Shown: positions 1 to 64,000 of the stretch, in pieces
How the letters are laid out: each line of letters starts with the position of its first letter
Numbering within the stretch: the first letter of the stretch is position 1
Sequence record: OQ031495
DNA: 64,000 nucleotides
Origin: Escherichia phage MRostami-2023e
Direction: 5' to 3' (one strand)
Notes under the pieces: model-generated
Database searches by the model: none
Told to the model about the DNA's origin: nothing
What the model saw: the letters and a program-made list of their open reading frames with translations, nothing else
Made by a program: the position numbers and the translations under genes

Positions 1-57
1 TAGAGCAACGGACTTCTAATCCGTAGGTTGAAGGTTAGAATCCTTCTGTCTCGACCA
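1..57 (+). tRNA. tRNA-Arg (anticodon UCU), 3' portion only; 5' end lies outside the window
   Basis: Anticodon stem-loop acgga/cttctaa/tccgt at 8-24 with TCT anticodon; T-arm gaagg/ttagaat/ccttc at 30-46; acceptor 3' strand plus encoded CCA at 47-57. Confidence 0.6.
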
Positions 58-75
58 ACTTCAAGTGAGGAAAAT

Positions 76-420
76 ATGAAAGGTAATGTTTACTTAGTAG
101 TTCATGATTTAACGTTTTATTTTAACGAACATGATACAGTTATTTCAGACCGATTGATTAATTTGTTATACCAACACGCAGATTACATCTATGTTCAAAA
201 TGAATTCGGCCATTGGAAGTTCATTAAAAATCGTTCTGGGTTAACTAGTTTTGAATACTTTGATCGTAAAGACCTTTTAAACGAAATCCCATTGCAACAT
301 CGGTTCCAGAAACGCGAATCATTATATTATTGCCGTCATATACCAAACGCCGAATGTGTTAATGAAGCGATTAATCTATGGAGACGGCGTCGAGAGCAAA
401 TTGATGATATGCCAAAATAA
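76..420 (+). CDS. hypothetical protein (114 aa)
   Basis: ORF with GAGGAAAATATG Shine-Dalgarno/start; no recognisable motif. Confidence 0.45.
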   Translation: MKGNVYLVVHDLTFYFNEHDTVISDRLINLLYQHADYIYVQNEFGHWKFIKNRSGLTSFEYFDRKDLLNEIPLQHRFQKRESLYYCRHIPNAECVNEAINLWRRRREQIDDMPK

Positions 421-722
421 GAAGCCGGGTCGCTACCGGTAAGTCGTCGGACTGATGTTCCCTGAGTAAGGACTGGTCTTAATAAATCTTTACGATTTGT
501 TAATATCCCCTTACACCACAGCAGAAACGGCGCACCGAATTATCGATTCGAGGAAATATCTTTGCCGTAAGCCGAGTAGCGTTTTTGACGGAACGTTCGG
601 ATATGGTCGAGATATGGCCTTTTAAAAATATTGAGTAGCGTCAACTACTTAATAACCGGGTTCAAATCCCGGCGTTTCGTACAAACACTTGCCTTAGCAG
701 GTGGAACCCCGACAAGGTATAT
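421..722 (+). ncRNA. ORF-free structured region, candidate stable RNA(s) with tRNA-like T-arm and acceptor stem
   Basis: No ORF over 300 nt; T-arm-like ccggg/ttcaaat/cccgg at about 656-672; possible acceptor pairing cggaacg (589-595) with cgtttcg (673-679); followed by terminator. No canonical anticodon arm found. Confidence 0.3.
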
Positions 723-751
723 AGCCCCTTCCGAAAGGTTGGGGCTTTTTT
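723..751 (+). terminator. rho-independent terminator
   Basis: agcccc...ggggct stem with inner cc-gaaa-gg, then T6. Confidence 0.6.
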
Positions 752-752
752 G

Positions 753-760
753 TATAAATA
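753..760 (+). promoter_or_regulatory. T4-type late promoter core TATAAATA
   Basis: Exact TATAAATA about 35 nt upstream of the internal-protein-like gene. Confidence 0.5.
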
Positions 761-795
761 TAGTAAACAATAAACCCACTTTCTAAGGACCATCA

Positions 796-1428
796 ATGTA
801 TACTTTTAATGAATTTTTAGCCGAAACGGAAGTAATCACCGAAGCCGGCGTACGTATGACAAAAGAGAAATGGCAAGCTGCTTACGATGCTATTTCTGGT
901 ACAAAAACTAGTACAGAGTTTTTCAAAAACGTTCAAGCCATGTACGGTATCGACACTTCCAGCCAAAAAGAATATTACAGAGCTTCTAAAGCATTCAAAG
1001 ATATTGTTAGTGGTGGTGTTTCTGCTAAATCGGGTTCGCCTAAAGTAAAACCTGCTCCTACCATTCCTAAACCTGCGACCCCTAAAGCAATAGCAAAACC
1101 TGAGCCTAAGCCTAAGCCTGAAGTAAAAGCAACTCCTAAAGCTCCTGCTCTTAAGTTTGATACTTCTAGCCTGGAAAAAAAATATAAACAACTATCTTCG
1201 CTTGTTCGCGATATTGAATCCGATACATCTTCACTCGTTCGTGAATTCAATAGTCTTCGTAATGGCCAACATATCAACAACCTTGATACCCCAGACCTTT
1301 ATCGTCTTTATTTGACTATCGAAGGTTTGAAGTATACTCAACCACTTCATGATGAGATTAAAGAAAAACTTCGTCAGGCAGGTCGTTTGGCTGCTGACGC
1401 TGCTCAGTATGCAAAAACTCGTAAGTAA
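796..1428 (+). CDS. internal-protein-like virion protein with N-terminal capsid-targeting-like sequence and Pro/Lys-rich repeat linker
   Basis: N-terminus MYTFNEFLAE resembles T4 IP capsid-targeting sequence MKTYQEFIAE; low-complexity PKPxxPK repeats; late promoter upstream. Confidence 0.6.
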   Translation: MYTFNEFLAETEVITEAGVRMTKEKWQAAYDAISGTKTSTEFFKNVQAMYGIDTSSQKEYYRASKAFKDIVSGGVSAKSGSPKVKPAPTIPKPATPKAIAKPEPKPKPEVKATPKAPALKFDTSSLEKKYKQLSSLVRDIESDTSSLVREFNSLRNGQHINNLDTPDLYRLYLTIEGLKYTQPLHDEIKEKLRQAGRLAADAAQYAKTRK

Positions 1429-1433
1429 AGAAT

Positions 1434-1453
1434 GGGGACTTCGGTCCCCTTTA
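1434..1453 (+). terminator. rho-independent terminator (UUCG tetraloop)
   Basis: ggggac-ttcg-gtcccc followed by ttta. Confidence 0.6.
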
Positions 1454-1480
1454 GGGGGTCTATAACTTACTGAAAAAGTT

Positions 1481-1512
1481 GTTTACTTCTTCCCTAGATG
1501 TGTTACTATAGA
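1481..1512 (+). promoter_or_regulatory. T4-type early promoter candidate
   Basis: GTTTAC -35 element, about 18-nt spacer, tgtTACTATag -10 region. Confidence 0.45.
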
Positions 1513-1537
1513 CCCATCAAAACATGAGGAGAATATT

Positions 1538-1798
1538 ATGAGTCTTTACACTGAACTGAATAAAAAATCTGAAGAATCTGCTGAAACTATTTTTAAAAAC
1601 GTGCAAAAGCGTATTTTAGAAAAGATGTATAACACTGCAGCTAAAGGTGAAAAATCTTGCCGGTTCCCGATGAGGTGTTCTTCTGATTTATGCGCAAATA
1701 CTATTGAATGGCTGGAAAGTGAAGGTCTTACGGTAGAGAAAAACCCGGCGATTTCTATTGACAGTGAATCATATATTAGTATTTCTTGGGATAAATCA
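1538..1798 (+). CDS. hypothetical protein, 3' end lost in masked region
   Basis: ORF with GAGGAGAATATTATG start; runs into N-run at 1799. Confidence 0.45.
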
Positions 1799-1912
1799 NN
1801 NNNNNNNNNNNNNNNNNNNNNNNNNNNAAATTTGAAAAATTAAAAATAAATGATGTACAAACGCCAAGGACGGTGATACTATAGACTTATCAACTACAGA
1901 GGAGTAAACAAA

Positions 1913-2077
1913 ATGACTACTTTAATTATTTGGTTCGATGAAAATGAAGAAACATACTGTGTGAATATTGGTGAAAGTCCAATGCCCGAATTTGAATCCT
2001 CAGATAAAAACTCTGTTGTATCTTGGGCTGAAGGTTATAAAGCAGCTAAAGGTGACGTTGAAATAATTTACATCTAA
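1913..2077 (+). CDS. hypothetical small protein (54 aa)
   Basis: GGAG Shine-Dalgarno 8 nt upstream of ATG; fits between flanking genes. Confidence 0.4.
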   Translation: MTTLIIWFDENEETYCVNIGESPMPEFESSDKNSVVSWAEGYKAAKGDVEIIYI

Positions 2078-2123
2078 GTAAGTTTATGTTATAGTAATCA
2101 CATCAAATCAAGAGGAAAACAAA

Positions 2124-2351
2124 ATGGCTAAAGTTAGTATTGATGTCGTTGATTATGAATACACAGAAGAAGTTATTCGCAACCGTCACCCTGAAGTTCG
2201 TATCGATTCAGTACAAGATTCCAAGTTCTGGACAACCGAGCTTAATCTGAGTGGTCCTTATGAAGCTGTTAAGAAGTTCATGGTTGAAGAATACTGCGAA
2301 GGCATGCACCCCGAAGACGCCAAGTTTTATGTCAATTTGATTAAAAAATAA
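2124..2351 (+). CDS. hypothetical protein (75 aa)
   Basis: AAGAGGAAAACAAAATG start context. Confidence 0.55.
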   Translation: MAKVSIDVVDYEYTEEVIRNRHPEVRIDSVQDSKFWTTELNLSGPYEAVKKFMVEEYCEGMHPEDAKFYVNLIKK

Positions 2352-2386
2352 TTTACAAACTCTTGAGAGCAGAGTATAATGCTCTC
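2352..2386 (+). promoter_or_regulatory. promoter candidate (TTTACA ... TATAAT) with the -10 inside an inverted repeat
   Basis: tttaca(2352-2357), TATAAT(2375-2380), inverted repeat gagagc/gctctc; near-identical copy at about 32994-33045. Confidence 0.45.
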
Positions 2387-2421
2387 GTTGGATAATAAAC
2401 CACCAATTGAAAGGTAATAAT

Positions 2422-3015
2422 ATGAACACACTGAAGAAACTTGTTGAATTCATCCGCACTAAACTGGGTACTGCTATGGCTAAAAATCTGACTGTCGAAG
2501 AACAGTATAACGCAGCTGCAGATAAGTTGATTACCCAAATCAAAGAACTAAAAACGGCTTCTGTTAAATCTATTAATGAAGAAAAACGTATTCGCGAACT
2601 TGTTAATGAAAAGAACAAGCAAGCCGCTTCTAAGGAACGTGAAATTCGTAAGCTCCTGGCCGAAGGACAAGATGTTACCATGCATGCTAAGCTTGGTCTT
2701 CTGTATCGTCGAACTGCCGAACAACTTAATACAAAAGCTGACGGGTATGCCGCTATGCGAATTGAAATTGCTCGTAAGGTGGTTGAACTTGACGATGCTC
2801 GTCAGAACCTGGCAATCAAACTCGAATACATTCGCGAAACTCGAGCAGCTAATGCCCTTGGTATCTCTACGGCCGATGATGTAATTGAAATCGCTGCACT
2901 GACTAAGGTTGATATCGAAGACACTCTGACTCGTGTTGAAACGTTCAATGGCACTCCAGCTGGTGTCGAAACCACTTCTGCTGATGTACAAGAATATATT
3001 AACTCTTTGAAATAA
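2422..3015 (+). CDS. coiled-coil protein (197 aa), weak PspA/IM30-like pattern
   Basis: Long heptad-like charged helices; assignment by eye only. Confidence 0.5.
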
Positions 3016-3023
3016 AATAATAC

Positions 3024-3046
3024 GGAGGACTCCGGTCCTCCTTTTG
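3024..3046 (+). terminator. rho-independent terminator
   Basis: ggaggac-tccg-gtcctcc followed by TTTT. Confidence 0.6.
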
Positions 3047-3064
3047 GATAATAAAGGAGTTAAC

Positions 3065-3667
3065 ATGCGAAACCAAAATAATGATATTGACTCAATGTTC
3101 GAAGAGTTCCGAGATAAGGTAAATCCACCTACGTCTTTAGTTGATTCATTACGATATGTTGCAACTGGGCGTAAATGGTACTGGTCGTCTTCTTATGAGA
3201 CTACTGAGAAAACAGCTAGCCATAGCAGAAAATCTTTATTAGCCCCAGGTATTATGATTCATGATATCGGAGCTATTGCTAAACTAGTTGCAGACCATGA
3301 TATTAGATTCACCGATTTCGTTGCTCCTACATGGTCTGTTTGTTGTTTAAACACCGAATGGGAATATATCAGCGAACGCTCTAAAGATTATTATGGTTTT
3401 AGAGATAAGCTTTTAAGGTCTAACATGTTTTATATTGATACAGAAGTTCTGGTCAATAATAAAAAATACTACTTCACTTTAATCGTCGATTCTGAAACTA
3501 TGTATGAAGGCAAGCCTTTGCTTAAAAGAGTTGATGCTTTAAGTGCTATTGATGCGCTTTATGAAACTATGGTTGTTAGTCCTAATTTCACTAACAATTT
3601 AATCCTTGAGCAATTTATTATGGAATGTAGAGAATATGTCAAAGCCAACCCTATACATGCCAAGTAA
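3065..3667 (+). CDS. hypothetical protein (200 aa)
   Basis: AAAGGAG Shine-Dalgarno plus ATG. Confidence 0.55.
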   Translation: MRNQNNDIDSMFEEFRDKVNPPTSLVDSLRYVATGRKWYWSSSYETTEKTASHSRKSLLAPGIMIHDIGAIAKLVADHDIRFTDFVAPTWSVCCLNTEWEYISERSKDYYGFRDKLLRSNMFYIDTEVLVNNKKYYFTLIVDSETMYEGKPLLKRVDALSAIDALYETMVVSPNFTNNLILEQFIMECREYVKANPIHAK

Positions 3668-4031
3668 GCCCTGGGCATACGAATACAAACGTAAATTAAT
3701 CCCAAACGAAGTACTATTTGGCCCTATTTTAGCTTTAGCATTTTTAATCTTTATGATTATAGGAGCTGTTTTAGATTCCAATAAAGTTATATCGTCCGAT
3801 GCAGCGTTTTCATTAATGTTCGTCGCACCACTTATTGTACCGTTTTTATTAATGCCTATTAATTGGGTAGGATATTGGCACCAAGGCCGTCATCACAGAG
3901 CTCGAGTTCGTGAGTGGAAAGTTCAGTGCGCAAAAGCCCAAGCTCAGTATGATGAAGCTGTTAAAAAGTATGAATATGAAGAAGCTATGGAATTCGTTAA
4001 GGAGATAAGATGCAAAAGCCACAACTCTTAA
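3636..4031 (+). CDS. small membrane protein; member of paralogous family with conserved C-terminal tail
   Basis: Two hydrophobic segments; C-terminal EFVKEIRCK related to the ENFIKECR tail of paralogs; start uncertain (alternative ATG at 3654). Confidence 0.45.
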   Translation: MSKPTLYMPSKPWAYEYKRKLIPNEVLFGPILALAFLIFMIIGAVLDSNKVISSDAAFSLMFVAPLIVPFLLMPINWVGYWHQGRHHRARVREWKVQCAKAQAQYDEAVKKYEYEEAMEFVKEIRCKSHNS

Positions 4032-4369
4032 CCGTATGGCCTTCTCTTGGTGAGAACATTCTAATTTTTATTATGAGTATTGGCATGGGATTTGCCTTTG
4101 GATTAGTTGGATTTCTTATTGACGGCGTTGTGTTAGGATTTATAGGGAACACTGGTGGATTCACAGACCAATGGCAGGACTTACGGTATACCCAAGCCTT
4201 TGCATCCATCGCATCCTTTTGTACTGTAGTCTATTTTTACTACGATTTTATAAACCGTAACAAGAAAAATAAAAAGGTTTACGCTTCTCAAATGGTTAGT
4301 TATAATGAACTCCTAGCTAGACGTGAAAATGAAACAATCGAAAACTTTATTAAGGAATGTAGAAAATGA
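4010..4369 (+). CDS. small membrane protein, paralog family (C-terminal ENFIKECRK)
   Basis: AAGGAG Shine-Dalgarno; hydrophobic N-terminal half; conserved C-terminal motif. Confidence 0.6.
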   Translation: MQKPQLLTVWPSLGENILIFIMSIGMGFAFGLVGFLIDGVVLGFIGNTGGFTDQWQDLRYTQAFASIASFCTVVYFYYDFINRNKKNKKVYASQMVSYNELLARRENETIENFIKECRK

Positions 4370-4671
4370 GTAAGATTATTGAAATTAAAGTACCAGAGTT
4401 TAATGATGCCAAATCCGCTTCAGACGCAATTTATAAACTTCTGAATCAAGCTGAACGTATCGAAGAAGAAGCAACAAAGATCGCAGACCAATATGCCGTA
4501 TCATTTTCTGTAGGTGATTATGGTAGCGGTCGTACTTATTATCCTAAGGGTGAAATCGTATCCCAGTGGATGAAAGATGAAATTGAAAATAATGGTGGCG
4601 ATGTTAAGCGTGAAGGTAATGGTTACGTTATTACTGAAGGTGCTTGGGTTTCGTCTTCTGCGTTGTGCTAA
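4366..4671 (+). CDS. hypothetical protein, first of three tandem paralogs (C-terminal GAWVSSSALC)
   Basis: ATGA overlap with upstream gene; shared C-terminal GWVSSSxxC motif. Confidence 0.6.
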   Translation: MSKIIEIKVPEFNDAKSASDAIYKLLNQAERIEEEATKIADQYAVSFSVGDYGSGRTYYPKGEIVSQWMKDEIENNGGDVKREGNGYVITEGAWVSSSALC

Positions 4672-4680
4672 GGAATCATT

Positions 4681-4953
4681 ATGTCTAAAGAACAAACCGA
4701 ACTGGCTGAAGCTGTAGCAAAAATCTATGCAGCTATTGAGGCTGCCAAAGAAATTGCTGATAAACAAAACACAACATTCAACTTGTACCCAGCTTATGGT
4801 ATGGGTGGAACCTATCATTCACCCGGACAGCTTAAAGCCGATCTTGAACGTTGTACAAAAAACGGCTATGCTGAATGGGCCGACGTTTACCAATACGACT
4901 ACAACCTGAGCCTCGAAACTGGTGGTTGGGTTGCATCTTCTCACACTTGCTAA
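4681..4953 (+). CDS. hypothetical protein, tandem paralog 2 (C-terminal GGWVASSHTC)
   Basis: Shared C-terminal motif and helical N-terminus. Confidence 0.6.
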   Translation: MSKEQTELAEAVAKIYAAIEAAKEIADKQNTTFNLYPAYGMGGTYHSPGQLKADLERCTKNGYAEWADVYQYDYNLSLETGGWVASSHTC

Positions 4954-4962
4954 GGAAACCAT

Positions 4963-5160
4963 ATGTCTCGTGAATTGGATTGTGCTGTACGTACGGCAGT
5001 AGCTGCTCTGGAAAACCTGTTCCAAATTGCAACAGAAGAACGCGAAGAAGTTACATTATGGATTGAAGATAACGCAGGTCTGAATCTCCAGGACGCGATC
5101 TCATTATCCCACAATAGTATCACTGTTCAAGGCTGGGTATCATCTAGTTATTCTTGCTAA
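4963..5160 (+). CDS. hypothetical protein, tandem paralog 3 (C-terminal QGWVSSSYSC)
   Basis: Shared C-terminal motif. Confidence 0.55.
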   Translation: MSRELDCAVRTAVAALENLFQIATEEREEVTLWIEDNAGLNLQDAISLSHNSITVQGWVSSSYSC

Positions 5161-5164
5161 AACA

Positions 5165-5195
5165 GTTTACAACAAGATAGGGCTATGTTATAGTA
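5165..5195 (+). promoter_or_regulatory. T4-type early promoter candidate
   Basis: GTTTACA, 18-nt spacer, TGtTATAGT; palindrome ataggact/agtcctat around the -10. Confidence 0.5.
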
Positions 5196-5222
5196 GTCCT
5201 ATCAAATTAAATGGAGTTCACA

Positions 5223-5462
5223 ATGATTTATTACGAAAGTATCGGAACCGAAGTAGTTGCTAAAACTATTACTCGTGAAAAGTTTGCAAAGATATTCGAT
5301 ATGCGTTATAAAAAATCTGAACACAAAGGCATCCGATTCGAAGATGCGCACTGTACAATTTGCCCTTATAATGAAGACATAAACGGTACAATCGTTCCAT
5401 TGGTAGAGGCTTCACATGTCGACCTCTGGGATGAATATGATATCGCATGTCGTGAAATTTAA
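5223..5462 (+). CDS. hypothetical protein (79 aa)
   Basis: GGAG Shine-Dalgarno upstream of ATG at 5223. Confidence 0.5.
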   Translation: MIYYESIGTEVVAKTITREKFAKIFDMRYKKSEHKGIRFEDAHCTICPYNEDINGTIVPLVEASHVDLWDEYDIACREI

Positions 5463-5490
5463 GTTAATGAATTAATCCGAGGAAAATATT

Positions 5491-6447
5491 ATGATGTTAG
5501 TTATTGGTTCTCGTGCACTTCACTATCACGGTCTTATTGATTCTAGCGCTATCAAAAATAGTGATTGGGACTTTATTGCGGACCAATGTTCTTGGAATGC
5601 ATTCAAAAATCAAATGATGGGTGTATATGTCCACCAAGATAACCCTGATGTCCAAGTTTTCAAATGCTTCCATAATGGACGCGAAACTCATTTTGAAGCA
5701 TATATTGTTCCGGCAATCACTAACGTTCGCGAACTAGTCGGTGAACTCACTCCTGAAGATTTCACGTCTTCTTATGACCTTTTAAAATACGCCAAGAAAA
5801 ATTTGACTAAAGACCGTTTGAACGGGTTTTACTGGGCAACTCCCGAGATATGTCTTGCAATTAAGATGTCTCATCGTTTCAAGAAAAATAATCCATTCTT
5901 TTTAAAGACTATGAACCATATTCAGTATCTTCGTGGTAAAGGTGTTACACTGAACGATGAACTTACTGAAATTATGCTGAAACGCCAGAAAGAAACCTTG
6001 AACTATGCTCACCCAGTTCTTGACACTTCTAAAAGTGCGTTCTTTAAAGATGACATCTATACATATGACCATGATACTATTCACGAAGCCATTGCGTTAA
6101 CAGGCCGCCCAGCGTATACATTTTATATGAAAGACGGTTCTGAAGTCATGACCTCACGTGAGAAGTTCGAATCGTTACCAGAAATGGTCAAATTGGCCGG
6201 TGTATATGAAGAATCATGTGTACTAGCATTAGAACGTTCTCAGATTCCTAATGACTTTAAAATTAACCCTGAAGCCAGTTTCATGATGGCATTAGAAAAA
6301 GTCTGCACAAGCATCACCTCCGGTTGGTTCCGTGAATACGCATACGAGAACTACAGCAAAGTTGTAAGTATGTATCATAAGCTCGGCAAAAATGATTACA
6401 TTAAACGGTTTAAAGAAAATTTTCATATGGTGAAACCTTTCAAATAA
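5491..6447 (+). CDS. hypothetical protein (318 aa), possible minimal nucleotidyltransferase fold
   Basis: N-terminal GS...(15 aa)...DWDF pattern resembles Pol-beta-type NTase hG[GS]/DxD motif; weak. Confidence 0.5.
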   Translation: MMLVIGSRALHYHGLIDSSAIKNSDWDFIADQCSWNAFKNQMMGVYVHQDNPDVQVFKCFHNGRETHFEAYIVPAITNVRELVGELTPEDFTSSYDLLKYAKKNLTKDRLNGFYWATPEICLAIKMSHRFKKNNPFFLKTMNHIQYLRGKGVTLNDELTEIMLKRQKETLNYAHPVLDTSKSAFFKDDIYTYDHDTIHEAIALTGRPAYTFYMKDGSEVMTSREKFESLPEMVKLAGVYEESCVLALERSQIPNDFKINPEASFMMALEKVCTSITSGWFREYAYENYSKVVSMYHKLGKNDYIKRFKENFHMVKPFK

Positions 6448-6728
6448 CTTCACAAAACTGTTTACANNNNNNNNNNNNNNNNNNNNNNNNNNNNNNNNNN
6501 NNNNNNNNNNNNNNNNNNNNNNNNNNNNNNNNNNNNNNNNNNNNNNNNNNNNNNNNNNNNNNNNNNNNNNNNNNNNNNNNNNNNNNNNNNNNNNNNNNNN
6601 NNNNNNNNNNNNNNNNNNNNNNNNNNNNNNNNNNNNNNNNNNNNNNNNNNNNNNNNNNNNNNNNNNNNNNNNNNNNNNNNNNNNNNNNNNNNNNNNNNNN
6701 NNNNNNNNNNNNNNNNNNNNNNNNNNNN

Positions 6729-6760
6729 GTTTACACAATTATAGGACTATGTTATAGTAG
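6729..6760 (+). promoter_or_regulatory. T4-type early promoter candidate
   Basis: GTTTACA ... TGtTATAGT immediately after masked region; same palindrome as at 5165. Confidence 0.45.
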
Positions 6761-6786
6761 TCCTATTAAAACATGAGGAGAATATT

Positions 6787-7092
6787 ATGAAATTAACAGA
6801 AACCAATCGAATTGGTCTTTTAACAATACTTGCATCACCTTTTTACGCAACTCTTTCTGTTGCGGTATTACAAAAGGCTTACAGTATGGATGGTGTTCCT
6901 GGTTGTATATTTTTATCACCATTTTTGCTATTCGTTGGAGCTTTGTTATTATATGCCACGTCTGGTTTCGACAATAATGTCTGGGTCAATTATAAACGTA
7001 AATTGTCTGAAGAAGAACACGCAGAAGCTCGTAAAAAAGCTATTGAATCTACCAATCTAGAAAATTTCATTAAAGAATGTCGAGGAAAATAA
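6787..7092 (+). CDS. small membrane protein, paralog family (C-terminal ENFIKECRGK)
   Basis: Two TM-like segments; conserved C-terminal motif. Confidence 0.6.
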   Translation: MKLTETNRIGLLTILASPFYATLSVAVLQKAYSMDGVPGCIFLSPFLLFVGALLLYATSGFDNNVWVNYKRKLSEEEHAEARKKAIESTNLENFIKECRGK

Positions 7093-7093
7093 T

Positions 7094-7780
7094 ATGAATA
7101 GTTCTAAAGTGTTTAATAGTCAAGCTCGTGCAGTAGGTGGTTTTGCTCATGCGATTAAAAACGACCAGATTAAAAACGAGCCTATGTTCTTCAACTGTAG
7201 TTTAGAATTTGCTTATAATAACGGCGGTCCTATTACTCGCAGCTTCATCATGAACTTGCCAGATGATTGGAACACCGACCAGGTTGTATTTGATTCACGA
7301 GTCCACATGCTGATGCCTGGTTGGTACCCTGCTATCCCAGGTTATCACCATGACGATGTACCACGCCCGGATATTCCGGTTGGTCAACACTTTATTACTG
7401 CAGGACAACCTGACTATGACAATCCTCGCTATTTGTCTGAACATATTCTTGGTCTTGTTAACGCTGATGTGTGTCCTACTCATTTTGCAACAGGAACTGC
7501 AGAGTTCAGTCAGATTCCTGATGGCGAACTTATCTATCGTCAGTGGCACAAAGAAGTCCTCGAAAAAATTGAAAAAGGCGAACTAGAGAAATGGGAAGCT
7601 CCAGATCGTACTCTTCTTCAGTTTGATTGGCAAACATGGCACACTGGTTCTCGTGCAATTAGTAACGGATGGCGTTGGTTCGGACGTGTATCTCGTAATA
7701 CAGACCGAGTTAAAAAGATTACCAATGAAATTCGTGTCAATGCCCAAGTTTATCTGGAATTCCCTATGGAAGGCTGGTAA
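7094..7780 (+). CDS. hypothetical protein (228 aa)
   Basis: ORF with coupled start; His/Asp-rich segment GYHHDD; function unknown. Confidence 0.55.
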   Translation: MNSSKVFNSQARAVGGFAHAIKNDQIKNEPMFFNCSLEFAYNNGGPITRSFIMNLPDDWNTDQVVFDSRVHMLMPGWYPAIPGYHHDDVPRPDIPVGQHFITAGQPDYDNPRYLSEHILGLVNADVCPTHFATGTAEFSQIPDGELIYRQWHKEVLEKIEKGELEKWEAPDRTLLQFDWQTWHTGSRAISNGWRWFGRVSRNTDRVKKITNEIRVNAQVYLEFPMEGW

Positions 7781-8271
7781 TGATTAACAAAACATATTGG
7801 TCTAATATAGACGATGGCAACGAAGGTATTTCATACTATTCAGTAGATTGGTCAGGATGTCCATCCTACTTAGTGAAGCATATTTGCCAAGAATTTAAAA
7901 TCGACCAGCCAGCAGGTATTATCGTGAACAGATACATTAATGGATATCAACCTATCGATGAAGTAATACGAACAACTCAAGCTGAGCTTGAAAAGTTTTT
8001 CAATAAGTGCCAATGGATAACAGGATGGATTATATTTGTACCGTCGGTATGGTTTTTTAGTACTAAGGTGAGTTCTTTCGGTTTTGTTGATATTATTGCT
8101 ATCTTATTAGCATCTACTATCGTAAGTATTATTGGTGGCATCATTGGCGGCGGTACCGCCGCCATCATTATTAATCTTGTTAAAAGTAGTTTACAGGAAC
8201 GTAAAGACAGGATAAAGGCCAAGAATAATGAAGTTGAACGTTTTATTACCGAATGCAGGAATTTGAGATGA
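7780..8271 (+). CDS. membrane protein, paralog family (C-terminal ERFITECRNLR)
   Basis: ATGA overlap; Gly/Ile-rich TM segments; conserved C-terminal motif. Confidence 0.55.
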   Translation: MINKTYWSNIDDGNEGISYYSVDWSGCPSYLVKHICQEFKIDQPAGIIVNRYINGYQPIDEVIRTTQAELEKFFNKCQWITGWIIFVPSVWFFSTKVSSFGFVDIIAILLASTIVSIIGGIIGGGTAAIIINLVKSSLQERKDRIKAKNNEVERFITECRNLR

Positions 8272-8504
8272 GTATAGCAATTTACATTAAATCAGAATCA
8301 TGTGATAGTTATCTATACACATACGATAAAGATGTGTCAGAAGAAAAAATCAAAGACGACCTTAATATGGACCTTGATATGTTCTGTCCTATTGCAGATT
8401 ACAAACTTGCGGTCTCTAATAGTGAAAGTCCATCTAAAGAAACGCGCATTGAAGAATTTATGTCCGAATTAATGGCCAAATCATGGGACCGAGATGATGA
8501 GTAA
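8268..8504 (+). CDS. hypothetical acidic small protein
   Basis: ORF; start ambiguous between 8253 and 8268. Confidence 0.45.
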   Translation: MSIAIYIKSESCDSYLYTYDKDVSEEKIKDDLNMDLDMFCPIADYKLAVSNSESPSKETRIEEFMSELMAKSWDRDDE

Positions 8505-8952
8505 GAAAAATAAAGTGAAAGAACTATCAGCCGGTATTATTTTCCTTACCGAAGATAAAGAATTATTCATGGGGCGTGTAACTGGTTCTCGTCCTAAAGG
8601 TTCTTTAGCTCATCGGTGGGATATTCCTAAAGGACGTGTCGAGCCCGGTGAATCTCCTATCGAAGCCGCTATTCGCGAATGCGAAGAAGAAACTGGGTTT
8701 ACACAATATGACCCTGCCTTCCTGAAAGACCTAGGTGAACATCATTACTCAGACAATAAGAATATTCATCTGTTCCTATATACCATCCCTGTAGAGCACG
8801 AGCAATTCAGAAACAGTGTTTGTAATTCCTATCATACGTTCCCAGACGGACGTCAGATTCCTGAATTTGATGCATTCGCTTTAATTAAACCTTCTCAATG
8901 GGAATATGTAATGGGCAAATCATTATATAAGGTGCTCACTACCCTCCTATAA
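8494..8952 (+). CDS. nudE: Nudix hydrolase NudE (T4 e.1 homolog)
   Basis: Nudix box GRVEPGESPIEAAIRECEEETG; position immediately upstream of e. Confidence 0.8.
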   Translation: MMSKKNKVKELSAGIIFLTEDKELFMGRVTGSRPKGSLAHRWDIPKGRVEPGESPIEAAIRECEEETGFTQYDPAFLKDLGEHHYSDNKNIHLFLYTIPVEHEQFRNSVCNSYHTFPDGRQIPEFDAFALIKPSQWEYVMGKSLYKVLTTLL

Positions 8953-8960
8953 GTAATAAA

Positions 8961-8984
8961 TACCTCCTATAAACGTGGGAGGTA
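8961..8984 (+). promoter_or_regulatory. RNA hairpin sequestering the Shine-Dalgarno of lysozyme gene e, with late-promoter-like TATAAAcg in the loop
   Basis: tacctcc (8961-8967) pairs with ggaggta (8978-8984), which contains the GGAGG SD 5 nt before the ATG. Confidence 0.55.
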
Positions 8985-8986
8985 TT

Positions 8987-9475
8987 ATGAATATATTTGA
9001 AATGCTTCGTAATGACGAAGGTCTTAGACTGACTTTATACAAAGACACTGAAGGCTTTTGGACGATTGGCATAGGCCATTTAGTAACAAAGAACCCGTCT
9101 TTAGCCGTAGCTAAAGCTGAACTTGACAGAATGATCGGACGTAAATGCAACGGTACAATTACCCTTGATGAGGCCGAAAAGCTATTTAATGAAGACGTTG
9201 ATAAAGCCGTTCGCGGAATCTTGGGTAATGCTAAACTTAAACCGGTATATGATTCTTTAGATGCGGTTCGTCGTTGTGCATTGGTCAATATGGTCTTCCA
9301 AATGGGTGTAGCAGGCGTCGCCGGTTTTACTAATTCTCTTCGTATGCTTCAACAGAAACGTTGGGATGAAGCGGCAGTAAATCTAGCCCAATCTAAATGG
9401 TATCGTCAGACACCTAATCGCGCGAAACGCGTAATCTCAACATTTAAAACAGGAACTTGGAAAGCGTATATATGA
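8987..9475 (+). CDS. e: T4-type lysozyme (endolysin, gene e)
   Basis: MNIFEMLR...DEGLRL..YKDTEG..TIGIGHL...[27 protein letters not shown] matches remembered T4 lysozyme nearly throughout. Confidence 0.95.
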
Positions 9476-9753
9476 AAACATATAGTGAATTTTTATCAGA
9501 ATCTATTCTTAACGAAGCTACTGACACATTTGCAACTAAGCTAGGTGCAGCTTTGGTTGAAGCCGAAAGTCTACTAGCACGTATTTCTGAACTTGCTAGT
9601 AAGATAGATACTCGCAAATTTGAACGTACTAGCGATATCGCTAAGCTTGAAGCCTTGTTACGTATGTGCAATAAACCGGAAGAAATCGCTAAGAACGGCT
9701 CGCTGATGAAACAACGTCTTGAAAAATATATTTCAGGCGCTTCAGAAAAATAG
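9472..9753 (+). CDS. internal protein (IPII/IPIII-like) with capsid targeting sequence
   Basis: N-terminus [10 protein letters not shown]; T4 position of ipIII/ipII between e and denV. Confidence 0.65.
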
Positions 9754-9754
9754 T

Positions 9755-9788
9755 GTTTACTTCCTCCAAGGGTTTTGATACTATACAT
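9755..9788 (+). promoter_or_regulatory. T4-type early promoter candidate upstream of denV
   Basis: GTTTAC ... gaTACTATac. Confidence 0.4.
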
Positions 9789-9811
9789 TCATCAACTACT
9801 TGGAGGAAATT

Positions 9812-10348
9812 ATGACTCGTATCAATTTAACACTTGTTTCTGAACTGACCGACCAACATCTTATGGCTGAGTATCGTGAATTACCACGCGTATTTGGTGC
9901 AGTCCGTAAACATGTTCAAAACGGTAAACGTGTAAAGGATTTTAAAATCTCTCCAACATTTATCTTAGGCACAGGTCACGTAACATTCTTTTACGACAAA
10001 CTTGAATTTTTACGTTTAAGACAAATCGAGCTAATCGCTGAATGTTTGAAACGTGGTTTCAAAATCAAGGACACGACAGTCCAGGATATTTCCGACATCC
10101 CTGCCGAATTTCGTAATAATTATGTCCCGTCCGAAGCGTCCATTGCGATAAGTCAAGCACGCTTAGATGAAAAAATTGCTCAACGTCCGACTTGGTACAA
10201 ATACTATGGTAAATCAATTTACCAAGGAAAAATGAAAATGTATCAAGAATTTATCATTGAAGCAGATGCCAAAGGTCCTAAAGTAGATGTTGACGATATT
10301 GGATACGATTTTAACAACTTCGGAATTATTTCTGGCGGTAAAGCTTAA
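9812..10348 (+). CDS. denV: endonuclease V (pyrimidine-dimer DNA glycosylase DenV) with about 40-aa C-terminal extension
   Basis: First about 136 aa match remembered T4 DenV ([34 protein letters not shown]..); normal stop position is read through into [16 protein letters not shown].. Confidence 0.85.
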
Positions 10349-10411
10349 ATTGTTTACGCTTAAGTATTAATATGGTATAATTACTCTATCAAAACAAACA
10401 AGGAAACAAAA

Positions 10412-10729
10412 ATGAAAACATATAAAGAATTTATCGCCGAATCTGCTGCAGGACAACGTGTAGAAGGTGGTTATATCTGGATTGAACAAGTTGAGCCGCC
10501 AAGTCGCACTTCTACAGGTAAATGGAAAATCACTGTTGATGGTCCTGGTGGTAAACGTAGGACTCTTAAAGAAATTAATGGGTACTATGAAGAAGCTCTT
10601 TCTGACGCGGGTACTTATATGATGCAAATCATGATTAAAAACCCAGAAAATCGTTTTGCGGCTAGAGTTTTCCGCCGTATTGGAAATAAGCTTTATGATG
10701 CATATTCTAAAAACTTCCCTAAAGAATAA
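10412..10729 (+). CDS. internal-protein-like protein with capsid targeting sequence
   Basis: N-terminus MKTYKEFIAES. Confidence 0.6.
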   Translation: MKTYKEFIAESAAGQRVEGGYIWIEQVEPPSRTSTGKWKITVDGPGGKRRTLKEINGYYEEALSDAGTYMMQIMIKNPENRFAARVFRRIGNKLYDAYSKNFPKE

Positions 10730-10745
10730 AAATTAAAGGAAACAT

Positions 10746-10777
10746 ATGAAAACATATCAAGAATTTATTACTGAAGC
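10746..10777 (+). CDS. internal-protein-like gene, 5' end only (continues into masked region)
   Basis: AAGGAAACATATG start; MKTYQEFITE capsid-targeting-like N-terminus; truncated by N-run. Confidence 0.5.
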
Positions 10778-11381
10778 NNNNNNNNNNNNNNNNNNNNNNN
10801 NNNNNNNNNNNNNNNNNNNNNNNNNNNNNNNNNNNNNNNNNNNNNNNNNNNNNNNNNNNNNNNNNNNNNNNNNNNNNNNNNNNNNNNNNNNNNNNNNNNN
10901 NNNNNNNNNNNNNNNNNNNNNNNNNNNNNNNNNNNNNNNNNNNNNNNNNNNNNNNNNNNNNNNNNNNNNNNNNNNNNNNNNNNNNNNNNNNNNNNNNNNN
11001 NNNNNNNNNNNNNNNNNNNNNNNNNNNNNNNNNNNNNNNNNNNNNNNNNNNNNNNNNNNNNNNNNNNNNNNNNNNNNNNNNNNNNNNNNNNNNNNNNNNN
11101 NNNNNNNNNNNNNNNNNNNNNNNNNNNNNNNNNNNNNNNNNNNNNNNNNNNNNNNNNNNNNNNNNNNNNNNNNNNNNNNNNNNNNNNNNNNNNNNNNNNN
11201 NNNNNNNNNNNNNNNNNTATTTACATTCAAATAACATGGGAACAACCTGGACCTCATGATTCTATGAGGGATTCCCGCCAACCTGTAATAAGGTCGAGCC
11301 CAAGTGCGGTAATGGGTTTACATAGCGAGTCGAAGGACCTAACATGTGCCACGGAATGGCCCAAACCTTAAGAGAAATAAT

Positions 11382-11921
11382 ATGAGAACATTTTTAACTG
11401 GACCTTATCTATCCCTGATGAATGCTTTTACACACCATTCTGATGCTAGAGTAGAAGAAATTTGTAAGAACGGATATGTCCCACCATTTGAAGACGTACT
11501 CAAGCAGTACTGTACACTTCGTTTAGACGGCGGCCGACAATCAGGTAAATCAATTGCTGTGACTAACTTTGCTGCTAATTGGCTGTATGATGGTGGAACG
11601 GTTATTGTTCTTTCTAATACTTCAGCTTATGCTAAAATTTCTGCTGGCAACATTGAAAAAGAATTTTCTCGTTATTCTAGCGACGATATTCGATTCCGTT
11701 TATTTACTGATTCTGTTCGTAGTTTTATTGGCAATGAAGGTTCTAAATTCCGTGGATTAACGCTTTCTCGTATTCTGTATATAATTGACGAGCCTATTAA
11801 AGCTCCTGATATGGATAAGATTTACAATGTCCATATTAAAACAGTACAGTACTGCTGTAAAAGCAAATATTGCATCGGCGGTAATGCTCGTCCTCAATTT
11901 TTTGTGATTGGAATGCAATGA
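11382..11921 (+). CDS. hypothetical P-loop protein (179 aa)
   Basis: Walker A-like GGRQSGKS. Confidence 0.5.
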   Translation: MRTFLTGPYLSLMNAFTHHSDARVEEICKNGYVPPFEDVLKQYCTLRLDGGRQSGKSIAVTNFAANWLYDGGTVIVLSNTSAYAKISAGNIEKEFSRYSSDDIRFRLFTDSVRSFIGNEGSKFRGLTLSRILYIIDEPIKAPDMDKIYNVHIKTVQYCCKSKYCIGGNARPQFFVIGMQ

Positions 11922-12226
11922 TGACCACTATTGAAGTTTTTGAATATTGTTATAACAGTCCAGTATGCAATAAAAGGGCCCTTGTAGAAAATTACGAGAT
12001 TTACCATTTTAAACCTAAACGATATCGTTTGACTAAAGGTCCGTTCGCAGGGCAGCAGGTTCTTTGTACTGCTCCTAATGCACGACTGATGACTAGTATT
12101 CCACATTTCAAAATGGAATTTATTGATGGGCCATTTAAGGGATTAATCACTCAAAGTTTAATGGCGTTTAATTCCGTCCCATTTTTGATTAAAGAAAAAA
12201 CTTGGATAAATTTATTTTCTAATTGA
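11918..12226 (+). CDS. hypothetical protein (102 aa)
   Basis: ATGA-coupled ORF. Confidence 0.5.
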   Translation: MMTTIEVFEYCYNSPVCNKRALVENYEIYHFKPKRYRLTKGPFAGQQVLCTAPNARLMTSIPHFKMEFIDGPFKGLITQSLMAFNSVPFLIKEKTWINLFSN

Positions 12227-12232
12227 GGTTAT

Positions 12233-12595
12233 ATGAAAGCATATCAAATTCTTGAAGGCACACACAAAGGCACTATTTATTTTGAAGACGGTACTCAAGC
12301 CCGGATTATTGTCTCTAAGACTTTTAAAGAAGACGCTATTGTAGACCCGGAAATTTTCTACGGTTTGCATGCCCGTGAAATTGAAATTGAACATCAACCT
12401 AAAGTTAAAATTGAAGGTGGTCAACATCTGAACGTTAACGTTCTGCGTCGTGAAACTCTGGAAGATGCAGTTAAGCATCCAGAAAAATATCCGCAGTTGA
12501 CCATCCGTGTATCCGGTTATGCAGTTCGCTTTAACTCTCTGACTCCGGAACAGCAGCGCGACGTTATCGCTCGTACCTTTACTGAGAGTCTATAA
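12233..12595 (+). CDS. GrcA/YfiD-like autonomous glycyl-radical cofactor protein
   Basis: C-terminal [56 protein letters not shown] contains the glycyl-radical motif RVSGYAV; 3' half is GC-rich with host-like codons. Confidence 0.8.
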
Positions 12596-12819
12596 TGGCT
12601 AAATTGATTATAGAAGGGTCTGAAGATGTTTTAAAATGTTTTGCCGCCTGGTTTAGTTGCTCAGGCGAGCAATCATTCATTGAAGCATTTAGAATGGGTG
12701 ATATTACTGGAAACTATCCGGCAACTGATATCACTGTACGTGGATATGGTATTAATGAGCCTATCCAATTGGTCGAATATGACCTTGCCACCGATGAGGA
12801 AATTCCTTATGTCGATTGA
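12595..12819 (+). CDS. hypothetical protein (74 aa)
   Basis: ATG overlapping upstream stop. Confidence 0.5.
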   Translation: MAKLIIEGSEDVLKCFAAWFSCSGEQSFIEAFRMGDITGNYPATDITVRGYGINEPIQLVEYDLATDEEIPYVD

Positions 12820-13075
12820 AGATATTAAAGGCTACAAGCCACATACCGACGATAAAATCGGTAAAGTGAACGCTATTAAAGATGCAGAAGTCCGTCTTGG
12901 ATTGTTGTTTGATGCTCTGATTGAAGAAGCATATATCTTGAAAGAAAATGAAACAGAGCAACAAACCAAAGAAGATATGGATGCAGTACAGGCTCTTAAG
13001 TATGCTAAGCAACATCTAAAAGAAGCCAGCATGTGGGCCTGTCGTGCAGTATTTCGACCTGAGGAAAAATACTAA
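12809..13075 (+). CDS. hypothetical protein (88 aa)
   Basis: ATG at 12809 overlapping upstream stop; long upstream reading frame judged not coding. Confidence 0.45.
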   Translation: MSIEDIKGYKPHTDDKIGKVNAIKDAEVRLGLLFDALIEEAYILKENETEQQTKEDMDAVQALKYAKQHLKEASMWACRAVFRPEEKY

Positions 13076-13293
13076 TGGCTNNNNNNNNNNNNNNNNNNNN
13101 NNNNNNNNNNNNNNNNNNNNNNNNNNNNNNNNNNNNNNNNNNNNNNNNNNNNNNNNNNNNNNNNNNNNNNNNNNNNNNNNNNNNNNNNNNNNNNNNNNNN
13201 NNNNNNNNNNNNNNNNNNNNNNNNNNNNNNNNNNNNNNNNNNNNNNNNNNNNNNNNNNNNNNNNNNNNNNNNNNNNNNNNNNATCAAAGAGTA

Positions 13294-13325
13294 GTTTACT
13301 TCTCCTCTAGTTGTGTTACTATAGA
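13294..13325 (+). promoter_or_regulatory. T4-type early promoter candidate
   Basis: GTTTAC ... tgtTACTATag. Confidence 0.45.
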
Positions 13326-13350
13326 CCTGTCAACTAGAGGAGAAATCAAA

Positions 13351-13809
13351 ATGACTATCAATTCAGACGTTTTTATCCGCCGTAATAAACTCCGTCGAAT
13401 CTTTGAAACGGAGTTCCGCAAAATAAATGCCAGTATAAAAGATGCTGCAAAGTCTCTTGGACTACCAGGCTTTCATATCAAGTATTCTCAACATCTCTTA
13501 GATCGTGCCATCCAGAGAGAAATAGATGAGAATTACGTTTTTGAATTATTTCGTAAAGTAAAAAATCATGTTAAAGAAGTTGCAGAATTTTTATCAATGC
13601 CGGCACGTCCAGATGTTGATGAAGATTTTGTCGAAGGCGTCGAATATCGCCCAGGCCGTTTAGAAATAACTGATGGAAATCTTTGGTTAGGACTTACAGT
13701 CTGTCGCGAAAATCCAGCATTCAAAATGAAGACTCTTCAATGCAGAATGGCTATTATTAACAGTAAACGACTACCAGGAAAAGCTTCTAAAGCCGTGATT
13801 AAAATCTAG
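13351..13809 (+). CDS. regB: RegB-like sequence-specific endoribonuclease
   Basis: MTINSDVFIRRNKLRR...HIKYSQHLLDRAIQREIDE...CRMAIINS.RLPGKASKAVIK matches my memory of T4 RegB (153 aa); correct map position. Confidence 0.65.
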   Translation: MTINSDVFIRRNKLRRIFETEFRKINASIKDAAKSLGLPGFHIKYSQHLLDRAIQREIDENYVFELFRKVKNHVKEVAEFLSMPARPDVDEDFVEGVEYRPGRLEITDGNLWLGLTVCRENPAFKMKTLQCRMAIINSKRLPGKASKAVIKI

Positions 13810-13817
13810 AGGTAAAC

Positions 13818-14360
13818 ATGAGAAAAGCACTACTCGCTGGTCTATTTGCTCTTTCATTATCAGCACATAGCTCCGAGCATACTTTTAGTAATGTCCAACT
13901 CGATAACTTGAATTATGCTTATCAGTTTGGGGAACAGTTTTCTAAGGATGGAAAATTTAAAACGCATGAAAATATGCATAAGAAAGGACTTGGATACATA
14001 ATGGCCGCAATACTATGGCAAGAATCATCTGCCGGTATTAATCTTAAAGATAAGAAAGGTCACCATGCGTATGGAATGTTCCAAAATTATCTACCAACAA
14101 TGAGGGCAAGAATTAACCAGCTTGGTTACAATATGACTGATGCCCAAATTAAGAAAATGCTATCTAAGCGGTCTAATTCAGCCAGATGGGCTTATATAGA
14201 ATTTTCTTATTGGTTAAATATACATAACGGGGATATAAGAAAAGCTATATCCTCATATAATGCGGGATGGAAGACAAGTGCTGGAAGTAAATATGCTTCT
14301 GAAGTCCTAGAAAAGGCTAATTACCTTAAATCAAATAAACTACTGGAAATAAAAGAATGA
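13818..14360 (+). CDS. secreted lytic-transglycosylase (SLT-domain)-like protein
   Basis: N-terminal signal peptide; ES...AYGMFQ pattern resembling SLT catalytic ES and GLMQ motifs. Confidence 0.5.
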   Translation: MRKALLAGLFALSLSAHSSEHTFSNVQLDNLNYAYQFGEQFSKDGKFKTHENMHKKGLGYIMAAILWQESSAGINLKDKKGHHAYGMFQNYLPTMRARINQLGYNMTDAQIKKMLSKRSNSARWAYIEFSYWLNIHNGDIRKAISSYNAGWKTSAGSKYASEVLEKANYLKSNKLLEIKE

Positions 14361-14704
14361 CCAAAATGTTGGCTTTAATAGTTGGCTTGGTTTCATTTAA
14401 CGCTCTTGCTAATACTACATATACTGATGTAACGGAGTATACAAACAGAACGGCGTCTGATTATTGTGGTAAAAGTCAAGAGTGTAAAGTAGATTTTTCA
14501 CAAAAATTGTTATATGCGTATAAAGACGGAGAAAAAGATGGGGCGTCTAGTAGGTTCAAGGCGTCTACCTTAATTAAAAGATACTATAAAAAATGGCAAA
14601 TATTAGAATGCTCGGTGGCGGAACCTAAAGATAAGGCAGCATGCAATTCTATGGTGGACCGTCTAGTTGACTCTTATAATAGAGGACTTGCAGCAAGTGA
14701 TTAA
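14357..14704 (+). CDS. secreted/periplasmic small protein (115 aa)
   Basis: Signal peptide MTKMLALIVGLVSFNALA; Cys-containing mature part. Confidence 0.5.
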   Translation: MTKMLALIVGLVSFNALANTTYTDVTEYTNRTASDYCGKSQECKVDFSQKLLYAYKDGEKDGASSRFKASTLIKRYYKKWQILECSVAEPKDKAACNSMVDRLVDSYNRGLAASD

Positions 14705-15154
14705 AAACTATATCAAGGGCGATATTGTCGCCCTGTTTTCTAAAGGTAATAATATTGCTCATGGGTGTAATTGTTTTCATACAATGGGCGCCGGTGTAGC
14801 AGGCCAATTAGCAAAGGCTTATCCAAAAATTTTAGAAGCCGATAAACTTCAAACTGCATATGGAGACGAGTCTAAACTCGGGTCTTATTCGGTTTATGAA
14901 AAATATTTTAAGACCCATAAAGCTTATTGCTTTAATCTTTATACGCAGTTTGAGCCTGGACCTAATTTTGAGTACTCTGCTTTAATGAATTGTATAATAG
15001 AATTAAATGAATTCGGAAAGAATAAGATAACAAAGCCTGTAATTTATATGCCAAGAATTGGTGCCGGTATTGGTGGTGGAAACTGGGATGTCATCGAAGA
15101 GATTTTAGATACGTATTCCACTAAACTAGAAATTGTGATTGTTGATTGGGAACC
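14697..15154 (+). CDS. macro-domain (ADP-ribose-binding/processing) protein, 3' end masked
   Basis: GDIV..(N)AHGCNCF..MGAGVAGQL resembles macro-domain NAAN/GGGV motifs; GTG start at 14697 assumed; runs into N-run. Confidence 0.45.
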
Positions 15155-15578
15155 NNNNNNNNNNNNNNNNNNNNNNNNNNNNNNNNNNNNNNNNNNNNNN
15201 NNNNNNNNNNNNNNNNNNNNNNNNNNNNNNNNNNNNNNNNNNNNNNNNNNNNNNNNNNNNNNNNNNNNNNNNNNNNNNNNNNNNNNNNNNNNNNNNNNNN
15301 NNNNNNNNNNNNNNNNNNNNNNNNNNNNNNNNNNNNNNNNNNNNNNNNNNNNNNNNNNNNNNNNNNNNNNNNNNNNNNNNNNNNNNNNNNNNNNNNNNNN
15401 NNNNNNNNNNNNNNNNATGGACTGTTTTTTTTACTTTATGTAACGATGAAATGATATGTGATTTTGATTATTGGTGTTATTGCTATTGATACAATAAAGG
15501 ATGTACAAATCATACAGGTGAAGGTTTCTATTCCGGGTTTCAACCGTATCCAGACTTTGTNNNNNNNNGTGAACCTAA

Positions 15579-15761
15579 ATGAAATTAACTAAAGAAGAGA
15601 AAGCTAAACTGTTCGAACTTATCCATGACCTATTGGACGAGCAAGCAGCCACCAATGCGTACGATGAATATGCTCCTTTAACAGATGAAGAATATCAAGC
15701 ATTGATGGAATCATTTGACAGGAAAGAACAAGAACTCATTGACTACGTGAATTCACTATAA
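15579..15761 (+). CDS. hypothetical acidic small protein (60 aa)
   Basis: ORF between masked region and tk. Confidence 0.45.
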   Translation: MKLTKEEKAKLFELIHDLLDEQAATNAYDEYAPLTDEEYQALMESFDRKEQELIDYVNSL

Positions 15762-15770
15762 GGGACTCTT

Positions 15771-16352
15771 ATGGCTAGTTTAATTTTTACATATGCCGCT
15801 ATGAATGCTGGTAAGTCTGCTTCATTACTTACTGCCGCACATAACTATAAAGAACGTGGCATGGGTGTATTAGTTCTTAAACCGGCTATTGATACTCGCG
15901 ATTCAAAAGGTGAAATAGTCTCTCGTATTGGTATTCGTCAGGATGCCAATATAATTACAAAAGACATGGATATCTTTGAATTCTATAAATGGGCTGCAGC
16001 ACAAAAGGATATTCACTGTGTATTTGTTGACGAAGCTCAGTTCTTAACTACTGAAAAGGTGTATCAACTTAGTCGTATTGTTGACGTATACAATGTGCCG
16101 GTAATGGCATATGGACTACGAACAGATTTTAAAGGTAATCTATTTGAAGGTTCTCAAGCATTAATGGCTATTGCCGATAAGCTTGTTGAACTTAAAGGTG
16201 TCTGTCATTGTGGTAAAAAGGCCACAATGGTAGCTAGAGTCACGGAAGACGGACTTCCAATTACAGATGGCAGTCAAATTGAAATTGGTGATACCGATAG
16301 ATATGTGTCATTATGCCGGAAGCATTGGAATGATTTGACAGGGTTGTTATAA
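15771..16352 (+). CDS. tk: thymidine kinase
   Basis: P-loop AMNAGKS, Zn-finger CHCG...C; 193 aa as in T4 Tk. Confidence 0.9.
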   Translation: MASLIFTYAAMNAGKSASLLTAAHNYKERGMGVLVLKPAIDTRDSKGEIVSRIGIRQDANIITKDMDIFEFYKWAAAQKDIHCVFVDEAQFLTTEKVYQLSRIVDVYNVPVMAYGLRTDFKGNLFEGSQALMAIADKLVELKGVCHCGKKATMVARVTEDGLPITDGSQIEIGDTDRYVSLCRKHWNDLTGLL

Positions 16353-16379
16353 ATACTAATATCTAACCAAGAGGTATAT

Positions 16380-16592
16380 ATGCAGCAATTAAACGAAAGA
16401 CAACTTCGTAATCTTACTGTAACCCAATTGGATGAAATCCGAAGAGAATTAGGACATTCTATTTCTCATTTAAACGAGGATATCCGTCAAACTGGTTCTA
16501 AAGCTGATTATACACGCAAGCGCAAGCTGGAAAAATACCTCACAGATGTTAAGGCCGTCCAAAGGCGAAAAATAAATACTGGCCAAAATTAA
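16380..16592 (+). CDS. hypothetical protein (position of T4 rI.1)
   Basis: ORF with AAGAGGTATATATG start. Confidence 0.5.
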
Positions 16593-16604
16593 CAGGAGGC
16601 CTAT

Positions 16605-16907
16605 ATGGCCTTAAGAGCGATAGCTGTCATGGCGATGCTGGGGTTTTTTGCAGCAACAACTCCTAACGTTGGTACTGCATATGTTGACCCATATTTTGAT
16701 AACTTTATGGAATCAGGGATTAAAAACGTATATACTTTGTTTGAAATTCAAAATGTCGAGAATTCTGAAAAATTCTATAAGTATATGGCAAAGCATTACA
16801 AAAATAGCCCCTGTGATGATGCATTTGAATGTCATGAACAAGGCATAAAAACTGCCAGACAATTTGCCGAGTTCATGAAAATAAAATTAGAGCCTACATC
16901 TATCTAA
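16605..16907 (+). CDS. rI: lysis-inhibition regulator rI (antiholin)
   Basis: Signal-anchor N-terminus and DPYFDNFMESGIKNVYTLFE...C..FEC match remembered T4 RI. Confidence 0.8.
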   Translation: MALRAIAVMAMLGFFAATTPNVGTAYVDPYFDNFMESGIKNVYTLFEIQNVENSEKFYKYMAKHYKNSPCDDAFECHEQGIKTARQFAEFMKIKLEPTSI

Positions 16908-16912
16908 TTTAC

Positions 16913-16940
16913 TAGCCCCTTCCTTATGGTTGGGGCTTTT
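16913..16940 (+). terminator. rho-independent terminator
   Basis: agcccc...ggggct then TTTTT; near-copy of terminator at 723. Confidence 0.6.
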
Positions 16941-16951
16941 TGGCATCTATC

Positions 16952-16981
16952 AGTTTACTTCTCCTCAGGTTGTGTTATAGT
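16952..16981 (+). promoter_or_regulatory. T4-type early promoter candidate
   Basis: GTTTAC ... TGtTATAGT. Confidence 0.45.
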
Positions 16982-17008
16982 AAACCTTACTTACTAGAGG
17001 AGAACGTT

Positions 17009-17188
17009 ATGACACGTAAAGAAAAAATTTCTAAGTTAATGTTTTTGATTGAAGAGTACGCTAATGCGGTATCTGATTGGGAAAATGCTCATGGTTGCGA
17101 AGATGGAGACATCGACATTAACAGAGCTATGAAAAAGATGGCTGACGCCCACACCGAATTGCAAATGTATGTTAACGAGATTATGTGA
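17009..17188 (+). CDS. hypothetical small protein (59 aa)
   Basis: GAGGAGAACGTTATG start. Confidence 0.45.
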   Translation: MTRKEKISKLMFLIEEYANAVSDWENAHGCEDGDIDINRAMKKMADAHTELQMYVNEIM

Positions 17189-17195
17189 GGATATT

Positions 17196-17288
17196 ATGCT
17201 TTACGATTATACTGGAAAATCTGAAGACGGTGTACTTGAACTTTTACCTGAAAGCGCTGAAGATGATGATATGGTGGTGATGTTTTGT
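17196..17288 (+). CDS. hypothetical protein, 3' end masked
   Basis: ATG after GAGG; runs into N-run at 17289. Confidence 0.35.
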
Positions 17289-17669
17289 NNNNNNNNNNNN
17301 NNNNNNNNNNNNNNNNNNNNNNNNNNNNNNNNNNNNNNNNNNNNNNNNNNNNNNNNNNNNNNNNNNNNNNNNNNNNNNNNNNNNNNNNNNNNNNNNNNNN
17401 NNNNNNNNNNNNNNNNNNNNNNNNNNNNNNNNNNNNNNNNNNNNNNNNNNNNNNNNNNNNNNNNNNNNNNNNNNNNNNNNNNNNNNNNNNNNNNNNNNNN
17501 NNNNNNNNNNNNNNNNNNNNNNNNNNNNNNNNNNNNNNNNNNNNNNNNNNNNNNNNNNNNNNNNNNNNNNNNNNNNNNNNNNNNNNNNNNNNNNNNNNNN
17601 NNNNNNNNNNNNNNNNNNNNNNNNNNNNCAAGTTGAAGAACTTTATCGACATTTAAAACACAATCGGTA

Positions 17670-17700
17670 GTTTACATCTTGGTAGGATTATGTTATAGTA
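17670..17700 (+). promoter_or_regulatory. T4-type early promoter candidate
   Basis: GTTTACA ... TGtTATAGT with the ataggact palindrome. Confidence 0.45.
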
Positions 17701-17834
17701 GTCCTATCAAAACGAACGGAGACCAAAATGAAACTTTTGCTTATCGCTTATGTTGTAGTACAATATAATTATCCGATGTTTACTTATAACATGGTAAACG
17801 GCATAGTGAATCTTATTGAAACGAGTATGGTAAA

Positions 17835-18014
17835 ATGACCCGTGAACAAGCTAATAAATTGATGGACCTTATCCGTGACTTACGTGAAGCCGATTCAGAT
17901 TTGAATGATGTAGCTTATCATGCGGTAAATGATAACGGAGATTTTTATGAAAATCAGGTTGACGCTTGCCAGAATGCTTTGGTGAATTTTGTTGAAACTT
18001 TAATTGGTGAATAA
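17835..18014 (+). CDS. hypothetical small protein (59 aa)
   Basis: In-frame ORF MTREQANKLMDLIRDL...; coupled to next gene. Confidence 0.4.
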   Translation: MTREQANKLMDLIRDLREADSDLNDVAYHAVNDNGDFYENQVDACQNALVNFVETLIGE

Positions 18015-18015
18015 T

Positions 18016-18546
18016 ATGAAAACTGTAATTGAAACAACCGAGTTGTTTGGCGATTTATGTATCGAAAAACGTGGTTATGCTTACGTTCTGACACAAGAAG
18101 ATGATGCTGTTACTATTCTTCCTATGGAACTGGACAAGATTTTGAAACTCAATCCGCCCGGCCATGCATCTGTAATTAACATTGATGAAGACCTTCAAGT
18201 TCGTTTTTATCACGGTCTTTATAGTGGGGTTAATATCGAAACAGAAGATGAATGCCTTTCTATCAATAATTGGAAAACATTCGTCACTAAGGTGAAAGAA
18301 TTCATAGAATCTGAAACTGCCAAAAAGGCCAAACTTCAATGGGCTAAATGCCGTAATGCTTTTATTACAAATCAGGACCGCCCTGACTATACAACAGTCC
18401 TAGGCGTTAATCCTTCTTATGAAGACGGTGATGTCGTAGTTATTCGCCAAATTGATGACCTTCGTCAACATATCATTACATTAGACAAAGATGAGGCAGT
18501 TGCTCTTAAAGCTTATCTCGATTCTATTATCCCAACTTTGAAATAA
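18016..18546 (+). CDS. hypothetical protein (176 aa)
   Basis: ORF. Confidence 0.5.
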   Translation: MKTVIETTELFGDLCIEKRGYAYVLTQEDDAVTILPMELDKILKLNPPGHASVINIDEDLQVRFYHGLYSGVNIETEDECLSINNWKTFVTKVKEFIESETAKKAKLQWAKCRNAFITNQDRPDYTTVLGVNPSYEDGDVVVIRQIDDLRQHIITLDKDEAVALKAYLDSIIPTLK

Positions 18547-18555
18547 GGAATTATT

Positions 18556-19029
18556 ATGATTATCAATGAAAACTCTTGGCACTTTAAACTTTATGCAGCG
18601 TTCAATAGTACATGGAATCGCCCGAAAACATTATGTGCTTATTTTTGGAAAACGTTAATCCCAGTATTGGCTGTTTCAATTATTGGATTTGCGATTTTAG
18701 CAGCAGTCACAATTATTGGCCAGGAAATTTTAACTAGATTCTTTGTTTTTAGCAGTCTATGGACATTAGTTCCGGCCTCAATTGGCGTAGGCATTTTAAT
18801 GGTAGCAGTCATGGCTTTTATTTCTGTAGGGTTGGTAATTGGCCCGTCTTGGTTGTTAGACAAATATAACGACAGAAAATATTATAAAGAAATTGAGTTC
18901 ATTGCACAAAACCAAGAACGAATTAAAAATGGACTTGAACCTATTGAACGTAAGAAATCATTAATAGGTGAATACCTTAAAGCTCGTAAAGAAAAAGTCT
19001 GTCCTACTCTTGAATATAAGGCTAAATGA
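18556..19029 (+). CDS. membrane protein (157 aa)
   Basis: Three or four hydrophobic segments. Confidence 0.5.
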   Translation: MIINENSWHFKLYAAFNSTWNRPKTLCAYFWKTLIPVLAVSIIGFAILAAVTIIGQEILTRFFVFSSLWTLVPASIGVGILMVAVMAFISVGLVIGPSWLLDKYNDRKYYKEIEFIAQNQERIKNGLEPIERKKSLIGEYLKARKEKVCPTLEYKAK

Positions 19030-20015
19030 TGAAAACAATTATGAAAGGCTACTTTGGTAGTCACCTTTATGGAACGTCCACTCCTGAATCTGACGTCGAT
19101 TTTAAAGAAATTTATGTCCCTCATGCTCGTGATATCTTGACCGGTAACGTTAAAGAACACATGAGCAAGAACACGAATAACACATCTTCTAAGAACACAA
19201 AAGACGACGTGGACCATGAGTTGTATAGTCTCAAATATTTCTTTAAACTAGCTGCGGATGGTGAAACTGTCGCATTAGATATGCTTCACACTCCACCAAG
19301 CCTAGTAGTTAAATCTGATTTGCCTGATGTATGGAAGTATATTCAAGATAACAGGTCTCGTTTCTATACCACTAACATGAAATCTTATTTAGGGTATGTC
19401 CGTAAGCAAGCTTCTAAATACGGTGTCAAGGGTTCTCGACTGGCTATTCTTCGACAAGCCCTTAAACGTTCTAATGAATGGGGACAATACTTTGATAATG
19501 GTGCAGTAATTCGTTTATCACATATGAAGAATGTTCTGCCTGTAGGTGAATTTGCTTCGTGGGTTGAAACCGAAAACGAGAAAACAGGTAAGCAAACATT
19601 CTATAATCTGTTGGACCGTAAATTCCAAGACACGTTAACCAATAAAGAGTTCAATGCCATCCTGGTTAAACTGGAAGAGAACTACGGTGAACGTGCTCGT
19701 AAGGCAGAAGCTAACGAAGGTATTGACTGGAAAGCATTGAGTCATGCGTGTCGTGGTGGACTTCAATTATTGGAAATTTACAAAACCGGCGACCTGGTTT
19801 ACCCACTTCAGGATGCTCCATTTATTCTCGATGTTAAGCTTGGTAAACATACGTTTAAAACTGTACAAGAATTCCTAGAAGATATCGTTGACCAAGTTGA
19901 ACATGCATCGGAACAAGCCGCTAAGAACGGTATGCAACAAAAAGTAGATATGAGTTTCTGGGATGATTTCCTTGAGCAAGTCTATCTCGAAAATCATAAT
20001 TCTTACTATAAATAA
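19026..20015 (+). CDS. predicted nucleotidyltransferase (Pol-beta-like NTase fold) with helical C-terminal domain
   Basis: N-terminal YFGSHLYGTSTPESDVDF matches G[GS]x9-13DxD NTase signature. Confidence 0.55.
   Translation: MMKTIMKGYFGSHLYGTSTPESDVDFKEIYVPHARDILTGNVKEHMSKNTNNTSSKNTKDDVDHELYSLKYFFKLAADGETVALDMLHTPPSLVVKSDLPDVWKYIQDNRSRFYTTNMKSYLGYVRKQASKYGVKGSRLAILRQALKRSNEWGQYFDNGAVIRLSHMKNVLPVGEFASWVETENEKTGKQTFYNLLDRKFQDTLTNKEFNAILVKLEENYGERARKAEANEGIDWKALSHACRGGLQLLEIYKTGDLVYPLQDAPFILDVKLGKHTFKTVQEFLEDIVDQVEHASEQAAKNGMQQKVDMSFWDDFLEQVYLENHNSYYK
20007..20014 (+). promoter_or_regulatory. T4-type late promoter core TATAAATA
   Basis: Exact TATAAATA overlapping the upstream stop, about 33 nt before the 20047 start. 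Confidence 0.45.
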
Positions 20016-20046
20016 ATAGATAAATAACCATTAACTTGAGGTAAAT

Positions 20047-20325
20047 ATGAAAAAATTAGTAATTGGTTTATTCGCAGTAATGATGGCATTCTCTGTTGGT
20101 GCTACCACGGGTGCAGCCAGCGGTGCAGGAGCTGGTGGTAACCAGTCTTCTGGGCCTTCCAATGGTTCGGTAAATGCATCACATTCTCAAGGTATTGAGA
20201 ACATTAAATCAAGCTATATTAATAGCACGGCCGGACAAGCAACTGAAGCATGGTCAAAGGGTCGAGTAGTTACTCACTCCGTATTCTGTGATATGCCTAA
20301 TTATGTTGCTAAGTGCGATAAGTAA
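20047..20325 (+). CDS. secreted Gly/Ala/Ser-rich small protein
   Basis: Signal peptide MKKLVIGLFAVMMAFSVGA. Confidence 0.55.
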   Translation: MKKLVIGLFAVMMAFSVGATTGAASGAGAGGNQSSGPSNGSVNASHSQGIENIKSSYINSTAGQATEAWSKGRVVTHSVFCDMPNYVAKCDK

Positions 20326-20330
20326 ATGTG

Positions 20331-20350
20331 GGGACCTTCGGGTCCCTTTA
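20331..20350 (+). terminator. rho-independent terminator (UUCG tetraloop)
   Basis: gggacc-ttcg-ggtccc then ttta. Confidence 0.6.
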
Positions 20351-20376
20351 GGGGGTTAAAATATTTTTAAAAAGTA

Positions 20377-20408
20377 GTGTACATGCTTTTAGGATATGTT
20401 ATTATAGA
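20377..20408 (+). promoter_or_regulatory. early promoter candidate
   Basis: GTGTAC ... TGtTATTATag. Confidence 0.4.
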
Positions 20409-20443
20409 CCTATCGAAACGAAATGAGTAAATTGGAGAATAAA

Positions 20444-21424
20444 ATGTTCAACGTTCAAATCAAAAAAGGTATCTATCGTAATAACGAAATCTCTGGTTCT
20501 TATGTTGCCACAAAGACCTGGTTCCCAGCAAAGCTTAATCCTGAATGTTCCCACTTAGGTGACGGTAAAATTTTCGTTATGATTGATGGTTCTGAACGTG
20601 GAGTATGGGTCTTCAAATCAGACATCGTAATGGAAGGAGTTGAGACATCACCAGTTGCAGTTGTTGAAAGCACTGAAGATATGAAAACTCGTATCAACAA
20701 ACGCTTTAAAGTAATGAACATGATGACGAATGGCATTATCGATGGCAAAATTCGTTCACTCATTATTTCAGGTGCAGCCGGTATTGGTAAGACGTATTCT
20801 CTGGATAAAGCACTTAATAATGCTAATGATAATGGTTTCATCAAATACAAAAGCATTAATGGTAAAATCTCTGGTATTGGCCTTTACGAACAACTTTGGC
20901 TCAACCGTGATGCAGACAGCGTTCTCTTAATCGATGACGTTGACGTATTCTCAGATATGGACATCTTGAATCTTCTTAAAGCAGCATTAGATACTGGAGA
21001 TAAACGCAAAGTTTGTTGGAGCACTGCGTCATCTTATCTCGATGATAAGGGTATTGATAAAGAATTTGAGTTTGAAGGTACTATCGTTTTCATTACAAAC
21101 GTTGATATCGATAAAGAGTTAGAACGCGGTTCGAAACTTGCTCCACACCTTCAAGCTTTAGTATCTCGCTCAGTGTATCTCGACCTTGGAGTACACTCTA
21201 ATGAAGAGATTATGGTTCGAGTTGAAGATGTAATATTATCTACTGACATGATGCAGAAACGTGGTCTGACTGATGCAGAAACGTATAAAGCATTGTCCTG
21301 GATGAAGGCTAATGTATCTCGTCTTCGCAATGTATCATTACGTACCGCTCTTTATGTAGCAGATTTTATTTCAACTGATAAAGATGGTTGGGAGGAAATC
21401 TCTGAAGTAACTTTACTGAAATAA
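20444..21424 (+). CDS. AAA+/P-loop ATPase
   Basis: Walker A GAAGIGKT, Walker B VLLIDDVD. Confidence 0.65.
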   Translation: MFNVQIKKGIYRNNEISGSYVATKTWFPAKLNPECSHLGDGKIFVMIDGSERGVWVFKSDIVMEGVETSPVAVVESTEDMKTRINKRFKVMNMMTNGIIDGKIRSLIISGAAGIGKTYSLDKALNNANDNGFIKYKSINGKISGIGLYEQLWLNRDADSVLLIDDVDVFSDMDILNLLKAALDTGDKRKVCWSTASSYLDDKGIDKEFEFEGTIVFITNVDIDKELERGSKLAPHLQALVSRSVYLDLGVHSNEEIMVRVEDVILSTDMMQKRGLTDAETYKALSWMKANVSRLRNVSLRTALYVADFISTDKDGWEEISEVTLLK

Positions 21425-21562
21425 GCTTATAGGAAGTTCTGAGGTAACAAAAGCCATAAAGATGAATAATCATATGGCTTACCTCAAAGAAGGACACCAG
21501 GAACCTACTGAGGGCATAGAAATATTTAAAAATAATGATGTACAAATCAAAGAGGATATGTT

Positions 21563-21850
21563 ATGGATTTTATGCAAAAAATTAAAGCCGCAGTCGAACT
21601 CTATGCTCATCGTATGGTTAGTTCTACAATGCAATATAGCGAGGAGGTTCGCCAGGACTCTTCCTTGAAAGGAAAAACTAAAGCCTTAATTACCTTAGAC
21701 CGTTTGCAAAAGAATGCCATAGAGATGCTCCAGTACGACAAGGGTGTATATAAGAAAGAACTGGAAGAGAAACTTAAATCTGAAAAATTACAAAAAATCC
21801 CGAAGTCTGTTTGGTTCAGTGGAAAAAATACCGAAAAAAGTTTCTTTTAG
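21563..21850 (+). CDS. hypothetical protein (95 aa)
   Basis: AGAGGATATGTTATG start; overlapping alternative ORF 21462-21668 judged less likely. Confidence 0.4.
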   Translation: MDFMQKIKAAVELYAHRMVSSTMQYSEEVRQDSSLKGKTKALITLDRLQKNAIEMLQYDKGVYKKELEEKLKSEKLQKIPKSVWFSGKNTEKSFF

Positions 21851-21853
21851 TTG

Positions 21854-21884
21854 TTTACAAGGTCTATAGTTATGTTATTATAGA
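21854..21884 (+). promoter_or_regulatory. T4-type early promoter candidate
   Basis: GTTTACA ... TGtTATTATag. Confidence 0.45.
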
Positions 21885-21908
21885 CCTATCAACTACTGGA
21901 GGTAAAAC

Positions 21909-22436
21909 ATGAACGCTAAAGATATTTTCAACCTGGTAAATTATAACGACGGTAAATTTAAATCTGAAGCACAAAGCAAGTTCTTTAATGACGTTGCTTA
22001 TGGTAACGAGATTACCGTGGACGGAGGTCAGATTTTCAAATCTCGCTGGAATTGGATTGTTATCATCGATTCAGTTGGAATTGTGGAAGTCTACAAAAAC
22101 ACTAACAAAAAACGTACATTATTCTGGTCTCGTGAAACTAACGAGCAGTACAAAAAGGATAAAGCATCTCGTTTATCCAAAGTAACCCAGGAAGATATCG
22201 AGTTTATCAAGAAAGATATCGAGATGTACGAAAATTTAATCGCTGAAGACCAGGCCGTACTCGATAAGTTTGATGAAATTAAAGCTTCTCGTGAAATCCC
22301 TGACTTCATGAAAGAAACAGTAAACGAACGATACGCTCTCACTTCAGAACGTATTGCAAACTATACAAAACAGAAAGCAGAACGTATTAGTACTCTTCGG
22401 AAATTTGAAGAACGTTTAAAGACGGTTCACGCATAA
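21909..22436 (+). CDS. hypothetical protein (175 aa)
   Basis: GGAGG Shine-Dalgarno plus ATG. Confidence 0.55.
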   Translation: MNAKDIFNLVNYNDGKFKSEAQSKFFNDVAYGNEITVDGGQIFKSRWNWIVIIDSVGIVEVYKNTNKKRTLFWSRETNEQYKKDKASRLSKVTQEDIEFIKKDIEMYENLIAEDQAVLDKFDEIKASREIPDFMKETVNERYALTSERIANYTKQKAERISTLRKFEERLKTVHA

Positions 22437-22463
22437 ACGCTTTACCCAAGGACGGGTTATAAT
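22435..22463 (+). promoter_or_regulatory. middle (MotA-box-like) promoter candidate
   Basis: aaaCGCTTTA box, 12-13 nt spacer, TATAAT. Confidence 0.4.
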
Positions 22464-22498
22464 GGTTCTGAGTTCCAATTCAATCTGAGGAAATAGTT

Positions 22499-23494
22499 AT
22501 GAGCATTACATCTGATGCGGTAAAACATGAAATTAACGGTTTATGTGCTTCACAGATTAAAGTGTGGTTTAAAGACCATAACGATCGCAGAGCACTTAAT
22601 TATGAACAAATTGCTATCCAAGTTCATCAATTACTGGTTAGTAAATTTGATTTTCATATGCCGTCTGAAATCTATACTAATCTGCCGCGAGCACTTATTA
22701 AAGCGTGTAAAGGTTATGGAAAATCAATGGCTGATGGAATCTTCAGCGCGCTGAATAAACTTAACGTTCTGTCGATGATTAACTCTAACAACATCCTGCG
22801 TAATCTAGGACGTACTGATTTGTTCGGTCGTGAACAGTGTAAAATGCCTTTGAAATGGATTGTTGCTCATCTTAACGAGAACCAAACACGTTTTATGGCC
22901 GTAACAGCACGCTTACAAATGGGCCTAGATCGTCAGATGAACTTTAAAACTCATCCACGTTATTCAGGTTCAACTGACTTTTATAAATGTGAGCTTCAAA
23001 AGGTTGCAGGTAAAACTGTCTTAGTAGTTCGTGTAACGTTTGAAGGACGACGTCAAGGATATTTTGACATAATCGGCTCCGGGCTTAAACATTGCGGATT
23101 TATCGACGAAGTTGATATCAAGCGAGACGGCACCGGATATCGTATTGGGTATGTTTGTACTCTTAAAGAAGAGATTTCAGGACCAGCACCAGGACTAAAA
23201 GACGTTAGATATAAAGACGAGCTCGTTGAAGAAATAAAAGAAGTTGAATATGATATCAACCAAGAAGATGCTCTTAAAGACCTTATTGATGAACTGAACC
23301 AAGACGTTATTCCTGTTCAGAAATTTGAATCAAAACATGCTGAGCAAATCAAATACTTTGAAGCTTTGATTAACGAACTTAATGTAACTATTCAACAGAC
23401 TGACGATGAAATCTCACGATTAGCAGGCTTAAATGGTAAAAATAAAACAGAACGAGCTAATCTTATTCAGGTAGTAAAACTTCTTAAGGAATGA
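22499..23494 (+). CDS. hypothetical protein (331 aa) with C-terminal coiled coil
   Basis: ORF; last about 70 aa heptad-rich. Confidence 0.55.
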   Translation: MSITSDAVKHEINGLCASQIKVWFKDHNDRRALNYEQIAIQVHQLLVSKFDFHMPSEIYTNLPRALIKACKGYGKSMADGIFSALNKLNVLSMINSNNILRNLGRTDLFGREQCKMPLKWIVAHLNENQTRFMAVTARLQMGLDRQMNFKTHPRYSGSTDFYKCELQKVAGKTVLVVRVTFEGRRQGYFDIIGSGLKHCGFIDEVDIKRDGTGYRIGYVCTLKEEISGPAPGLKDVRYKDELVEEIKEVEYDINQEDALKDLIDELNQDVIPVQKFESKHAEQIKYFEALINELNVTIQQTDDEISRLAGLNGKNKTERANLIQVVKLLKE

Positions 23495-23522
23495 TGTACA
23501 ACCAAGGATGGTTGGAGTATAA
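23495..23522 (+). promoter_or_regulatory. early promoter candidate
   Basis: aTGTACA accaaggatggttggag TATAAT. Confidence 0.45.
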
Positions 23523-23549
23523 TAAATTTTTCAACATGAGGAATATAAA

Positions 23550-24485
23550 ATGGCTTTTATTACACGTAAAGAACTTATCAAAGAATTTACCTCGAACGCA
23601 TATACTCCAGGACCTAATCCTATCCGTATGCCTGTAAAGACTCCTGAAGAGATTGAGGAAGTCTGTTCATATTATGGGATTACTTCTCGTAAGTTTACTC
23701 AATTTGAATGCGTTACTAACACACCCGTTAAAGAGTTCATTAAAAATGGTGAGTTCAGCCGTTTATTAGCCAAACAGAAACTTCGTAATTTTTGTATTGG
23801 CGGTGAAGGACAATATTTCGCTAAGCAGTTCCGGAATAACCTTAACAATCTGATGGCCATTGCTTCTCGTATTCGTCCTCAAGCAATTAACATGAAACAT
23901 TTGAAATATACTTACGATAAGTTGGAAATCATGGTTATCAGTGAGAATGAGTTCACTCTTACGTATAAACCTAAGAATGATAACGTTGCTCGTGTATTTC
24001 ACCAAGCGTTGGAAGTTTTAGGTGATAATATCCACCAGATTAAAGCAATTTATTCACGTGAGCTTAATATTATCAACCCCATCAAGAATAAGGGTCATAT
24101 TGCTATCCAGGCTCGTGTATCTATTGGTAAAAAGGTTCCTGCGCCATGGTGGCACAAAGACTCTGAATACTATCAAAATCTTAAAAAGGAAAATGCATTG
24201 TTTGAAGCATCGCTTACTGGAACCCCAATTGAACAGGCCGAAGTCCTAAGTGCTTATTCTACTTCTNNNNNNNNNNNNNNNNNNNNNNNNNNNAAACTAA
24301 AAGTTTCTAATGACCTTCTTCCGGCCGAAGATTACCATTACAATCAAATCAAGGCCACTATGGACCAACTGTCTGTTGAACTTGACAAAGCACAAGCTAA
24401 GCTTCGTGATGCTCAAAGTGTTGTAACGAATCTCCAGTTGCAGTATTCTAAACTTTTTAACGCAATGAATGCATTAAAATCATAA
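23550..24485 (+). CDS. hypothetical protein (311 aa) with C-terminal coiled coil; contains 27-nt masked stretch
   Basis: ORF; C-terminal heptad-rich tail. Confidence 0.55.
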   Translation: MAFITRKELIKEFTSNAYTPGPNPIRMPVKTPEEIEEVCSYYGITSRKFTQFECVTNTPVKEFIKNGEFSRLLAKQKLRNFCIGGEGQYFAKQFRNNLNNLMAIASRIRPQAINMKHLKYTYDKLEIMVISENEFTLTYKPKNDNVARVFHQALEVLGDNIHQIKAIYSRELNIINPIKNKGHIAIQARVSIGKKVPAPWWHKDSEYYQNLKKENALFEASLTGTPIEQAEVLSAYSTSXXXXXXXXXKLKVSNDLLPAEDYHYNQIKATMDQLSVELDKAQAKLRDAQSVVTNLQLQYSKLFNAMNALKS

Positions 24486-24489
24486 AATA

Positions 24490-24519
24490 GTTTACAACCA
24501 AGGATGGTTGGAGTATAAT
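24490..24519 (+). promoter_or_regulatory. T4-type early promoter candidate
   Basis: GTTTACA accaaggatggttggag TATAAT; same spacer as at 23495. Confidence 0.5.
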
Positions 24520-24547
24520 GAATCTATCTTAACGAGAGGAAAATATT

Positions 24548-25498
24548 ATGACACGTTCACATTACATTGAATACTTTGCAGGTCTTATCGCTAACGTTCA
24601 CGCCCAACGTGCTTCTGGTGCACTAGGATTTGATGTTCCACACCGAGATGTAGTAAGTGGTATTCTTCGCGATTTTGGTACATACATAGGCCAAGAAAAT
24701 CATATCTGTAAAGATACTCAAAATGCGTATTCTCATTCGTTAGGGACGTTGCTTCAATGGTTCAAACGTTCTCGTTTATTATCTTCTACTGTAGCTCGCG
24801 ATAACATTAAAAACTTTATGAAACCGAGCTTTATTAAATCTGTGACATCTAAAACTGATTTGGTTGAATTCACTATTGTTAATGATGTTAAAAAGACTCA
24901 TTTGGCTGATTGGTTATCTACCATTCCTGAAACTAAATTTGCTGATAAATTTGCTTGTGAATTCAATAACCAAGTGAATATGCTTTTTAAACATTCTCGT
25001 AAATTATTCACAGGCGGCGATGATCGTACAAATAAAGTTCATGTTAAAGATTGGGTTACTGCAGTATTCAAACCAACCGGTAATGGTAACGCATCATTAT
25101 CAATTGATATCCAGGTTCCTTATTACTACTCACGTAATCTCGGTACCATGAAAGCCGAAGAAATTAATAAGCGCAACAAAACCATTCGTTCGCTGTCTTA
25201 TAAACTTCGCATGATGTTAAGAATCATGGACGTGGTAGAAATGTATGATGAAACCGAAGATAATGGTTCAATGTTATACAGTTCTCGCATTCAAATTAAG
25301 TTGAAGAACCCTAACGAGTATAAGCCTAAGCCTATTAAAGAACCTAAAGTAGAAAAAGTTGATAACTTAAGAGAAGAACGCGAATATCTCAAATCTCGTC
25401 TGAAAGAAGTCGAAGCCCAGATTGCAGAACAAACTAAATCGTTAAAAGCTCTGAATGCGAAAGCGGATGGTTTACGAAATGCCATTGAGGTGTTATAA
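24548..25498 (+). CDS. hypothetical protein (316 aa) with C-terminal coiled coil
   Basis: ORF; C-terminal EEREYLKSRLKEVEAQIAEQTKSLKALNAK. Confidence 0.55.
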   Translation: MTRSHYIEYFAGLIANVHAQRASGALGFDVPHRDVVSGILRDFGTYIGQENHICKDTQNAYSHSLGTLLQWFKRSRLLSSTVARDNIKNFMKPSFIKSVTSKTDLVEFTIVNDVKKTHLADWLSTIPETKFADKFACEFNNQVNMLFKHSRKLFTGGDDRTNKVHVKDWVTAVFKPTGNGNASLSIDIQVPYYYSRNLGTMKAEEINKRNKTIRSLSYKLRMMLRIMDVVEMYDETEDNGSMLYSSRIQIKLKNPNEYKPKPIKEPKVEKVDNLREEREYLKSRLKEVEAQIAEQTKSLKALNAKADGLRNAIEVL

Positions 25499-25803
25499 TG
25501 AAACTACGTCTTTTAGAGGATATTGATATGAGCACTAATCATGGCTTGGTTAAGTTTATTGACGATAGTTCAAAGATCGAATTTGTTCAGCGAGATAAAA
25601 TCCACGGTGAAGAAGAGTTCGTTCCTCCGGCATGGAACGAAATAATGAAAATGGTTGAACGACGTGAAAATGCTGCCAAATCGGCAGCAAAACATCCATG
25701 TCCGGAATGTGGAACTATCCAAGTCCAACTGGTTAACTGGACCAGTGATAACTTGAAATTGAAATGCCGTAAATGCTTCCACAAATTTGAGAGAACATTA
25801 TAA
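25498..25803 (+). CDS. zinc-ribbon protein (about 100 aa)
   Basis: CPEC...(19 aa)...CRKC; start may be 25528. Confidence 0.5.
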   Translation: MKLRLLEDIDMSTNHGLVKFIDDSSKIEFVQRDKIHGEEEFVPPAWNEIMKMVERRENAAKSAAKHPCPECGTIQVQLVNWTSDNLKLKCRKCFHKFERTL

Positions 25804-26216
25804 TGAGATATAGCCTTCGTTGTTTTATCGCAGCTTTAGTTTTTGCTATTATTCCATTCATTTGGAACAGCCAGAATACTTACATGGAAACTAAAGTAAT
25901 TCCTGTGGAGGTAGTGGAATTAATTTCAGGTCAATCTACAGGAAAATATTCTAAATTAGAATTTATTGCAGTTTATAAAGATGAGCAAGGACGAGTTTTT
26001 GACAGGCGTGTATCTCCATCATTTTATACGCTTCTGAATAAAGGTGATACGATAGCTATAGAAATTCGTGAGATGGATATCAAACAAACTACTAAAGATA
26101 ACTTGATTTGGTTCTTTGGTACAGTGTTGTTGGTTTCTATCTGTATCACAGGTTTTATTACATGTATTGTATTTGGCATTGCATATTTAATCGATGAAAG
26201 GAAAAATAATGTTTAA
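25803..26216 (+). CDS. membrane protein (137 aa)
   Basis: N- and C-terminal TM segments. Confidence 0.5.
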   Translation: MRYSLRCFIAALVFAIIPFIWNSQNTYMETKVIPVEVVELISGQSTGKYSKLEFIAVYKDEQGRVFDRRVSPSFYTLLNKGDTIAIEIREMDIKQTTKDNLIWFFGTVLLVSICITGFITCIVFGIAYLIDERKNNV

Positions 26217-26472
26217 AGTGTACGGGTATGACTCTACTATTCATAAATGCATTTATTGTGATAATGCGAAACGATTGCTGGCTGTTAAGAAACAGCCGTT
26301 CGAATTCATTAATGTTATGCCAGAAAAAGGTGTTTTTGATGATGAGAAAATTGCTGAGCTTCTGGTTAAGCTTGGACGTGAATCACAAGTCGGATTGACT
26401 ATGCCTCAAGTGTTTGCTCCTGATGGAACTTCGATCGGTGGCTTTGACCAACTACGAGAATATTTTAAATGA
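26209..26472 (+). CDS. nrdC: phage thioredoxin/glutaredoxin NrdC
   Basis: MFKVYGYDS.IHKC.YCDNAKRLL.VKKQPFEFIN.MPEKGVFDDEKIAELL matches remembered T4 NrdC; 87 aa. Confidence 0.9.
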   Translation: MFKVYGYDSTIHKCIYCDNAKRLLAVKKQPFEFINVMPEKGVFDDEKIAELLVKLGRESQVGLTMPQVFAPDGTSIGGFDQLREYFK

Positions 26473-26825
26473 CATATTCATTAAATCTTAAAGATTTCCA
26501 AGATGTATACGAAGTTTGTGCCAATGAACTTGGTCCTGATGCTCCAACTATTATTGAAGTTTTAAATGTGCTCCCTTCATCATTAGCTTACGAAGCCAAA
26601 TCATGGGGTTGGAACGACACTGTCGTTCGTGATGACCTTTACGTCCTGATGAACGATATGATGGTTAAAAAGGCAGAACCGGTTGCACCAATGGTTACCA
26701 TTACCGTTGAAGAATATAATCGCCTGCAAGCCATTGAAGAGCTTCTGTGGAATATTGAATGTGACCTGCCGTCAGGGCTAGAATCCTGGATTGATTATGA
26801 AGAGCTCAATAAACTCCGGGGTTAA
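26469..26825 (+). CDS. hypothetical protein (118 aa)
   Basis: ATGA-coupled ORF. Confidence 0.5.
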   Translation: MTYSLNLKDFQDVYEVCANELGPDAPTIIEVLNVLPSSLAYEAKSWGWNDTVVRDDLYVLMNDMMVKKAEPVAPMVTITVEEYNRLQAIEELLWNIECDLPSGLESWIDYEELNKLRG

Positions 26826-26953
26826 ACCGTGGTATTCTGCTCGTTGGGAGACTGTCGAGCCAGACGTTGAAACAGTTTACAACGACGAAGAAACGTGTTA
26901 TGATGAACCTTCAATAAATGAATTAATTGATATGGAAATGGGAAGAGATTATT

Positions 26954-27124
26954 ATGCAAGTTAAATTATTGTACCGTTTATTAAAAAATGGCAAACATGA
27001 TTGGTATTTGCTTATTAAAACCGATCCGAATTTTTTCTCTGGACAACCATTTACAGTTCGTCCTACTAAACGTCAGCTTCGCAAAGCTAAACGTTCTCAT
27101 CGTAACTTTTATAGAGAATATTGA
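26954..27124 (+). CDS. hypothetical basic small protein (56 aa)
   Basis: ORF. Confidence 0.4.
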   Translation: MQVKLLYRLLKNGKHDWYLLIKTDPNFFSGQPFTVRPTKRQLRKAKRSHRNFYREY

Positions 27125-27125
27125 T

Positions 27126-27539
27126 ATGAATATTTCTGAAACTCGCGGTAAATGGTTCAAGATTGTTAAAGAAGATGAAGAACTACAAGTCAAGTTTCCT
27201 GAATTAAAGAAAGATACGATCATCAAGGTAATTGGTACTACTACCGAAGATGGTTATGGCGACCATGGCATTATCGAAGTGATGTTGAACACAGGTGAGA
27301 AACTTTGCATCTATGACCGTGATACTTCTCTTTGGTGCTTCTGGGAATCCCATTCAATAGATGAACTCGAAGAAATTGACCAAGTAGTTTGTGATGGTGG
27401 ACTTGGCGAATTCGAAGGTGAACGTATTTCTTATGCTTTAGCTAAATTAGCCGGACAAGAAAATAACGACGGCTATGAAGGTAACCTGATGCAAGCAGCC
27501 GCAGAATACATTGAATATTTAGAAAGACGTTTAAGTTAA
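27126..27539 (+). CDS. hypothetical acidic protein (137 aa)
   Basis: ORF ending immediately before masked region. Confidence 0.5.
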   Translation: MNISETRGKWFKIVKEDEELQVKFPELKKDTIIKVIGTTTEDGYGDHGIIEVMLNTGEKLCIYDRDTSLWCFWESHSIDELEEIDQVVCDGGLGEFEGERISYALAKLAGQENNDGYEGNLMQAAAEYIEYLERRLS

Positions 27540-27738
27540 NNNNNNNNNNNNNNNNNNNNNNNNNNNNNNNNNNNNNNNNNNNNNNNNNNNNNNNNNNNNN
27601 NNNNNNNNNNNNNNNNNNNNNNNNNNNNNNNNNNNNNNNNNNNNNNNNNNNNNNNNNNNNNNNNNNNNNNNNNNNNNNNNNNNNNNNNNNNNNNNNNNNN
27701 NNNNNNNNNNNNNNNNNNNNNNNNTTAAGTTAATAAAT

Positions 27739-27763
27739 ACCCTTATCTATTTAAGGTAAGGGT
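27739..27763 (+). promoter_or_regulatory. hairpin sequestering the ribosome-binding site of gene 49
   Basis: accctta (27739-27745) pairs with taagggt (27757-27763), 6 nt before the ATG; late-promoter-like aATAAATA just upstream. Confidence 0.45.
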
Positions 27764-27768
27764 TTATC

Positions 27769-28242
27769 ATGTTATTATCAGGCGCAAAATATAAAGAAGA
27801 AAAACAAAAATTTTATGATGCACAGAACGGTAAGTGTCCTATTTGCCACCGTGAATTAGACCCTGATGTTCAAGGTAACCATCTTGACCACGACCATGAA
27901 TTAAACGGGCCAAAAGCCGGTAGAGTTCGTGGATTACTCTGTAATCTGTGCAACGCAGCAGAAGGTCAAATGAAGCATAAGTTCAACCGTTCTGGTCTTA
28001 AAGGCCGTGATGTCGACTACCTAGAATGGCTTGAAGCTCTTCTCGCTTATTTGAAACAAGATTATTCTGATAATAATATCCATCCTAATTTTGTTCCAGA
28101 CAAAACTAAAGAGTTCTCAAGACTAGGTAAAGAGGAAATGATGACCGAGATGCTTCAAAGAGGATTTGAATATAATGAATCAGATACTAAAACACAATTA
28201 ATAGCTTCATTCAAAAAGCAGCTTAGAAAGAGTTTAAAATGA
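27769..28242 (+). CDS. 49: endonuclease VII (Holliday-junction resolvase, gp49)
   Basis: KEEKQKFYDAQNGKC.IC.REL.PDVQ.NHLDHDHELNGPKAG.VRGLLCNLCNAAEG matches remembered T4 endo VII; 157 aa. Confidence 0.95.
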   Translation: MLLSGAKYKEEKQKFYDAQNGKCPICHRELDPDVQGNHLDHDHELNGPKAGRVRGLLCNLCNAAEGQMKHKFNRSGLKGRDVDYLEWLEALLAYLKQDYSDNNIHPNFVPDKTKEFSRLGKEEMMTEMLQRGFEYNESDTKTQLIASFKKQLRKSLK

Positions 28243-30056
28243 AAATTGAAAAAGAAATTGAAGGATTAATTCATAAAACTAATAAAGACCTTTTAAACGA
28301 GAATGCTAATAAAGATTCTCGTGTTTTTCCAACTCAACGGGACCTTATGGCTGGTATTGTGTCTAAGCACATTGCCAAAAATATGGTCCCGTCTTTTATT
28401 ATGAATGCGCATGAAAGCGGAATCATTCACATGCATGATATTGATTATTCTCCTGCTCTTCCATTTACTAATTGCTGTTTAGTCGATTTAAAGGGGATGC
28501 TTGAGAATGGATTTAAATTAGGCAATGCTCAAATTGAAACGCCTAAATCTATTGGCGTTGCTACTGCAATTATGGCACAAATTACCGCACAAGTTGCTTC
28601 ACACCAATATGGCGGAACTACATTTGCGAATGTCGATAAAGTTCTTTCTCCTTATGTTAAACGCACATACGCTAAACATATTGAGGACGCAGAAAAATGG
28701 CAAATCGCTGATGCGTTGAATTATGCCCAATCTAAAACAGAAAAAGACGTATACGATGCATTCCAAGCTTATGAATATGAAGTAAATACTCTCTTTAGTT
28801 CAAACGGACAGACTCCTTTTGTAACAATTACATTTGGTACAGGAACCGACTGGACTGAACGAATGATTCAGAAAGCAATTCTTAAAAACCGCATTAAAGG
28901 CCTTGGTCGTGATGGAATAACTCCTATTTTCCCTAAGCTTGTTATGTTCGTTGAAGAAGGTGTTAATCTTTATAAAGACGATCCGAACTATGATATTAAG
29001 CAGCTTGCTTTAGAATGTGCAAGCAAAAGAATGTATCCTGACATCATTTCGGCTAAGAACAATAAAGCTATCACCGGCTCATCTATTCCTGTTTCTCCAA
29101 TGGGTTGCCGTAGTTTCTTGAGCGTATGGAAAGATTCAACTGGCAATGAAATTCTTGATGGACGCAATAATCTTGGCGTTGTAACACTGAATCTTCCTCG
29201 TATTGCGTTAGATTCTTATATTGGAACACAATTCAATGAACAGAAATTTGCCGAATTGTTCAATGAACGAATGGACCTGTGTTTTGAAGCTTTGATGTGT
29301 AGAATTAGTTCCTTAAAAGGAGTTAAAGCGACTGTTGCTCCTATTCTTTACCAAGAAGGTGCATTTGGGGTTCGTCTTAAACCTGACGACGATATAATTG
29401 AGTTATTTAAAAACGGTAGAAGTTCAGTGTCTTTAGGATACATCGGTATTCATGAATTGAATATTCTTGTCGGCCGTGATATTGGACAAGAAATTTTAAC
29501 TAAAATGAATGCTCATCTTAAACAGTGGACTGAAAGAACCGGTTTTGCTTTTAGCTTGTATTCTACTCCTGCTGAAAACCTGTGCTATCGCTTCTGTAAA
29601 CTTGATACTGAAAAATATGGAAGTGTAAAAGATGTTACTGATAAAGGCTGGTACACTAACAGTTTCCATGTTTCAGTAGAAGAAAATATTACTCCGTTTG
29701 AAAAGATTTATCGCGAAGCCCCATATCATTTCATTTCGNNNNNNNNNNNNNNNNNNNNNNNNNNNNNNNNNNNNNNNNNNNNNNNNNNNNNNNNNNNNNN
29801 NNNNNNNNNNNNNNNNNNNNNNNNNNNNNNNNNNNNNNNNNNNNNNNNNNNNNNNNNNNNNNNNNNNNNNNNNNNNNNNNNNNNNNNNNNNNNNNNNNNN
29901 NNNNNNNNNNNATTTGTTTGTTCTATGTGTGGAGAAACTGATCCTAAAAAGATGAACACAATAAGAAGAACGTGTGGTTATCTTGGAAACCCGAACGAAC
30001 GCGGATTTAATCTAGGCAAAAATAAAGAAATCATGCATAGGGTTAAACACCAATGA
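28239..30056 (+). CDS. nrdD: anaerobic ribonucleoside-triphosphate reductase NrdD (glycyl-radical region masked)
   Basis: 605 aa as T4 NrdD; C-terminal Zn/Cys cluster CSMCGE...RRTCGYLG; continuous ORF, no intron. Confidence 0.9.
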   Translation: MKIEKEIEGLIHKTNKDLLNENANKDSRVFPTQRDLMAGIVSKHIAKNMVPSFIMNAHESGIIHMHDIDYSPALPFTNCCLVDLKGMLENGFKLGNAQIETPKSIGVATAIMAQITAQVASHQYGGTTFANVDKVLSPYVKRTYAKHIEDAEKWQIADALNYAQSKTEKDVYDAFQAYEYEVNTLFSSNGQTPFVTITFGTGTDWTERMIQKAILKNRIKGLGRDGITPIFPKLVMFVEEGVNLYKDDPNYDIKQLALECASKRMYPDIISAKNNKAITGSSIPVSPMGCRSFLSVWKDSTGNEILDGRNNLGVVTLNLPRIALDSYIGTQFNEQKFAELFNERMDLCFEALMCRISSLKGVKATVAPILYQEGAFGVRLKPDDDIIELFKNGRSSVSLGYIGIHELNILVGRDIGQEILTKMNAHLKQWTERTGFAFSLYSTPAENLCYRFCKLDTEKYGSVKDVTDKGWYTNSFHVSVEENITPFEKIYREAPYHFISXXXXXXXXXXXXXXXXXXXXXXXXXXXXXXXXXXXXXXXXXXXXXXXXXXXXXXXXXXFVCSMCGETDPKKMNTIRRTCGYLGNPNERGFNLGKNKEIMHRVKHQ

Positions 30057-30523
30057 ATTATGATAGAATTTATCCTTGTGATTTTGTGAATGGCCCTGGT
30101 TGCAGGGTCGTTCTTTTCGTTACAGGTTGTTTGCATAAATGTGAAGGGTGTTATAATAAATCAACATGGAATGCTAGAAATGGTATTCCATTCACTGGTG
30201 AAACACTAAAACAATTAATTGAAATTTTGAATAATGATTAAATAGAAGGATTAACTATAACTGGAGGAGACCCTCTCTATCCTGATAACCGAGATGTTAT
30301 TCATTGCATTGTTCAAACTATTAAAAATCTTTATCCCAATAAAAGCATTTGGTTGTGGACAGGATATAAGTTTGAAGATATTAAACAACTAGAAATGCTT
30401 AAATATGTTGATGTTATTATTGATGGGAAGTATGAGAAAAATCTTCCGACCAAAAAGATATGGCGAGGATCAGATAATCAGCGACTTTGGTCAAATACCG
30501 ATGGGGTGTGGAAACATGATTAA
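30053..30523 (+). CDS. nrdG: anaerobic RNR activase NrdG, interrupted by in-frame TAA at 30239-30241
   Basis: N-terminal radical-SAM CxxxCxxC (CLHKCEGC); C-terminal TGGDPL...WLWTGYKFEDIKQLEMLKYVDVIIDGKYE in the same frame after the stop; total 156 codons as in T4. Confidence 0.75.
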
Positions 30524-30633
30524 ATTGAATTATATTATGGATACTATAAATGATATGATTTTTCGTTTTGGTCCAGAATTTTATTCCCAATATAGTTTAG
30601 TGCTTATCAATGCTTAGTTAATTAAGGGTAAAT

Positions 30634-30849
30634 ATGTATAAATTTCGTAAAGGTTTAGCTGATTTTCTTACAACTGTAACGTTCTTTTTGTTTATGGCAG
30701 TTGGAGCTATTTTTCTTATTCCTTTTACTGGAGTATTTTTCGTGATTAGTTTAATTTCTCCAGAAAAGGGTTTATCCTCCAGCGAATTCAATGAACGTTT
30801 GGACAAAATTACTAATAAACTGAATTCTGTTCTTGATAAAAAGGCTTAA
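30634..30849 (+). CDS. small membrane protein (71 aa)
   Basis: Two TM segments. Confidence 0.5.
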   Translation: MYKFRKGLADFLTTVTFFLFMAVGAIFLIPFTGVFFVISLISPEKGLSSSEFNERLDKITNKLNSVLDKKA

Positions 30850-30851
30850 TT

Positions 30852-31169
30852 ATGATTAGTTTTGAGCGGTATGTGGTAGAGAGTTGGAAAGGTTTTGATA
30901 TGTTCGGTAATGACTATTATTTCTATGAATGTAGTCTAAATCCTAGTTTTTGGGCTGGACGTGAACGAGATCTCGAAGAAATTAATGCTCGTGCCGAATT
31001 GTTAGGTGAATTGCCTACGGTTTATTTTACCTTTGATGAGTCTGGATTTGTTATCCAGGTTTATTTTCCTGAAGAAAACTCTGGTGAGGATTCTGTTAAT
31101 CCTCCTTATTGGGCTTACCAAGGAATTATTTCTCGTGGAACAAAACTCGAACTTAAAGAACAAGATTGA
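30852..31169 (+). CDS. hypothetical protein (105 aa)
   Basis: ORF. Confidence 0.5.
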   Translation: MISFERYVVESWKGFDMFGNDYYFYECSLNPSFWAGRERDLEEINARAELLGELPTVYFTFDESGFVIQVYFPEENSGEDSVNPPYWAYQGIISRGTKLELKEQD

Positions 31170-31458
31170 AATCTATGGCATCCCTGAAGAAGTAGGACGT
31201 TGTCCAGGATGTTATGCTGTTACAAAACTTTTAAAGGAGCTCAATGCTCCTTATACATTTTATAAAGTCCTCACTAATAATGGTAAGATTGAATATGACC
31301 GTCCTTTAATCGTATCTCTGGCTAAACGTGCAGGATTCACTTCACTTAATATTCGTTATCCTGTCATATTTTTAAATGATAAGAAACAAAAGAATATTGC
31401 AGAGTTTAAAAAGTCCTTGATTTCATTAGGATATGACTCTGATATCATAGAAGATTGA
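31135..31458 (+). CDS. nrdH: glutaredoxin-like NrdH
   Basis: KIEIYGIPEEVGRCPGCYAV CxxC redoxin motif; no in-frame ATG near the domain, so GTG at 31135 proposed (ATT at 31165 alternative). Confidence 0.6.
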   Translation: MEQNSNLKNKIEIYGIPEEVGRCPGCYAVTKLLKELNAPYTFYKVLTNNGKIEYDRPLIVSLAKRAGFTSLNIRYPVIFLNDKKQKNIAEFKKSLISLGYDSDIIED

Positions 31459-31480
31459 CCAGGTGCCGCCTGGTCTTCTT
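31457..31480 (+). terminator. rho-independent terminator candidate
   Basis: gaccagg-tgccg-cctggtc then T-rich. Confidence 0.45.
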
Positions 31481-31624
31481 TATCTCATTTCTAATATAAT
31501 CCATTGGAATCTTCACTTCATTATCTCCTTGTGCCCCTCTCAAATCAAAAATATTTTCATAAAACAGTTTACATCCTCGATAGATATGTTAAGATTAGCA
31601 CCATCTACCACAGAGGAAAACAAA

Positions 31625-31807
31625 ATGACAATTGAAGATAAAGAAATTAAGGTTGACCAGTACTATTCTGTCAATGGTAATGCCATACAGATAACCAGAG
31701 TTTCAAGCCTGGATGTTTGGTACCGTTCAATCAAATATCCAGAAATTGGTGAAATGCTTTGTGACCGTGGTATCTTCTGTTCAATTGCGAAGGAAATTAA
31801 GCCATGA
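31625..31807 (+). CDS. hypothetical small protein (60 aa)
   Basis: AGAGGAAAACAAAATG start. Confidence 0.45.
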   Translation: MTIEDKEIKVDQYYSVNGNAIQITRVSSLDVWYRSIKYPEIGEMLCDRGIFCSIAKEIKP

Positions 31808-32052
31808 TTAGTTTAGATTCAAAGAAAGTTGTTCTAACCCTTAAAGTTGATGACGAGCGTCTGGTATTCGTTACCATTTCCGATTTGCATGTTGAAATTG
31901 CTAATGGCGTTCGTACTTATCAAGCAAATAAAACTCAATGGGATTATATCCCGATGTTGACGCTTACTCAGCGTTTAGAATCAATCGGTCTTAAAGACCT
32001 TTCAGTAAGTGAAGTGAATTTTATCAAACGCATTGTATCAATCAACCTCTGA
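31804..32052 (+). CDS. hypothetical protein (82 aa)
   Basis: ATGA-coupled. Confidence 0.5.
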   Translation: MISLDSKKVVLTLKVDDERLVFVTISDLHVEIANGVRTYQANKTQWDYIPMLTLTQRLESIGLKDLSVSEVNFIKRIVSINL

Positions 32053-32059
32053 GGTACTT

Positions 32060-32353
32060 ATGGGTAAAACATATCGTCGTAAAGATTTGAAAGTTCGCGA
32101 TTACGACTATTTTGGTAAGCGTAAAGCTCCTGACGGTGTTAGCCACAAAGACATGGTTGAAAACATTTTCCGCTCAGATAAATGGAAACGTATGAAAGGC
32201 GTTGATTCTGAAGTCAAGAATGAAATGAATCGACAACTCCGCAAAGAAGTTCGTAAGTTGAAAAAAGATGTTTACAGTAAAGAAGATTATGATTATAATA
32301 CTTCTCATACTGAAGCCAAACGTAAAGCTAACGAATGTTATCGTTACAGTTGA
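32060..32353 (+). CDS. hypothetical highly basic protein (97 aa)
   Basis: GAGGT Shine-Dalgarno plus ATG. Confidence 0.5.
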   Translation: MGKTYRRKDLKVRDYDYFGKRKAPDGVSHKDMVENIFRSDKWKRMKGVDSEVKNEMNRQLRKEVRKLKKDVYSKEDYDYNTSHTEAKRKANECYRYS

Positions 32354-32360
32354 GGAAATT

Positions 32361-32495
32361 ATGAATATCAAACGAATGCTTTTTAAGCAGGGATTATATA
32401 CTTTAAATGTTAATCCAAAGGGCGATACAACTAAATGGTCTGTAAATGACTGGATTAAGTTCATCGATGAAAATGGGGCGTGGAACACAAAATGA
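32361..32495 (+). CDS. hypothetical small protein (44 aa)
   Basis: GAGGAAATTATG start. Confidence 0.4.
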   Translation: MNIKRMLFKQGLYTLNVNPKGDTTKWSVNDWIKFIDENGAWNTK

Positions 32496-32692
32496 ATCCT
32501 GAAAATATTGTGTCATGGCAACTTCGTGAAGAACGTGCCGAATTCTTTGCCAATATGAAACTCAACGGCGTTGAGGATGAAGACTTCTTACGCTGGTTCT
32601 GGATTTACAAATACAAAGAATGCCAGCACGTTGTACTACTGACTTGTGCAGTTATGTACGAAGGCTGGAAAGGCGCTAAAAAGTTCGGTTAA
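32492..32692 (+). CDS. hypothetical protein (66 aa)
   Basis: ATGA-coupled. Confidence 0.45.
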   Translation: MNPENIVSWQLREERAEFFANMKLNGVEDEDFLRWFWIYKYKECQHVVLLTCAVMYEGWKGAKKFG

Positions 32693-32755
32693 TAATGTAC
32701 AACGATAGGAAGACATGTTATTATCTTCCTATCGTCTTAAAATGAGTAAAATATC

Positions 32756-32995
32756 ATGGCCCAAGAATTAGATTTTATCAAATTCAAAAAACACCTCGAC
32801 GTTAAAATTGGGGATTCAATTGTTAGGATTGAGTATGACATTTTAACAGATGCTATTACTGTTAGTTGTGATGGAAATAGTTTCAGCTTCGATACAACCG
32901 AAAACAAATACCCAATCTATAAAGGCATCTTTGATATGGGTGTTGATATTACTCCACGTGATACAAATTACTTACTTTTCATGCTTAAAAAATAA
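32756..32995 (+). CDS. hypothetical protein (79 aa)
   Basis: ORF. Confidence 0.5.
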   Translation: MAQELDFIKFKKHLDVKIGDSIVRIEYDILTDAITVSCDGNSFSFDTTENKYPIYKGIFDMGVDITPRDTNYLLFMLKK

Positions 32996-33030
32996 TATAC
33001 AAACTCTTGAGAGATGAGTATAATTCTCTC
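32994..33030 (+). promoter_or_regulatory. promoter candidate with the -10 inside an inverted repeat; second copy of the element at 2352
   Basis: acaaactcttgagag..gagTATAATtctctcgttggataataaa, near-identical to 2355-2400. Confidence 0.45.
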
Positions 33031-33061
33031 GTTGGATAATAAAATAACCGAGGAAAATAAT

Positions 33062-33394
33062 ATGTCTACTAAAATCAAAAACGTAGTTAATTCTTTCGCT
33101 TTCGATAAAGTTGTTGCTCTTCTGGAATCCGGCAATATTGTTACTCCTCAAGTTCTTGACGCGTGGGAATTCCGTCTTTATGAAATCATGCAAAAACACG
33201 ACCAGAAAATTGGACGTAATTCTATTCGTGAAATTCTAGTACAATATATTCTTTCTGAATTTGACGTTGCTGCATTTGGTGTTGAATCTAAAGCTTATCA
33301 GAAACATGAAATCTCTGAAAAGACTATCCGTCGTATGAAAAATCAACGTAAGAAAAAATTCGTTGACCTGAAAATTGTTAAGGCGGTAAAATGA
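33062..33394 (+). CDS. hypothetical protein (110 aa)
   Basis: GAGGAAAATAATATG start. Confidence 0.5.
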   Translation: MSTKIKNVVNSFAFDKVVALLESGNIVTPQVLDAWEFRLYEIMQKHDQKIGRNSIREILVQYILSEFDVAAFGVESKAYQKHEISEKTIRRMKNQRKKKFVDLKIVKAVK

Positions 33395-33618
33395 GCGTAT
33401 TAACAGAAACTTTGATTAATGACCTGCGTCTAGCTGGTTACGAAGTTGGTACAAATAGCCTAGGTCTTCCTCAGATTGAAGGGCCTGGATTTATCCTAGA
33501 ATACGAATTCAAACAATGGTGGTTATATGCTACGGTTGACGATGCGTTGAATATTGATTTCGTTGACCAATTTGATTCGCTGGATGCTGCTCTTGAAGCA
33601 GCAAAGGAACTAGAATGA
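33391..33618 (+). CDS. hypothetical acidic protein (75 aa)
   Basis: ATGA-coupled. Confidence 0.5.
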   Translation: MSVLTETLINDLRLAGYEVGTNSLGLPQIEGPGFILEYEFKQWWLYATVDDALNIDFVDQFDSLDAALEAAKELE

Positions 33619-33884
33619 AAATAACTCGAATCAGTATAACTGAAGAAAAGCTGGGCGAATTTTATGTTGACGAATACATGAAAGTCACGTATTTTCCATT
33701 CGTTAAAGGTGTTGGTTTTTGGGAAACTCATGTATCTCAATTAAACGAAGGCGACTATAACGAAACACATGAGAACTTTTTAGATTTTCTTTATAATGCC
33801 GGTCTTACCGAGCTTTATATCGATATCCATGAGTTCAAACGTTTAATGGAAAAAGTGTTTCAGGCTTATTGTTTGATCCGATAG
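33615..33884 (+). CDS. hypothetical protein (89 aa)
   Basis: ATGA-coupled. Confidence 0.5.
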   Translation: MKITRISITEEKLGEFYVDEYMKVTYFPFVKGVGFWETHVSQLNEGDYNETHENFLDFLYNAGLTELYIDIHEFKRLMEKVFQAYCLIR

Positions 33885-33956
33885 TATCTCGTGCTTTAAG
33901 ATAGGTCTCTAAATATTATGATATAATAGACCTATGAATTGAGCCAAGAGGTACTT

Positions 33957-34514
33957 ATGACTGAACAAAAACCTAAAAATAACTATGTGAATAATAAAGA
34001 GCTTCTCGCCGCTATAATCGAGTGGAAAAAGGAGCTCTTAAATAATAAAGACCCAAACAAAATTATTCGTCAGAATGATACCATCGGTTTAGCAATTATG
34101 CTTATCGCCGAAGGCCTGTCCAAACGTTTCAACTTTTCAGGATATACCCAGTCTTGGAAGCAGGAGATGATTGCAGATGGGATTGAAGCCTCTATTAAGG
34201 GACTTCATAATTTCGACGAAACTAAGTACAATAACCCACATGCATACATAACTCGAGCTTGTTTTAATGCTTTTGTCCAACGTATCAAAAAAGAACGTAA
34301 GGAAGTTGCAAAGAAATATAGTTACTTCGTTCATAATGTCTACGACAGTCATGACGATGATATGGTAGCGTTGGTAGATGAAACGTTTATTCAAGACATC
34401 TACGATAAAATGACGCATTATGAAGAATCCGCTTATAAAGCTCCTGGGGCTGAAAAGAAGGAAGTTGTTAGCGATTCGCCTAGTTTGGATTTTTTATATG
34501 AGGATGACAATTGA
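33957..34514 (+). CDS. 55: late-transcription sigma factor gp55
   Basis: [73 protein letters not shown] matches remembered T4 gp55; 185 aa. Confidence 0.95.
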
Positions 34515-34713
34515 CATCTCTAACTACTTAGAAGAACCTTTTGACGAAGCAATCCCTTATTTGGTAAAACTGTTGGGTCGTGAATTTAAAATTAATTTTG
34601 ACATCGACCCTTTGAACCCACATGACGTGTCATTTTCGATAAATGGGACTCCGGTTGAGTACGAGTTCTGCATTGAAGAGGACGGACGTTTTTATTTTAA
34701 TTTAATGAGATAA
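34504..34713 (+). CDS. hypothetical small protein (69 aa)
   Basis: ORF overlapping gene 55 stop. Confidence 0.4.
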
Positions 34714-34714
34714 T

Positions 34715-35038
34715 ATGACTACCGAGATTATTGAAAATAAAGAAGCAGAAGATGCAGTAGCTAAAATGCTACAAGAAATCCAAAAGAAAAATGAAGCTGA
34801 AGCACGTAAAAAATCCGAAAAGATTCTTAAAAAGAATCGTTTTGAACTAAACCGTCTTTATGCTCATGCTCAAGAAGCAGCAATTCAAAACAACTTCGAA
34901 GCTTACGAATATGCTATTAAGAAATCTCGGGATATTCTACGACAACCATATAATGACAAGTTAATTAAAATCCAGTGGGTTACTACTCGTCAGGCTATTG
35001 AGGACATCATTAATGGCGCTAGTTCAAACAAAGTTTAA
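34715..35038 (+). CDS. hypothetical protein (107 aa)
   Basis: ORF. Confidence 0.5.
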   Translation: MTTEIIENKEAEDAVAKMLQEIQKKNEAEARKKSEKILKKNRFELNRLYAHAQEAAIQNNFEAYEYAIKKSRDILRQPYNDKLIKIQWVTTRQAIEDIINGASSNKV

Positions 35039-35219
35039 ACGTCTTAAGCTGAATGCAGGGTTCACCCTTAAATTGGGAGGTCCTCTTTGTGTTAAAATTT
35101 CTGAAAAGGAATATCACGACGGTTCTATTACAGAAATTTGTCCGCCTATTGTAAAGGCAGACCCAAAACAACTCGTATGGGTTGATTCATTTCAAGTTAA
35201 GAAATGGTGGAAACGATGA
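35013..35219 (+). CDS. hypothetical protein (68 aa)
   Basis: ORF overlapping upstream stop. Confidence 0.4.
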   Translation: MALVQTKFKRLKLNAGFTLKLGGPLCVKISEKEYHDGSITEICPPIVKADPKQLVWVDSFQVKKWWKR

Positions 35220-35258
35220 GAGAAATCGATTTAGGCATTTTCTGAGAGGTGCTTATGC

Positions 35259-35432
35259 ATGACGAACATCCCGACTTCTGAAAATTTCGATAAAATCCGT
35301 AAAGGCAAAGCAGAAAGAATGAGACGTTTTAAAGAGTCTTATGATAAAGCTAAAGCCGAAGGAACTATTACGTACAAGCCCATTCGATTTAAAAGTTCAA
35401 ATGAGCCTCTGTACGGTGTACTATGTGGATAG
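35259..35432 (+). CDS. hypothetical small basic protein (57 aa)
   Basis: GAGGTG Shine-Dalgarno; ends in terminator. Confidence 0.4.
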   Translation: MTNIPTSENFDKIRKGKAERMRRFKESYDKAKAEGTITYKPIRFKSSNEPLYGVLCG

Positions 35433-35456
35433 GAACTCTTCGGAGTTCCTTTTTTG
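35432..35456 (+). terminator. rho-independent terminator (UUCG tetraloop)
   Basis: ggaactc-ttcg-gagttcc then T6. Confidence 0.65.
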
Positions 35457-35501
35457 CTTTATAAACGGATGATAGAATGAATTAACTAATGAGGAAATAA
35501 T

Positions 35502-36521
35502 ATGAAAATTTTGCACTTAGGCGATTGGCATTTAGGTGTTAAAGCCGATGATGAGTGGGTTCAATCTATTCAGCTGGATGGAATTAAACAAGCAATAGAA
35601 TATTCTAAGAAAAACGGAATTACTGTATGGATTCAATACGGCGATATTTTTGATGTGCGAAAAGCAATCACACATAAAACTATGGAGTTCGCTCGTGAAA
35701 TAGTTCAAATGCTTGATGATGCTGGTATTACCCTACATACTGTTGTAGGAAACCATGATATGCACTTTAAAAATACTTTAACTCCAAATGCTTCTACTGA
35801 GCTTTTGGCTAAATATCCTAATGTTAAAGTATATGATAAGCCAACTACTGTAGATTTTGACGGATGTCTGATTGATATCGTTCCATGGATGTGTGAAGAA
35901 AATACAGGTGAAATCTTAGAGCACATCAAGACTTCTTCCGCAGCGTATTGTGTTGGTCACTGGGAACTGAATGGCTTTTATTTCTATAAAGGAATGAAGT
36001 CTCATGGGCTTGAACCTGATTTCTTAAAGACTTATAAACAAGTCTGGTCTGGCCACTTCCACACAATCTCTGAAGCTGCTAACGTCAAATATATTGGGAC
36101 ACCATGGACCCTTACTGCAGGTGATGAGAACGATCCGCGCGGATTCTGGGTATTTGACACTGATGTTGAACGTATGGAATTTATTCCTAATGAAACAACA
36201 TGGCATCGACGAATCACTTATCCGTTTAAAGGCAAAATTAATTATTCTGATTATACTAATCTAGCCGTACGTGTTATAGTATCAGAAATTGATTCAGAGT
36301 TGACTAAGTTTGAATCTGAACTTGAAAAAGTAGTTCACTCTCTTCGTATGGTTTCTAAAGTTGATAACAGTGTTGAATCTGATGACGACCAGGAAATCGA
36401 GATTAAATCACTTCAAGATATCATTAAAGAATATATTGACGCGATTCCAGATATCTCAGACGAAGACAGAGAAGCGCTGGTCAAATATTCCAACGAACTT
36501 TATATTGAGGCAACACAATGA
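35502..36521 (+). CDS. 47: recombination endonuclease subunit gp47 (Mre11-like)
   Basis: MKILHLGDWHLG phosphoesterase motif I, GNHD motif; 339 aa as T4 gp47. Confidence 0.9.
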   Translation: MKILHLGDWHLGVKADDEWVQSIQLDGIKQAIEYSKKNGITVWIQYGDIFDVRKAITHKTMEFAREIVQMLDDAGITLHTVVGNHDMHFKNTLTPNASTELLAKYPNVKVYDKPTTVDFDGCLIDIVPWMCEENTGEILEHIKTSSAAYCVGHWELNGFYFYKGMKSHGLEPDFLKTYKQVWSGHFHTISEAANVKYIGTPWTLTAGDENDPRGFWVFDTDVERMEFIPNETTWHRRITYPFKGKINYSDYTNLAVRVIVSEIDSELTKFESELEKVVHSLRMVSKVDNSVESDDDQEIEIKSLQDIIKEYIDAIPDISDEDREALVKYSNELYIEATQ

Positions 36522-36775
36522 CTTTAGATGAATTTAACAATGCTGGACTCAACCTTGAAGTTGAAATTGACGTTAAAGATGATGATGGATTCGAGAACAC
36601 TATCAAGTATTGGATTGAGCCATTACGCGTTGAAGGCAATGAAGTTAAAGCAGTTAATGTCTGCACCGACTGGGCTATTGAATTTAGCTTTAATATAATG
36701 GACAACGATACTCCTGGCTCTATTCTTAAAATGGCTGAAGCGTGTATTGAGGATGCGTATAATGACGAAGACTGA
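36518..36775 (+). CDS. hypothetical acidic protein (85 aa)
   Basis: ATGA-coupled. Confidence 0.5.
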   Translation: MTLDEFNNAGLNLEVEIDVKDDDGFENTIKYWIEPLRVEGNEVKAVNVCTDWAIEFSFNIMDNDTPGSILKMAEACIEDAYNDED

Positions 36776-37001
36776 TTATGAAATCCATCGTCATGAATTT
36801 AGTATTGGTGACGGTTATATTGGTATCGTTGAATGGACCGAGAATTACGAGGAATCAACTCCTCGTTTCTTTGGAACAATGTATGTTACCTGTGAGTACG
36901 CCCCAGGTGTTGTTATGTATGCAGAACTAGATGAATATTTTGCTGATAGGGATGACATGTTAAAATATGTAGAGGACTTCATTCGAAGAGAATACATATG
37001 A
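36762..37001 (+). CDS. hypothetical protein (79 aa)
   Basis: ORF coupled into gene 46. Confidence 0.45.
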   Translation: MTKTDYEIHRHEFSIGDGYIGIVEWTENYEESTPRFFGTMYVTCEYAPGVVMYAELDEYFADRDDMLKYVEDFIRREYI

Positions 37002-38686
37002 AATCATTTAAATTAAATCGTGTTCGTTATCAAAATATCATGTCGGTAGGTGGGAATCCTATTGATATCCAATTAGATAAAGTCCAAAAGACATTAATCA
37101 CTGGTAAAAATGGTGGTGGTAAATCTACGATGTTAGAAGCCATCACTTTTGGACTTTTCGGTAAACCATTTCGTGATGTTAAGAAAGGACAAATCATTAA
37201 TAGCACGAACAAGAAAGAGCTCTTAGTTGAGCTTTGGATGGAATTCGATGATAAAAAATACTTCATTAGACGTGGCCAAAAGCCCAATATTTTCGAAATC
37301 TCCGTTGACGGTGTTCGTCTCGATGAATCTGCCAGCAGTCGTGACTTCCAAGAAGAATTTGAACGTAGCATCGGAATGTCATACGCGTCTTTTAAACAGA
37401 TCGTTGTGCTTGGGACGGCAGGGTATACCCCTTTCATGGCTCTTAGCACCCCTGCTCGTAGAAAACTTGTCGAAGACCTTTTAGAAGTCGGCACACTCGC
37501 TGAAATGGATAAAATCAATAAGTCTCAAGTTCGAGAACTTAATTCCCAGGGACAAGTTCTCGATGCCAAGAAAGATGGTGTTATCCAACAAATTAAGATT
37601 TATAACGAGAATATCGAACGTCAAAAGAAATTATCTGGTGATAATGTAGCGCGTCTACAGAATATGTATGACGACCTAGCCAAAGAAGCTCGTTCATTAA
37701 AAGCAGAAATCGAAGAAGCTAATGAGCGACTACTTAATATCGTTCTTGATGAAGACCCTACTGAGGCATTCAACAAGATCGGACAAGAAGCATTCTTGAT
37801 TAAATCTAAAATCGACTCATATAACAAAGTTATTAAGATGTATCATGATGGTGGTACATGTCCTACTTGTGCATCACAGTTGCACCAGGGTGATCCTATT
37901 GTCTCTAAGATTACCGATAAGCTTCACGAATGTAATCACTCATTCGAGCAACTTACATGTCACAGAGATAACCTGAGTGTCCTAGTGGACGAATATAGAG
38001 CTAATGTTAAGACTAAACAGGACCTTGCATCTGATATTCGTACCAAGAAACAAGCAATGATTGCCACTATTGATAAAGCTAAGAAAGTTAAAGCTGCAAT
38101 AGAACAAGCCTCGGCGGAATTTATCGACCATGCCGATGAGATAGCTTTGCTTCAAAAAGAACTTGATAAAATCATTAAAACAAAATCGGATATCGTTCTT
38201 GAAAAATACCATCGTGGTATTATCACAGATATGTTAAAAGATTCTGGTATTAAAGGTGCTATCATTAAAAAATATGTGCCTTTGTTCAATAAGCAGATTA
38301 ACCAGTATCTTAAAATCATGGAAGCTGATTACGTGTTTTCTATTGATGAAGAATTCAATGAATCTATAAAATCACGTGGTCGTGAAGATTTTAGTTATGC
38401 TTCATTTAGTCAAGGTGAAAAGGCACGTATCGATATCGCATTGTTGTTTACATGGCGAGATATTGCTGAAAAGGTTTCTGGTGTTAAAATCAACACGTTG
38501 ATTCTTGATGAGGTTTTTGATGGTGCTGTCGATTCTGAGGCTGTTAAGGCTATAGATACCATTCTTGGAAGTTTACAAAATACTAATGTGTTCATTATCT
38601 CTCATCGAGACCATGACCCTCAACGTTATGGACAACATCTTCAGATGAGCAAAGTTGGACGATTTACGGTAATGACTGTTTCATAA
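36998..38686 (+). CDS. 46: recombination endonuclease subunit gp46 (Rad50/SbcC-like ATPase)
   Basis: Walker A GKNGGGKST, central coiled coil with CPTC zinc hook, C-terminal signature/Walker B LILDEVFD; 562 aa. Confidence 0.9.
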   Translation: MKSFKLNRVRYQNIMSVGGNPIDIQLDKVQKTLITGKNGGGKSTMLEAITFGLFGKPFRDVKKGQIINSTNKKELLVELWMEFDDKKYFIRRGQKPNIFEISVDGVRLDESASSRDFQEEFERSIGMSYASFKQIVVLGTAGYTPFMALSTPARRKLVEDLLEVGTLAEMDKINKSQVRELNSQGQVLDAKKDGVIQQIKIYNENIERQKKLSGDNVARLQNMYDDLAKEARSLKAEIEEANERLLNIVLDEDPTEAFNKIGQEAFLIKSKIDSYNKVIKMYHDGGTCPTCASQLHQGDPIVSKITDKLHECNHSFEQLTCHRDNLSVLVDEYRANVKTKQDLASDIRTKKQAMIATIDKAKKVKAAIEQASAEFIDHADEIALLQKELDKIIKTKSDIVLEKYHRGIITDMLKDSGIKGAIIKKYVPLFNKQINQYLKIMEADYVFSIDEEFNESIKSRGREDFSYASFSQGEKARIDIALLFTWRDIAEKVSGVKINTLILDEVFDGAVDSEAVKAIDTILGSLQNTNVFIISHRDHDPQRYGQHLQMSKVGRFTVMTVS

Positions 38687-38721
38687 ACGCTTTAACACGA
38701 TGTGGTTATAATGACCACATC
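38685..38721 (+). promoter_or_regulatory. middle (MotA-box-like) promoter candidate with hairpin around the -10
   Basis: aaaCGCTTTA box, TATAAT at about 38707-38712 inside 8-bp inverted repeat gatgtggt/accacatc. Confidence 0.4.
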
Positions 38722-38740
38722 AAATTAAATGGAGAACAAC

Positions 38741-38929
38741 ATGGAGTATTCAACCGGTCAACATCTTCTCGTTGTCCCTGAAATTAAAAAATATGTTTTG
38801 ACCAATACGTTTTCAGGTGAAGAACATATTGTTACTGAACAAATGCTCAAATCTGCTTTTAAAGATGAGTATAATAAAATAATGTCTAATCGCAATTCCG
38901 CATGGACAGTTACCGACTTCTACGAATAA
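38741..38929 (+). CDS. hypothetical protein (62 aa; position of T4 45.2)
   Basis: GGAG Shine-Dalgarno plus ATG. Confidence 0.45.
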   Translation: MEYSTGQHLLVVPEIKKYVLTNTFSGEEHIVTEQMLKSAFKDEYNKIMSNRNSAWTVTDFYE

Positions 38930-38941
38930 GAGAGAAATAAT

Positions 38942-39358
38942 ATGTTTACTACTGCTAAAGGTTTCACTGCTGCTGATCTGAAAGTTACTTCTATCCGTAC
39001 TGACGCTAACCCACATAACCATAATCGTGTTCGTAAAGCATGGGTCCTGCATTGTGATGACGCAAGTGCTAAAAAACTCCAATCTTTGCCACAAGAAACT
39101 CGTTTTATGATTTATGGTTTTATTGATAACGATGTATCTGATATGTGGATTCATCTGATGCGTAAGCATTATAAAGATTCTATTGAAGCTGGCGGAAAAA
39201 TCGTTCTTGATAAAGACGGTTCTGAGCGTCTTGAAGATTTCTACTGTGTTGATGCCGACGAACAACTAATTGCAGCTGGTGAAATTGTTGCTTCTAAAAT
39301 TCCAGAATATATTGAATCACTGCCTGAAGCTATTAAAAAGCAGATGGTTGCTGCATAA
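38942..39358 (+). CDS. hypothetical protein in rpbA position (RNA polymerase-binding protein candidate)
   Basis: Positional between 46 and 45; sequence not verified against RpbA. Confidence 0.4.
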   Translation: MFTTAKGFTAADLKVTSIRTDANPHNHNRVRKAWVLHCDDASAKKLQSLPQETRFMIYGFIDNDVSDMWIHLMRKHYKDSIEAGGKIVLDKDGSERLEDFYCVDADEQLIAAGEIVASKIPEYIESLPEAIKKQMVAA

Positions 39359-39400
39359 TAAATTTGTTATAAACTTTGAATTGTCTTGAAAGGAAATAAA

Positions 39401-40087
39401 ATGAAACTGTCTAAAGATACTATCGCTATTCTGAAAAACTTTGCCTCTATTAACTCCGGCATTCTGCTGAGTCAAGGTAAATTTATTATGACTCGTGCAG
39501 TTAATGGCACCACTTATGCGGAAGCAAATATCTCTGATGAAATTGATTTTGACGTAGCACTTTATGATTTGAATAGCTTCTTAAGCATTTTGAGTCTAGT
39601 GTCTGATGATGCTGAAATTTCAATGCACACTGATGGCAACATTAAAATTGCAGATACACGTTCCACAGTTTATTGGCCTGCCGCTGACAAGAGCACCATT
39701 GTTTTTCCTAATAAGCCAATTCAATTCCCAGTGGCTTCTGTGATTACTGAAATTAAAGCTGAAGACCTTCAACAATTGCTTCGAGTTTCACGTGGTCTTC
39801 AGATTGATACAATTGCTATTACAAATAAAGATGGTAAAATTGTTATCAACGGTTACAATAAAGTTGAAGATTCTGGCTTGACTCGTCCTAAGTATTCTTT
39901 GACTCTTACTGATTATGATGGTTCTAACAACTTTAACTTCGTAATCAATATGGCTAATATGAAAATCCAGCCAGGTAACTATAAAGTAATGTTGTGGGGA
40001 GCTGGTGATAAAGTTGCAGCTAAGTTTGAAAGCTCTCAAGTGAGTTATGTTATTGCGATGGAAGCCGATTCTACTCACGACTTCTAA
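39401..40087 (+). CDS. 45: sliding clamp gp45
   Basis: MKLSKDTIAILKNFASINSGILL...; 228 aa as T4 gp45. Confidence 0.95.
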   Translation: MKLSKDTIAILKNFASINSGILLSQGKFIMTRAVNGTTYAEANISDEIDFDVALYDLNSFLSILSLVSDDAEISMHTDGNIKIADTRSTVYWPAADKSTIVFPNKPIQFPVASVITEIKAEDLQQLLRVSRGLQIDTIAITNKDGKIVINGYNKVEDSGLTRPKYSLTLTDYDGSNNFNFVINMANMKIQPGNYKVMLWGAGDKVAAKFESSQVSYVIAMEADSTHDF

Positions 40088-40162
40088 GTCAAAGCTTTAC
40101 GTTTAATGTAGTACGATTATGGAGGAGAAATCCTCCAGTTTAATGATAATGAGGAAAATTAC

Positions 40163-41125
40163 ATGATTACTATCAATTCCAAAGAACACATTCTAGAACA
40201 GAAATATCGTCCTTCTTCCATTGACGAATGTATTCTGCCTGCGTATGACCATGAAACATTCAAGTCTTTAGTATCTAAAGGAAAACTTCCTCATATTATT
40301 TTGCACTCTCCTTCTCCTGGCACCGGTAAAACAACCGTAGCAAAAGCATTATGTAACGATATCAACGCTGAAATGATGTTCGTCAACGGTTCTGATTGTA
40401 AAATTGATTTTGTACGCGGTCCGTTAACTGCATTCGCTCGTTCAGTCTCAATGGAAGGCAAGCCGAAAGTTATCGTTATCGATGAATTTGACCGTAGTGG
40501 CCTCGCCGAATCACAACGTCACCTTCGTACGTTTATGGAAGAATTCTCTAGTAACTGTTCTATTATTATTACTGCCAACAACATCGATGGAATTATCGAA
40601 CCGTTACGTAGTCGTTGTCGAGTTATCGAATTCGGACGTCCAACCGAAGAAGATAAAATCTCGATGATGAAGAAAATGATTCATCGTATGGTTGAAATCT
40701 GTAAGAATGAAAATATCGAAATCGCTGATATGAAAGTTGTTGCAGCTCTGGTTAAAAAGAACTTCCCGGACTTTCGTCGTACAATTGGTCAATTAGACCA
40801 GTACTCGTCTAAAGGTGTTCTTGATGCAGGTATTTTGTCTATCGTAACTAATGACCGTGGCACAGTCTCTGATGTTATCGAAGCAATGAAGAACAAAGAT
40901 ATCAAACAACTTCGTGCATTAGCTCCAAAATACGCCGCAGATTATTCATGGTTCATCGATAAATTAGTTTCAGAATGTTATGACCAAGTTGCACCTGGTA
41001 AAAGTATTATTTCGCTTTACGAAATTGCAGGCGAAAATAATAAGTTTCATGGACTAGCAAGTAATATTGAATTACATGTTATGTATATGCTTCTTCAACT
41101 GACCTGCGAACTGACTTGGAAATAA
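40163..41125 (+). CDS. 44: clamp loader large subunit gp44 (AAA+)
   Basis: Walker [15 protein letters not shown] Walker B, SRC motif; 320 aa. Confidence 0.95.
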
Positions 41126-41126
41126 T

Positions 41127-41690
41127 ATGAACTTATTTGATGATGACGTCCAACTTAACGAGCACCAAATCGCATGGAAGTCTAATGACGCTGATGCGAT
41201 TCAAAAATGTGCTGACATGTTTAAAGAAAAACCTGAGAATGAATTCTTTAAAATCATTAATGCTATTAATGAAAAGAAATCTGTGTCAATTGCTCAGGTC
41301 GACTACTCAAAATTTATGGTTGAGAACTCATTATCCCAGTTCCCGGAATGTATGCCAGCTGTTTACATGATGAACTTAGTCGGTTCTGAATTAAGTGATG
41401 AAGCGCACTTCAACTATATGATGGCGGCAATTCCACGTGGCCGACGATTCTCTAAATGGGCTAAACTAGTCGAAGACACTTCAGAGTTACTAGTTATCAA
41501 ACTGTTGATGAAACGTTACACAATCAACATGAATGATGCTACCGAGTATAAGCGGCTCCTTGAAAAAAATAACAAGCTGCCAATAGTCCTTAAAGAACTG
41601 AAGGCCATGGTCACTGATGAGTTTCTCAAAGAAGTTACAAAAAATGTGAAAGAACAAAAACAATTTAAAAAATTAGCATTGGAATGGTAA
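41127..41690 (+). CDS. 62: clamp loader small subunit gp62
   Basis: 187 aa, position between 44 and regA. Confidence 0.85.
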
Positions 41691-41692
41691 AA

Positions 41693-42061
41693 ATGATCGA
41701 AATTAAATTGAAGAACCCCGAAGATTTTCTTAAAGTCAAAGAGACTCTGACCCGTATGGGCATCGCTAATAACAAGGATAAAGTTCTTTATCAGTCCTGT
41801 CATATCCTCCAAAAGCAAGGTAAATATTACATCGTCCACTTTAAAGAAATGTTGCGTATGGACGGGCGTCAAGTTGATATTGATGGTGAAGACTACCAAC
41901 GACGTGATTCGATTGCCCAGTTGCTTGAAGACTGGGGATTGATTGTTATTGAAGACTCTGCTCGTGAAGATCTGTTTGGCCTGACTAATAACTTCCGAGT
42001 TATCTCTTTTAAACAGAAAGATGACTGGACTTTGAAAGCAAAATATACAATTGGTAATTAA
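41693..42061 (+). CDS. regA: translational repressor RegA
   Basis: MIEIKLK.PEDFLKVKETLTRMGIANNKDKVLYQSCHILQK.G.YYIVHFKEMLRMDGRQV matches remembered T4 RegA; 122 aa. Confidence 0.95.
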   Translation: MIEIKLKNPEDFLKVKETLTRMGIANNKDKVLYQSCHILQKQGKYYIVHFKEMLRMDGRQVDIDGEDYQRRDSIAQLLEDWGLIVIEDSAREDLFGLTNNFRVISFKQKDDWTLKAKYTIGN

Positions 42062-42066
42062 AGCAA

Positions 42067-42086
42067 TGGGACTTCGGTCCCATTTG
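42067..42086 (+). terminator. rho-independent terminator (UUCG tetraloop)
   Basis: tgggac-ttcg-gtccca then ttt. Confidence 0.6.
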
Positions 42087-42142
42087 GAGTATAATAAGTT
42101 CATCAACAAACAAAAGACAATAACTCGTCTAAAGGAAATTAA

Positions 42143-44854
42143 ATGAAAGAATTTTACTTAACGGTTGAACAGATTGGTGATTCAATTTTTGAACGTTACA
42201 TCGATTCTAATGGCCGTGAACGTACTCGTGAAGTAGAATATAAACCATCACTGTTTGCTCATTGTCCAGAAAGTCAGGCTACGAAATATTTCGATATCTA
42301 CGGTAAGCCGTGTACTCGTAAGTTGTTCGCCAATATGCGTGATGCCTCCCAATGGATTAAACGCATGGAAGATATCGGACTTGAAGCACTTGGCATGGAC
42401 GATTTCAAATTGGCGTATTTGTCTGACACTTATAACTATGAAATCAAATACGACCATACAAAAATTCGTGTGGCTAACTTCGACATCGAAGTAACATCTC
42501 CGGATGGGTTCCCTGAGCCTTCACAAGCAAAACATCCTATTGATGCTATCACCCATTATGACTCAATTGACGACAGGTTCTACGTATTTGATCTATTGAA
42601 TTCTCCATATGGTAATGTAGAAGAATGGTCTATTGAAATCGCTGCTAAGCTTCAAGAACAAGGCGGTGATGAAGTTCCATCTGAAATTATCGATAAAATC
42701 ATTTATATGCCGTTCGATAACGAAAAAGAATTGTTGATGGAATATCTCAACTTCTGGCAACAGAAAACTCCTGTCATTTTGACTGGATGGAACGTTGAGT
42801 CATTTGATATTCCATATGTGTATAACAGAATCAAGAATATTTTTGGCGAATCTACTGCGAAACGGTTGTCACCACATCGTAAAACTCGTGTTAAAGTTAT
42901 CGAAAACATGTATGGTTCTCGTGAAATCATTACATTGTTCGGTATCTCTGTTCTTGATTACATTGACCTTTACAAAAAATTCTCTTTCACAAACCAACCG
43001 TCGTATTCTCTGGATTACATTTCAGAATTTGAATTGAACGTTGGTAAACTGAAATATGACGGCCCTATTTCTAAGCTTCGTGAAAGCAATCACCAACGAT
43101 ATATTTCTTATAACATTATCGACGTGTATCGTGTATTGCAAATTGATGCTAAGCGTCAGTTCATCAACTTGAGTTTAGACATGGGTTATTATGCTAAGAT
43201 ACAGATTCAATCTGTGTTTAGCCCAATTAAAACATGGGATGCTATTATTTTTAATAGCCTTAAAGAGCAGAACAAGGTGATTCCACAAGGTCGTTCGCAT
43301 CCAGTTCAACCTTACCCGGGTGCTTTTGTTAAGGAACCTATTCCAAATCGATACAAATATGTAATGAGTTTCGACCTTACATCTCTGTATCCAAGTATTA
43401 TTCGCCAAGTGAATATTAGCCCAGAAACAATAGCAGGAACGTTTAAAGTAGCTCCATTGCATGATTATATTAACGCTGTTGCTGAACGTCCTTCAGATGT
43501 GTACAGTTGCTCTCCTAACGGCATGATGTATTATAAAGACCGTGACGGTGTAGTTCCAACTGAAATCACTAAGGTCTTTAATCAACGTAAAGAACATAAA
43601 GGTTACATGCTTGCAGCTCAACGTAATGGTGAAATAATTAAAGAGGCATTGCATAATCCTAATCTTTCTGTTGACGAACCATTAGATGTTGATTATCGTT
43701 TCGACTTCAGCGATGAGATTAAAGAAAAGATTAAAAAGTTGTCTGCTAAATCTCTTAATGAAATGTTGTTTAGAGCTCAACGTACTGAAGTTGCAGGTAT
43801 GACTGCCCAAATTAACCGTAAATTGCTTATCAACTCACTTTATGGTGCACTTGGAAACGTTTGGTTCCGTTATTACGATTTGCGTAATGCAACTGCAATC
43901 ACAACATTTGGTCAAATGGCTTTACAGTGGATTGAACGTAAAGTTAATGAATATCTGAATGAAGTTTGTGGTACAGAAGGTGAAGCTTTCGTTCTTTATG
44001 GTGATACAGACTCTATTTACGTATCTGCTGATAAAATTATCGATAAGGTTGGTGAATCTAAATTCCGTGATACTAACCATTGGGTAGACTTCTTAGATAA
44101 GTTTGCACGTGAACGTATGGAACCAGCTATTGATAGAGGTTTCCGTGAAATGTGTGAATACATGAACAATAAACAACACTTAATGTTCATGGACCGAGAA
44201 GCTATCGCTGGTCCTCCACTCGGTTCTAAAGGTATTGGTGGATTCTGGACTGGTAAGAAACGTTATGCATTAAACGTGTGGGATATGGAAGGTACTCGTT
44301 ACGCTGAGCCTAAACTCAAAATCATGGGTCTAGAGACTCAGAAATCTTCGACCCCTAAAGCAGTACAGAAAGCTCTTAAAGAATGTATTCGTCGTATGCT
44401 TCAAGAAGGTGAAGAATCATTACAAGAATATTTTAAAGAGTTTGAAAAAGAATTCCGTCAATTGAATTATATTAGCATCGCGTCGGTATCTTCTGCGAAT
44501 AACATTGCTAAATATGACGTCGGTGGATTCCCTGGTCCCAAATGCCCGTTCCATATTCGTGGAATTCTGACGTATAACCGGGCTATCAAAGGTAATATCG
44601 ATGCGCCGCAAGTTGTAGAAGGTGAAAAAGTATATGTTCTGCCTTTACGTGAAGGAAACCCATTCGGTGATAAATGTATCGCATGGCCTTCTGGTACTGA
44701 AATCACAGATTTAATTAAAGACGACGTACTTCATTGGATGGACTACACTGTTCTCCTTGAGAAGACATTTATTAAACCACTTGAAGGATTCACATCAGCA
44801 GCGAAACTCGATTACGAGAAGAAAGCATCTCTGTTCGATATGTTCGATTTTTGA
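42143..44854 (+). CDS. 43: DNA polymerase gp43 (family B, RB69-type)
   Basis: 903 aa; exonuclease motifs FDIEV and YNIIDV; polymerase motifs DLTSLYPSI, KILINSLYG and YGDTDS. Confidence 0.97.
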   Translation: MKEFYLTVEQIGDSIFERYIDSNGRERTREVEYKPSLFAHCPESQATKYFDIYGKPCTRKLFANMRDASQWIKRMEDIGLEALGMDDFKLAYLSDTYNYEIKYDHTKIRVANFDIEVTSPDGFPEPSQAKHPIDAITHYDSIDDRFYVFDLLNSPYGNVEEWSIEIAAKLQEQGGDEVPSEIIDKIIYMPFDNEKELLMEYLNFWQQKTPVILTGWNVESFDIPYVYNRIKNIFGESTAKRLSPHRKTRVKVIENMYGSREIITLFGISVLDYIDLYKKFSFTNQPSYSLDYISEFELNVGKLKYDGPISKLRESNHQRYISYNIIDVYRVLQIDAKRQFINLSLDMGYYAKIQIQSVFSPIKTWDAIIFNSLKEQNKVIPQGRSHPVQPYPGAFVKEPIPNRYKYVMSFDLTSLYPSIIRQVNISPETIAGTFKVAPLHDYINAVAERPSDVYSCSPNGMMYYKDRDGVVPTEITKVFNQRKEHKGYMLAAQRNGEIIKEALHNPNLSVDEPLDVDYRFDFSDEIKEKIKKLSAKSLNEMLFRAQRTEVAGMTAQINRKLLINSLYGALGNVWFRYYDLRNATAITTFGQMALQWIERKVNEYLNEVCGTEGEAFVLYGDTDSIYVSADKIIDKVGESKFRDTNHWVDFLDKFARERMEPAIDRGFREMCEYMNNKQHLMFMDREAIAGPPLGSKGIGGFWTGKKRYALNVWDMEGTRYAEPKLKIMGLETQKSSTPKAVQKALKECIRRMLQEGEESLQEYFKEFEKEFRQLNYISIASVSSANNIAKYDVGGFPGPKCPFHIRGILTYNRAIKGNIDAPQVVEGEKVYVLPLREGNPFGDKCIAWPSGTEITDLIKDDVLHWMDYTVLLEKTFIKPLEGFTSAAKLDYEKKASLFDMFDF

Positions 44855-44894
44855 TATAATGCCATGGACGGTAAACTAATTAAATGAGAGAAAT

Positions 44895-45530
44895 ATGAAA
44901 ACTACTCCTATTACTATCGCTATTGACGCAATCATAAAACAAGCTTCTTCTTTGGCCGCTATGGCCAAAGTAATTAGTCAAAACCCTGCTCGTTATAATG
45001 CTATTCTAGAAACTCTTCGACGCCCTGGACTTAGTAATTATGAAAGCCGAGTAATTATTACAGGTGTTGGTAAGAATGCTAATATTGCAACTAAAGCGTC
45101 TGAGACATTTGCTTCACTCGGTATCCCGAGTATGTACTTGAACACTGGGCATTATTCTCACGGTGATGCAGGATTTATTGCGCCTAATGATGTGTTGATT
45201 CATATTAGTCGTTCTGGTAAAACTGAAGAAATGATAGGCGTGGCTAAGCATCTTAAAATGATTCGCCCGAACGTCAAACAGATTCTGTTGCATTGTAACC
45301 CAGACATTCCACAAGAATACGAAGCCCTTTTTGATTACTCTTTCTGTACAGGCATCGCGGTAGAAGTTGATGAGAATTCTCTGGCTCCGACTATGTCCAC
45401 TACATTGTTGTTAGCGCTTATCGATACGTTTGCTATCAACCTTTCGTCTGAACGTGGATTTACCTCTAATGACTTCCTTAAGTTCCACCCTGGCGGTGCA
45501 CTAGGTGCCATGTTACGAGGCGAACAATGA
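44895..45530 (+). CDS. SIS-domain sugar-phosphate isomerase, arabinose-5-phosphate isomerase (KdsD/GutQ)-like, no CBS domains
   Basis: ITGVGKNANIATKASETFASLGIPSMYLNTGHYSHGDAGFIAPNDVLIHISRSGKTEE resembles the KdsD SIS core (GxGKS...HGDxG...SxSG). Confidence 0.7.
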   Translation: MKTTPITIAIDAIIKQASSLAAMAKVISQNPARYNAILETLRRPGLSNYESRVIITGVGKNANIATKASETFASLGIPSMYLNTGHYSHGDAGFIAPNDVLIHISRSGKTEEMIGVAKHLKMIRPNVKQILLHCNPDIPQEYEALFDYSFCTGIAVEVDENSLAPTMSTTLLLALIDTFAINLSSERGFTSNDFLKFHPGGALGAMLRGEQ

Positions 45531-45670
45531 AAGCAATAACAATAGGACTTTTACTATTGATGCTTGTCATGACTATCTACTGGAGCTTAACGGCTCCAGT
45601 AATGATTCCAACACTTGTAATTGGATGGATTATGATTGGACTACAAGCAAAGTATGAATGCTTTAACTAG
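45527..45670 (+). CDS. small hydrophobic membrane peptide (47 aa)
   Basis: ATGA overlap with SIS gene stop; MKAITIGLLLLMLVMTIYWSL...; below the ORF-track size cutoff. Confidence 0.35.
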   Translation: MKAITIGLLLLMLVMTIYWSLTAPVMIPTLVIGWIMIGLQAKYECFN

Positions 45671-45711
45671 AATAGTGTACAATACTCCTACTTACCAATG
45701 AGGACCACAAC

Positions 45712-47397
45712 ATGAAAAAAGCTGTTATTCTTGGTGCTGGACTGGCAACTCGTTTGTATCCAATAACGCATCATATTCCTAAGGTGCTTGTTAACTATAA
45801 ACAAGACACTATTCTGAGCAATTTGTATACAATTTATTCTGACCTTGGCGCAGATGAAATTATTGTAGTAGTTCATTCAAAATTTGCTGAAACTGTTCGA
45901 GCTTATTGTGAGCAAGAAGGGTTCAATGTGACTATTCGTACAGTTGATGAAGCGTATGGTTCTGCTTATGCTCTTGCTAAATTACACAAAGATTTAGACG
46001 GCCATAATGTAATTGTTAACTGGTGTGATATTATTCCGGATTTTGGTTCATGGTCTTGGAATGTTAACGCAATCTATGTTAAGGGTGACGAATGTCGATA
46101 TAATTTCGACGGTGAAAATATCACTAACGTAGGTTCAACAGGTGGTAATGTTGTAGGAATTTATCAGTTCAAAGACTGGGAATTCTATATGGGTTCTACC
46201 GATGAGGAAATTCATGAATACTGCAAAGGACGTGATTTCGTAGAATTCCTTTACGGCAGCGCATTCAATAAATCAGAGCTTATGAATCTAATTGATTTAG
46301 GTGATATGCCTAAACTTGAAAAAGCTCATGAAGTTCGTGAACTTAATCGTAGTTTTAATGCAGTTGAAATTGGTGAAGAAACTGTAACTAAATTCGCATT
46401 AACCGAACAGGGTCGAGCTCTTCAGAAAGATGAGATTTCATGGTATCTTAAAGTGAAATCAGATTCAGTTCCTCAGTTAGTTTCTGTTAATGAAAATAAC
46501 TTTGAAATGGAACGCATTAAAGGTAAGCCGGCATTTGAATATATTAAATCAAAATCAAGTCTTGCTCGTCCACAAATTATTGATGCAATTTTAGATGCAC
46601 TGAAATTCAGCACAGACACTTATTTTGTAAGTCCTGAAACTGTTCGCCGTGATTTCACTAAAGAATTCTATACGAAAGTTATTGATCGTTGTGAAAGTAT
46701 TCAACCATTGATTGATTCATTTGGTAAAATCACACATGTGAACTACACTAAGATTGGGCGTCTGAAGCCAATGTTGAAACAAGCTTTAGAACATCTTATT
46801 CGTTATCATAACCGTTCTCAGGGACAGTACTCTGTTATTCACGGTGACCCGAACTTCAGTAATACTATGATTACTGATAACGGCGAAGTCAAGTTTATCG
46901 ACCCTCGTGGATATTTTGGCGAAACCAAGATTTACGGGCCAAAATTGTATGATGAAGCTAAAGTGCTTTATGCTGTTTCAGGTTATGATGAATTCAATGC
47001 TAATCCGGCCTGGGGACAGTTTACTATTGATGAAACAACTTGTAATGTGACTATTAACATCAATCCATTAGTTTACAAATATGGAAAGATGAGTTCGTTT
47101 AACGAGTATCATCATTTGGCAGTGGCAATTATCTGGATTGCATTAGGTGGTTATTTCAAGAATAATCCACTTAAAGCGGTTGCCGCATATTATAAAGGTA
47201 TGGAACTTCTGACTAAGCAATTACGTAACATGGGCCGTGTACTTCAAGACGGCTCTATTAGTTATGACGTAGCAGAACCTGTAACGGCTACTCTGATTAC
47301 AAAAAATCCGGGTAAATGGGTACTAACTGATAAAGAAACTGGTGTTTCCTATCGTCCAATCGGTGGCGATATCACTCATCAATGGGAACGAATCTAA
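45712..47397 (+). CDS. bifunctional sugar-1-phosphate nucleotidylyltransferase (N-terminal) / aminoglycoside-phosphotransferase-type sugar kinase (C-terminal)
   Basis: N-terminal KKAVILGAGLATRLYPIT (GxGxRL NTP-transferase motif); C-terminal HGDPNFSNTMI...KFIDPRGYFG (APH/choline-kinase Brenner motif plus D-x-R/G). Confidence 0.7.
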   Translation: MKKAVILGAGLATRLYPITHHIPKVLVNYKQDTILSNLYTIYSDLGADEIIVVVHSKFAETVRAYCEQEGFNVTIRTVDEAYGSAYALAKLHKDLDGHNVIVNWCDIIPDFGSWSWNVNAIYVKGDECRYNFDGENITNVGSTGGNVVGIYQFKDWEFYMGSTDEEIHEYCKGRDFVEFLYGSAFNKSELMNLIDLGDMPKLEKAHEVRELNRSFNAVEIGEETVTKFALTEQGRALQKDEISWYLKVKSDSVPQLVSVNENNFEMERIKGKPAFEYIKSKSSLARPQIIDAILDALKFSTDTYFVSPETVRRDFTKEFYTKVIDRCESIQPLIDSFGKITHVNYTKIGRLKPMLKQALEHLIRYHNRSQGQYSVIHGDPNFSNTMITDNGEVKFIDPRGYFGETKIYGPKLYDEAKVLYAVSGYDEFNANPAWGQFTIDETTCNVTININPLVYKYGKMSSFNEYHHLAVAIIWIALGGYFKNNPLKAVAAYYKGMELLTKQLRNMGRVLQDGSISYDVAEPVTATLITKNPGKWVLTDKETGVSYRPIGGDITHQWERI

Positions 47398-47783
47398 TGC
47401 ACCGTGTAGAAAACATGCTTAATCTTTATTTTGATGTCGATGATTGTATAACAGAGTGGAATAACAATCGTGATTACGTGAACTTCAAGCCAGACGTCGA
47501 AATGGTGTCTGCCATTAATGCCCTGTATGATGCAGGGCATACCATAACGCTTTACACTGCTCGCGGTATGAAGTCAGTAGGTCCTGGACGTATAGCAATT
47601 GACATTCTCCCAAGTCTGATTCAGAACTTGGCAAACATTGGCTTGAAGTACCATAATTTGCTAACACATAAACCAGTATATGATTGGATTATCGACGACA
47701 AAGCTATGCGTCCTGACGAATTCAAAGCTCTTATGAATAAAGGCGAATTCGAAACATTTAAATCATATAAACCGAATCTATAA
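47397..47783 (+). CDS. HAD-superfamily phosphatase (subfamily IIIA-like)
   Basis: Motif I FDVDDCIT, motif II TITLYTAR, motif III HKP, motif IV IIDDK; TAATG coupling to upstream gene. Confidence 0.65.
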   Translation: MHRVENMLNLYFDVDDCITEWNNNRDYVNFKPDVEMVSAINALYDAGHTITLYTARGMKSVGPGRIAIDILPSLIQNLANIGLKYHNLLTHKPVYDWIIDDKAMRPDEFKALMNKGEFETFKSYKPNL

Positions 47784-47840
47784 TAATTTAAGTAAGACCT
47801 GCAAAAACCATCGCATCAATTAACGTGAGATGCAAAAAAA

Positions 47841-49001
47841 ATGAATACTTTTAAAATCGGAACGAATTTTGATTTAGCTCTTCTTGATAAAATCGTAGAG
47901 CTCAATAAAACTTATCCTAATAGCTTGATAAACGAAGTATACGGCTCTACAAGAGAAATGGCTTTTGTAGCAGCCAGACCTGATTTTAGGCTTCCTGACG
48001 TTGACAAAAAGATGTTAGAAGATTACGTTAAACGTTGTAACGAATTAGGTATTTGCTTTAACTATACACTCAACACGATAAATCCGGGTTCAAAAAGAGA
48101 ACTAGTTGAGTGGAAGAAGAAAGCTATTCAGGACTATGTTCAGTATCTTTGGTCAATAGGCGTATGGCGTATTACTATCGCTAACCCTGTTGTTATGGAA
48201 ATTGTTCGTGAAGTCAATAAAGACATTGAGATTGAAGTTTCAACAATTCTACATGTCGATGCTGTAACTCAAATCAAATACTTGCATGACCAGTATAATA
48301 TCAAAAAGGTCTGCTGTGGAATTCATAAGAACCGTTCAGTTTCTTTCCTGAAGCGTGCAGCAGAGTTTTGCAATAAGAACAATATAATATTTGAAGTTCT
48401 TGTAAATGAGTTCTGTTCTAATGCTGGTAAAGGGTATACAACACATTGTAGCTATCGTGACTCTTGCTATATTTTCCATAGTACTGATGTTACAGCTGAT
48501 GATGCTAAATCCTTAAATGGATATCCTATGCAGCACTGTATTAAAGCTCGTGATACAGACCCATTTAACTGGTTGAGAACTCGTTTTGTTCGTCCACAAG
48601 ATTTGAAACTTTATAATGATATTGGTATCACTCAATTTAAAGTTTCGGGACGTACAGGTAGCACAGACTACATTTTGAAAGTTCTTGAAGCATACGCTTC
48701 TGAAAAGTTTGAAGGTAATTTGTTAGAATTGTGGAAGCCTTTAGAGACCATTTTCACTCTTGAAAATGAGACCGAGTTTTCACATACGGTAAATATTGAA
48801 ACCTCTTTGTTAGATGGCTTTTTAGAAAAAAGGTGGTTCAGACATCCAGATTTCGATTGTGCTAATGAAATCTGCGGGACGACGTGTACATATTGTGAAA
48901 GATATTATAAACGTCAGTTATCTAAAAACGGGTTAGCAGAAAACTCTATATCTATTATTGATATAACTAACTCTGATGACGCTTTGAGGTACCCGGAATG
49001 A
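47841..49001 (+). CDS. Cys-rich protein (386 aa), possible TIM-barrel/U32-like or Fe-S enzyme
   Basis: Cys clusters KVCCGIH, EFCSNAGKGYTTHCSYRDSC and C-terminal CANEICGTTCTYC; fold assignment tentative. Confidence 0.55.
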   Translation: MNTFKIGTNFDLALLDKIVELNKTYPNSLINEVYGSTREMAFVAARPDFRLPDVDKKMLEDYVKRCNELGICFNYTLNTINPGSKRELVEWKKKAIQDYVQYLWSIGVWRITIANPVVMEIVREVNKDIEIEVSTILHVDAVTQIKYLHDQYNIKKVCCGIHKNRSVSFLKRAAEFCNKNNIIFEVLVNEFCSNAGKGYTTHCSYRDSCYIFHSTDVTADDAKSLNGYPMQHCIKARDTDPFNWLRTRFVRPQDLKLYNDIGITQFKVSGRTGSTDYILKVLEAYASEKFEGNLLELWKPLETIFTLENETEFSHTVNIETSLLDGFLEKRWFRHPDFDCANEICGTTCTYCERYYKRQLSKNGLAENSISIIDITNSDDALRYPE

Positions 49002-49237
49002 TTTCTAGAAAAACTTTTAATTATAATCTTAACGAAGAGATTTTGACTATTAAACTGAACACTAACGAACAAATTCTTAAAAAGGCCCTTATGGGCCTGT
49101 TTGAAACCAAAGCGGCTAAAGTGATTAAAGAACCTGTTCAATTGGAATACTACACTGATGCATTCCTTCATAGTGTTCTTGGAAGTATAGATTCTGAAGC
49201 TTTACGTTATATCAACATTGCCAAGAAATTCAAATAA
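48998..49237 (+). CDS. hypothetical protein (79 aa)
   Basis: ATGA-coupled. Confidence 0.45.
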   Translation: MISRKTFNYNLNEEILTIKLNTNEQILKKALMGLFETKAAKVIKEPVQLEYYTDAFLHSVLGSIDSEALRYINIAKKFK

Positions 49238-49260
49238 GCTTTATGAATTGAGTATATAAT
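49237..49260 (+). promoter_or_regulatory. middle (MotA-box-like) promoter candidate upstream of gene 42
   Basis: aaGCTTTA box, about 11-nt spacer, TATAAT. Confidence 0.4.
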
Positions 49261-49278
49261 AACTGTATTGAGGTAAAC

Positions 49279-49995
49279 ATGGGAAAACATAACACAATGA
49301 AATATATCAAAGCCGCAGATTTTCAAACCGCATTTAAAGCAGTCAATCGTGAAATTTTAGAAAACCCGGAATTCGTAACTGATTCTCGTATTGGACGTTG
49401 TAATGAAATTGGGTCTATGACAGTAGTTGTTGACACTCCATCATCATTCAAAATGACCGACCCACGTATTAACCGCATCTCTTATGAATATGCCGAAGAC
49501 TTCTGGAAGTTTATGATTTCTGGTGGTACTGATGCAGAAGAAGCGTTTAAGGCATATCCTAATGTCGCTAAATTTATTTCTAAACCTAAATCAGACGCTT
49601 TGCCTGCAAACTTCAACACTTTCTACGGTCCTCGCATTGCGGCCCAATTACCGGCTCTTCTAAAAGAACTTAAAGAGAAGCCTAACTCTCGAAGAGTTGT
49701 GTTCCAAATTCTAGAAAGTTCTGATCAGGCTTTGCTTGATTCGGACGAAACGCTTGAATATCCATGTACTGACTCAGTGACTTATTATATTCGCGATGGT
49801 AAGCTTTATACCCACTGTCATATGCGTTCTCAGAACTGTGCTGTTGTTATGCAGTTGGATTTTTATCTCCAAGGAAAATTACTTCATTATATCGCTAACG
49901 AATGTGGTGTAGAAGTTGGTGATTATACTCATACCATGGTAAGTGCCCATGTGTTTGAACGTGATTTTGATTATGTTAAAGGGTTTCTTGACTAA
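49279..49995 (+). CDS. 42: dCMP hydroxymethylase gp42 (thymidylate-synthase fold)
   Basis: Position between 43 and uvsX; YPCTDSVTYYIRDGKL and HMRSQN resemble the catalytic-Cys region of T4 gp42; start may be 49297. Confidence 0.7.
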   Translation: MGKHNTMKYIKAADFQTAFKAVNREILENPEFVTDSRIGRCNEIGSMTVVVDTPSSFKMTDPRINRISYEYAEDFWKFMISGGTDAEEAFKAYPNVAKFISKPKSDALPANFNTFYGPRIAAQLPALLKELKEKPNSRRVVFQILESSDQALLDSDETLEYPCTDSVTYYIRDGKLYTHCHMRSQNCAVVMQLDFYLQGKLLHYIANECGVEVGDYTHTMVSAHVFERDFDYVKGFLD

Positions 49996-50894
49996 TGGCT
50001 ATTTTCCGCGTACCTATTTTGAGTATGCGGTCTTATGAAACTGGACAGTATGCTATCCTTAAGGATGGCAACTTCCAACTTCATTTGCACCGTGCTAATC
50101 CAGGCGATGTGATTACATATCCACGTAATGCATCTGATATTAAAGAATGTGAACGTCTTTTCCCAGAATTTAAGTTTGTTCCATTATGGTATAAAGATAA
50201 CGCGTATAACACTCGTAAATATTTCTGGTCTGAAAATGAATTTGTGGTTGATTCATTAATTGCTTATTATGATTGTGATTTTCTAATCACAGATATCACT
50301 GGATATGATGGCGCTTTTGACGTAGAATTCAATTTCAATATCACTGCAGACCCTAATAAACCACGTTTTTATATTGACGAATTCTTAAAAACCGACATGT
50401 TGTCGGTTAATCGTTCACTTCAAACTACTGTGTTGAATGAACGTCAAAAAGAAGTGCTGGTTAACGCAGGTGCAGATGGTAATAAGATTATCGTAACGCA
50501 GAAAGTTATACGTCCTTCCGTCATGCAGCGTCTTGTAGGTGATTTGGCTCCTATTCATCTAGATGGTATTTTTCATCCATTTCGAATTAGTGACCCATGC
50601 TATCGTTTTGAACAAGTTGTTGAATGCGCAATTCAATTAGGTCAACCGCTTTATATAACTGATCCAAATAATAGTTTCGACAGAAATAAGTATCCTGAAG
50701 AAGCGCTGATTCGAATTTTTAATCCAACTAAAACTGAGTACTATCAAATTCTTAAAGGACGTCCGAAGATTCAATATTTCGAAAATCCTGAAGAAGTATT
50801 CCATCCAGGTCTTGGTGAGTTCATCTACTTTAACGCTTTAATTTCTTCGCCGTATAATATACCTAAATACGAAGATGTCGTAATCGAGGAATAA
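49995..50894 (+). CDS. hypothetical protein (299 aa) occupying the T4 beta-glucosyltransferase position
   Basis: ATGA-coupled to gene 42; no recognisable motif. Confidence 0.55.
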   Translation: MAIFRVPILSMRSYETGQYAILKDGNFQLHLHRANPGDVITYPRNASDIKECERLFPEFKFVPLWYKDNAYNTRKYFWSENEFVVDSLIAYYDCDFLITDITGYDGAFDVEFNFNITADPNKPRFYIDEFLKTDMLSVNRSLQTTVLNERQKEVLVNAGADGNKIIVTQKVIRPSVMQRLVGDLAPIHLDGIFHPFRISDPCYRFEQVVECAIQLGQPLYITDPNNSFDRNKYPEEALIRIFNPTKTEYYQILKGRPKIQYFENPEEVFHPGLGEFIYFNALISSPYNIPKYEDVVIEE

Positions 50895-50895
50895 A

Positions 50896-51444
50896 ATGGC
50901 TAAAATTATTTTAGTAGATGGCCCAGATAATGCTGGTAAAACAACTTTCATTAATGACATAATGGAAATTAGTGAAAGATATGTAAAGATTGATTTCCCT
51001 AAACGAACAGTTGATGGACGTTTCGATGTTAAGTCTCGAAATGAAGTTGGCTGTTTCGAAACGATGTTGAATTATTTAGACCCTACTAAGATTTATCTGT
51101 TAGACCGTGGATATATTAGTAACTGGGTTTATGGACGTATTCGACAAGATGCGGATTCGGTTCTTGACGTTTATGAACAGGATTATATTCGTCTTTGCCA
51201 AAACCATGATGTGTTCACAATTATTTTAACACGTAACGAAATGACTGAAAGTTTTGAAGACGACCTTATTACTTTGTCTTCATTCGGTTTTAATACAGTC
51301 ATTTCACATTTTGAAGAGTTTGCAATTCATAACAAAATCCAAACGTATCAATTACTTAATCATGATGGTGCTAACAAAGTTATAGGATTTAATGCAAGCG
51401 AACGTAATGATTTGATTACAGAAATCATCAAATGGGCTCGTTAA
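50896..51444 (+). CDS. thymidylate-kinase-like P-loop nucleotide kinase
   Basis: P-loop LVDGPDNAGKTT and LDRGYISNWVYG (Tmk-like DRY-type motif). Confidence 0.55.
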   Translation: MAKIILVDGPDNAGKTTFINDIMEISERYVKIDFPKRTVDGRFDVKSRNEVGCFETMLNYLDPTKIYLLDRGYISNWVYGRIRQDADSVLDVYEQDYIRLCQNHDVFTIILTRNEMTESFEDDLITLSSFGFNTVISHFEEFAIHNKIQTYQLLNHDGANKVIGFNASERNDLITEIIKWAR

Positions 51445-51462
51445 GAGCCATTTAAAGTTTTA

Positions 51463-51489
51463 AATGCTGTATAACCATTAGTATATAAT
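51463..51489 (+). promoter_or_regulatory. middle (MotA-box-like) promoter candidate upstream of uvsX
   Basis: aaaTGCTgTA box, 12-nt spacer, TATAAT. Confidence 0.4.
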
Positions 51490-51542
51490 CGTCTTATCTT
51501 TTAAACATGAGTAAAATATAATGATGCCTATGGAAAAATACA

Positions 51543-52715
51543 ATGTCTGATTTAAAATCTCGTCTGATTAAAGCTTCTACTTCTAAAATGACTGCAGACT
51601 TGACTAAGTCTAAGCTGTTTAATAATCGTGATGAAGTCCCTACTCGTATTCCGATGTTGAATATCGCACTAGGTGGTGCTCTGAATGCAGGATTGCAATC
51701 AGGCTTGACTATTTTTGCTGCTCCTTCTAAACACTTTAAAACGTTGTTTGGGCTGACTATGGTCGCAGCGTATATGAAGAAATATAAAGATGCAATCTGT
51801 TTGTTTTATGACTCAGAATTCGGTGCTTCAGAATCTTATTTTCGTTCAATGGGTGTTGATTTAGACCGTGTAGTTCATACTCCGATTCAATCTGTCGAAC
51901 AACTTAAAGTTGATATGACTAATCAGCTTGACGCGATTGAACGCGGTGATAAAGTTATTATCTTTATCGATTCAATTGGTAATACTGCATCTAAGAAAGA
52001 AACCGAAGATGCGTTGAACGAGAAAGTTGTAGGTGATATGTCTCGTGCTAAGGCACTTAAATCTCTTTTCCGTATTGTGACTCCTTATCTGACTATTAAA
52101 GATATTCCGTGTGTTGCAATCAACCATACAGCAATGGAAATCGGCGGACTATATCCTAAAGAGATTATGGGTGGCGGTACAGGTATTCTTTACTCTGCTA
52201 ACACTGTATTCTTTATCTCTAAACGTCAGGTTAAAGAAGGTACAGAATTGACCGGTTATGACTTCACGTTGAAAGCAGAAAAATCTCGTACAGTTAAAGA
52301 GAAATCTACTTTCCCGATCACGGTTAATTTTGATGGCGGTATTGATCCATTCAGTGGCTTGTTAGAAATGGCAACTGAAATTGGTTTTGTAGTTAAGCCT
52401 AAAGCTGGTTGGTATGCTCGTGAATTCCTTGACGAAGAAACAGGTGAAATGATTCGTGAAGAGAAATCGTGGCGTGCTAAAGCTACTGATTGTGTAGAAT
52501 TCTGGGGTCCGTTGTTTAAACACAAACCTTTCCGAGATGCAATTGAAACTAAATATAAACTAGGTGCTATCTCTTCTATTAAAGAAGTTGATGACGCTGT
52601 TAATGACCTTATTAATTGCAAAGCAACAACTAAAGTTCCTGTTAAAACTTCTGATGCTCCGTCTGCAGCAGATATAGAAAACGACCTTGACGAAATGGAA
52701 GATTTCGATGAATAA
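51543..52715 (+). CDS. uvsX: recombinase UvsX (RecA-like)
   Basis: RecA fold with Walker A-like PSKHFKT, acidic C-terminal tail; 390 aa. Confidence 0.95.
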   Translation: MSDLKSRLIKASTSKMTADLTKSKLFNNRDEVPTRIPMLNIALGGALNAGLQSGLTIFAAPSKHFKTLFGLTMVAAYMKKYKDAICLFYDSEFGASESYFRSMGVDLDRVVHTPIQSVEQLKVDMTNQLDAIERGDKVIIFIDSIGNTASKKETEDALNEKVVGDMSRAKALKSLFRIVTPYLTIKDIPCVAINHTAMEIGGLYPKEIMGGGTGILYSANTVFFISKRQVKEGTELTGYDFTLKAEKSRTVKEKSTFPITVNFDGGIDPFSGLLEMATEIGFVVKPKAGWYAREFLDEETGEMIREEKSWRAKATDCVEFWGPLFKHKPFRDAIETKYKLGAISSIKEVDDAVNDLINCKATTKVPVKTSDAPSAADIENDLDEMEDFDE

Positions 52716-53049
52716 TCTCGATGATTTAAATCTAGAAATCGTTGATGAATCCCCTTCTTCGGAAGGGGAAGACTTTCGCAAAGAACGAGTGTTTAATGAA
52801 TCTCTTAAAATTGTCCGTTCAGCAATGGAAAATGTCATTCAAGAGATTCTGATTACGCTTGAAGATGGTTCTCATCATATAGTCTATATTACAAAACTAG
52901 ACTGGGTTGATGGTAAAATCGTAATGGACTTTGCAGTTCTTGACCAGGACAGAAAAGCAGAACTTGCACCACATGTTGAAAAATGTGTTACAATGCAAGT
53001 ACAACAAGCTTTTAATGAACGAACCAAGAAAAAATTTAAATTCTTTTAA
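52708..53049 (+). CDS. hypothetical protein in the T4 gene 40 position (head vertex assembly chaperone candidate)
   Basis: Positional between uvsX and 41; sequence not verified. Confidence 0.45.
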   Translation: MNNLDDLNLEIVDESPSSEGEDFRKERVFNESLKIVRSAMENVIQEILITLEDGSHHIVYITKLDWVDGKIVMDFAVLDQDRKAELAPHVEKCVTMQVQQAFNERTKKKFKFF

Positions 53050-53058
53050 GGAGTTATC

Positions 53059-54501
53059 GTGGTAGAAATTATTTTGTCTCATCTAGTATACGACCAGGCT
53101 TATTTTTCTAAGGTCTGGCCTTATATGGATTCTGAGTATTTTGAGCGTGGACCGGCAAAAAATGTCTTTAAAATTATAAAGAGCCACGTTAACGAATATA
53201 ATGCAATGCCATCTATCAATGCGTTAAAGGTGGCTTTAGATAACAGTTCTTTAACTGAAGCCGAATATAAAGGAACTTCAGACCTAATTGAAAAATTGGC
53301 TGATACTCCTGAAGACCATGAATGGCTGGTTAAAGAAACTGAGAAATATGTCCAGCAAAAAGCGATGTATAATGCTACATCCAAAATCATTGAGATTCAG
53401 TCTAATGCTGAACTACCTCCAGAACAACGTAACAAGAAAATGCCTGATGTAGGAGCTATTCCTGATATTATGCGTCAAGCACTTTCAATTTCGTTTGATA
53501 GTTATGTTGGACATGACTGGATGGAAGACTACGAAGCACGCTGGCTTTCTTATCTAAATAAAGCACGTAAGGTCCCGTTCAAATTAAACATTCTGAATAA
53601 AATCACTAAAGGTGGTGCTGAAACCGGTACACTGAATGTTTTAATGGCCGGTGTTAACGTTGGTAAATCTTTAGGCCTTTGTTCACTTGCTGCAGATTAT
53701 CTTCAAACAGGTCATAATGTTCTTTATATTTCCATGGAAATGGCTGAAGAAGTTTGTGCTAAGCGTATAGATGCAAACATGCTTGACGTATCGCTCGATG
53801 ATATCGATGATGGTAACGTATCTTATGCTGAATATAAAGCCAAGATGGAAAAATGGCGTTCAAAATCCACATTAGGACGTTTAGTAGTTAAACAGTATCC
53901 TACTGGTGGAGCTAATGCTAATACATTCCGTGCATTGCTTAATGAGTTAAAACTTAAGAAGAACTTTGTGCCGTCTGTAATCATGGTTGATTACTTAGGT
54001 ATTTGTGGGTCTTGTCGTATCAGAGTTTACACTGAAAATAGCTACACATTAGTTAAAGCTATCGCAGAAGAACTTCGTGCATTAGCAGTAGAATCTGAAA
54101 CAGTTCTATGGACTGCAGCTCAAGTAGGACGTGCAGCATGGGATGCTTCAGACATGAACATGAGTGATATCGCAGAATCAGCAGGTTTACCAGCAACGGC
54201 AGATTTCATGTTGGCCGTAATTGAAACCGAAGAACTTGCACAAGCTGAACAACAACTTATCAAACAAATAAAATCACGATATGGTGATAAGAATAAGTGG
54301 AATAAATTCCTGATGGGTGTACGTAAAGGCAACCAGAAATGGATTGAGATTGAGCAAGAAGGCATGAACACACCTAACACAGTAAATGAAAACGCAGGTG
54401 CTCAGATGCGTCAGGCAGAGGTGAATCGTACGGAACGCGTAGGTAAAGCCAAAGCAACACGTGCTGACCTAGATAGCTTAGCCAATGAGTTAAAATTTTA
54501 A
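53059..54501 (+). CDS. 41: replicative DNA helicase gp41 (DnaB-like)
   Basis: GTG start MVEIILSHL..DQAYFSKVWPYMDSEYFE matches remembered T4 gp41 N-terminus; Walker A GVNVGKS; 480 aa. Confidence 0.93.
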   Translation: MVEIILSHLVYDQAYFSKVWPYMDSEYFERGPAKNVFKIIKSHVNEYNAMPSINALKVALDNSSLTEAEYKGTSDLIEKLADTPEDHEWLVKETEKYVQQKAMYNATSKIIEIQSNAELPPEQRNKKMPDVGAIPDIMRQALSISFDSYVGHDWMEDYEARWLSYLNKARKVPFKLNILNKITKGGAETGTLNVLMAGVNVGKSLGLCSLAADYLQTGHNVLYISMEMAEEVCAKRIDANMLDVSLDDIDDGNVSYAEYKAKMEKWRSKSTLGRLVVKQYPTGGANANTFRALLNELKLKKNFVPSVIMVDYLGICGSCRIRVYTENSYTLVKAIAEELRALAVESETVLWTAAQVGRAAWDASDMNMSDIAESAGLPATADFMLAVIETEELAQAEQQLIKQIKSRYGDKNKWNKFLMGVRKGNQKWIEIEQEGMNTPNTVNENAGAQMRQAEVNRTERVGKAKATRADLDSLANELKF

Positions 54502-54507
54502 TAAAAA

Positions 54508-54527
54508 GGAGACTTCGGTCTCCTTTC
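54508..54527 (+). terminator. rho-independent terminator (UUCG tetraloop)
   Basis: ggagac-ttcg-gtctcc then ttt. Confidence 0.6.
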
Positions 54528-54589
54528 GGGGTTTACATCTTCCTCTAGGCATGATATGATGTACTTACACAAACCAAGAGGAAAACATT

Positions 54590-54964
54590 ATGAATATGTC
54601 TCAAGCAATTTTTACTGCAATCACCGAAAACACAACTGTTGAAGTAGTTTCTCCGCTGGCAACCTACGTTATTCTTGCTCCTAAAACTATTGTATCTCGT
54701 ATGGAAAACATGGGCAAACGTATCGTACAAATAGTTGGAGCTGGAAATCAAAAACTTGATTATCTGCGAACCATCAAAGCTTATGAACATTTCCAACTCG
54801 AAAAAGGTTCTCCTATCCAGGTAGAACTCGTAAATGGTGATATCGTTCGAGCAATGTTCCATCATTTCTATGCATTGAATGACCCATCTAAAGCGGTTCG
54901 TTTAATTGCATATGACGCGAACCAAAACGAAATCAACGCAGATATATCTAAATTACGTTTTTAA
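54590..54964 (+). CDS. hypothetical protein (124 aa)
   Basis: AAGAGGAAAACATTATG start. Confidence 0.55.
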   Translation: MNMSQAIFTAITENTTVEVVSPLATYVILAPKTIVSRMENMGKRIVQIVGAGNQKLDYLRTIKAYEHFQLEKGSPIQVELVNGDIVRAMFHHFYALNDPSKAVRLIAYDANQNEINADISKLRF

Positions 54965-55019
54965 GTTTACTTCTCCAGTAGTTGTGTTATTATAGACCTA
55001 TCAACTACTGGAGAACAAA

Positions 55020-55337
55020 ATGAAAACCATCGATTGTAAAGCAGAATTTAAGATTTTTTATCACGGTTCAAGTAGTTCAGCTAACATCGAAAACATGCTT
55101 TGTCCTCCTGAGGAAACAGGAGTTCTGTCTGAAACTGGACGTAAGAAAAACTTGGATCGTGTATTCTTTACTGAAGATATCGGTTTAGCAAAGATTTATG
55201 CAGGACGAGCTGCACGCTCTTATGGAGGTGAACCACGTCTCTATCGAGTAATTTCTCCGGTAGATGTAGTTCAAATGAATGATACTAAAGGTGCTACAGT
55301 TTATCACGCTGAATGGGCATTTTGCGAGGAAATATGA
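55020..55337 (+). CDS. hypothetical protein (105 aa)
   Basis: GGAG Shine-Dalgarno; early promoter-like GTTTAC ... TGtTATTATag at 54967-55000. Confidence 0.55.
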   Translation: MKTIDCKAEFKIFYHGSSSSANIENMLCPPEETGVLSETGRKKNLDRVFFTEDIGLAKIYAGRAARSYGGEPRLYRVISPVDVVQMNDTKGATVYHAEWAFCEEI

Positions 55338-55525
55338 GCAAATTAACTAAAGTTACTTTTATCGGTTGGTTTAAAAGCGGTGAGATGTTCACTAAAGATA
55401 TCATGTTATCAGGTGATCGCGAAGAAATCGAGTGGGTTACGGTACAACTTGCTGAAGTGAACAAAGCATTAGTTAAAGCATTTGTTAATGACGAGAAAGT
55501 TTTCGAAGCTGATTTCAGAGGATAA
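55334..55525 (+). CDS. hypothetical protein (63 aa)
   Basis: GAGGAAATATG start. Confidence 0.45.
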   Translation: MSKLTKVTFIGWFKSGEMFTKDIMLSGDREEIEWVTVQLAEVNKALVKAFVNDEKVFEADFRG

Positions 55526-55526
55526 T

Positions 55527-55739
55527 ATGTATTCAACTGTGTTTAAACCATCAACATACGAATTTGCATCAACTACACAATGGAAAGCTCTTATTCTAGA
55601 AGGATGGGAACTAATGATGGACTGTGAAGCATCTGAAAAGTTTCCACACGGCAAAGTGGACTTCGTTAAATTTGCTGTACGTCCGACTAAACGACAAATT
55701 CGTCAAGAAAAACGCAAATTTCGCAAAAGTTTAAAATAG
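55527..55739 (+). CDS. hypothetical protein (70 aa)
   Basis: AGAGGATAATATG start. Confidence 0.45.
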   Translation: MYSTVFKPSTYEFASTTQWKALILEGWELMMDCEASEKFPHGKVDFVKFAVRPTKRQIRQEKRKFRKSLK

Positions 55740-55799
55740 CTGTTTACAAGCCCCACATACTGTGTTACTATCTTTCTATCAACTACAGAGGAAATTGAA

Positions 55800-56168
55800 A
55801 TGAAAAAATTAATCGCTTTAGCAATGGTATTCGGATTAACCGGATGTGGTGCCCATGGCTTTATCCCTAATAACGTTGGCCAACTGATTTACAATCCAAA
55901 TGTTAAACAGTATGACCAACCTAAAGTTGAAGTGGAAGACCCAGTTACTGTAGGTAATCGAATGATTCAAGCTGATGCTCATGCTCAACGTTATCGTGAC
56001 TCTGATACTGTAGCATTGTCAAAAGAACAACGCGTTAAAGAACATTGTCTACAGGCTACTGAAATCGCATTCATTCGCTATGTTGAAACAACCGGTAAAG
56101 AGCCTACCCAGAAACAAATCGCGAATAACTACATCCAGTGTATTGAACGTTTAAACAAATTTAACTAA
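55800..56168 (+). CDS. lipoprotein (122 aa)
   Basis: Signal peptide with lipobox LTGC (MKKLIALAMVFGLTGC). Confidence 0.6.
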   Translation: MKKLIALAMVFGLTGCGAHGFIPNNVGQLIYNPNVKQYDQPKVEVEDPVTVGNRMIQADAHAQRYRDSDTVALSKEQRVKEHCLQATEIAFIRYVETTGKEPTQKQIANNYIQCIERLNKFN

Positions 56169-56229
56169 TTGGTTTACGCCAAAGCCAAAACAAGATATTA
56201 TAAACATAACAAATCAAGAGGAAATTAAC

Positions 56230-56478
56230 ATGGAATTATTCGTAGCTAGTTCAATAGCAGTTTTAATCGCAGGTATTGGTTCAATCATCATTTACATGTT
56301 GCCTTGGGTAATCGCACTTATTCGTGGCACAAAAAGCACAACAGCAATCTTCTTTGTATCTTTACTCTTTAACTGGACGATGGTTGGTTGGATTGGAACT
56401 TTAATTTGGTCTATCGTTGCCGAAAAGAAATCTGCTCAGCAGCCTCAACAAGTAATTATTATTCGCGAAAAAGAATAA
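56230..56478 (+). CDS. small membrane protein (82 aa)
   Basis: Two TM segments. Confidence 0.5.
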   Translation: MELFVASSIAVLIAGIGSIIIYMLPWVIALIRGTKSTTAIFFVSLLFNWTMVGWIGTLIWSIVAEKKSAQQPQQVIIIREKE

Positions 56479-56541
56479 ACTTGTTTACATTATAGATGGA
56501 CTATAGTATAGTAGTCCTATCAAATCAACTAAGGAGTTAAA

Positions 56542-56835
56542 ATGAAAAAGTTATCATTGGCAGCAATCTTACTTGCAGTATCATGTGCACCAGCTCCAGT
56601 TACGGCAGGTTATGATAAAGACCTCTGTGAGTGGTCAATGACTGCAAATCAAGAAGATGTTGAACAACAAATCTTCTCTGATATCATGAACATCACTAAA
56701 CGAGACCGTCCTAATATGGTTAATAAAGTTGTTGAACAACTTAAGTCTGGCGGTATCATGCAGTACAATTATGTTTTGTATTGTGACCCTAATTTCGATA
56801 ACAAAGATATCGTAACCGAAATCACAGGTGAATAA
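56542..56835 (+). CDS. sp: spackle periplasmic protein Sp (superinfection exclusion / gp5 lysozyme inhibitor)
   Basis: Signal peptide then GYDKDLCEWSMTA.Q..VE.QI..DIMNI.KRDRP.M...V..QLKSGG.MQYNYVLYCD matches remembered T4 Sp; 97 aa. Confidence 0.85.
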   Translation: MKKLSLAAILLAVSCAPAPVTAGYDKDLCEWSMTANQEDVEQQIFSDIMNITKRDRPNMVNKVVEQLKSGGIMQYNYVLYCDPNFDNKDIVTEITGE

Positions 56836-56836
56836 T

Positions 56837-57487
56837 ATGATTTATTACATGCACAAAAACGCACCATTTAAATATGGTAAATTTCCTAATGCACAATGTT
56901 ATAATATAACGCCGAATGAAAATAATAACGGATACCATATTGGTGTAATTTTTGTAATTGTTAAAGATAACGAAATCGTTGCCTGGGCAGATTTTAAAGG
57001 TACAACATATGATGTTAATCCTGTGCCTTTCACGTATTACAATATAATGGATTTGGCATATGATTATAATTGGTTTACTCATGACACGTTGGCTCATATT
57101 GAAGGTGTAGGATTTGACATCTCTTATTCTAGTTATTCATTATGTCCTATGAGCCGAGCTCACGGTAAAGATGTATCATATCTTTCAATTCGGAAACGTG
57201 TAAACTTCAAACGTAGCACAGAGTATGTTGGTGGACTCTTTGTTAAAGATAATAAAATAATCCGTATTAGTTATCCTTTAAGTGTAGGTCAAAAAGATGT
57301 TGATGTTGATTTAGACTTAACCGAAAATAACATTAATCGTATTGCTTCTGTATATTTTGATATCGATGAAAAAATTGTAGTGTGTGGATACGAATTACCA
57401 CCTGAAGAAAAGGCTGAAGCAATTGAAGTCGAATTAGAAATTTCTGTTGATGACCAAATATTTAATGCATTTATGAATCGAGGTTAA
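56837..57487 (+). CDS. hypothetical protein (216 aa)
   Basis: ORF coupled to sp. Confidence 0.55.
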   Translation: MIYYMHKNAPFKYGKFPNAQCYNITPNENNNGYHIGVIFVIVKDNEIVAWADFKGTTYDVNPVPFTYYNIMDLAYDYNWFTHDTLAHIEGVGFDISYSSYSLCPMSRAHGKDVSYLSIRKRVNFKRSTEYVGGLFVKDNKIIRISYPLSVGQKDVDVDLDLTENNINRIASVYFDIDEKIVVCGYELPPEEKAEAIEVELEISVDDQIFNAFMNRG

Positions 57488-57488
57488 A

Positions 57489-57686
57489 ATGACTACTGCA
57501 ATTTGCACTGGTTCTAAAATTAGTGTTTTTACAAGTTTTGAAGATTATGAAGTTGTTTCAAAACACCAATACCATATTAGCGTAAAAGCTAATGATGGGG
57601 TAATTTGGAATATTCCACAGTATGAAGGCACTACATATGAAGTCACAGATATAAATGGTGACAAAGCAATCTTTGTAATTGATTAA
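57489..57686 (+). CDS. hypothetical protein (65 aa)
   Basis: ORF. Confidence 0.45.
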   Translation: MTTAICTGSKISVFTSFEDYEVVSKHQYHISVKANDGVIWNIPQYEGTTYEVTDINGDKAIFVID

Positions 57687-57705
57687 ATATACTCAGGAGG
57701 TACCT

Positions 57706-58173
57706 ATGGGTATTATTAACACTGCAATAGATTCTGTTTATGCATATAAGTTTATTCGACTAATGCAAAAACCTTTTACCGAATGGAAAGCATACGAAGC
57801 CAAAATCATCGATGAACGTGGAAGTGTTCTTAAACGTCCTTCTACTCCCGAAGAAAAAGCGGCGTATACACCTTTTCATGCTTCAGTTCGTTCAATGAAG
57901 CGAATGATGAGCACTGTTCCAGGTCTTAATGGAATGGCCTCAATGATGTCTGCCTGGAGTGCTGTAGCTTCACGCTATAACATTACGGAAGAACAACAGA
58001 AAGAAATATTTAAAGAACTCCCTTTATTTGAGGATATGGTTGCTGGTGATTCAGGTGGCAACCCTCAAGCTATTGCATCAGGAACTACTTCAGGTGCAGT
58101 CGTAAATAAAGGTCCAGAACAAATTCCTTCCAAGAAAAGAAAGCGAATTAAAGTAAATATTAATAAGTTGTGA
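57706..58173 (+). CDS. hypothetical protein (155 aa)
   Basis: AGGAGG Shine-Dalgarno plus ATG. Confidence 0.55.
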   Translation: MGIINTAIDSVYAYKFIRLMQKPFTEWKAYEAKIIDERGSVLKRPSTPEEKAAYTPFHASVRSMKRMMSTVPGLNGMASMMSAWSAVASRYNITEEQQKEIFKELPLFEDMVAGDSGGNPQAIASGTTSGAVVNKGPEQIPSKKRKRIKVNINKL

Positions 58174-58212
58174 TATGATGGCCTTAAATTAATAAGGCCT
58201 CTGGAGAATACT

Positions 58213-59235
58213 ATGGCTGAATGGATAGATAATGAATTTGCTTATCGTGCGTTTTCTCACCTACCTCGTTTTAGACAAATCAATAATTCAAGCACATTTA
58301 AATTAACATTTCGATGTCCAGTTTGTGGCGACTCCCAGACAGATGCAATGAAAGCTCGCGGATGGTATTATGGCGGTACTCCTGGTAATGTACATTGTTA
58401 TAACTGTCAATACCATAATACAATTTCCGGATACTTAAAAGAGTATGATGAAGAGCTTTATCGTGAGTATCTAATGGAAGTTCGTAAAGAAAAAGCTAGA
58501 ATGGAACCAAAGATTGAAAAGGTTTCTGAACATAAACCAGAACCGGAGAAAAAGACTATAAATTCTTTGCCGTCTTGTTCTCGTCTGGACAAGCTGCCTG
58601 AAGAGCATCCTATTGTGAAATATGTTAAGTCTAGATGCATTCCTAAAGAATCATGGAACAGATTATGGTTCACATTAGAATGGCCTAAATTGGTCAACAA
58701 GATTCAACCTGGTACGTATAAGAAAGAGATTCCCGAACCACGTTTAGTTATTCCTATTTTTAATAAAGATGGGAAGGCCGAGTCATTTCAAGGACGTGCA
58801 CTTCGTAAAGATGCTCCTCAGAAATATATCACTATTAAAGCGTTTGAGTCTGCAACAAAAATTTATGGTGTTGAACGTGTTAAGGAAGGAGACGTCTGGG
58901 TAATGGAAGGCCCTATTGATAGTTTATTCATACCCAATGCAATCGCTATTACAGGCGGCTCAATAGATTTAGATGTGGTACCATTTAAAGAGCGTCGGGT
59001 ATGGGTAATGGATAATGAACCTAGGCATCCGGATACTATAGCTCGTATGAAGCGATTAGTTGATGCAGGCGAACGTGTCATGTTCTGGGACCGAGCTCCA
59101 TGGAGATCAAAGGATGTGAATGATATGGTAATGAAAGAAAATGCAACACCACAAGAAATTTTAGAATATATGAAACAGAATATTTCAAGTGGGTTGCATG
59201 CTAAAATGAGATTATCTCGTTATTCGAAGATTTAA
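58213..59235 (+). CDS. 61: DNA primase gp61
   Basis: N-terminal zinc ribbon CPVCGDS...CYNC, TOPRIM-like core; 340 aa. Confidence 0.9.
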   Translation: MAEWIDNEFAYRAFSHLPRFRQINNSSTFKLTFRCPVCGDSQTDAMKARGWYYGGTPGNVHCYNCQYHNTISGYLKEYDEELYREYLMEVRKEKARMEPKIEKVSEHKPEPEKKTINSLPSCSRLDKLPEEHPIVKYVKSRCIPKESWNRLWFTLEWPKLVNKIQPGTYKKEIPEPRLVIPIFNKDGKAESFQGRALRKDAPQKYITIKAFESATKIYGVERVKEGDVWVMEGPIDSLFIPNAIAITGGSIDLDVVPFKERRVWVMDNEPRHPDTIARMKRLVDAGERVMFWDRAPWRSKDVNDMVMKENATPQEILEYMKQNISSGLHAKMRLSRYSKI

Positions 59236-59429
59236 ACAAGCCCTATAATAGCAAAGGCCAAATCAACTACAGTATCCAATGGAACAGAAGGAACTATAAT
59301 ACCATGGGCAACTAACAATGGTGCAATCCCGAAGTTCCATGAAATAATGCCACCTACAACTATTGCAGCGATAGCAGTTTTCTTTTTATTGCCTTTAATA
59401 GCGTTGATTAACGATGGAAGTTTAAACAT
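59232..59429 (-). CDS. small membrane protein on the minus strand (65 aa)
   Basis: Only intergenic minus-strand ORF; strong AAGGAG Shine-Dalgarno 6 nt before ATG on the reverse strand; two TM-like segments. Confidence 0.5.
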   Translation of the reverse strand: MFKLPSLINAIKGNKKKTAIAAIVVGGIISWNFGIAPLLVAHGIIVPSVPLDTVVDLAFAIIGLV

Positions 59430-59517
59430 AATATCTCCTTAGTTACCTATTATTTATTACGCTTTATAAAATTAATGTTAGAATTAACTCTCTTATACTG
59501 AATTGAAAGGAAAAATA

Positions 59518-60039
59518 ATGGCACACTTTAACGAATGTTCACAACTTATTTCTGGTGTTGATAAAGCAGAAGAAGCTTATTTTAATGCTCTGATTCACGA
59601 AGATAAAGACCCACTGCAGGTAATGCTTGATATGCAGAAATCTTTACAGGTTCGTCTGGCAAATGACAAGCCTGAACATAACAAACATCCTGATGAATTG
59701 GCTACCGCTGGTGATGTTGTTGATTGGCTGCGTAATCAGAAAGATTATATTGATGATGAATTCCGCGAACTGCTGACTTCTCTTGGTGGTATGAGCAATG
59801 GCGAAAAAGCCGCCAGCAGTGTATGGAAGCCGTGGAAGGCACAACATGCTGAATATCGAAATCGTCGTATCGATGAACTGTCTCCTGAAGACCAGCTTGA
59901 AATTAAATTCGAGATGATTGATATCCTCCACTTTGTTCTGAATATGTTCCAAGGTCTGGGTCTTTCCGCTGAAGAAATCTTTAAACTTTACTACTTGAAA
60001 AACCAACACAACTTTGAACGTCAGGATAATGGTTACTGA
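59518..60039 (+). CDS. 56: dCTP pyrophosphatase gp56 (MazG-like)
   Basis: MAHFNEC...DPLQVMLDMQ...RLAN...SPEDQLEIKFE..D..HFVLNMF.GLG...EEIFKLYYLKN matches remembered T4 gp56. Confidence 0.9.
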   Translation: MAHFNECSQLISGVDKAEEAYFNALIHEDKDPLQVMLDMQKSLQVRLANDKPEHNKHPDELATAGDVVDWLRNQKDYIDDEFRELLTSLGGMSNGEKAASSVWKPWKAQHAEYRNRRIDELSPEDQLEIKFEMIDILHFVLNMFQGLGLSAEEIFKLYYLKNQHNFERQDNGY

Positions 60040-60045
60040 TTAAGT

Positions 60046-60053
60046 TATAAATA
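60046..60053 (+). promoter_or_regulatory. T4-type late promoter core TATAAATA upstream of soc
   Basis: Exact TATAAATA about 30 nt before the soc start. Confidence 0.55.
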
Positions 60054-60084
60054 CACCTGTAATTAAACAACAAAGGAGTTAATT

Positions 60085-60321
60085 ATGGGTGGTTATGTAA
60101 ACATCAAAACCTTTACGCATCCTGCTGGTGAAGGTAAAGAAGTTAAAGGTATGGAAGTTTCTGTACCGTTTGAGATTTATTCAAACGAACATCGGATTGC
60201 AGATTCTCATTACCAAATCTTTCCATCAGAAAAGGCAGCTTATTCTACTGTAGTTTCTGATGCAGCTGACTGGAAAACTAAGAACGCTGCAATGTTTACC
60301 CCTACACCAGTAAGTGGTTAA
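60085..60321 (+). CDS. soc: small outer capsid protein Soc
   Basis: GYVNIKTF....YQ.FPSEKAAYSTV matches remembered T4 Soc; 78 aa. Confidence 0.85.
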   Translation: MGGYVNIKTFTHPAGEGKEVKGMEVSVPFEIYSNEHRIADSHYQIFPSEKAAYSTVVSDAADWKTKNAAMFTPTPVSG

Positions 60322-60330
60322 ATAATTTAA

Positions 60331-60359
60331 GGAATCCTTCGGGATTCCTTTTTTTTTTT
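60331..60359 (+). terminator. rho-independent terminator (UUCG tetraloop)
   Basis: ggaatcc-ttcg-ggattcc then T11. Confidence 0.75.
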
Positions 60360-60426
60360 GTTTCTACAGTTTACAACCACTAAAAACTGTGTTAAGATAT
60401 TCTTACTTACTCAAGAGGAGAACAAT

Positions 60427-60654
60427 ATGTTAAATCGTTGGATTAAACCTAATAACACATTAGGTGCTTTGATTGCTCAAGAAGTTTCGTTGAAATACGG
60501 TCTTGGATATTACGATGATGTAGTCGTACACTCATTTATGATGGATGGTGAAGACGTCAAATTTAATGCCGAAATCCGTTGGGATGATGGTGGTGTTCGT
60601 TTTGTTCGAGGAACAATTAATGCTTACGATACTGAAGAAGTTATTTGCTGTTAA
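60427..60654 (+). CDS. hypothetical protein (75 aa)
   Basis: AAGAGGAGAACAATATG start. Confidence 0.5.
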   Translation: MLNRWIKPNNTLGALIAQEVSLKYGLGYYDDVVVHSFMMDGEDVKFNAEIRWDDGGVRFVRGTINAYDTEEVICC

Positions 60655-60667
60655 ACCAGGCGAAGGT

Positions 60668-60868
60668 ATGATGCCTATTCCTGATACACACGAAAAAAGT
60701 TGGGAATACATTGGTGACGGAATGATGGAAGAAGTTGTTCGTCCAAAAACAAAACAGGTTAATGCTTCAAGCTCTTCAAGTTATGATCATTCATACGTAT
60801 CGTCTTGGCCTGGTGATTCTGGGTCAAGTTATTCTGATTGTGGTTCAAGCTCAGGGAGCTGCGAATGA
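60668..60868 (+). CDS. hypothetical Ser-rich small protein (66 aa)
   Basis: ORF; C-terminal Ser/Gly/Cys-rich tail. Confidence 0.4.
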   Translation: MMPIPDTHEKSWEYIGDGMMEEVVRPKTKQVNASSSSSYDHSYVSSWPGDSGSSYSDCGSSSGSCE

Positions 60869-61044
60869 ACAAGATAGTTAAATGGTTTAAAAGCTGGGAC
60901 GATGGTGTCGGTCCAGAAGATTGGCTGGATGTTCTTGAAGAGAATATGGCTAAAGAATTCCAGAAACACGAAGAGAAGCTCGTCGAAGATGAAGGCGAAC
61001 GTATTGTAAAACTTTATATGGGTGAACCATCGAGGAAATTATAA
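60865..61044 (+). CDS. hypothetical acidic protein (59 aa)
   Basis: GGGAG Shine-Dalgarno plus ATG. Confidence 0.45.
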   Translation: MNKIVKWFKSWDDGVGPEDWLDVLEENMAKEFQKHEEKLVEDEGERIVKLYMGEPSRKL

Positions 61045-61508
61045 TGGATGCTATGTTATTTAAAATGTACTTGCTTGAAGCCAAGTCGTTTAAACATATA
61101 CCAGTAGAAGATAAGACTCCACTAGAAATAGCTATTCTCATTAACAAAAGTCTAAATAATCCGCAATATATCGTAGAAGAATTCTGCAAATTGCAGATTC
61201 CTAAAGGTTACAAAATTCGTGTAGAGCGAGTTGGAGCTATTACTCATTCTAAAAATTCTCCGTTTAGTCTTGAAGAAGGCATAAAGGACTTAGGTTATGA
61301 ATCTACGGAAAATGCCGTTTATGTGAATCCAGAAAAGCGTTTAGACCTGTTTGAAAAGCGAGACCATAAGTATTTTGCCAAAAAATACTTTATTACATCA
61401 TTAGCAGATTTAACCCATTTGCAACGAGCTATTTGGAAATTTTTTAAGACAAAAGGTGTAGCGCTAGAAACATTCTCCGAGCAGCCTAGTTTTTATTTAG
61501 GTGAATAA
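61044..61508 (+). CDS. hypothetical protein (154 aa)
   Basis: ATGA-coupled ORF. Confidence 0.5.
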   Translation: MDAMLFKMYLLEAKSFKHIPVEDKTPLEIAILINKSLNNPQYIVEEFCKLQIPKGYKIRVERVGAITHSKNSPFSLEEGIKDLGYESTENAVYVNPEKRLDLFEKRDHKYFAKKYFITSLADLTHLQRAIWKFFKTKGVALETFSEQPSFYLGE

Positions 61509-61509
61509 T

Positions 61510-61689
61510 ATGGACCTTATGAGTATGTTTGACGAGCCTGAAGTTGAGGCTCCTAAAGTGCATCGTAGTGAACTTGTTGATGAACTAGATAGTATTATAC
61601 AACGACACGGCTTTAGTTTACCTGTTGAAGCCCTGAAAGACCTTGCCTCTTATTATGACGACCCTCCACCATGGAGTCCTTGGAAATGA
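61510..61689 (+). CDS. hypothetical acidic protein (59 aa)
   Basis: ORF. Confidence 0.45.
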   Translation: MDLMSMFDEPEVEAPKVHRSELVDELDSIIQRHGFSLPVEALKDLASYYDDPPPWSPWK

Positions 61690-61850
61690 AAGAGAAATTT
61701 AAAGAGAAATTCTTACTAGAAATCAAGGAAAAAGACTTTGAGACATGGTATCGAATGGTGAAAGGGTTGACATTGCTTTTTAAAGCATCGTTATTCATGT
61801 TAGAACAACCTGGCCCTGATGGACCTTTAGTAGGAAAGCTTAAAAAGTAG
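61686..61850 (+). CDS. hypothetical small protein (54 aa)
   Basis: ATGA-coupled ORF. Confidence 0.35.
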   Translation: MKEKFKEKFLLEIKEKDFETWYRMVKGLTLLFKASLFMLEQPGPDGPLVGKLKK

Positions 61851-61905
61851 TTTACATTCCCTCCTCTCGTGTTATGATAGGCTTATCTTTAAATGGAGGT
61901 CTATC

Positions 61906-62487
61906 ATGACATGTCAATCTGAACTTCAAGAACGTGAATACCTAACAAATCTGATTGATAGCAAATTCACCCGCCAAGAACAAAACATTCTCTGGGCTTG
62001 CACCGATTCTAAGGAAGACCCGGATTTCCACTATGAATTAGACCATCTTGTTCGTAAGCATATGACTTCTACAGTACCAGTAGAACTCTACCGTGGTGTA
62101 ACTCCAGAAGAAGTAGAACGTCTTTCCCTTCTTTCTGTTGGATGCCATTGGTCTCCTGGGCGAGTAACATCGTTCACAACTGATTTCAGTACAGCTCGTC
62201 AATTCTCTGGGAGATGGGAATATCAGACGTACACTATTCTTAGTCTCAGGAATGCTCCATTCATTTTTGATTACTACCAAAACATGATTAACATTGTACT
62301 CGCCGGAAAGAACCCTAAGCATGTTATGGAAGAAACGCGTGTTGACGTCCTAGATATGATTGAATCTGAACAAGAGTACATGGTCTCAGGCATCTCTCGA
62401 TTTGAGATTGTGGAAATTGAAGACTTAGAATATGACCCTTTATCTCGATTATACAAAATCATTCATTTGAAAATGTTGAATTTTTAG
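61906..62487 (+). CDS. ModA/ModB-family ADP-ribosyltransferase, paralog 1
   Basis: R-S-E pattern: LYRGV (Arg), FSTA (Ser-Thr), ESEQEYM (catalytic Glu-x-Glu); position beside soc as T4 modA/modB. Confidence 0.6.
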   Translation: MTCQSELQEREYLTNLIDSKFTRQEQNILWACTDSKEDPDFHYELDHLVRKHMTSTVPVELYRGVTPEEVERLSLLSVGCHWSPGRVTSFTTDFSTARQFSGRWEYQTYTILSLRNAPFIFDYYQNMINIVLAGKNPKHVMEETRVDVLDMIESEQEYMVSGISRFEIVEIEDLEYDPLSRLYKIIHLKMLNF

Positions 62488-62544
62488 TGTACAAACTCTT
62501 TAGATGATGATACTATACCTTTATCAACCACAGGAGAAACCTAA

Positions 62545-63153
62545 ATGTTTATGCCGTATAACGAGTGTGAAATTGAAGAAATGGTTCGTCGTGCTCAAAA
62601 CCCCGAATATCAAGATGTATTGCAGTACGAAATTGATAGTCAATTCAACGATAATGAACAAAGCATCCTTTGGCAGTGTATGGAAAACAAGCCAGACTGT
62701 ATTCAACAGGAGTTAAGTTCAATCGTTCGTAGAAATTGGACGTCTTCTGTTCCTGAGACAATGTATCGTGGAATCTCTAAGAAAACTATGGCCACACTTG
62801 ATGATAAAGGCATTGGTAGTATTATTAAATTTGACAGAGTAATGAGCTTCAGCCCAGTGTTCGGTGTAGCACGTAACTTTGCTTCGTATAATTTTTACGG
62901 AACATTTAATATGTTCTGCATCAAAGATGCACCATTTGCTTTCAACTTCCGTGAACATATGCTTAACATGATTCTGGCTGCGCCATCTTGTGAGTTCAAT
63001 GGAGCTTTCCCTGAAGCGACAAGACGGTCTAATGCTAGACTTATATCTGACGAATGTGAATTTATGCTCCCTATAGGGACTACACTGCGTGTAGATTCTA
63101 TTATTCAAGATGGACGTTATACAATCTGGAATCTGTCTATTGTCAGTTACTGA
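62545..63153 (+). CDS. ModA/ModB-family ADP-ribosyltransferase, paralog 2
   Basis: MYRGIS, FSPVFGVAR, DECEF; N-terminal region alignable with 61906 product (ILW.C...K.D). Confidence 0.6.
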   Translation: MFMPYNECEIEEMVRRAQNPEYQDVLQYEIDSQFNDNEQSILWQCMENKPDCIQQELSSIVRRNWTSSVPETMYRGISKKTMATLDDKGIGSIIKFDRVMSFSPVFGVARNFASYNFYGTFNMFCIKDAPFAFNFREHMLNMILAAPSCEFNGAFPEATRRSNARLISDECEFMLPIGTTLRVDSIIQDGRYTIWNLSIVSY

Positions 63154-63306
63154 CTGAATTGGAATAACCGGATGGAACTCAGAACCATTATAACACATAA
63201 AAAATTAAAGCATTTTATGAAAAAAGAGTGTACACTACCTGAGGGCATGATATTATAAGCTTATCAGCTAAATGACCTTAACGTCCGTAAGACAGAGGAA
63301 AATATT

Positions 63307-64000
63307 ATGTTATCAAATAATAAAATTAACAAAATCAATCGTCGTCTTGACCACACCAGAGCTTCTGCGAAGAGACGCTCTAAGGATTTTAACTTAGACT
63401 TTAATTACCTTAAAAACATTCTTGATCAAAAGGTCTGCGCTTACTCAGGTGAATCTTTTAATAACTCTGTTGAAGGTGAGAAATTATCCTTAGAACGTTT
63501 TAATAATGATATAGGCTACATTAAAGGTAATGTCATCCCAGTTAAGAAAAAATATAACACGGCTCGTTCTGATTTAACATTAGAAGAACTTATTGAGAAA
63601 CGTGATGCCATTGCAAGACGTATCGCTAATCCTTCTGCCCGTAAAGTAGAGAAACTTAATCTCGACGAGAAGAAATGGGCCCAAATTAAAAAGGTTTATG
63701 GCACTATTTTAAAAATCCGAGCAAAACGTGAAAATCGTGTTAAGCATATGGCGAACATGATGAAAAATCAACCTTTATCTAACGAATCTAAACTTAGAAT
63801 TGTTGCTTTGAAAGCACGCATTAATGGCTCACATCAAGCAGAAGGCCATGAACTTACTAAACTCAATGTTCTTCTTAAAGGCTCTGACTGGAAAACTAAA
63901 ACTAAATTAACTGACGCTGAATCGCTTTTCGATACATATGATAAAGTTATCCAAGGTCTGCAACGTTTTGAAAAGATTGGTTTCATTGGTAAATTAAAAT
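63307..64000 (+). CDS. hypothetical protein, 3' end beyond window (position of T4 srd)
   Basis: GAGGAAAATATTATG start; ORF open to window end. Confidence 0.5.
   Translation, partial: MLSNNKINKINRRLDHTRASAKRRSKDFNLDFNYLKNILDQKVCAYSGESFNNSVEGEKLSLERFNNDIGYIKGNVIPVKKKYNTARSDLTLEELIEKRDAIARRIANPSARKVEKLNLDEKKWAQIKKVYGTILKIRAKRENRVKHMANMMKNQPLSNESKLRIVALKARINGSHQAEGHELTKLNVLLKGSDWKTKTKLTDAESLFDTYDKVIQGLQRFEKIGFIGKLK

Follow-up and report, generated by a model that had tools for sequence, protein, structure and literature searches.

A probable variable internal-protein cassette region around denV of a T4-like Mosigvirus

Background

Several small open reading frames (ORFs) close to denV of Escherichia phage MRostami-2023e (OQ031495) begin with a sequence resembling the capsid-targeting leader of the T4 internal proteins, which raises the question of whether they encode genuine internal proteins and what such proteins might act against. 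The window analysed here is a stretch of 64,000 nucleotides (64 kb) of this genome. Internal proteins have been described as a diverse set of defence proteins, and the role that the first-pass annotation ascribed to them, that of anti-defence effectors injected with the DNA, is a published view; the leader alone suffices for encapsidation (PMC3012670). Four internal proteins have been characterised as inhibitors. Ip1, Ip2 and Ip3 of T4 each inhibit a distinct GmrSD enzyme (PMC12373910), and Bas37_0260, a protein of 77 residues with the leader MKTYQEFIAE that is encoded in a polymorphic internal-protein (ip) locus, inhibits McrBC (bioRxiv 10.1101/2025.11.20.689424). Screens of Ip4-10, the prototypes of Ip5 and Ip10 among them, against a panel of GmrSD variants gave no reproducible inhibition (PMC12373910, Supplementary Fig. 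9). Ten internal proteins, Ip5 among them, are attributed to Repoila et al. 1994 (EMBO J 13:4181, as cited in PMC12373910). This kind of locus is already known and has been on record since 1994. Earlier publications cover the type of locus and its leader as well as the shuffling model and the role against restriction.

Results and discussion

Capsid-targeting leaders

Four genes with a capsid-targeting leader have been identified, all on the + strand and within a span of at most 1.3 kb. Their leaders start at the following positions.

9472, + strand: leader of IP-A
10232, + strand: leader of IP-B
10412, + strand: leader of IP-C, MKTYKEFIAE
10746, + strand: leader of IP-D, MKTYQEFITE

Three of these ORFs around denV had been pointed out in the first-pass annotation and are recovered here. 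In the six-frame translation of the entire window the pattern MK[T/M]YxEF occurs four times, and the looser pattern Y.EF[ILV].E likewise four times, in both cases within the locus and nowhere outside it. A set of 300 composition-preserving shuffles gave a mean of 0.0 (MK[TM]Y.EF) and 0.07 (Y.EF[ILV].E) occurrences per window. Every copy of the leader forms the start of an ORF with a ribosome-binding site upstream. The probability that the leaders are chance matches, or that the ORFs are not genes, is negligible given the absence of the motif from 300 shuffles as against four copies observed, the fact that each copy opens an ORF preceded by a ribosome-binding site, and the presence of orthologous ORFs in hundreds of phage genomes.

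A prohead-protease site of the form (L/I)-x-E is predicted at the end of the leader in IP-B (IIE/A), IP-C (IAE/S) and IP-D (ITE/A), where the slash marks the predicted cut. IP-A has two candidate sites, LSE/S and LNE15/A, of which the second is invariant in the family. Since pairwise BLASTP among IP-A, IP-B and IP-C aligns just the first 11-19 residues, the bodies of these three proteins are mutually unrelated, as had been noticed before. Membership among the T4-type internal proteins was judged by a leader of about 10 residues, a predicted protease site, a position in the ip locus and homology of the body, and each of these features was found; the bodies are related to Ip5 (IP-A, 48%), Ip10 (IP-C, 70%) and RB69ORF125c/phrog_35655 (IP-B).

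Gene order and comparison with relatives

The phage is T4-like and is a Mosigvirus of the RB69/JS09 type. The locus can with good confidence be regarded as the variable ip cassette region of a Mosigvirus, which flanks denV between the lysozyme gene e and vs.8. The genes follow one another along the window in the order nudE, e, IP-A, denV, IP-B, IP-C, IP-D and vs.8, and this order is a rearranged version of e-ipIII-ipII-denV-vs.8 of T4. The earlier reading of the region as a T4-type internal-protein locus is supported by the matches to PHROG families of internal head proteins, by the neighbours of the T4 locus and by the homology to the named proteins Ip5 and Ip10; the databases already list, as internal head proteins, entries that share 97-100% identity with the proteins of this locus. 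denV is a context gene that divides the ip cassettes.

The ipIII-ipII-denV region of T4, with the leader MKTYQEFIAE, shares its flanks (nudE and e on one side, denV and vs.8 on the other) with the present locus. Early-type GTTTAC promoter blocks stand before each of ipIII, ipII and denV in T4, and blocks of the same kind, together with AAGGAAAC ribosome-binding-site blocks resembling those of T4, are found here. The two cassettes of T4 are both placed 5' of denV, whereas this phage has one upstream and three downstream. IPI, IPII and IPIII of T4 align with IP-A, IP-B and IP-C in the leader only and show no similarity in the body. The exact late promoter TATAAATA was not found within 8400-11400; this is not evidence against membership because ipIII and ipII of T4 are likewise devoid of a canonical late promoter.

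Among the phages compared, 839 Tevenvirinae records match the locus, and 189-494 phage records retain intact ip ORFs, with identities as low as 48-52%. The Mosigviruses JS09, RB69, AV110, Bas46 and vB_EQ1, with overall nucleotide identities of 95-96%, carry the same cassette families. The content of the locus varies among the relatives and comprises A, denV, B38 or B86 (the 38- and 86-residue forms of B) and C, followed by IpII, IpIII, Ip4 or a 109-residue type. The observation of an expanded and divergent locus is confirmed. T4 has two cassettes, the present phage four. vB_EQ1 is 100% identical over 9400 to about 10440, bar a deletion of 144 nt in IP-B, and again over 11218-11395; in vB_EQ1, B86 is followed directly by ipIII, without IP-C. 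The exact combination of cassettes is absent from the phage collection, where the closest full-length match to 10350-10777 reaches 95.8% identity and is made up of two pieces.

The gp21 prohead protease and the scaffolding core are expected in the same genome, as in Straboviridae. Going by T4 synteny, the head-gene cluster is expected outside the window, whose genes extend from the e region towards vs.8, vs.7 and vs.6. Comparison of 8900-12000 with Rfam (E<=1) yielded a single match, at chance level.

IP-A and the region upstream of denV

The first cassette and the control region that follows it are as given below.

9472 to 9753, + strand: IP-A, 93 residues, internal protein of the Ip5 family (ORF and its translation)
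9755 to 9808, + strand: intergenic control region (promoter pattern and RNA fold)

The start codon of IP-A overlaps the stop codon of gene e (ATGA). IP-A matches phrog_3499, annotated as internal head protein (E=5e-46), and shares over its full length an identity of 48% with Ip5 of T2, T6, RB15 and Bas37_0261 (E=9e-24). The residues N14-E15-A16 are invariant among the homologues while E10 is variable, and the protease site of IP-A is most likely L-N-E15/A, as predicted from its conservation in the family. The body of IP-A is 100% identical in vB_EQ1. The structure model comprises three helices at a pLDDT of 72, and Foldseek search of this model against the PDB gave no match.

The Ip5 proteins (RB15, RB32, T2, T6, Shfl2 and Bas37_0261) have the helical body and the (I/L)-x-E15 site in common with IP-A. 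They differ in their leader, MKTFKEFATK, and in their position: Ip5 sits in the other ip locus, between 57B and trna.4, which is the ipI slot of T4 and is occupied by Ip5 in T2, T6, RB15 and Bas37, whereas IP-A adjoins gene e. A relationship of IP-A to Bas37_0260 was considered and rejected; the relative of IP-A in KarlGJung (Bas37, MZ501089) is the neighbouring bas37_0261, which is Ip5. The body of Bas37_0260 has no similarity to that of IP-A, IP-B or IP-C.

An early-type promoter of T4, GTTTAC-N18-TACTAT, is located at 9755-9784 and overlaps a hairpin at 9761-9808 that is predicted to pair with the Shine-Dalgarno sequence of denV. The fold has an energy of -19.8 kcal/mol (z=-3.3), which none of 200 shuffles equalled. 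T4 has the same layout 5' of denV with another stem sequence (CTCCTGTAG/CTACAGGAG).

denV, IP-B and a lost stop codon

The region 3' of the hairpin comprises denV and, within its extended reading frame, the second cassette.

9812 to 10348, + strand: denV, endonuclease V (Pfam Pyr_excise, E=4e-14; phrog_1183)
10223 to 10225, + strand: CAA in place of the denV stop codon TAA (comparison with relatives)
10232 to 10348, + strand: IP-B, 38 residues, RB69ORF125c family (phrog_35655, E=2e-29)

The product of denV contains the pyrimidine-dimer glycosylase domain of 137-138 residues ending in WYKYYGK(A/S)IY and is 91% identical to T4 DenV over 137 residues. It is read as 178 residues and not as 137-138 because the stop codon TAA is replaced by CAA, and the ORF runs for 41 further codons (Q138 to A178) that take in the whole of IP-B. 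The first-pass annotation had described the sequence MKMYQEFI at this point as a remnant at the tail of denV. The leader is indeed present; the term remnant does not apply, as IP-B is an independent small gene that has a ribosome-binding site (AAGGA) and a start codon of its own, and it is in frame with denV only because of the change from TAA to CAA. The family of IP-B, phrog_35655/RB69ORF125c, is annotated as internal head protein in RefSeq.

The TAA codon is kept in JS09, AV110, Bas46, p000v, phiEC1 and two IMG/VR contigs, that is in all the other loci inspected, with the sole exception of vB_EQ1, which also has CAA and in which denV is annotated with 226 residues. The loss of the stop codon could be functional if DenV carrying an internal leader and protease site were packaged in the head and injected as a repair enzyme. 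The in-frame read-through does place the leader, followed by /ADAK..., within the fusion, and the occurrence of the CAA allele in vB_EQ1, an independent isolate, argues against a sequencing error of one genome. Such a role is nevertheless highly improbable: the allele is found in two genomes only, the promoter of denV is of the early type whereas head assembly is late, and the simplest neutral account is a single T-to-C transition. To our knowledge the function of the leader has so far been demonstrated at the N-terminus only, which also speaks against an internal one.

IP-B corresponds to an 86-residue gene of vB_EQ1 from which exactly 144 nt have been lost between two 6-nt direct repeats (CCTAAA), the rest being 100% identical. 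It is an in-frame deletion derivative of the 86-residue internal protein, the deletion taking away 48 of 76 mature residues. Cleavage of the leader would leave a peptide of 28 residues that is acidic (pI 4.3). The exact deletion between CCTAAA repeats also fits the alternative that the locus is in part decaying, the 38-residue IP-B being a dead deletion remnant and the fusion with denV a neutral or mildly harmful accident. The same is suggested by a frameshift of IP-B in UFV13 and the loss of its first ATG in p000v, by the restriction of the stop-loss allele to one other record, and by the debris tolerated at the locus, namely a 5' remnant of denV and a frameshifted 5' end of vs.8. Against decay, JS09, phiEC1 and the present phage all retain the short IP-B allele with its frame, leader and ribosome-binding site intact, and it makes up a PHROG family of its own. 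We consider this partial decay a real possibility, at somewhat below even chances.

IP-C and the recombination joint

The third cassette is preceded by its own promoter.

10352 to 10381, + strand: early-type promoter of T4, GTTTAC-N18-TATAAT with TG extension, upstream of IP-C
10412 to 10729, + strand: IP-C, 105 residues, Ip10 family, leader MKTYKEFIAE/S (phrog_3966, E=6e-34)
10412 to 10441, + strand: leader-coding segment with the recombination joint (five-way alignment)

IP-C is a homologue of the annotated Ip10 proteins (Pol, SP18 and VR7) with identities of 70-72%, the value for Ip10 of SP18 being 70%, and its orthologue in JS09 is annotated as Ip10-like (phage Pol). The body is represented in 189 phage records, which include Mosigvirus, Tequatrovirus, VR7-like and Enterobacter (CC31-like) phages. 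An exhaustive search with the body has revealed one true cluster of relatives, at 52% identity. The other five hits, to FG-GAP, RTX, filamin, CBM60 and SdrD repeat proteins, were rejected as spurious multi-stretch matches. The structure model of IP-C (pLDDT 48) is too poor for structure search.

The sequence is identical to the ipIII cassette of vB_EQ1 through ATCGCCGA and continues with an IP-C body of the teqhal type; the mismatch profile against vB_EQ1 stands at 0 from 9400 to about 10400 and diverges thereafter. The alignment places a recombination joint exactly where the IP-C leader ends. The allele combines a Tequatrovirus (teqhal)-type body with a promoter and leader of the Mosigvirus (vB_EQ1 ipIII) type. 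Exchange of cassettes among phages would proceed by recombination within the common promoter, ribosome-binding-site and leader sequences.

IP-D and the 3' end of the locus

The fourth ORF enters a masked stretch (10778-11217) after 11 codons, as had been recognised earlier.

10746 to 11048, + strand: IP-D, leader MKTYQEFITEA visible at 10746-10777, remainder masked, end inferred from JS09
11218 to 11234, + strand: TATTTACATTCAAATAA, conserved junction block at the 3' end of the cassette region (comparison with relatives)

A 162-residue ORF at 10746-11234 is an artefact of translating the run of N. The spacing of 490 nt from the start of IP-D to the anchor equals that of JS09 and AV110, which carry IpII and a denV remnant in this layout; the corresponding spacing is 604-616 nt with ipIII types and 475 nt with Ip4 types, which disfavours both an ipIII-like and an Ip4-like IP-D. 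Because its spacing equals the JS09 layout, the masked IP-D is probably an orthologue of ipII (Ip2) of 100 residues. The counterpart in JS09 is 93% identical to T4 IPII.

The junction block is the tail of the ORF for the denV 5' remnant of JS09 (JS09_060), whose product is 81% identical to residues 1-36 of T4 DenV and ends in FTFK*. This tail is common to JS09, AV110 and EQ1, with near-identical versions in Bas46 and phiEC1. In T4, ipII is preceded by a related block, AAATATTTACATTTAAAGGAAACATATG. vB_EQ1 is 100% identical over the 178 nt that follow the mask. At 30 nt downstream of the junction block, vs.8 begins with its frameshifted 5' end. The G+C-rich segment 11235-11381 was considered as a structured RNA and rejected, as its fold is not superior to that of shuffles (z=+0.37); the segment corresponds to the 5' part of vs.8, which is frameshifted and the first 18 codons of which are 100% identical to T4 Vs.8.

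Possible role of the internal proteins

By analogy with T4, the leader (first 10-15 residues) would direct each product to the scaffolding core of the prohead, where gp21 would cut after the Glu of (L/I)-x-E, at E10 in IP-B, IP-C and IP-D and most likely at E15 in IP-A. The mature protein would stay in the head with the DNA and be injected at infection. Packaging and cleavage are, on this analogy, very likely for IP-A, IP-C and IP-D; for the 38-residue IP-B the chances would be about equal either way. A literature search has revealed no virion proteomics of these proteins.

Once injected, the proteins would probably serve to block a host nuclease directed against the modified-cytosine DNA of the phage, and to do so ahead of all phage gene expression; a type IV restriction enzyme is the most probable target. 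The mature bodies of IP-A, IP-B and IP-C are not related to the characterised inhibitors Ip1, Ip2, Ip3 and Bas37_0260. Pfam, NCBIfam and PDB sequence searches with the three proteins gave nothing significant, and their sequences point to no mechanism, with no domain, no solved relative and low or moderate confidence of the models. The first-pass annotation had proposed candidates of unknown specificity; this stands for IP-A, IP-B and IP-C and not for IP-D, whose specificity, as that of an Ip2 orthologue, is probably known already. Action of IP-A, IP-B and IP-C against type IV restriction appears to us an evenly balanced prospect.

The proteins might alternatively be packaged and yet function chiefly as basic counter-ions of the condensed DNA or as aids to its packing. 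Mature IP-C, after the predicted cleavage, is basic (pI 9.6, net +4.5), as are IPII and IPIII of T4, and solid-state NMR indicates that lysines of T4 internal proteins touch the DNA phosphates (PMC3012670); the lack of reproducible GmrSD inhibition by Ip4-10 is also consistent with a packing role. On the other hand mature IP-B is acidic and mature IP-A nearly neutral, and the unrelated bodies, the exchange of cassettes and the presence/absence variation among near-identical phages fit an arms race. Moreover, all four of the leader-bearing internal proteins so far characterised are specific restriction inhibitors. A mainly packing role is hence improbable, and an anti-defence role is preferred.

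Within the anti-defence role, it is tentatively suggested, though on the unlikely side, that IP-A, IP-C or the IP-B family are injected inhibitors of defences beyond the GmrSD enzymes paired with Ip1-3. The hydroxymethylcytosine of RB69-type phages is arabinosylated. As candidate targets one may consider nucleases recognising this modified hydroxymethylcytosine in the phage DNA, or systems other than restriction.

Conclusion

The window adds to the known picture one extra mosaic order of cassettes, a clean recombination joint where a leader ends, and a read-through allele of denV and IP-B. If some of these proteins do inhibit other defences, the repertoire of internal proteins would extend to new classes of targets. 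Internal proteins enter the cell with the DNA and can therefore act before phage gene expression; they help to set the host range of T-even phages, which bears on the choice of therapeutic phages.

Gene order of the internal-protein locus

The source phage is a T-even phage of the genus Mosigvirus (RB69/JS09 type), and the region 8950-11400 shares 95-96% nucleotide identity with AV110, JS09, Bas46 (ChristianSchoenbein) and p000v. Four small genes, referred to as IP-A to IP-D, surround denV.

Features of the locus
8494-8952, + strand, nudE, 152 aa
8987-9475, + strand, e (lysozyme), 162 aa
9472-9753, + strand, IP-A, 93 aa
9812-10348, + strand, denV, 178 aa, long reading through a lost stop
10232-10348, + strand, IP-B, 38 aa, same frame as denV
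10412-10729, + strand, IP-C, 105 aa
from 10746, + strand, IP-D, masked beyond codon 11
11382-11921, + strand, vs.8, 179 aa

Since T4 has nudE-e-ipIII-ipII-denV-vs.8 in the equivalent position, the locus is the T4 ipII/ipIII locus in a rearranged and enlarged form. The window contains 10 masked N runs totalling 1,928 nt (1799-1827, 6467-6728, 10778-11217, 13081-13282, 15155-15416, 15561-15568, 17289-17628, 24267-24293, 27540-27724 and 29739-29911), and ORFs called across them are artefacts. A 162-aa ORF at 10746-11234 was rejected as one arising from translated Ns.

Capsid-targeting leaders

The first-pass annotation had placed the N-terminal capsid-targeting leader of T4 internal proteins at several ORF starts around denV. 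In the six frames of the 64 kb window MK[TM]Y.EF has four matches, all of them the leaders of the four IP genes, and the looser Y.EF[ILV].E finds the same four and no further match (mean matches in block-wise shuffles 0.0 and 0.07, respectively). All four are ORF starts with an AGGA-type ribosome-binding site upstream; the fourth, MKTYQEFITE, belongs to IP-D, which is the ORF reported as cut by the mask. BLASTP alignments between the IP proteins are confined to the first 11-19 residues, and the bodies are therefore unrelated to each other, as had been claimed.

IP-A and IP-C families

IP-A matches phrog_3499, 'internal head protein' (5e-46), and its body is present in 494 phage records. About half of these are relatives of ~54% identity sited between 57B and trna.4, the T4 ipI slot, whose protein is named Ip5 in the GenBank entries of the original survey (Z35082, RB15; also RB32, T2 and T6). 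Ip5 aligns end to end with IP-A (48% identity, E=9e-24), and hence one body family occupies both polymorphic loci. These Ip5 relatives of IP-A (about 48% identity) lie in the other ip locus, beside 57B, in ~250 Tequatroviruses including T2 and T6, as in Shfl2 (L015, 1438-1695) and Bas37 (L019, 2864-3121). A relationship of IP-A to the leader-bearing protein Bas37_0260 was rejected, as the Bas37 protein related to IP-A is Ip5, encoded next to it by bas37_0261. N14-E15-A16 is invariant in the IP-A family whereas E10 is variable, and Ip5 has I-T-E at the E15 site; the predicted cleavage of IP-A is therefore more likely after E15 than after E10. The start of IP-A overlaps the e stop (ATGA), so that e transcripts presumably serve as its mRNA.

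The IP-C body is shared by 189 records, with identity falling to about 50% in Enterobacter phages, and an exhaustive search for remote homologues gave one true cluster and no other. Ip10 of SP18 is 70% identical to IP-C, and the annotation of the JS09 orthologue gives similarity to Ip10 of phage Pol.

IP-B and the read-through of denV

IP-B belongs to the RB69ORF125c family (phrog_35655). The denV/IP-B junction is ...ATTTAC TAA GGAAAAATGAAAATG in every other locus read there. The stop is replaced by CAA in the window (10223-10225), so that denV continues in frame through IP-B as a 178-aa ORF. This variant is absent from IMG/VR and is seen elsewhere in the phage collection only in vB_EQ1 (PQ516281), with denV annotated as 226 aa; the stop-loss is thus a real but rare allele.

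IP-B is the 86-aa gene of vB_EQ1 less exactly 144 nt, in frame, the remainder being 100% identical. The junction, 10282/10283, is flanked by two CCTAAA direct repeats, and the deletion has the appearance of a slippage or illegitimate-recombination event. The short allele also occurs in JS09 and phiEC1. The earlier description of IP-B as a 'remnant' at the denV tail is fair in that it is a deletion form, but the gene still has a ribosome-binding site and a start of its own, with leader and frame preserved.

Mosaic structure among relatives

Locus composition in related phages (A and C, IP-A and IP-C families; B38 and B86, 38-aa and 86-aa forms of IP-B)
JS09: A, denV, B38, C, IpII, denV remnant
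AV110: A, denV, B86, C, IpII, denV remnant
Bas46: A, denV, B86, C, IpIII
phiEC1: A, denV, B38, C, IpIII
vB_EQ1: A, denV fused to B86, IpIII
teqhal and Bas41: denV, C, Ip4
ECO07P2: A, C, IpIII, Ip4 (without denV)
one IMG/VR contig: A, denV, B86, IpIII and a 109-aa type

Between e and vs.8 the Tequatrovirus ECO07P2 (L013, 1105-3050) has neither an annotated denV nor its start motif, and denV behaves like a dispensable cassette of the locus.

Between 9400 and the IP-C leader, the IP-B deletion aside, the window and vB_EQ1 share 100% identity, as they also do in the 178 nt past the mask at 10778-11217. In a five-way alignment it follows the vB_EQ1 ipIII cassette through the promoter, the ribosome-binding site and ATGAAAACATATAAAGAATTTATCGCCGA, after which it has the Tequatrovirus (teqhal)-type IP-C body, ATCTGCTGCAGGACAACG..., and this switch places a recombination joint at the final leader codon. 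Recombinational shuffling via conserved flanks was reportedly proposed by Repoila et al. in 1994, and the joint is an instance of it. No record in the phage collection has the exact cassette combination of the window.

The masked IP-D gene and the start of vs.8

Over its first 32 nt IP-D equals the corresponding gene of JS09 and AV110, which encodes a protein with 93% identity to T4 IPII. From the IP-D start to the conserved ATGGGAACA anchor there are 490 nt, a spacing identical in JS09 and AV110, as against 604-616 nt in ipIII-type and 475 nt in Ip4-type loci. As the body bases are masked, we infer from these features that IP-D is an ipII orthologue, followed as in JS09 by a short denV 5' remnant.

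JS09 (L001, 3655-3792) and AV110 carry a 45-aa denV 5' remnant 3' of ipII, and that of JS09 (JS09_060) is 81% identical to residues 1-36 of T4 DenV; this suggests that denV formerly lay immediately 5' of vs.8, the arrangement of T4. The remnant tail TATTTACATTCAAATAA is readable immediately past the mask (11218-11234), and T4 has a related block, AAATATTTACATTTAAAGGAAACATATG, upstream of ipII. The G+C-rich 'spacer' at 11264-11381 is the 5' part of a T4-type vs.8, whose first 18 codons match T4 Vs.8 at 100% identity before two frameshifts intervene; the annotated Mosigvirus start at 11382 is an internal Met.

Expression signals

T4 early-type promoters (GTTTAC-N18-TAnnnT) lie upstream of denV (9755) and IP-C (10352), and T4 ipIII, ipII and denV carry the same promoter blocks. 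No exact late promoter is found within the locus. At 9755-9808 the denV Shine-Dalgarno base-pairs with a segment 5' of it in a hairpin (-19.8 kcal/mol, z=-3.3) that contains the early-type promoter. Read-through transcripts from e/IP-A would thus have the denV ribosome-binding site hidden in the hairpin, and those initiated at the promoter would have it exposed. The layout recurs upstream of T4 denV, where the stem differs in sequence, and this suggests that the structure is conserved.

Upstream of e, a 12-bp hairpin at 8959-8986 (within 8948-8986; -16.3 kcal/mol, z=-3.4) encloses the Shine-Dalgarno, and two near-consensus late promoters, TATAAGTA and AATAAATA, lie just 5' of it. T4 gene e is translated from late transcripts only, and this arrangement resembles that of T4.

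Functional implications

IP-A, IP-B and IP-C have no Pfam or NCBIfam domains and no relatives in PDB. The IP-A model has three helices at moderate confidence (pLDDT 72) and no fold match, and that of IP-C is of poor confidence (pLDDT 48). The mature IP-C is basic (pI 9.6), IP-A near neutral and IP-B acidic. As these sequences carry no functional clue, the argument for a putative anti-restriction role rests on their class.

The leader is sufficient for encapsidation and internal proteins are regarded as diverse anti-restriction proteins (PMC3012670). Ip1, Ip2 and Ip3 each inhibit a different GmrSD enzyme (PMC12373910), and Bas37_0260, likewise leader-bearing, is a McrBC inhibitor (bioRxiv 10.1101/2025.11.20.689424). 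With these precedents, the proposal that the IP proteins are candidate injected anti-defence effectors agrees with the accepted reading of internal proteins. However, none of ip4-10 reproducibly inhibited the GmrSD variants tested (PMC12373910), which counts against simple extrapolation.

The observation made in the first-pass annotation is correct, for a type of locus known since 1994, and the databases have near-identical entries for the IP proteins, many of them already labelled internal head proteins. What is new is small, namely this mosaic arrangement, a joint visible where the leader ends, and the denV/IP-B read-through allele in common with vB_EQ1. The experimental interest is confined to the targets of the Ip5-like, Ip10-like and ORF125c-like proteins.

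Follow-up and report, generated by a model that had tools for sequence, protein, structure and literature searches.

The denV gene of Escherichia phage MRostami-2023e (OQ031495) has lost its stop codon and reads in frame into the downstream gene ORF125c, a short allele of an internal-head-protein gene. Our analysis covers a 64,000-nucleotide stretch of this phage (the window, numbered from its first letter). We think it likely that a single T-to-C change at position 10223 fused denV and ORF125c, that the fusion yields an active DenV with a tail and less of the free peptide, and that the change is neutral or mildly deleterious. Directly observed are the mutation itself, how rare it is, what the two partners are, and that the catalytic core of DenV is intact. 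Both parts belong to known families and the fused coding sequence is already deposited, uncommented, in the genome of phage vB_EQ1, so this is not a new system; what is new is the stop-loss fusion of DenV with a mini-gene that carries a targeting sequence.

denV continues in frame into ORF125c

Both the ORF listing and the sequence give a single open frame on the + strand, from the ATG at 9812 to the TAA at 10346-10348. It encodes 178 amino acids, made up of 137 residues of DenV, the three residues Q-G-K and a 38-residue peptide. The frame and its parts are as follows.

9802..9806, + strand: GGAGG Shine-Dalgarno of denV, 5 nt before ATG 9812 (sequence)
9812..10348, + strand: fused frame, 178 codons plus TAA; predicted product 20.5 kDa, pI 9.0
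9812..10222, + strand: DenV (T4 endonuclease V / pyrimidine-dimer DNA glycosylase) part, 137 codons (PF03013, phrog_1183, 2END)
10223..10225, + strand: CAA (Gln) at the denV stop position, with T-to-C at 10223 (alignment with relatives)
10224..10228, + strand: AAGGA Shine-Dalgarno of the mini-gene, within the fused frame; relatives have it overlapping the denV stop (TAAGGA)
10232..10348, + strand: short (38-codon) allele of RB69 ORF125c, internal head protein (phrog_35655, phrog_2667)
10232..10261, + strand: capsid-targeting-like decapeptide (alignment with T4 IPII and IPIII; motif scan)
10277..10282, + strand: CCTAAA deletion junction (alignment; BLAST overlap against vB_EQ1)

Tyr137 is followed by CAA GGA AAA (Q, G, K) and then by ATG AAA ATG TAT CAA GAA TTT ATC ATT GAA. 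The initial annotation, made from the letters of the window, had proposed that denV lacks its stop and reads in frame into an internal-protein-like peptide, and the open frame from 9812 to 10348 with CAA at codon 138 bears this out. Its count of about 136 T4-matching residues needs correction: the match is confirmed by the alignment with 2END, and it spans 137 residues, as in RB69. The extension, put at about 40 codons, is present and comprises exactly 41 (QGK plus 38), and the MKMYQEFI motif with which it was said to start is there, but QGK precedes the ATG at 10232. An AAGGA Shine-Dalgarno had been noted ahead of the mini-gene, and we find it at 10224-10228, 3 nt from the first ATG. The suggestion of a remnant or mini internal-protein gene fused to denV also holds on both counts, as relatives carry a separate ORF125c gene 6 nt downstream and alignment shows the 38-codon part to be the 86-codon gene minus 48 internal codons.

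No argument from chance is needed to explain the open frame, because the gene that follows is known as a separate one and happens to lie in the frame of denV. Programmed readthrough or frameshifting was ruled out, the stop being missing in the DNA itself. A large protein collection lists the exact 178-aa protein once, encoded on a 169,098-bp NCBI contig.

A rare substitution removes the denV stop codon

In an alignment of five genomes, codon 138 is TAA in RB69, PhAPEC2 and UGJNEcP1 and CAA in the window and vB_EQ1. This is the sole difference at the end of denV, which reads TTTAC-TAA-GGAAAAATG in the first three and TTTAC-CAA-GGAAAAATG in the other two, so that the comparison with RB69 denV proposed in the initial annotation shows TAA where the window has CAA. 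In the TAA relatives ORF125c is in frame with denV, its ATG 6 nt past the denV stop. Therefore, any loss of the denV stop joins both genes, and one T-to-C transition at 10223 is enough for the fusion.

The frequency of the change was determined by megablast with 41-mers centred on the codon, in which every 28-base seed spans the codon and only exact-codon matches are thus returned. TAA was present at the denV stop in 178 phage records and CAA in a single one, that of vB_EQ1, while AAA, GAA, TCA, TTA, TAC, TAT, TAG and TGA were found in no phage record. The CAA junction was found neither in IMG/VR nor in complete E. coli genomes, and in GTDB genomes the junction had no match whichever codon stood at the stop; with the codon left free, IMG/VR and metagenomes yielded four more contigs, all with TAA. 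As to whether close relatives keep a stop at this place, a point on which the initial annotation had staked its reading, the more distant relatives do and the nearest, vB_EQ1, does not. The stop loss is real but rare, and private to the one lineage formed by the window and vB_EQ1.

The window and vB_EQ1 form one lineage

The window is part of a Mosigvirus (RB69-like) genome and matches 246 phage records, mostly at 95-99% identity. The closest genome is that of Escherichia phage vB_EQ1 (PQ516281.1), with 100% identity in all shared blocks of positions 1-17288, one mismatch aside, and 98.8-99.97% beyond; the blocks are broken by indels, N-runs and one cassette replacement. From this identity and these breaks taken together, the window and vB_EQ1 are of one lineage but are different genomes. 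The GenBank record of vB_EQ1 carries the fusion as a 226-aa CDS annotated 'endonuclease V' (CDS0039, XPQ48255.1). This CDS has the CAA stop loss and 100% identical flanking DNA in common with the window, but its partner is the full-length 86-codon ORF125c and the neighbouring internal-protein (IP) cassette is a different one.

The two cassettes (10441-11217 in the window, 17352-17908 in vB_EQ1) are bounded on both sides by DNA of 100% identity. That of the window comprises a 105-aa ORF (10412-10729) and a second ORF, beginning MKTYQEFITE..., from 10746, and that of vB_EQ1 one IpIII-like gene of 192 aa. Divergence starts at 10441, directly behind the ten targeting-sequence codons of the 105-aa ORF, and its onset at this very point suggests that the cassettes were swapped by recombination in the conserved DNA that encodes the targeting sequence.

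Ten N-runs interrupt the window (1799-1827, 6467-6728, 10778-11217, 13081-13282, 15155-15416, 15561-15568, 17289-17628, 24267-24293, 27540-27724 and 29739-29911), one of which covers the greater part of the ORF beginning at 10746. The runs differ in length from the segments of vB_EQ1 that correspond to them, with 29 N against about 217 bp in one case and 262 N where vB_EQ1 has nothing in another; the N-runs therefore hide real indels or replacements and are not simple gaps.

The DenV part is intact and carries an acidic tail

The DenV part matches PF03013 with 53.1 bits against a cut-off of 23 and phrog_1183 with E=3.7e-62. Residues 1-137 are collinear with residues 1-137 of T4 endonuclease V (PDB 2END, E=1.8e-81) and 99% identical to the commonest Mosigvirus DenV cluster. 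DenV catalysis uses the amine of Thr2, which becomes N-terminal after removal of Met, together with Glu23, while Arg3, Arg22 and Arg26 bind DNA. All five residues are identical to those of the T4 enzyme in the alignment with 2END, and the window has these catalytic and DNA-binding residues in common with both T4 DenV (T4-pdg; PDB 2END, 1VAS) and RB69 DenV (NP_861816, 137 aa). Unlike T4 DenV (138 aa) and RB69 DenV (137 aa), the protein has no stop after Tyr137 and goes on for 41 residues. At 178 aa it exceeds the length of the T4/RB69 subgroup, whose members have about 137-138 aa and end just past the WYKYY segment; that length is not family-wide, and other PF03013 members have tails.

Among these, the homologues P0043 (179 aa), P0058 (171 aa) and P0052 (242 aa) resemble the fusion in that a PF03013 domain is followed by a tail of 30-100 aa. 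Their tails differ in being of unrelated sequence, lacking the targeting motif and being conserved within each cluster, and they do not stem from recent stop loss. More broadly, the distant DenV homologues P0043, P0049, P0054, P0058, P0095 and P0052 are 51-60% identical and have conserved C-terminal extensions of 30-100 aa that are unrelated to internal proteins; some lie on contigs of up to about 350 kb, and three end in ...EEQIK(D/E)EMNNY.

An AF2 model of the fusion gave pLDDT values of 81-96 in all but two ten-residue blocks of the DenV domain. Tail residues 139-178 were below 50, with two single-residue exceptions; any helix over the targeting sequence was weak, and the model showed neither a confident structure nor a confident docking for the tail. 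The computed pI is 4.6 for the tail and 9.5 for the basic DenV. A motif scan also found two L/I-x-E motifs inside DenV itself.

On our preferred reading, the T-to-C change at 10223 (TAA to CAA) would have removed the denV stop in one Mosigvirus lineage, and translation from the ATG at 9812 would give a 20.5-kDa fusion of DenV(1-137) with a 41-residue tail. The main product would be active DenV with a flexible, acidic C-terminal extension. By analogy, the 178-aa enzyme is probably still active, since it is the N-terminal amine that takes part in catalysis and C-terminal additions, natural or engineered, are tolerated by homologues; the related cv-pdg with an engineered C-terminal NLS has been purified and used (PMC5768739). 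The acidic tail could weaken electrostatic DNA scanning or non-specific DNA binding.

The mini-gene retains capsid-targeting determinants

RB69ORF125c (NP_861815, 86 aa) is listed in RefSeq as 'internal head protein', and full-length RB69 ORF125c matches phrog_2667, 'internal head protein', with E=9.7e-22. The 38-aa allele of the window, with the same targeting N-terminus and the same C-terminus as the RB69 protein, matches phrog_35655 with E=2.4e-30 and phrog_2667 weakly, with E=3.4e-4. An identical or nearly identical 38-aa ORF is annotated as a separate gene in PhAPEC2 and UGJNEcP1: from M141 on, the tail equals the UGJNEcP1 ORF and is one residue off PhAPEC2 gp112 (YP_009056704). No usable literature was found on RB69ORF125c, ORF125c, vB_EQ1 or Mosigvirus virion proteomics of ORF125c.

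The mini-gene shares with T4 IPI, IPII and IPIII the decapeptide MK-x-YQEFI-x-E, an L/I-x-E gp21 site and its place in a cluster of such genes. Within the T4 capsid-targeting sequence, residues 4 and 7 serve targeting and residues 8 and 10 processing, and gp21 cuts after L/I-x-E (PMC9026906). Alignment of T4 IPII and IPIII, the neighbouring IP genes and the mini-gene shows M1, K2, Y4, E6, F7 and E10 to be invariant, and the targeting and processing determinants Y4, F7, I8 and E10 are all kept in the mini-gene. A site for the prohead protease gp21, I-I-E followed by A, is predicted between 10261 and 10262, and processing there would leave an acidic peptide of 28 residues (2.9 kDa, pI 4.3). No similarity to T4 IPII was detectable outside the targeting decapeptide.

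Two in-frame ATGs, at 10232 and 10238 (MKM...), lie 3 nt and 9 nt from AAGGA, respectively. The start chosen in GenBank differs, being the first ATG in PhAPEC2 and the second in UGJNEcP1, and with a start at 10238, Tyr4 and Phe7, which serve targeting, would become residues 2 and 5. Both ATGs and AAGGA are retained in the window, but they lie within the denV frame and the upstream stop is gone. The ancestral overlap of stop and Shine-Dalgarno (TAAGGAAAAATG) suggests termination-reinitiation coupling. The free 38-aa peptide would still be able to start at AAGGA/ATG, though probably less often; less of it may be made than in TAA phages, because coupling to denV termination would be lost and elongating ribosomes would cover the site.

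Relative to the 86-codon allele, the 38-codon allele lacks 144 bp (48 codons) between two CCTAAA repeats, and the deletion keeps the frame. The same junction is found in 10 records, from about 7 phages, where the gene is separate; the 38-aa alleles of PhAPEC2 and UGJNEcP1 likewise have this CCTAAA junction, but as a separate gene behind TAA. In the window, both sides of the deletion are 100% identical to vB_EQ1 and carry no PhAPEC2 or UGJNEcP1 substitutions. For this reason, the deletion most likely arose again, by slippage in a vB_EQ1-like background after the stop loss.

Genomic neighbourhood

The gene order of the region is nudE, e, an internal-head-protein gene of the RB69 ORF127c type, denV, ORF125c, more genes with targeting N-termini, and vs.8. 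The features that flank the fused frame are listed here.

9472..9753, + strand: upstream gene for an internal head protein, homologous to RB69 ORF127c (hit to phrog_3499 'internal head protein', E=5.1e-46)
9756..9784, + strand: promoter-like TTTACT-17 nt-TACTAT upstream of denV (by eye, 8/12, below the scan threshold)
10353..10381, + strand: strong promoter of early type serving the next IP gene, TTTACG-17 nt-TATAAT, TG present (scan, 10/12)
10412..10729, + strand: next targeting-N-terminus gene, MKTYKEFIAE, 105 aa (ORF list; phrog_3966)

The ORF127c-type neighbour is annotated as an internal head protein in RB69, PhAPEC2 and vB_EQ1, and denV sits within a cluster of genes with targeting N-termini (9472-9753, 10412-10729 and from 10746). 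T4 has the order ipIII, ipII, denV, vs.8 and, unlike the window, no internal-protein gene after denV; the same mutation would not give such a fusion there, because T4 denV precedes vs.8.

Phage Lutter has annotated promoters in the region homologous to 9756-9784, where we infer a candidate denV promoter. The promoter at 10353-10381 would mark the end of a denV-ORF125c transcription unit, to which both genes are assigned because they lie 6 nt apart with this strong early-type promoter after them. The late promoter TATAAATA was not found within 6 kb of the locus, its nearest copies lying at 753 and 16348.

At the RNA level, a hairpin at 10200-10228 (GGUAAA-UCAA-UUUAC(C/U)) abuts the Shine-Dalgarno of the mini-gene. 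The T-to-C change turns its closing G.U pair into G-C and shifts the predicted energy from -11.7 to -14.0 kcal/mol (about 2.3 stronger). The junction folds were indistinguishable from shuffled controls (z = -0.4 and -0.9), and an RNA structural element at this site was dropped from consideration on that ground.

ORF125c is often damaged in other genomes

A search with ORF125c returned only 12 protein clusters, several of them damaged versions of the gene. Frameshifted or truncated forms are P0149, P0150, P0152 and P0153, and P0151, annotated in phage UFV13, is truncated at its N-terminus. In P0155 (54 aa), a deletion links codon 30 of denV, in frame, to the final 24 codons of ORF125c; the protein is encoded at 1244-1408 of a 1657-bp Logan contig from SRR29457804 (L011), which shows that DenV loss is possible in nature. 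The junction of P0155 falls at an AGTCC(G/T)TAAA microhomology with the same right-hand GTCCTAAA motif as the 144-bp deletion, and this motif looks like a deletion hot spot. Another Logan contig (L012, ERR4504460, 10,051 bp) has at 2050-2075 a short ORF125c allele with six As and not five before the ATG. The extra A in the spacer puts denV and ORF125c out of frame, and the gene caller lengthened the mini-gene at its 5' end, into the +1 frame of denV, giving the 60-aa P0154.

Among the cluster representatives there was no full-length DenV-ORF125c fusion, only the 54-aa deletion fusion P0155. Clustering at 90% identity placed ORF125c proteins of 84-86 aa and DenV proteins of 137 aa in one cluster of 475 members. 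Since ORF125c and DenV have no similarity and yet were clustered together, a further fused sequence may bridge the two; none was seen among the 40 members that were read.

The internal proteins of T4 are dispensable, injected and highly specific inhibitors of GmrSD-type restriction enzymes (PMC12373910; PMC3012670). Anti-restriction genes of this kind are expected to turn over fast, by gain, loss and degradation, and to decay where their target is missing. That ORF125c is often frameshifted, truncated or deleted elsewhere speaks for a lesion close to neutral, in an accessory locus that changes fast. The change at 10223 would then be neutral or mildly deleterious, another lesion in a fast-decaying internal-protein locus and not a designed fusion. 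The allele has outlasted at least two subsequent changes in this lineage (the 144-bp deletion, the IP cassette swap), which argues that it is not strongly harmful; a benefit is possible.

Alternative explanations

An erroneous base call or assembly seems highly improbable to us. The true base at 10223 would then be T and the genes separate, as in all other Mosigvirus genomes, and such an error would agree with a difference of one base, with the ten N-runs in the window and with the near-identity of the only other carrier, which could share a pipeline or phage stock. What makes an error unlikely is that the lineage has two different assemblies: the same base is found in both, although they differ by a 144-bp indel 50 bp away and also in the IP cassette, several other indels and substitutions. 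Substitution errors outside homopolymers are, moreover, rare in consensus assemblies, and 10223 stands in such a non-homopolymer context. If the base is real, the tail might inactivate or destabilise DenV and make the allele an effective denV knock-down in a lineage without need for UV repair, for example under sewage or laboratory propagation. We consider this unlikely, if less so than an error. The tail is acidic and predicted to be disordered, denV is largely deleted in at least one natural contig, so that its loss is tolerated, and the gene is non-essential in T4; yet the catalytic Thr2 amine and Glu23 are intact, many homologues have long C-terminal tails, and a C-terminally extended cv-pdg has been produced and used.

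An adaptive fusion, in which the internal targeting sequence brings DenV into the prohead core for packaging and ejection with the DNA, appears very unlikely. It supposes that gp21 cuts after I-I-E (residue 150), freeing the usual 28-aa peptide while DenV keeps the targeting sequence, and that UV-damaged phage DNA is repaired before any gene expression. Y4, F7, I8, E10 and the L/I-x-E site are indeed intact, the allele has lasted through the later rearrangements, and ten targeting residues suffice to package foreign proteins in T4 (PMC9026906; PMC3012670), where fusions of targeting sequence and cargo have been engineered (Mullaney and Black 1996, as reviewed in PMC9026906 and PMC3012670). In every tested case, however, the targeting sequence formed the N-terminus of the cargo, as the known ones do in being N-terminal propeptides, whereas here the folded DenV lies N-terminal and the 'cargo' behind the sequence is only 28 residues long. 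Moreover, only one of the 179 comparable genomes has the allele, no other stop-loss allele was found, and no late promoter TATAAATA lies within 6 kb. The protease might also cut at the two L/I-x-E motifs in DenV, and cleaved DenV, still attached to the targeting sequence, might leave with the core debris. Taken together, the evidence leads us to favour the near-neutral stop-loss fusion with an active, tailed DenV.

Significance

For annotation, the 178-aa CDS of the window and the 226-aa CDS of vB_EQ1 are two known genes joined, not a new long endonuclease V. No long-standing question hangs on the outcome. In the very improbable case that the capsid-targeting reading is true, a UV-repair glycosylase would be carried in or through the capsid and would repair sunlight damage before transcription, and DenV would be the 150-residue 'propeptide' of a 28-aa peptide. 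The phage is, in addition, a natural construct with which to ask if a capsid-targeting sequence can act from behind a folded protein, and if a T4-type endonuclease V can bear an acidic C-terminal tail. Point lesions alter the internal-protein locus of T-even-like phages, as do slippage deletions at microhomologies of the CCTAAA type and swaps of cassettes, and the swap junction falls in the DNA that encodes the targeting sequence.

Follow-up and report, generated by a model that had tools for sequence, protein, structure and literature searches.

Two proteins, YfiD of E. coli and Y06I of phage T4, are the sole spare parts for pyruvate formate-lyase (PFL) that have been validated biochemically (PMC8683613). 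Both are activated by the PFL activase and restore PFL that has been cleaved by O2 (Wagner et al. 2001, Knappe and co-workers, as cited in PMC8683613). In the E. coli protein, GrcA, residues 1 to 60 are disordered and aid both the binding of cPFL and the installation of the radical, and residues 61 to 127 form the inserted domain (PMC8683613). A second system that bears on the present gene is that of the cyanophage genes psbA and psbD, in which G+C is patchy and intragenic recombination between the host and phage copies has statistical support (Zeidner 2005; Sullivan 2006, PMC1484495).

The window analysed here, a stretch of 64,000 nucleotides from Escherichia phage MRostami-2023e (sequence record OQ031495), contains a member of the first of these families. 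The gene itself is ordinary and already known: it is the Tequatrovirus ortholog of T4 vs.6 (NP_049730; older name Y06I, UniProt Y06I_BPT4), characterised since 2001. Its protein has 95% amino acid identity to that of T4, with the same length and the same motif. The gene order around it is the T4 order, namely e (lysozyme), denV, vs.8, vs.7, the vs.6 ortholog, a vs.1-like transglycosylase, vs, tk.4 and tk; the neighbours shared with T4 are denV, vs.8, vs.7 and vs.6, followed by regB, vs.1, vs and tk. The DNA of 12233-12595 is 100% identical to that of Escherichia phage vB_EQ1 and 90-98% identical to that of about 650 Tequatrovirus records, in many of which it is annotated as "autonomous glycyl radical cofactor (GrcA)". 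The features needed below are the following.

12233..12595, + strand: phage GrcA gene (vs.6/Y06I ortholog), an intact ORF of 120 amino acids plus stop
12225..12228, + strand: Shine-Dalgarno-like GAGG, 4-5 nt before the ATG, read from the sequence
12233..12410, + strand: apparently old, phage-lineage N-terminal half (amino acids 1-59), AT-rich (GC 0.365), corresponding to the disordered cPFL-binding half of GrcA
12411..12584, + strand: apparently host-derived core patch, equivalent to nt ~200-373 of E. coli grcA (171/174 identity), encoding the structured glycyl-radical domain
12515..12517, + strand: codon of the predicted radical-bearing glycine, G95 in RVSGYAV, placed by alignments to GrcA and to PFL residues 696-759
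12585..12595, + strand: phage-type 3' tail and 3' junction of the patch, GAG AGT CTA TAA against GAA AGC CTG TAA in E. coli

The GAGG overlaps the stop codon of the preceding ORF (11918-12226) and the TAA of the gene shares bases with the ATG of the following one. A scan for promoters and terminators near the gene gave nothing above shuffled expectation.

The first-pass annotation had described a GrcA/YfiD-like gene with a glycyl-radical motif, and this description is correct. The ORF is exact at 12233-12595, the Pfam model Gly_radical matches amino acids 60-101 (E = 2e-18) and the RVSGYAV loop is intact, G95 being the counterpart of G102 in GrcA and of G734 in PflB. When the PDB was searched with the protein, the best hit was E. 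coli GrcA (6OWR, E 2e-42), and PFL residues 696-759 were also found (E 3e-26). It is a stand-alone protein within the 120-130 amino acid range, and its C-terminal ~60 residues replicate PFL residues ~696-759 including the glycine loop. The NCBIfam model TIGR04365 (IPR011140), which was made for bacterial proteins, matches amino acids 18-120 with 158.6 bits, under the equivalog cut-off of 170 (E. coli GrcA scores 233.9); the low score is due to the divergent N-terminal half. The window protein is a phage branch of the GrcA family and not a strict equivalog by the NCBIfam criterion.

Set beside E. coli GrcA/YfiD (P68066; 6OWR), the phage protein has the same architecture and class of function and a homologous N-terminal half, and the C-terminal 60 amino acids are identical, at ~97% nucleotide identity. 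It differs in that its N-terminal half is only ~35% identical and is seven residues shorter, and in that the host gene lies between ung and eamB whereas the phage gene lies in a run of close ORFs on the same strand of a lytic phage. The C-terminal ~60 residues had been judged to be essentially enterobacterial GrcA; the identity to E. coli GrcA is in fact 100%. Nucleotide alignment with E. coli grcA, which had been put forward as a check, gave 174/180 identical positions over the last 60 codons for the window and 177/180 for T4. Over the last ~174-183 nt (12411-12584 or 12595) the identity is 96.7-98.3%, with zero amino acid changes.

The 3' part of the gene matches grcA in all 5,426 complete E. 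coli genomes, and the window core is identical to each of these at 171/174 positions (98.3%). The three differences, at 12427, 12481 and 12497, are all synonymous and all toward A/T, the pattern that drift in an AT-rich phage would give. T4 has the same host-like 3' block with the same boundaries; its core has one non-synonymous change, R73H, and its N-terminal half differs from that of the window, which belongs to the second Tequatrovirus allele clade, at 17/178 nt. The best bacterium outside Escherichia over the last 180 nt was Citrobacter amalonaticus, with 161-164/180 (89-91%).

The two halves also differ in composition. A GC-richer 3' stretch of ~180 nt with ctg-type codons, following a divergent and AT-rich N-terminal half, had been noticed by eye, and both observations were confirmed once GC had been measured in sliding windows, as had been proposed. 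The block at 12411-12592 has a GC content of 0.473 against a window mean of 0.372 +/- 0.037, placing it in the top 0.6% of all 182-nt windows, whereas the N-terminal half has GC 0.365 and GC3 0.27. Leucine is encoded by CTG in four of six cases in the block, against a background of 13%, and the block uses ATC (2/2), CAG (3/4) and AAC (3/3), where the N-terminal half uses ATT (9/9) and CAA (3/3). The GC shift between the halves is real but modest, about +10 points, and much more weight attaches to the nucleotide identity with E. coli grcA.

In a four-way alignment the identity to E. coli grcA is near perfect 3' of TTGAAGGTGG and collapses 5' of it. A maximum-chi-square test, in which the unpatched Karamvirus Pet-CM3-4 and E. 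coli served as the "parents", placed the breakpoint at 12409-12418 (Fisher 1.9e-16, permutation p<=0.0005). Left of the breakpoint 57 informative sites are phage-like and 12 are E. coli-like; right of it the numbers are 3 and 41. The gene is a mosaic, having a compositionally distinct patch with a statistically supported breakpoint. At the other end, differences from E. coli crowd into the last ~10 nt in 8/8 sampled Tequatrovirus genes (GAG/GAA AGT CTA/TTG against GAA AGC CTG), and the 3' junction is therefore placed near 12584.

The affinities of the two halves, which it had been suggested should be compared, are indeed different. In a neighbour-joining tree of the 180-nt block, built from 83 bacterial grcA sequences and 24 phage genes, Tequatrovirus joins the two Escherichia sequences with a bootstrap of 99/100, whereas the N-terminal half groups with phage homologs only. 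The dS of the phage block against E. coli is 0.05-0.15 and that of the N-terminal half is saturated. Over the same block dS between E. coli and Citrobacter, Klebsiella and Salmonella is 0.36, 0.56 and 1.02 respectively, with an almost invariant protein, although only ~45 synonymous sites are available in this comparison. As bacteria and other phages under the same protein constraint diverge at synonymous sites and at the nucleotide level, the Tequatrovirus block carries the phylogenetic signal of Escherichia DNA and not convergence.

Taken with the breakpoint, the bootstrap and the low dS of the block, these data uphold the proposal in the first-pass annotation of a chimera formed by recombination with host grcA. 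The exchange had also been called recent, which stands in the sense that it falls after the Escherichia/Citrobacter split but the patch is already common to ~650 Tequatrovirus genomes. The direction of transfer is from host to phage, because the N- and C-terminal halves of bacterial grcA have comparable dS, so that the bacterial gene looks vertically inherited, and because the block is atypical for the phage. Convergent codon selection was considered separately as the source of the block and was rejected, since synonymous sites differ freely in Enterobacteriaceae with nearly the same protein.

The N-terminal half has no nucleotide match to E. coli beyond weak homology. At the protein level the relationship is clear: hhalign relates the phage and bacterial N-terminal halves with a probability of 93.5% (E 2.3e-7), and blastp finds 35% amino acid identity between the window and E. 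coli GrcA in this half (E 1.7e-6), both identifying it as a GrcA-type N-terminal half. The phage-type N-terminal half is common to Jiaodavirus, Karamvirus and related phages. From these comparisons the vs.6 ortholog is no fusion of unrelated parts but an old phage grcA homolog whose 3' segment has been exchanged. What was exchanged covers most of the structured GrcA domain (residues 61-127), and what was kept corresponds to the disordered half (1-60). In one IMG/VR group the N-terminal half, which contains ARCLVAKE, looks intermediate by eye.

The patch is not peculiar to the window. The E. coli grcA query matched 752 phage records, and every Tequatrovirus match runs from grcA nt 199/200 to the end of the gene (384) with 95.1-99.5% identity, giving ~650 Tequatrovirus genomes with the same patch boundaries. 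Relative to the window, the N-terminal half is less than 95% identical in 492/648 Tequatrovirus records, whereas the block is at least 95% identical in 633/646.

A sample of eight Tequatrovirus genes (the window, T4 and six IMG/VR contigs), which fall into two allele clades, was compared in detail. Between the clades the upstream flank diverges by 34%, the N-terminal half by 10%, the core by 1.7% (range 0-3.4%), the 11-nt tail by 20% and the downstream flank by 26%. The between-clade dS is 0.35-0.47 in the N-terminal half and 0.02-0.2 in the block. L095 and L097 differ at 19/178 positions in the N-terminal half and at 0/174 in the core (p=2e-6), and the core of L097 is 100% identical to the majority E. 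coli allele (at least 99% identity in 5,156/5,426 genomes). The core is thus younger than the split of the phage alleles that surround it, with an abrupt change at both ends. When the variant sites of L098 were compared with minor E. coli alleles, the best allele removed 1/3 differences, a weak test that is suggestive at most. Judged on these alignments, repeated host templating within Tequatrovirus probably fits better than a single ancient capture.

A similar relationship was found in phages of a second host genus. Jiaodavirus-type Klebsiella phages have the phage-type N-terminal half and a block that is 85-89% identical to E. coli grcA. Comparison with K. pneumoniae grcA, taken from chromosomes filed as plasmids in PLSDB, gave 106 Klebsiella-phage records with 95-99% identity over nt 202-369/374, the maximum being 98.2% for KPV15. 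In its block UTI-K1 shares 94.2% identity with K. pneumoniae and 88.5% with E. coli, and the grouping of UTI-K1 with K. pneumoniae in the block tree has a bootstrap of 46/100. The Klebsiella phages also carry the Klebsiella-specific ETLLDAVEH where others have ETLEDAVKH. The resident host genus has therefore supplied this segment on at least two occasions, from Escherichia into Tequatrovirus and from Klebsiella into Jiaodavirus.

Other phage GrcA homologs, in Karamvirus, Krischvirus, T5-like Demerecviridae, jumbo phages and Aeromonas phages, belong to the same family and have the same two-part architecture. They differ from the patched genes in that the identity of their 3' blocks to any bacterial grcA is no more than 70-84% and in that GC3 differs little between the halves, which implies that they are without a recent host patch.

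We consider it very probable that the window gene encodes a vs.6/Y06I spare part and is an old phage grcA homolog whose structured-domain segment has been overwritten by host grcA, at least twice and probably repeatedly. In a T4 infection the host DNA is broken up, and homologous recombination is very active. The segment 12411-12584 would have been overwritten by homologous recombination with fragments of the chromosomal grcA of the host. Such a fragment could pair with the phage gene only over the conserved ~180 nt, the 5' part being too diverged and the gene ending on the 3' side, and a heteroduplex or double crossover within these limits of homology would give fixed ends in all lineages. 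The boundaries would thus be identical because the patch extends as far as phage-host homology does. A block that is 97-100% identical to the host gene would make further conversion easier, and through overwriting the functional domain would stay the same as in whichever genus is the current host.

We also lean towards the stronger proposal that the 174-nt vs.6 block is a standing target of host-to-phage conversion, pieces of the degraded host chromosome overwriting the phage copy again and again in the course of lytic infection, with the functional domain evolving in concert with the chromosomal gene of the host genus. If this is true, vs.6/grcA would be a simple, genetically tractable system in which to measure recombination from host to lytic phage, both in nature and in the laboratory. 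The E. coli-type patch is retained in Tequatroviruses whose isolation hosts were Hafnia, Citrobacter, Yersinia and Salmonella, which suggests that conversion is not frequent enough to track every isolation host.

As for function, repair of PFL is the best-supported candidate mechanism, since the window protein shares 95% identity with Y06I and has the same inserted domain as GrcA. This role in repairing oxidised PFL had been suggested from the sequence and finds support in the literature on the T4 ortholog (PMC8683613). On infection the phage would make the 14-kDa protein, the host activase PflA would place a radical on Gly95, and the structured C-terminal domain would slot into host PFL whose C-terminus had been cut off by oxygen. 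Production of acetyl-CoA and formate would thereby be restored in a host of the micro-oxic gut whose own grcA could no longer be expressed. We infer that this would benefit a lytic phage, as host shut-off would block the induction of grcA and PFL would give acetyl-CoA and hence ATP; the biochemistry itself was established on the T4 protein.

The strongest competitor to repeated conversion, which we regard as possible but unlikely, is that the ancestors of Tequatrovirus and of Jiaodavirus were each patched once and that the patch was then passed on vertically or from phage to phage, its low diversity reflecting a sweep or a low mutation rate. The constancy of the boundaries in all Tequatrovirus matches would follow from this, as would the AGT codon or a G in the tail that is common to 8/8 sampled phages and the retention of the E. 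coli patch by isolates from hosts other than Escherichia. The three core differences of the window occur in 0/5,426 E. coli genomes, which also fits drift after a single event. Identical boundaries, however, are equally expected if homology limits each event, and some cores match the majority E. coli allele at every position. Transfer between phages should carry flanking phage DNA and have variable end points, yet the core differs by 0-3% between clades where the N-terminal half differs by 10% and the flanks by 26-34%, the change taking place within ~8 nt of the boundary. Part of the low diversity of the Tequatrovirus block could nevertheless stem from one acquisition that then spread between phages.

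Much less probable is a single capture of the whole gene followed by uneven selection, in which the N-terminal half drifted, the C-terminal half was frozen and no second recombination took place. The N-terminal half is homologous to that of GrcA, where it is disordered and could evolve fast, and across all phages and bacteria the C-terminal half of the protein varies extremely little. The synonymous sites of the bacteria are not frozen, however: over the 180-nt block Citrobacter differs from E. coli at 13 sites, Klebsiella at 21 and Salmonella at 29, and the other phage genera, with the protein equally constrained, reach only 70-84% identity. Two halves of equal age should have similar dS, contrary to the saturation of one and the low value of the other, and neither the sharp breakpoint nor the match of Klebsiella phages to Klebsiella grcA is expected. 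The synonymous-site data therefore appear largely to refute this explanation.

Slimmer still are the prospects of a role as spare part or radical donor for the phage anaerobic ribonucleotide reductase NrdD instead of host PFL, although service to the phage glycyl-radical RNR had been raised in the first-pass annotation. On the basis of the common Pfam domain, Nolan et al. (2006, PMC1524935) suggested a function in nucleotide metabolism, and a homolog lies between nrdD and nrdG in the jumbo Salmonella phage SE_PL. The window encodes its own NrdD at 28227-30056, found by motif scan, and the fragment 29913-30053 matches Pfam NRDD. When the window protein was compared by BLASTP with this NrdD C-terminus (29913-30053, RRTCGYLGNP...), however, no alignment was obtained at E<=100, and the C-terminal domain thus shows no detectable similarity to that of NrdD around the radical glycine. 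The suggestion is thus left without support: the C-terminal domain is instead 100% identical to that of host GrcA and aligns to PFL residues 696-759, and the T4 protein works with PFL and the PFL activase, according to PMC8683613. As a separate observation, the T4 region at 133-142 kb holds nrdA and nrdB.

An artefact or a reversed direction of transfer has a negligible chance of being correct: host reads in phage assemblies would produce such near-identity to host DNA, but identical junctions are seen in ~650 independent genomes, the 1986 Sanger T4 record X04567 among them, with the patch in frame inside a phage gene and ending in a phage-type tail, and if the 3' half of E. coli grcA had come from a phage, that gene should not sit normally among Enterobacteriaceae in both halves with host-typical codons, nor should the block be compositionally atypical for the phage.

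The conversion of vs.6 by host grcA resembles that of cyanophage psbA and psbD in that host-like metabolic genes of T4-like phages recombine with the host copies. It differs in that the grcA patch is one discrete segment whose fixed ends coincide with a structured domain, in that it is up to 100% identical to a host allele and matched to the host in two genera of enterobacterial phages, and in that there is no evidence of flow from phage to host. The grcA mosaic is a cleaner and more extreme example of recombination of the cyanophage psbA type, in T4 itself. A literature search of incomplete coverage found no earlier report of host-to-phage conversion of grcA.

The host-matched, probably recurrent conversion is a moderately interesting evolutionary feature. 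The host-matched block offers clean natural evidence that lytic T4-like phages recombine with chromosomal genes of their hosts, and it suggests that such exchange could keep a phage protein that partners PflA and PflB identical to the host version. There are also practical consequences. The grcA gene has been chosen as a qPCR marker for Straboviridae (2026, PMC12845203), and primers placed in the conserved half would risk amplifying host DNA, as this half is 98-100% identical to E. coli grcA. In metagenomics, host-read filters and contamination screens may clip or flag the block in genuine phage genomes. Phage GrcA homologs are widespread, with 1,591 phage records found at the protein level.

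Between the two Tequatrovirus allele clades seen in the eight-sequence sample (the window, T4 and six IMG/VR contigs), vs.6 (12233-12595, + strand) is far more conserved than the ORFs on either side of it (window 11918-12226 and 12595-12819), which diverge by 26-34%. None of the flanking ORFs gave a Pfam match. The window has a 74-aa ORF at the position occupied in T4 by vs.5, which is 58 aa long. The window contains ten runs of N (1799-1827, 6467-6728, 10778-11217, 13081-13282, 15155-15416, 15561-15568, 17289-17628, 24267-24293, 27540-27724 and 29739-29911), and vs.6 is clear of all of them.

The 3' block was also compared in other phages. Klebsiella-type residues (ETLLDAVEH) were found in a Klebsiella phage (L084) and in two IMG/VR contigs of unstated host (L110 and L111), and ETLEDAVKH was found in Enterobacter phage HK6 (L086) and five further IMG/VR contigs of unstated host (L105-L109). 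The L084/L110/L111 and L086/L105-L109 sets are close phage relatives, and their blocks reach at best only about 83% identity to any sampled bacterial grcA. In the IMG/VR copy of Klebsiella phage KPV15 (L119) the vs.6 frame is broken within the N-half and the ORF stops at residue 49, either because this is a pseudogene or through a sequencing error; the host-like block is still 98.2% identical to K. pneumoniae grcA despite the broken frame.

L124 has the same N-half as Krischvirus JSE (L089), and GrcA-like residues are far more numerous in its C-half ([22 protein letters not shown]) than in that of JSE. At the nucleotide level, L124 shares only 80% identity with the bacteria that were sampled. 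A third lineage may thus carry, in the C-half of L124, a patch of host origin that is older or incomplete.

At the protein level, GrcA homologs were found in 1,591 phage records. They are present in T5-like Demerecviridae (L091 and L136-L162), where the C-terminal domain is the same and the N-half is different. The homologs of DT57C and SE_PL with their neighbours, and the anaerobic ribonucleotide reductase gene of the window, are as follows.

Escherichia phage DT57C (L091, T5-like), 301-669: GrcA homolog, adjoining tRNA genes.
Salmonella jumbo phage SE_PL (L087, MT001829), 295-657: GrcA homolog, immediately flanked by nrdD on one side and an nrdG-like activase gene on the other.
Window, 28227-30056, + strand: nrdD, anaerobic ribonucleotide reductase (Pfam NRDD, E 2e-136; glycyl motif RRTCGYLG), partly masked by N at 29739-29911.

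The SE_PL homolog has a very low GC3 (0.08-0.10) in the N-half and C-half alike. T4, unlike SE_PL, does not have its GrcA homolog linked to the anaerobic RNR module, and the C-terminus of the window NrdD is unrelated to the vs.6 protein.

In a typing paper of 2026, grcA serves as the core marker for Straboviridae and as their qPCR target (PMC12845203). Since E. coli grcA and the conserved half of its phage counterpart are 98-100% identical, such an assay carries a risk of host cross-amplification, which depends on where the primers are placed.

Some database records call for care. PLSDB 'plasmids' include whole or partial chromosomes so labelled (noted at L092, CP125156.1, and L093, LR134122.1), one of them a 5.37-Mb K. 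pneumoniae 'plasmid unnamed2'. The record of K. aerogenes NCTC10006 has grcA with a shifted reading frame. Among IMG/VR 'viral' contigs, L122 carries a grcA of fully bacterial type and L163-L172 carry the 3' end of pflB; these are probably bacterial or prophage-flanking DNA and not phage GrcA genes.

Follow-up and report, generated by a model that had tools for sequence, protein, structure and literature searches.

The gene tk.4 of bacteriophage T4 was annotated as a macro/A1pp gene two decades ago, and its RefSeq product (NP_049723) carries the label "phosphatase; contains A1pp phosphatase motif". A role against DarTG2, a bacterial defence system that blocks phage DNA by ADP-ribosylating it, was reported for the gene in 2025, when HIDEN-SEQ, using a T4 transposon library on a DarTG2 host, returned tk.4 as the single significant hit and a clean deletion of the gene made T4 sensitive to DarTG2 (bioRxiv 10.1101/2025.11.20.689424). 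The gene was renamed adfM, for anti-DarT factor Macrodomain, and the authors propose, by analogy with DarG, that T4 AdfM removes ADP-ribose from DNA; the evidence on T4 tk.4 is genetic and comes from this one preprint (bioRxiv 10.1101/2025.11.20.689424). Phages T2 and T4 without the NADAR enzyme AdfN still resist DarTG2 (PMC11825919), which is consistent with the existence of a separate anti-DarT2 factor.

Removal of this kind of DNA modification by macrodomains has precedents. SCO6735 of Streptomyces coelicolor cleaves ADP-ribose off thymidine in DNA and gives protection from DarT; its Gln85 has been described as equivalent to K84/K80, the Q85A variant being inactive and N27S nearly so, and in the mechanism proposed for it an activated water attacks while the glutamine positions the distal ribose (PMC9411070). 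Catalytically dead forms of SCO6735, DarG and TARG1 all still inhibit DarT in vitro (PMC9411070). A phage protein that was independently named AdfM as well, gp104 of PhiKZ, removes DarT2 marks from DNA in vitro, and its activity is lowered by the substitution N23A (PMC13309987). A further activity is represented by the Poa1p-like phage macrodomains designated Adpp, which sit in NARP1 operons and dephosphorylate the ADP-ribose-1''-phosphate (ADPR-1''P) made by aRES, a RES-domain NADase, for the rebuilding of NAD+ (bioRxiv 10.64898/2026.01.28.702374).

Here we compare with these systems a macrodomain gene found in a 64,000-nucleotide stretch of DNA from Escherichia phage MRostami-2023e (OQ031495), the whole of which is referred to below as the window. 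By megablast, the region matches Mosigvirus phages at 98-100% identity (vB_EQ1, 100%; ECO26.1 3-1, 99.9%; moskry, 99.1%), and on these nucleotide matches the window comes from a Mosigvirus phage, RB69-like and of the T4 type. The order of genes in the window, regB - vs.1 - vs - macro - tk.3 ... tk, is common to T4, moskry and ESCO47, the T4-like order in full being regB, vs.1, vs, macro, tk.3/tk.2/tk.1 or equivalents, tk, rI.1 and rI; in VR20 and UGJNEcP4, too, the macro gene comes directly after vs, within the early region that runs from regB through vs to tk. The window protein and T4 Tk.4 are identical at 128 of 152 residues (84%), with no gaps and E=2e-102. Together with the T4-matching gene order, this identity marks the window ORF, on comparative sequence grounds, as the Mosigvirus ortholog of T4 tk.4 (adfM), so that we are dealing with a gene that is already known, a conserved copy of a long-annotated T4 gene. 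The two proteins share a length of 155 aa and identical active-site residues, and both genes overlap vs and lie upstream of tk.3...tk, whereas the start codon is ATG in T4 and GTG in the window. None of the 24 substitutions between the two proteins falls at an invariant position of the family.

The ORF can be read for 152 codons before a 262-nt mask begins at 15155 (Table 1). The initial annotation held that the 3' end of the gene is hidden by this mask, and the ORF does run into 15155, but the hidden part comes to only about three codons by comparison with ECO26.1 3-1 and ESCO47. In these two relatives, which have the same downstream genes, the macro ORF ends in ...WEPLL*, at a point equivalent to window position 15164, and the protein encoded by the ECO26.1 3-1 gene is 100% identical to the window protein. 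The last three codons and stop (15155-15164) are therefore given here as read from these relatives, and the full window protein would comprise 155 aa with the C-terminus ...EPLL*. Downstream of the macro gene, both relatives have tk.3, then a short ORF rich in Cys, then a tk.1-like gene and finally tk. Since the window sequence past 15417, which is unmasked, matches the tail of the Cys-rich ORF, what lies under the mask is most likely the end of the macro gene (its last three codons), tk.3 and the beginning of the Cys-rich ORF. The Cys-rich ORF in the window shows an apparent in-frame TGA at 15480-15495. In vB_EQ1, about 0.4 kb has been deleted between two GAACC repeats, which fuses the macro gene to ...EPK* and gives its ORF the terminus ...WEPK*. 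Separately, in at least one close record, that of vB_EQ1, the macro gene is started too late, and active-site residues are thereby cut off.

Table 1. Features of the macrodomain locus, in window coordinates
Feature	Coordinates	Strand	Basis
Shine-Dalgarno GAGGA (14684-14688) and GTG start codon (14697-14699)	14684..14699	+	sequence; T4 comparison
Macrodomain gene, ortholog of T4 tk.4 / adfM	14697..15164	+	ORF, Pfam Macro, T4 identity, synteny
Conserved 8-bp hairpin AGGGCGAT-ATT-GTCGCCCT	14716..14734	+	terminator-like match, 19 nt inside the ORF
Active-site segment H22-G-C-N25-C-F-H-T-M-G-A-G-V-A-G36	14760..14804	+	conservation, alignment
N80-L-Y82-T83-Q84 motif	14934..14948	+	invariance, hhalign, profile search, MAFFT
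Second glycine-rich diphosphate-binding loop, P119-R-I-G-A-G-I-G-G-G128	15051..15080	+	conservation, alignment

The start of the gene lies within the last codons of vs, whose stop codon is at 14702-14704, giving an 8-nt overlap, and the GAGGA Shine-Dalgarno sequence stands 8 nt upstream of the GTG. Such an arrangement is typical of translational coupling. In T4, a GAGGA is found at an equal distance from the tk.4 ATG, which likewise overlaps the vs stop, and the N-terminus of the window protein aligns with T4 Tk.4 from residue 1 on. A dN/dS of about 0.07, obtained against the T4 ortholog and the ESCO47 ortholog alike, indicates that the gene is functional and under purifying selection. Three minus-strand ORFs that overlap it (52, 39 and 30 aa) are without support.

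Signals at the RNA level were sought around the gene. The 8-bp stem of the hairpin inside the ORF is identical in T4, ESCO47, VR20 and UGJNEcP4, and a Krischvirus shows one one-sided change; the hairpin is kept in six T4-type phages, although the window and T4 differ by a dS of 1.27. No covariation was seen in it across the six orthologs by consensus folding, and the hairpin may only reflect the codons for GDIVA. A helix in which nucleotides 14735-14741 would sequester the Shine-Dalgarno sequence was predicted from the single-sequence fold (z=-2.8) and discarded when it was lost in the consensus fold of the six orthologs, which keeps the internal hairpin alone. In view of the loss of this helix and the lack of covariation, we make no claim of RNA regulation. 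Over 12500-16600, a scan for sigma-70 promoters yielded no more sites than chance would (11, with 12.0 expected), and no Rfam family was recognised in 13000-17000.

Assignment of the protein to the macrodomains, which the initial annotation had proposed from the motifs GDIVALFSKGNNIAHGCNCF...MGAGVAG, both present in the ORF, is borne out by profile and structure comparisons. The match to Pfam Macro (PF01661) spans positions 2-117 of the 118-position profile and, at 28.5 bits (E=1.6e-6), exceeds the gathering score of 22. From an alignment of 64 homologs, AlphaFold2 gave a model with a pLDDT of 95.1 and a pTM of 0.90. The model has a macro fold, in three layers (alpha/beta/alpha), the absence of which had been named as what would refute the assignment. 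With this model, Foldseek retrieved 119 PDB chains at or below an E-value of 1e-3; every one of the best 20 is a macrodomain (TM 0.65-0.81), and the E-values include 5e-9 for TARG1, 1e-8 for Poa1p, 5e-8 for DarG, 1.7e-7 for BT1257 and 1.3e-6 for SCO6735. As modelled, then, the window protein is a genuine macrodomain, a stand-alone domain of 155 aa belonging to the ALC1/TARG1-like class.

By sequence, its nearest neighbours are BT1257 and yeast Poa1p. Single-sequence comparison gave E-values of 9e-11 for BT1257, 7e-9 for yeast Poa1p, 7e-5 for SCO6735 and 3e-3 for DarG, and a family-profile search of the PDB gave 1.2e-13 for Poa1p and 1.3e-13 for SCO6735. The protein also matches PHROG 335 ("phosphatase") at E=8.5e-66. 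In NCBIfam, the sole match is to the DarG antitoxin model NF048014, which it fits over positions 4-139 of 338 with a score of 32 bits, where the cutoff is 250. Homologs of the window protein were found by tblastn in 2,845 of 50,697 phage records (~5.6%).

The alignment of the 64 homologs, drawn from a large protein collection and 38-96% identical, contains 16 invariant positions: H22, G23, N25, C26, G33, A35, D49, G62, N80, Y82, T83, Q84, P119, I121, G122 and G124. Positions I125, G127 and G128 are nearly invariant. The segment from H22 to G36 holds the conserved His and Asn together with the first glycine-rich ADP-ribose/phosphate-binding loop (MGAGVAG, residues 30-36); H22 aligns with H23 of Poa1p and T29 with Poa1p S30, while N25 aligns with the conserved Asn of DarG and of PhiKZ gp104 (N23). 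The H-x-x-N spacing of H22 and N25 equals that of H24 and N27 in SCO6735 (numbering from PMC9411070). The second loop is matched in the alignments by PRIGCG in TARG1 and BT1257 and by PPLGAGNGG in DarG, so that the conserved Asn and both glycine-rich loops (the second being GAGIGGG, residues 122-128) have counterparts in TARG1, DarG and BT1257.

In three independent alignments, Q84 stands where DarG and TARG1 have their catalytic lysine (K80 in DarG of T. aquaticus and M. tuberculosis, K84 in TARG1). With hhalign, the family aligned to DarG of T. aquaticus (probability 97.6) with NLYTQ paired to NFPTK; the family-profile search of the PDB paired NLYTQ with YLITK of TARG1; and a MAFFT alignment also put Q84 in the DarG/TARG1 lysine column. 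The only characterised macrodomain that we found with a Gln at the lysine position is Streptomyces SCO6735, for which the equivalence of Gln85 to K84/K80 is taken from PMC9411070. SCO6735 (PDB 5E3B) resembles the window protein in fold (Foldseek TM 0.72), in the Gln-for-Lys replacement and in the equivalents of the His, the Asn and the glycine loops. The two are only ~22% identical, however, and SCO6735, which is cellular, has an electropositive surface for binding DNA, whereas the window protein is phage-borne and mildly acidic (predicted pI 5.9); for the SCO6735 lysines K34 and K89 no clear equivalents were found in the window protein.

DarG (PDB 5M31/5M3E/5M3I; NF048014) shares with the window protein the macro class and fold and, presumably, a substrate, the ADPr-thymidine made by DarT2. 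Identity, however, is ~20%, Lys80 is replaced by Gln84, and DarG has a C-terminal DarT-binding domain and an adjacent darT, while the window protein has neither and is flanked by vs and tk.3. Membership of the DarG family was ruled out by the Lys-to-Gln change, by the lack of a second domain and by the 32-bit score. PhiKZ gp104 is alike in being a stand-alone phage macrodomain that counters DarTG2 and bears the same name (PMC13309987), but by sequence it stands close to DarG (E=9e-25 with the M. tuberculosis protein) and keeps the lysine, in a PTK motif, where the window protein has YTQ. BLASTP between gp104 and the window protein gave an alignment of just 23 residues; with this and the PTK/YTQ difference, PhiKZ AdfM was rejected as a member of the same family, the two having only the macro superfamily in common. 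The two AdfMs are different macrodomain lineages, which seem to have converged on one counter-defence role.

From these comparisons and the phenotype of the T4 ortholog, we consider it likely that the window protein hydrolytically removes the ADP-ribose placed by DarT2 on thymidines of phage single-stranded DNA, probably by Gln-type, SCO6735-like chemistry. That the protein might reverse ADP-ribosylation of host-defence origin had been suggested in the initial annotation, and outside support comes from T4, in which the 84% identical tk.4 is required against DarTG2. Catalysis by the window protein on ADP-ribosylated DNA is what we infer from this analogy, and chemistry like that of SCO6735 rather than DarG is suggested by the H-x-x-N pair (H22, N25), Q84 and the glycine loop, all arranged as in SCO6735. 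In the sequence of events that we envisage, the macro gene would be expressed early, probably co-transcribed with vs and with its translation coupled to that of vs, and the protein would bind the ADP-ribose put by the host toxin DarT2 on N3 of single-stranded DNA thymidines. Q84, held by N25, would position the distal ribose so that an activated water can attack it, unlike the lysine chemistry of DarG and TARG1; hydrolysis of the C1''-N glycosidic bond would then release ADP-ribose and restore replicable DNA, and the phage would escape the abortive defence exerted by DarTG2.

Several observations count against removal of the DarT2 mark. By sequence, Poa1p and BT1257 are nearer to the window protein than DarG is, and the catalytic lysine and the DarT-binding domain of DarG are both absent. 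In addition, the predicted pI of 5.9 contrasts with the electropositive surface described for SCO6735, and the protein is 37% identical to an Adpp-type macrodomain of a NARP1 operon.

The rival that survives best is an activity as an ADPR-1''-phosphate phosphatase, converting the ADPR-1''P made by aRES to ADP-ribose for NAD+ rebuilding. Poa1p, an enzyme of this type (PDB 6LFQ-6LFU), is among the closest characterised sequences in both the single-sequence and the profile searches, and by sequence the window protein belongs with the Poa1p-like subfamily, including the equivalent of His23 (H22). The phosphatase label of PHROG 335 recurs in many GenBank records and is implied by the historical "A1pp phosphatase" annotation. 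As a stand-in for the Adpp of Vibrio phage Gary, which dephosphorylates ADPR-1''P (bioRxiv 10.64898/2026.01.28.702374), we used gp174 of Vibrio phage Chloris, which lies between Adps-like and Namat-like genes exactly as Adpp does in Gary. Chloris gp174, at 37% identity to the window protein, has the HxCNCF and NxY[GT]Q motifs in common with it, so that T4-type AdfM and Adpp are, by sequence, members of one phage family. Both reactions take off the C1'' substituent of ADP-ribose, and one active site could plausibly serve both; for this reason the window protein might well show some phosphatase activity in vitro.

As the biological function, however, we regard dephosphorylation of ADPR-1''P as unlikely. 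Adpp works with Adps and Namat, and tblastn with the Adps-like and Namat-like proteins of two phages gave no match at E<0.1 in the window and in the rest of the vB_EQ1 genome except ~0.5 kb, so that the phage would have no pathway in which to use ADPR. The macro gene lies outside any NAD-metabolism context, between vs and tk.3, the reported T4 tk.4 phenotype is specific to DarTG2, and the loop that follows the Gln is ~7 residues longer in two NARP-associated homologs than in the T4-type proteins.

The shared family membership allows a broader reading, which we put forward tentatively and hold to be possible though rather improbable: that the Gln-type, Poa1p-like family uses a single active site for two counter-defence activities, taking DarT2-made ADP-ribose off thymidine in DNA (T4 Tk.4/AdfM) and dephosphorylating ADPR-1''P (Adpp), T4-type proteins being either bifunctional or different from Adpp mainly in the post-Gln loop, which is shorter by ~7 residues. 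If this were true, T4-type AdfM would use SCO6735-like water activation and not the lysine mechanism of DarG, and its origin would be independent of that of PhiKZ-type AdfM.

Removal of the DarT2 mark by catalysis also has to be weighed against binding. Because catalytically dead SCO6735 also inhibits DarT in vitro, as do dead DarG and TARG1 (PMC9411070), protection could come from binding of DarT2 instead, and macrodomains, as the Pfam Macro match implies for this one, are generic binders of ADP-ribose. A non-catalytic protein, which would inhibit DarT2 stoichiometrically or would bind or soak up molecules derived from ADP-ribose (O-acetyl-ADP-ribose or signalling nucleotides, for example), is nevertheless a highly unlikely explanation: N25, Q84 and H22, whose counterparts matter for catalysis in relatives, are invariant in the 64 homologs down to 38% identity, as expected of an enzyme, and the single 155-aa domain lacks a DarG-like C-terminal domain for binding DarT. 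Binding of ADP-ribose-derived signals, raised as an option in the initial annotation, is not indicated.

The least credible rival is that the protein reverses or edits the ADP-ribosylation (or RNAylation) of host proteins by the phage's own Alt/ModA/ModB transferases. Pairs of writer and eraser are common in ADP-ribosylation systems, and the writers are real: the two ModA/ModB-like ORFs noted earlier at 61906-63153 (61906-62487 and 62545-63153) match PHROG 832, "RNA polymerase ADP-ribosylase", at ~1e-38 and are 30-38% identical to T4 ModB/ModA, both scoring better with ModB, and an Alt-like transferase is present in the close relative vB_EQ1. T4 Alt, ModA and ModB, however, modify arginine, from which ADP-ribose is removed by ARH1/DraG-type enzymes; ALC1/TARG1-like macrodomains cleave Glu/Asp esters, thymidine-ADPr and the 1''-phosphate and are not known to cleave Arg-ADPr. 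Some 47 kb separate the macro gene from the mod genes, and none of the relatives examined has them together. In the T4 screen, tk.4 was reported to score under the DarTG2 condition alone, its one significant phenotype, and a T4 tk.4 deletion mutant can be obtained and plates on hosts without DarTG2. The proposed link to the phage's own transferases is without support and can be given next to no weight.

Only three points here may be unfamiliar to specialists: the Gln-for-Lys substitution, the membership of one family with Adpp, and the fact that the name AdfM is in use twice and now spans two non-orthologous lineages, with Gln in the T4 type and Lys in the PhiKZ type. The "phosphatase" labels that have spread through phage annotation are homology guesses. 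The phage itself, which is RB69-like, appears to pair its Tk.4/AdfM ortholog, which presumably acts against DarTG2, with an AdfA allele that has the Arg variant reported to be inactive against DarT1, a combination relevant to predicting which DarTG systems restrict the phage.

The deletion found in the related phage vB_EQ1 (locus L001) indicates how the small genes downstream of the macro gene come and go. vB_EQ1 lacks both tk.3 and the small Cys-rich ORF (L001 3855-3862 versus window 15147-15580) and is otherwise identical here. The missing segment, of ~0.4 kb, is bounded by two short GAACC repeats, and its loss converts the C-terminus of the macro protein from EPLL* to EPK*. Since the deletion lies between these repeats, recombination at short repeats is a route by which the small tk.x genes are gained and lost.

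In the window, the Cys-rich ORF itself is interrupted by an in-frame TGA at 15487-15489, giving the reading ...WCYCY*YNKGCTNH..., where the related phages ESCO47 and ECO26.1 3-1 read ...WCYCSNKGCSNH.... Its unmasked part reaches a best identity of only about 85-89% with any phage record, against 99-100% for the flanking genes. Possible explanations are that the ORF is a pseudogene, that this patch is recombinant or that the sequence contains an error. As a separate observation, two of the ten masked stretches in the window, 6467-6728 and 15155-15416, are equally long, at exactly 262 nt.

Coordinates of the features considered, in window numbering
Feature	Position	Strand	Remarks
Terminator-like 8-bp GC-rich hairpin, AGGGCGAT-ATT-GTCGCCCT, followed by GTTTTCT	14716-14734		19 nt within macro ORF
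Small Cys-rich ORF, unmasked part	15417-15578		Between tk.3 and tk.1-like gene
T4 gp61.2/AdfA ortholog	56837-57484	+	65% identity; adjoins primase gene
First ADP-ribosyltransferase ORF	61906-62487		
Second ADP-ribosyltransferase ORF	62545-63153		

The macro CDS in the vB_EQ1 record (CDS0027, L001 3485-3862) begins at an internal ATG, Met30, compared with 14697 in the window, and this start cuts away H22 and N25, residues of the active-site segment that are invariant among 64 members of this family. The upstream start is the one used in moskry and T4. The family is widely labelled "Phosphatase", on the basis of homology only. The hairpin within the macro ORF is conserved in T4, ESCO47, VR20, UGJNEcP4 and a Krischvirus, despite synonymous divergence that is saturated elsewhere; orthologs from phages of Klebsiella and Serratia lack it, and it shows no covariation.

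For both ADP-ribosyltransferase ORFs, T4 ModB outscored ModA in tblastn (5.9e-24 and 7.9e-27 for ModB), and ModA was matched by the second ORF only (3.9e-18). With both ORFs nearer to ModB, the ModA/ModB assignment in MRostami-2023e does not correspond one-to-one with T4. The AdfA ortholog carries Arg at the site of the T4 His; this is the RB69-like R164 variant, which reportedly has no activity against DarT1 (PMC11825919).

Homologs of the window macro protein also occur in NAD-salvage-type gene clusters of Vibrio phage Chloris (L004 2617-5647) and Acinetobacter phage D22 (L005 440-3974). In Chloris, the macro gene lies between a ribose-phosphate pyrophosphokinase-like gene and a nicotinamide phosphoribosyltransferase-like gene, in that order, and in D22 it comes after both of these enzyme genes; both layouts agree with that of the published NAD+-rebuilding operon NARP1-AP. 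The presence of macro homologs in NARP1-AP-like clusters suggests that one and the same macro family, to which the window protein belongs, serves a different counter-defence there.
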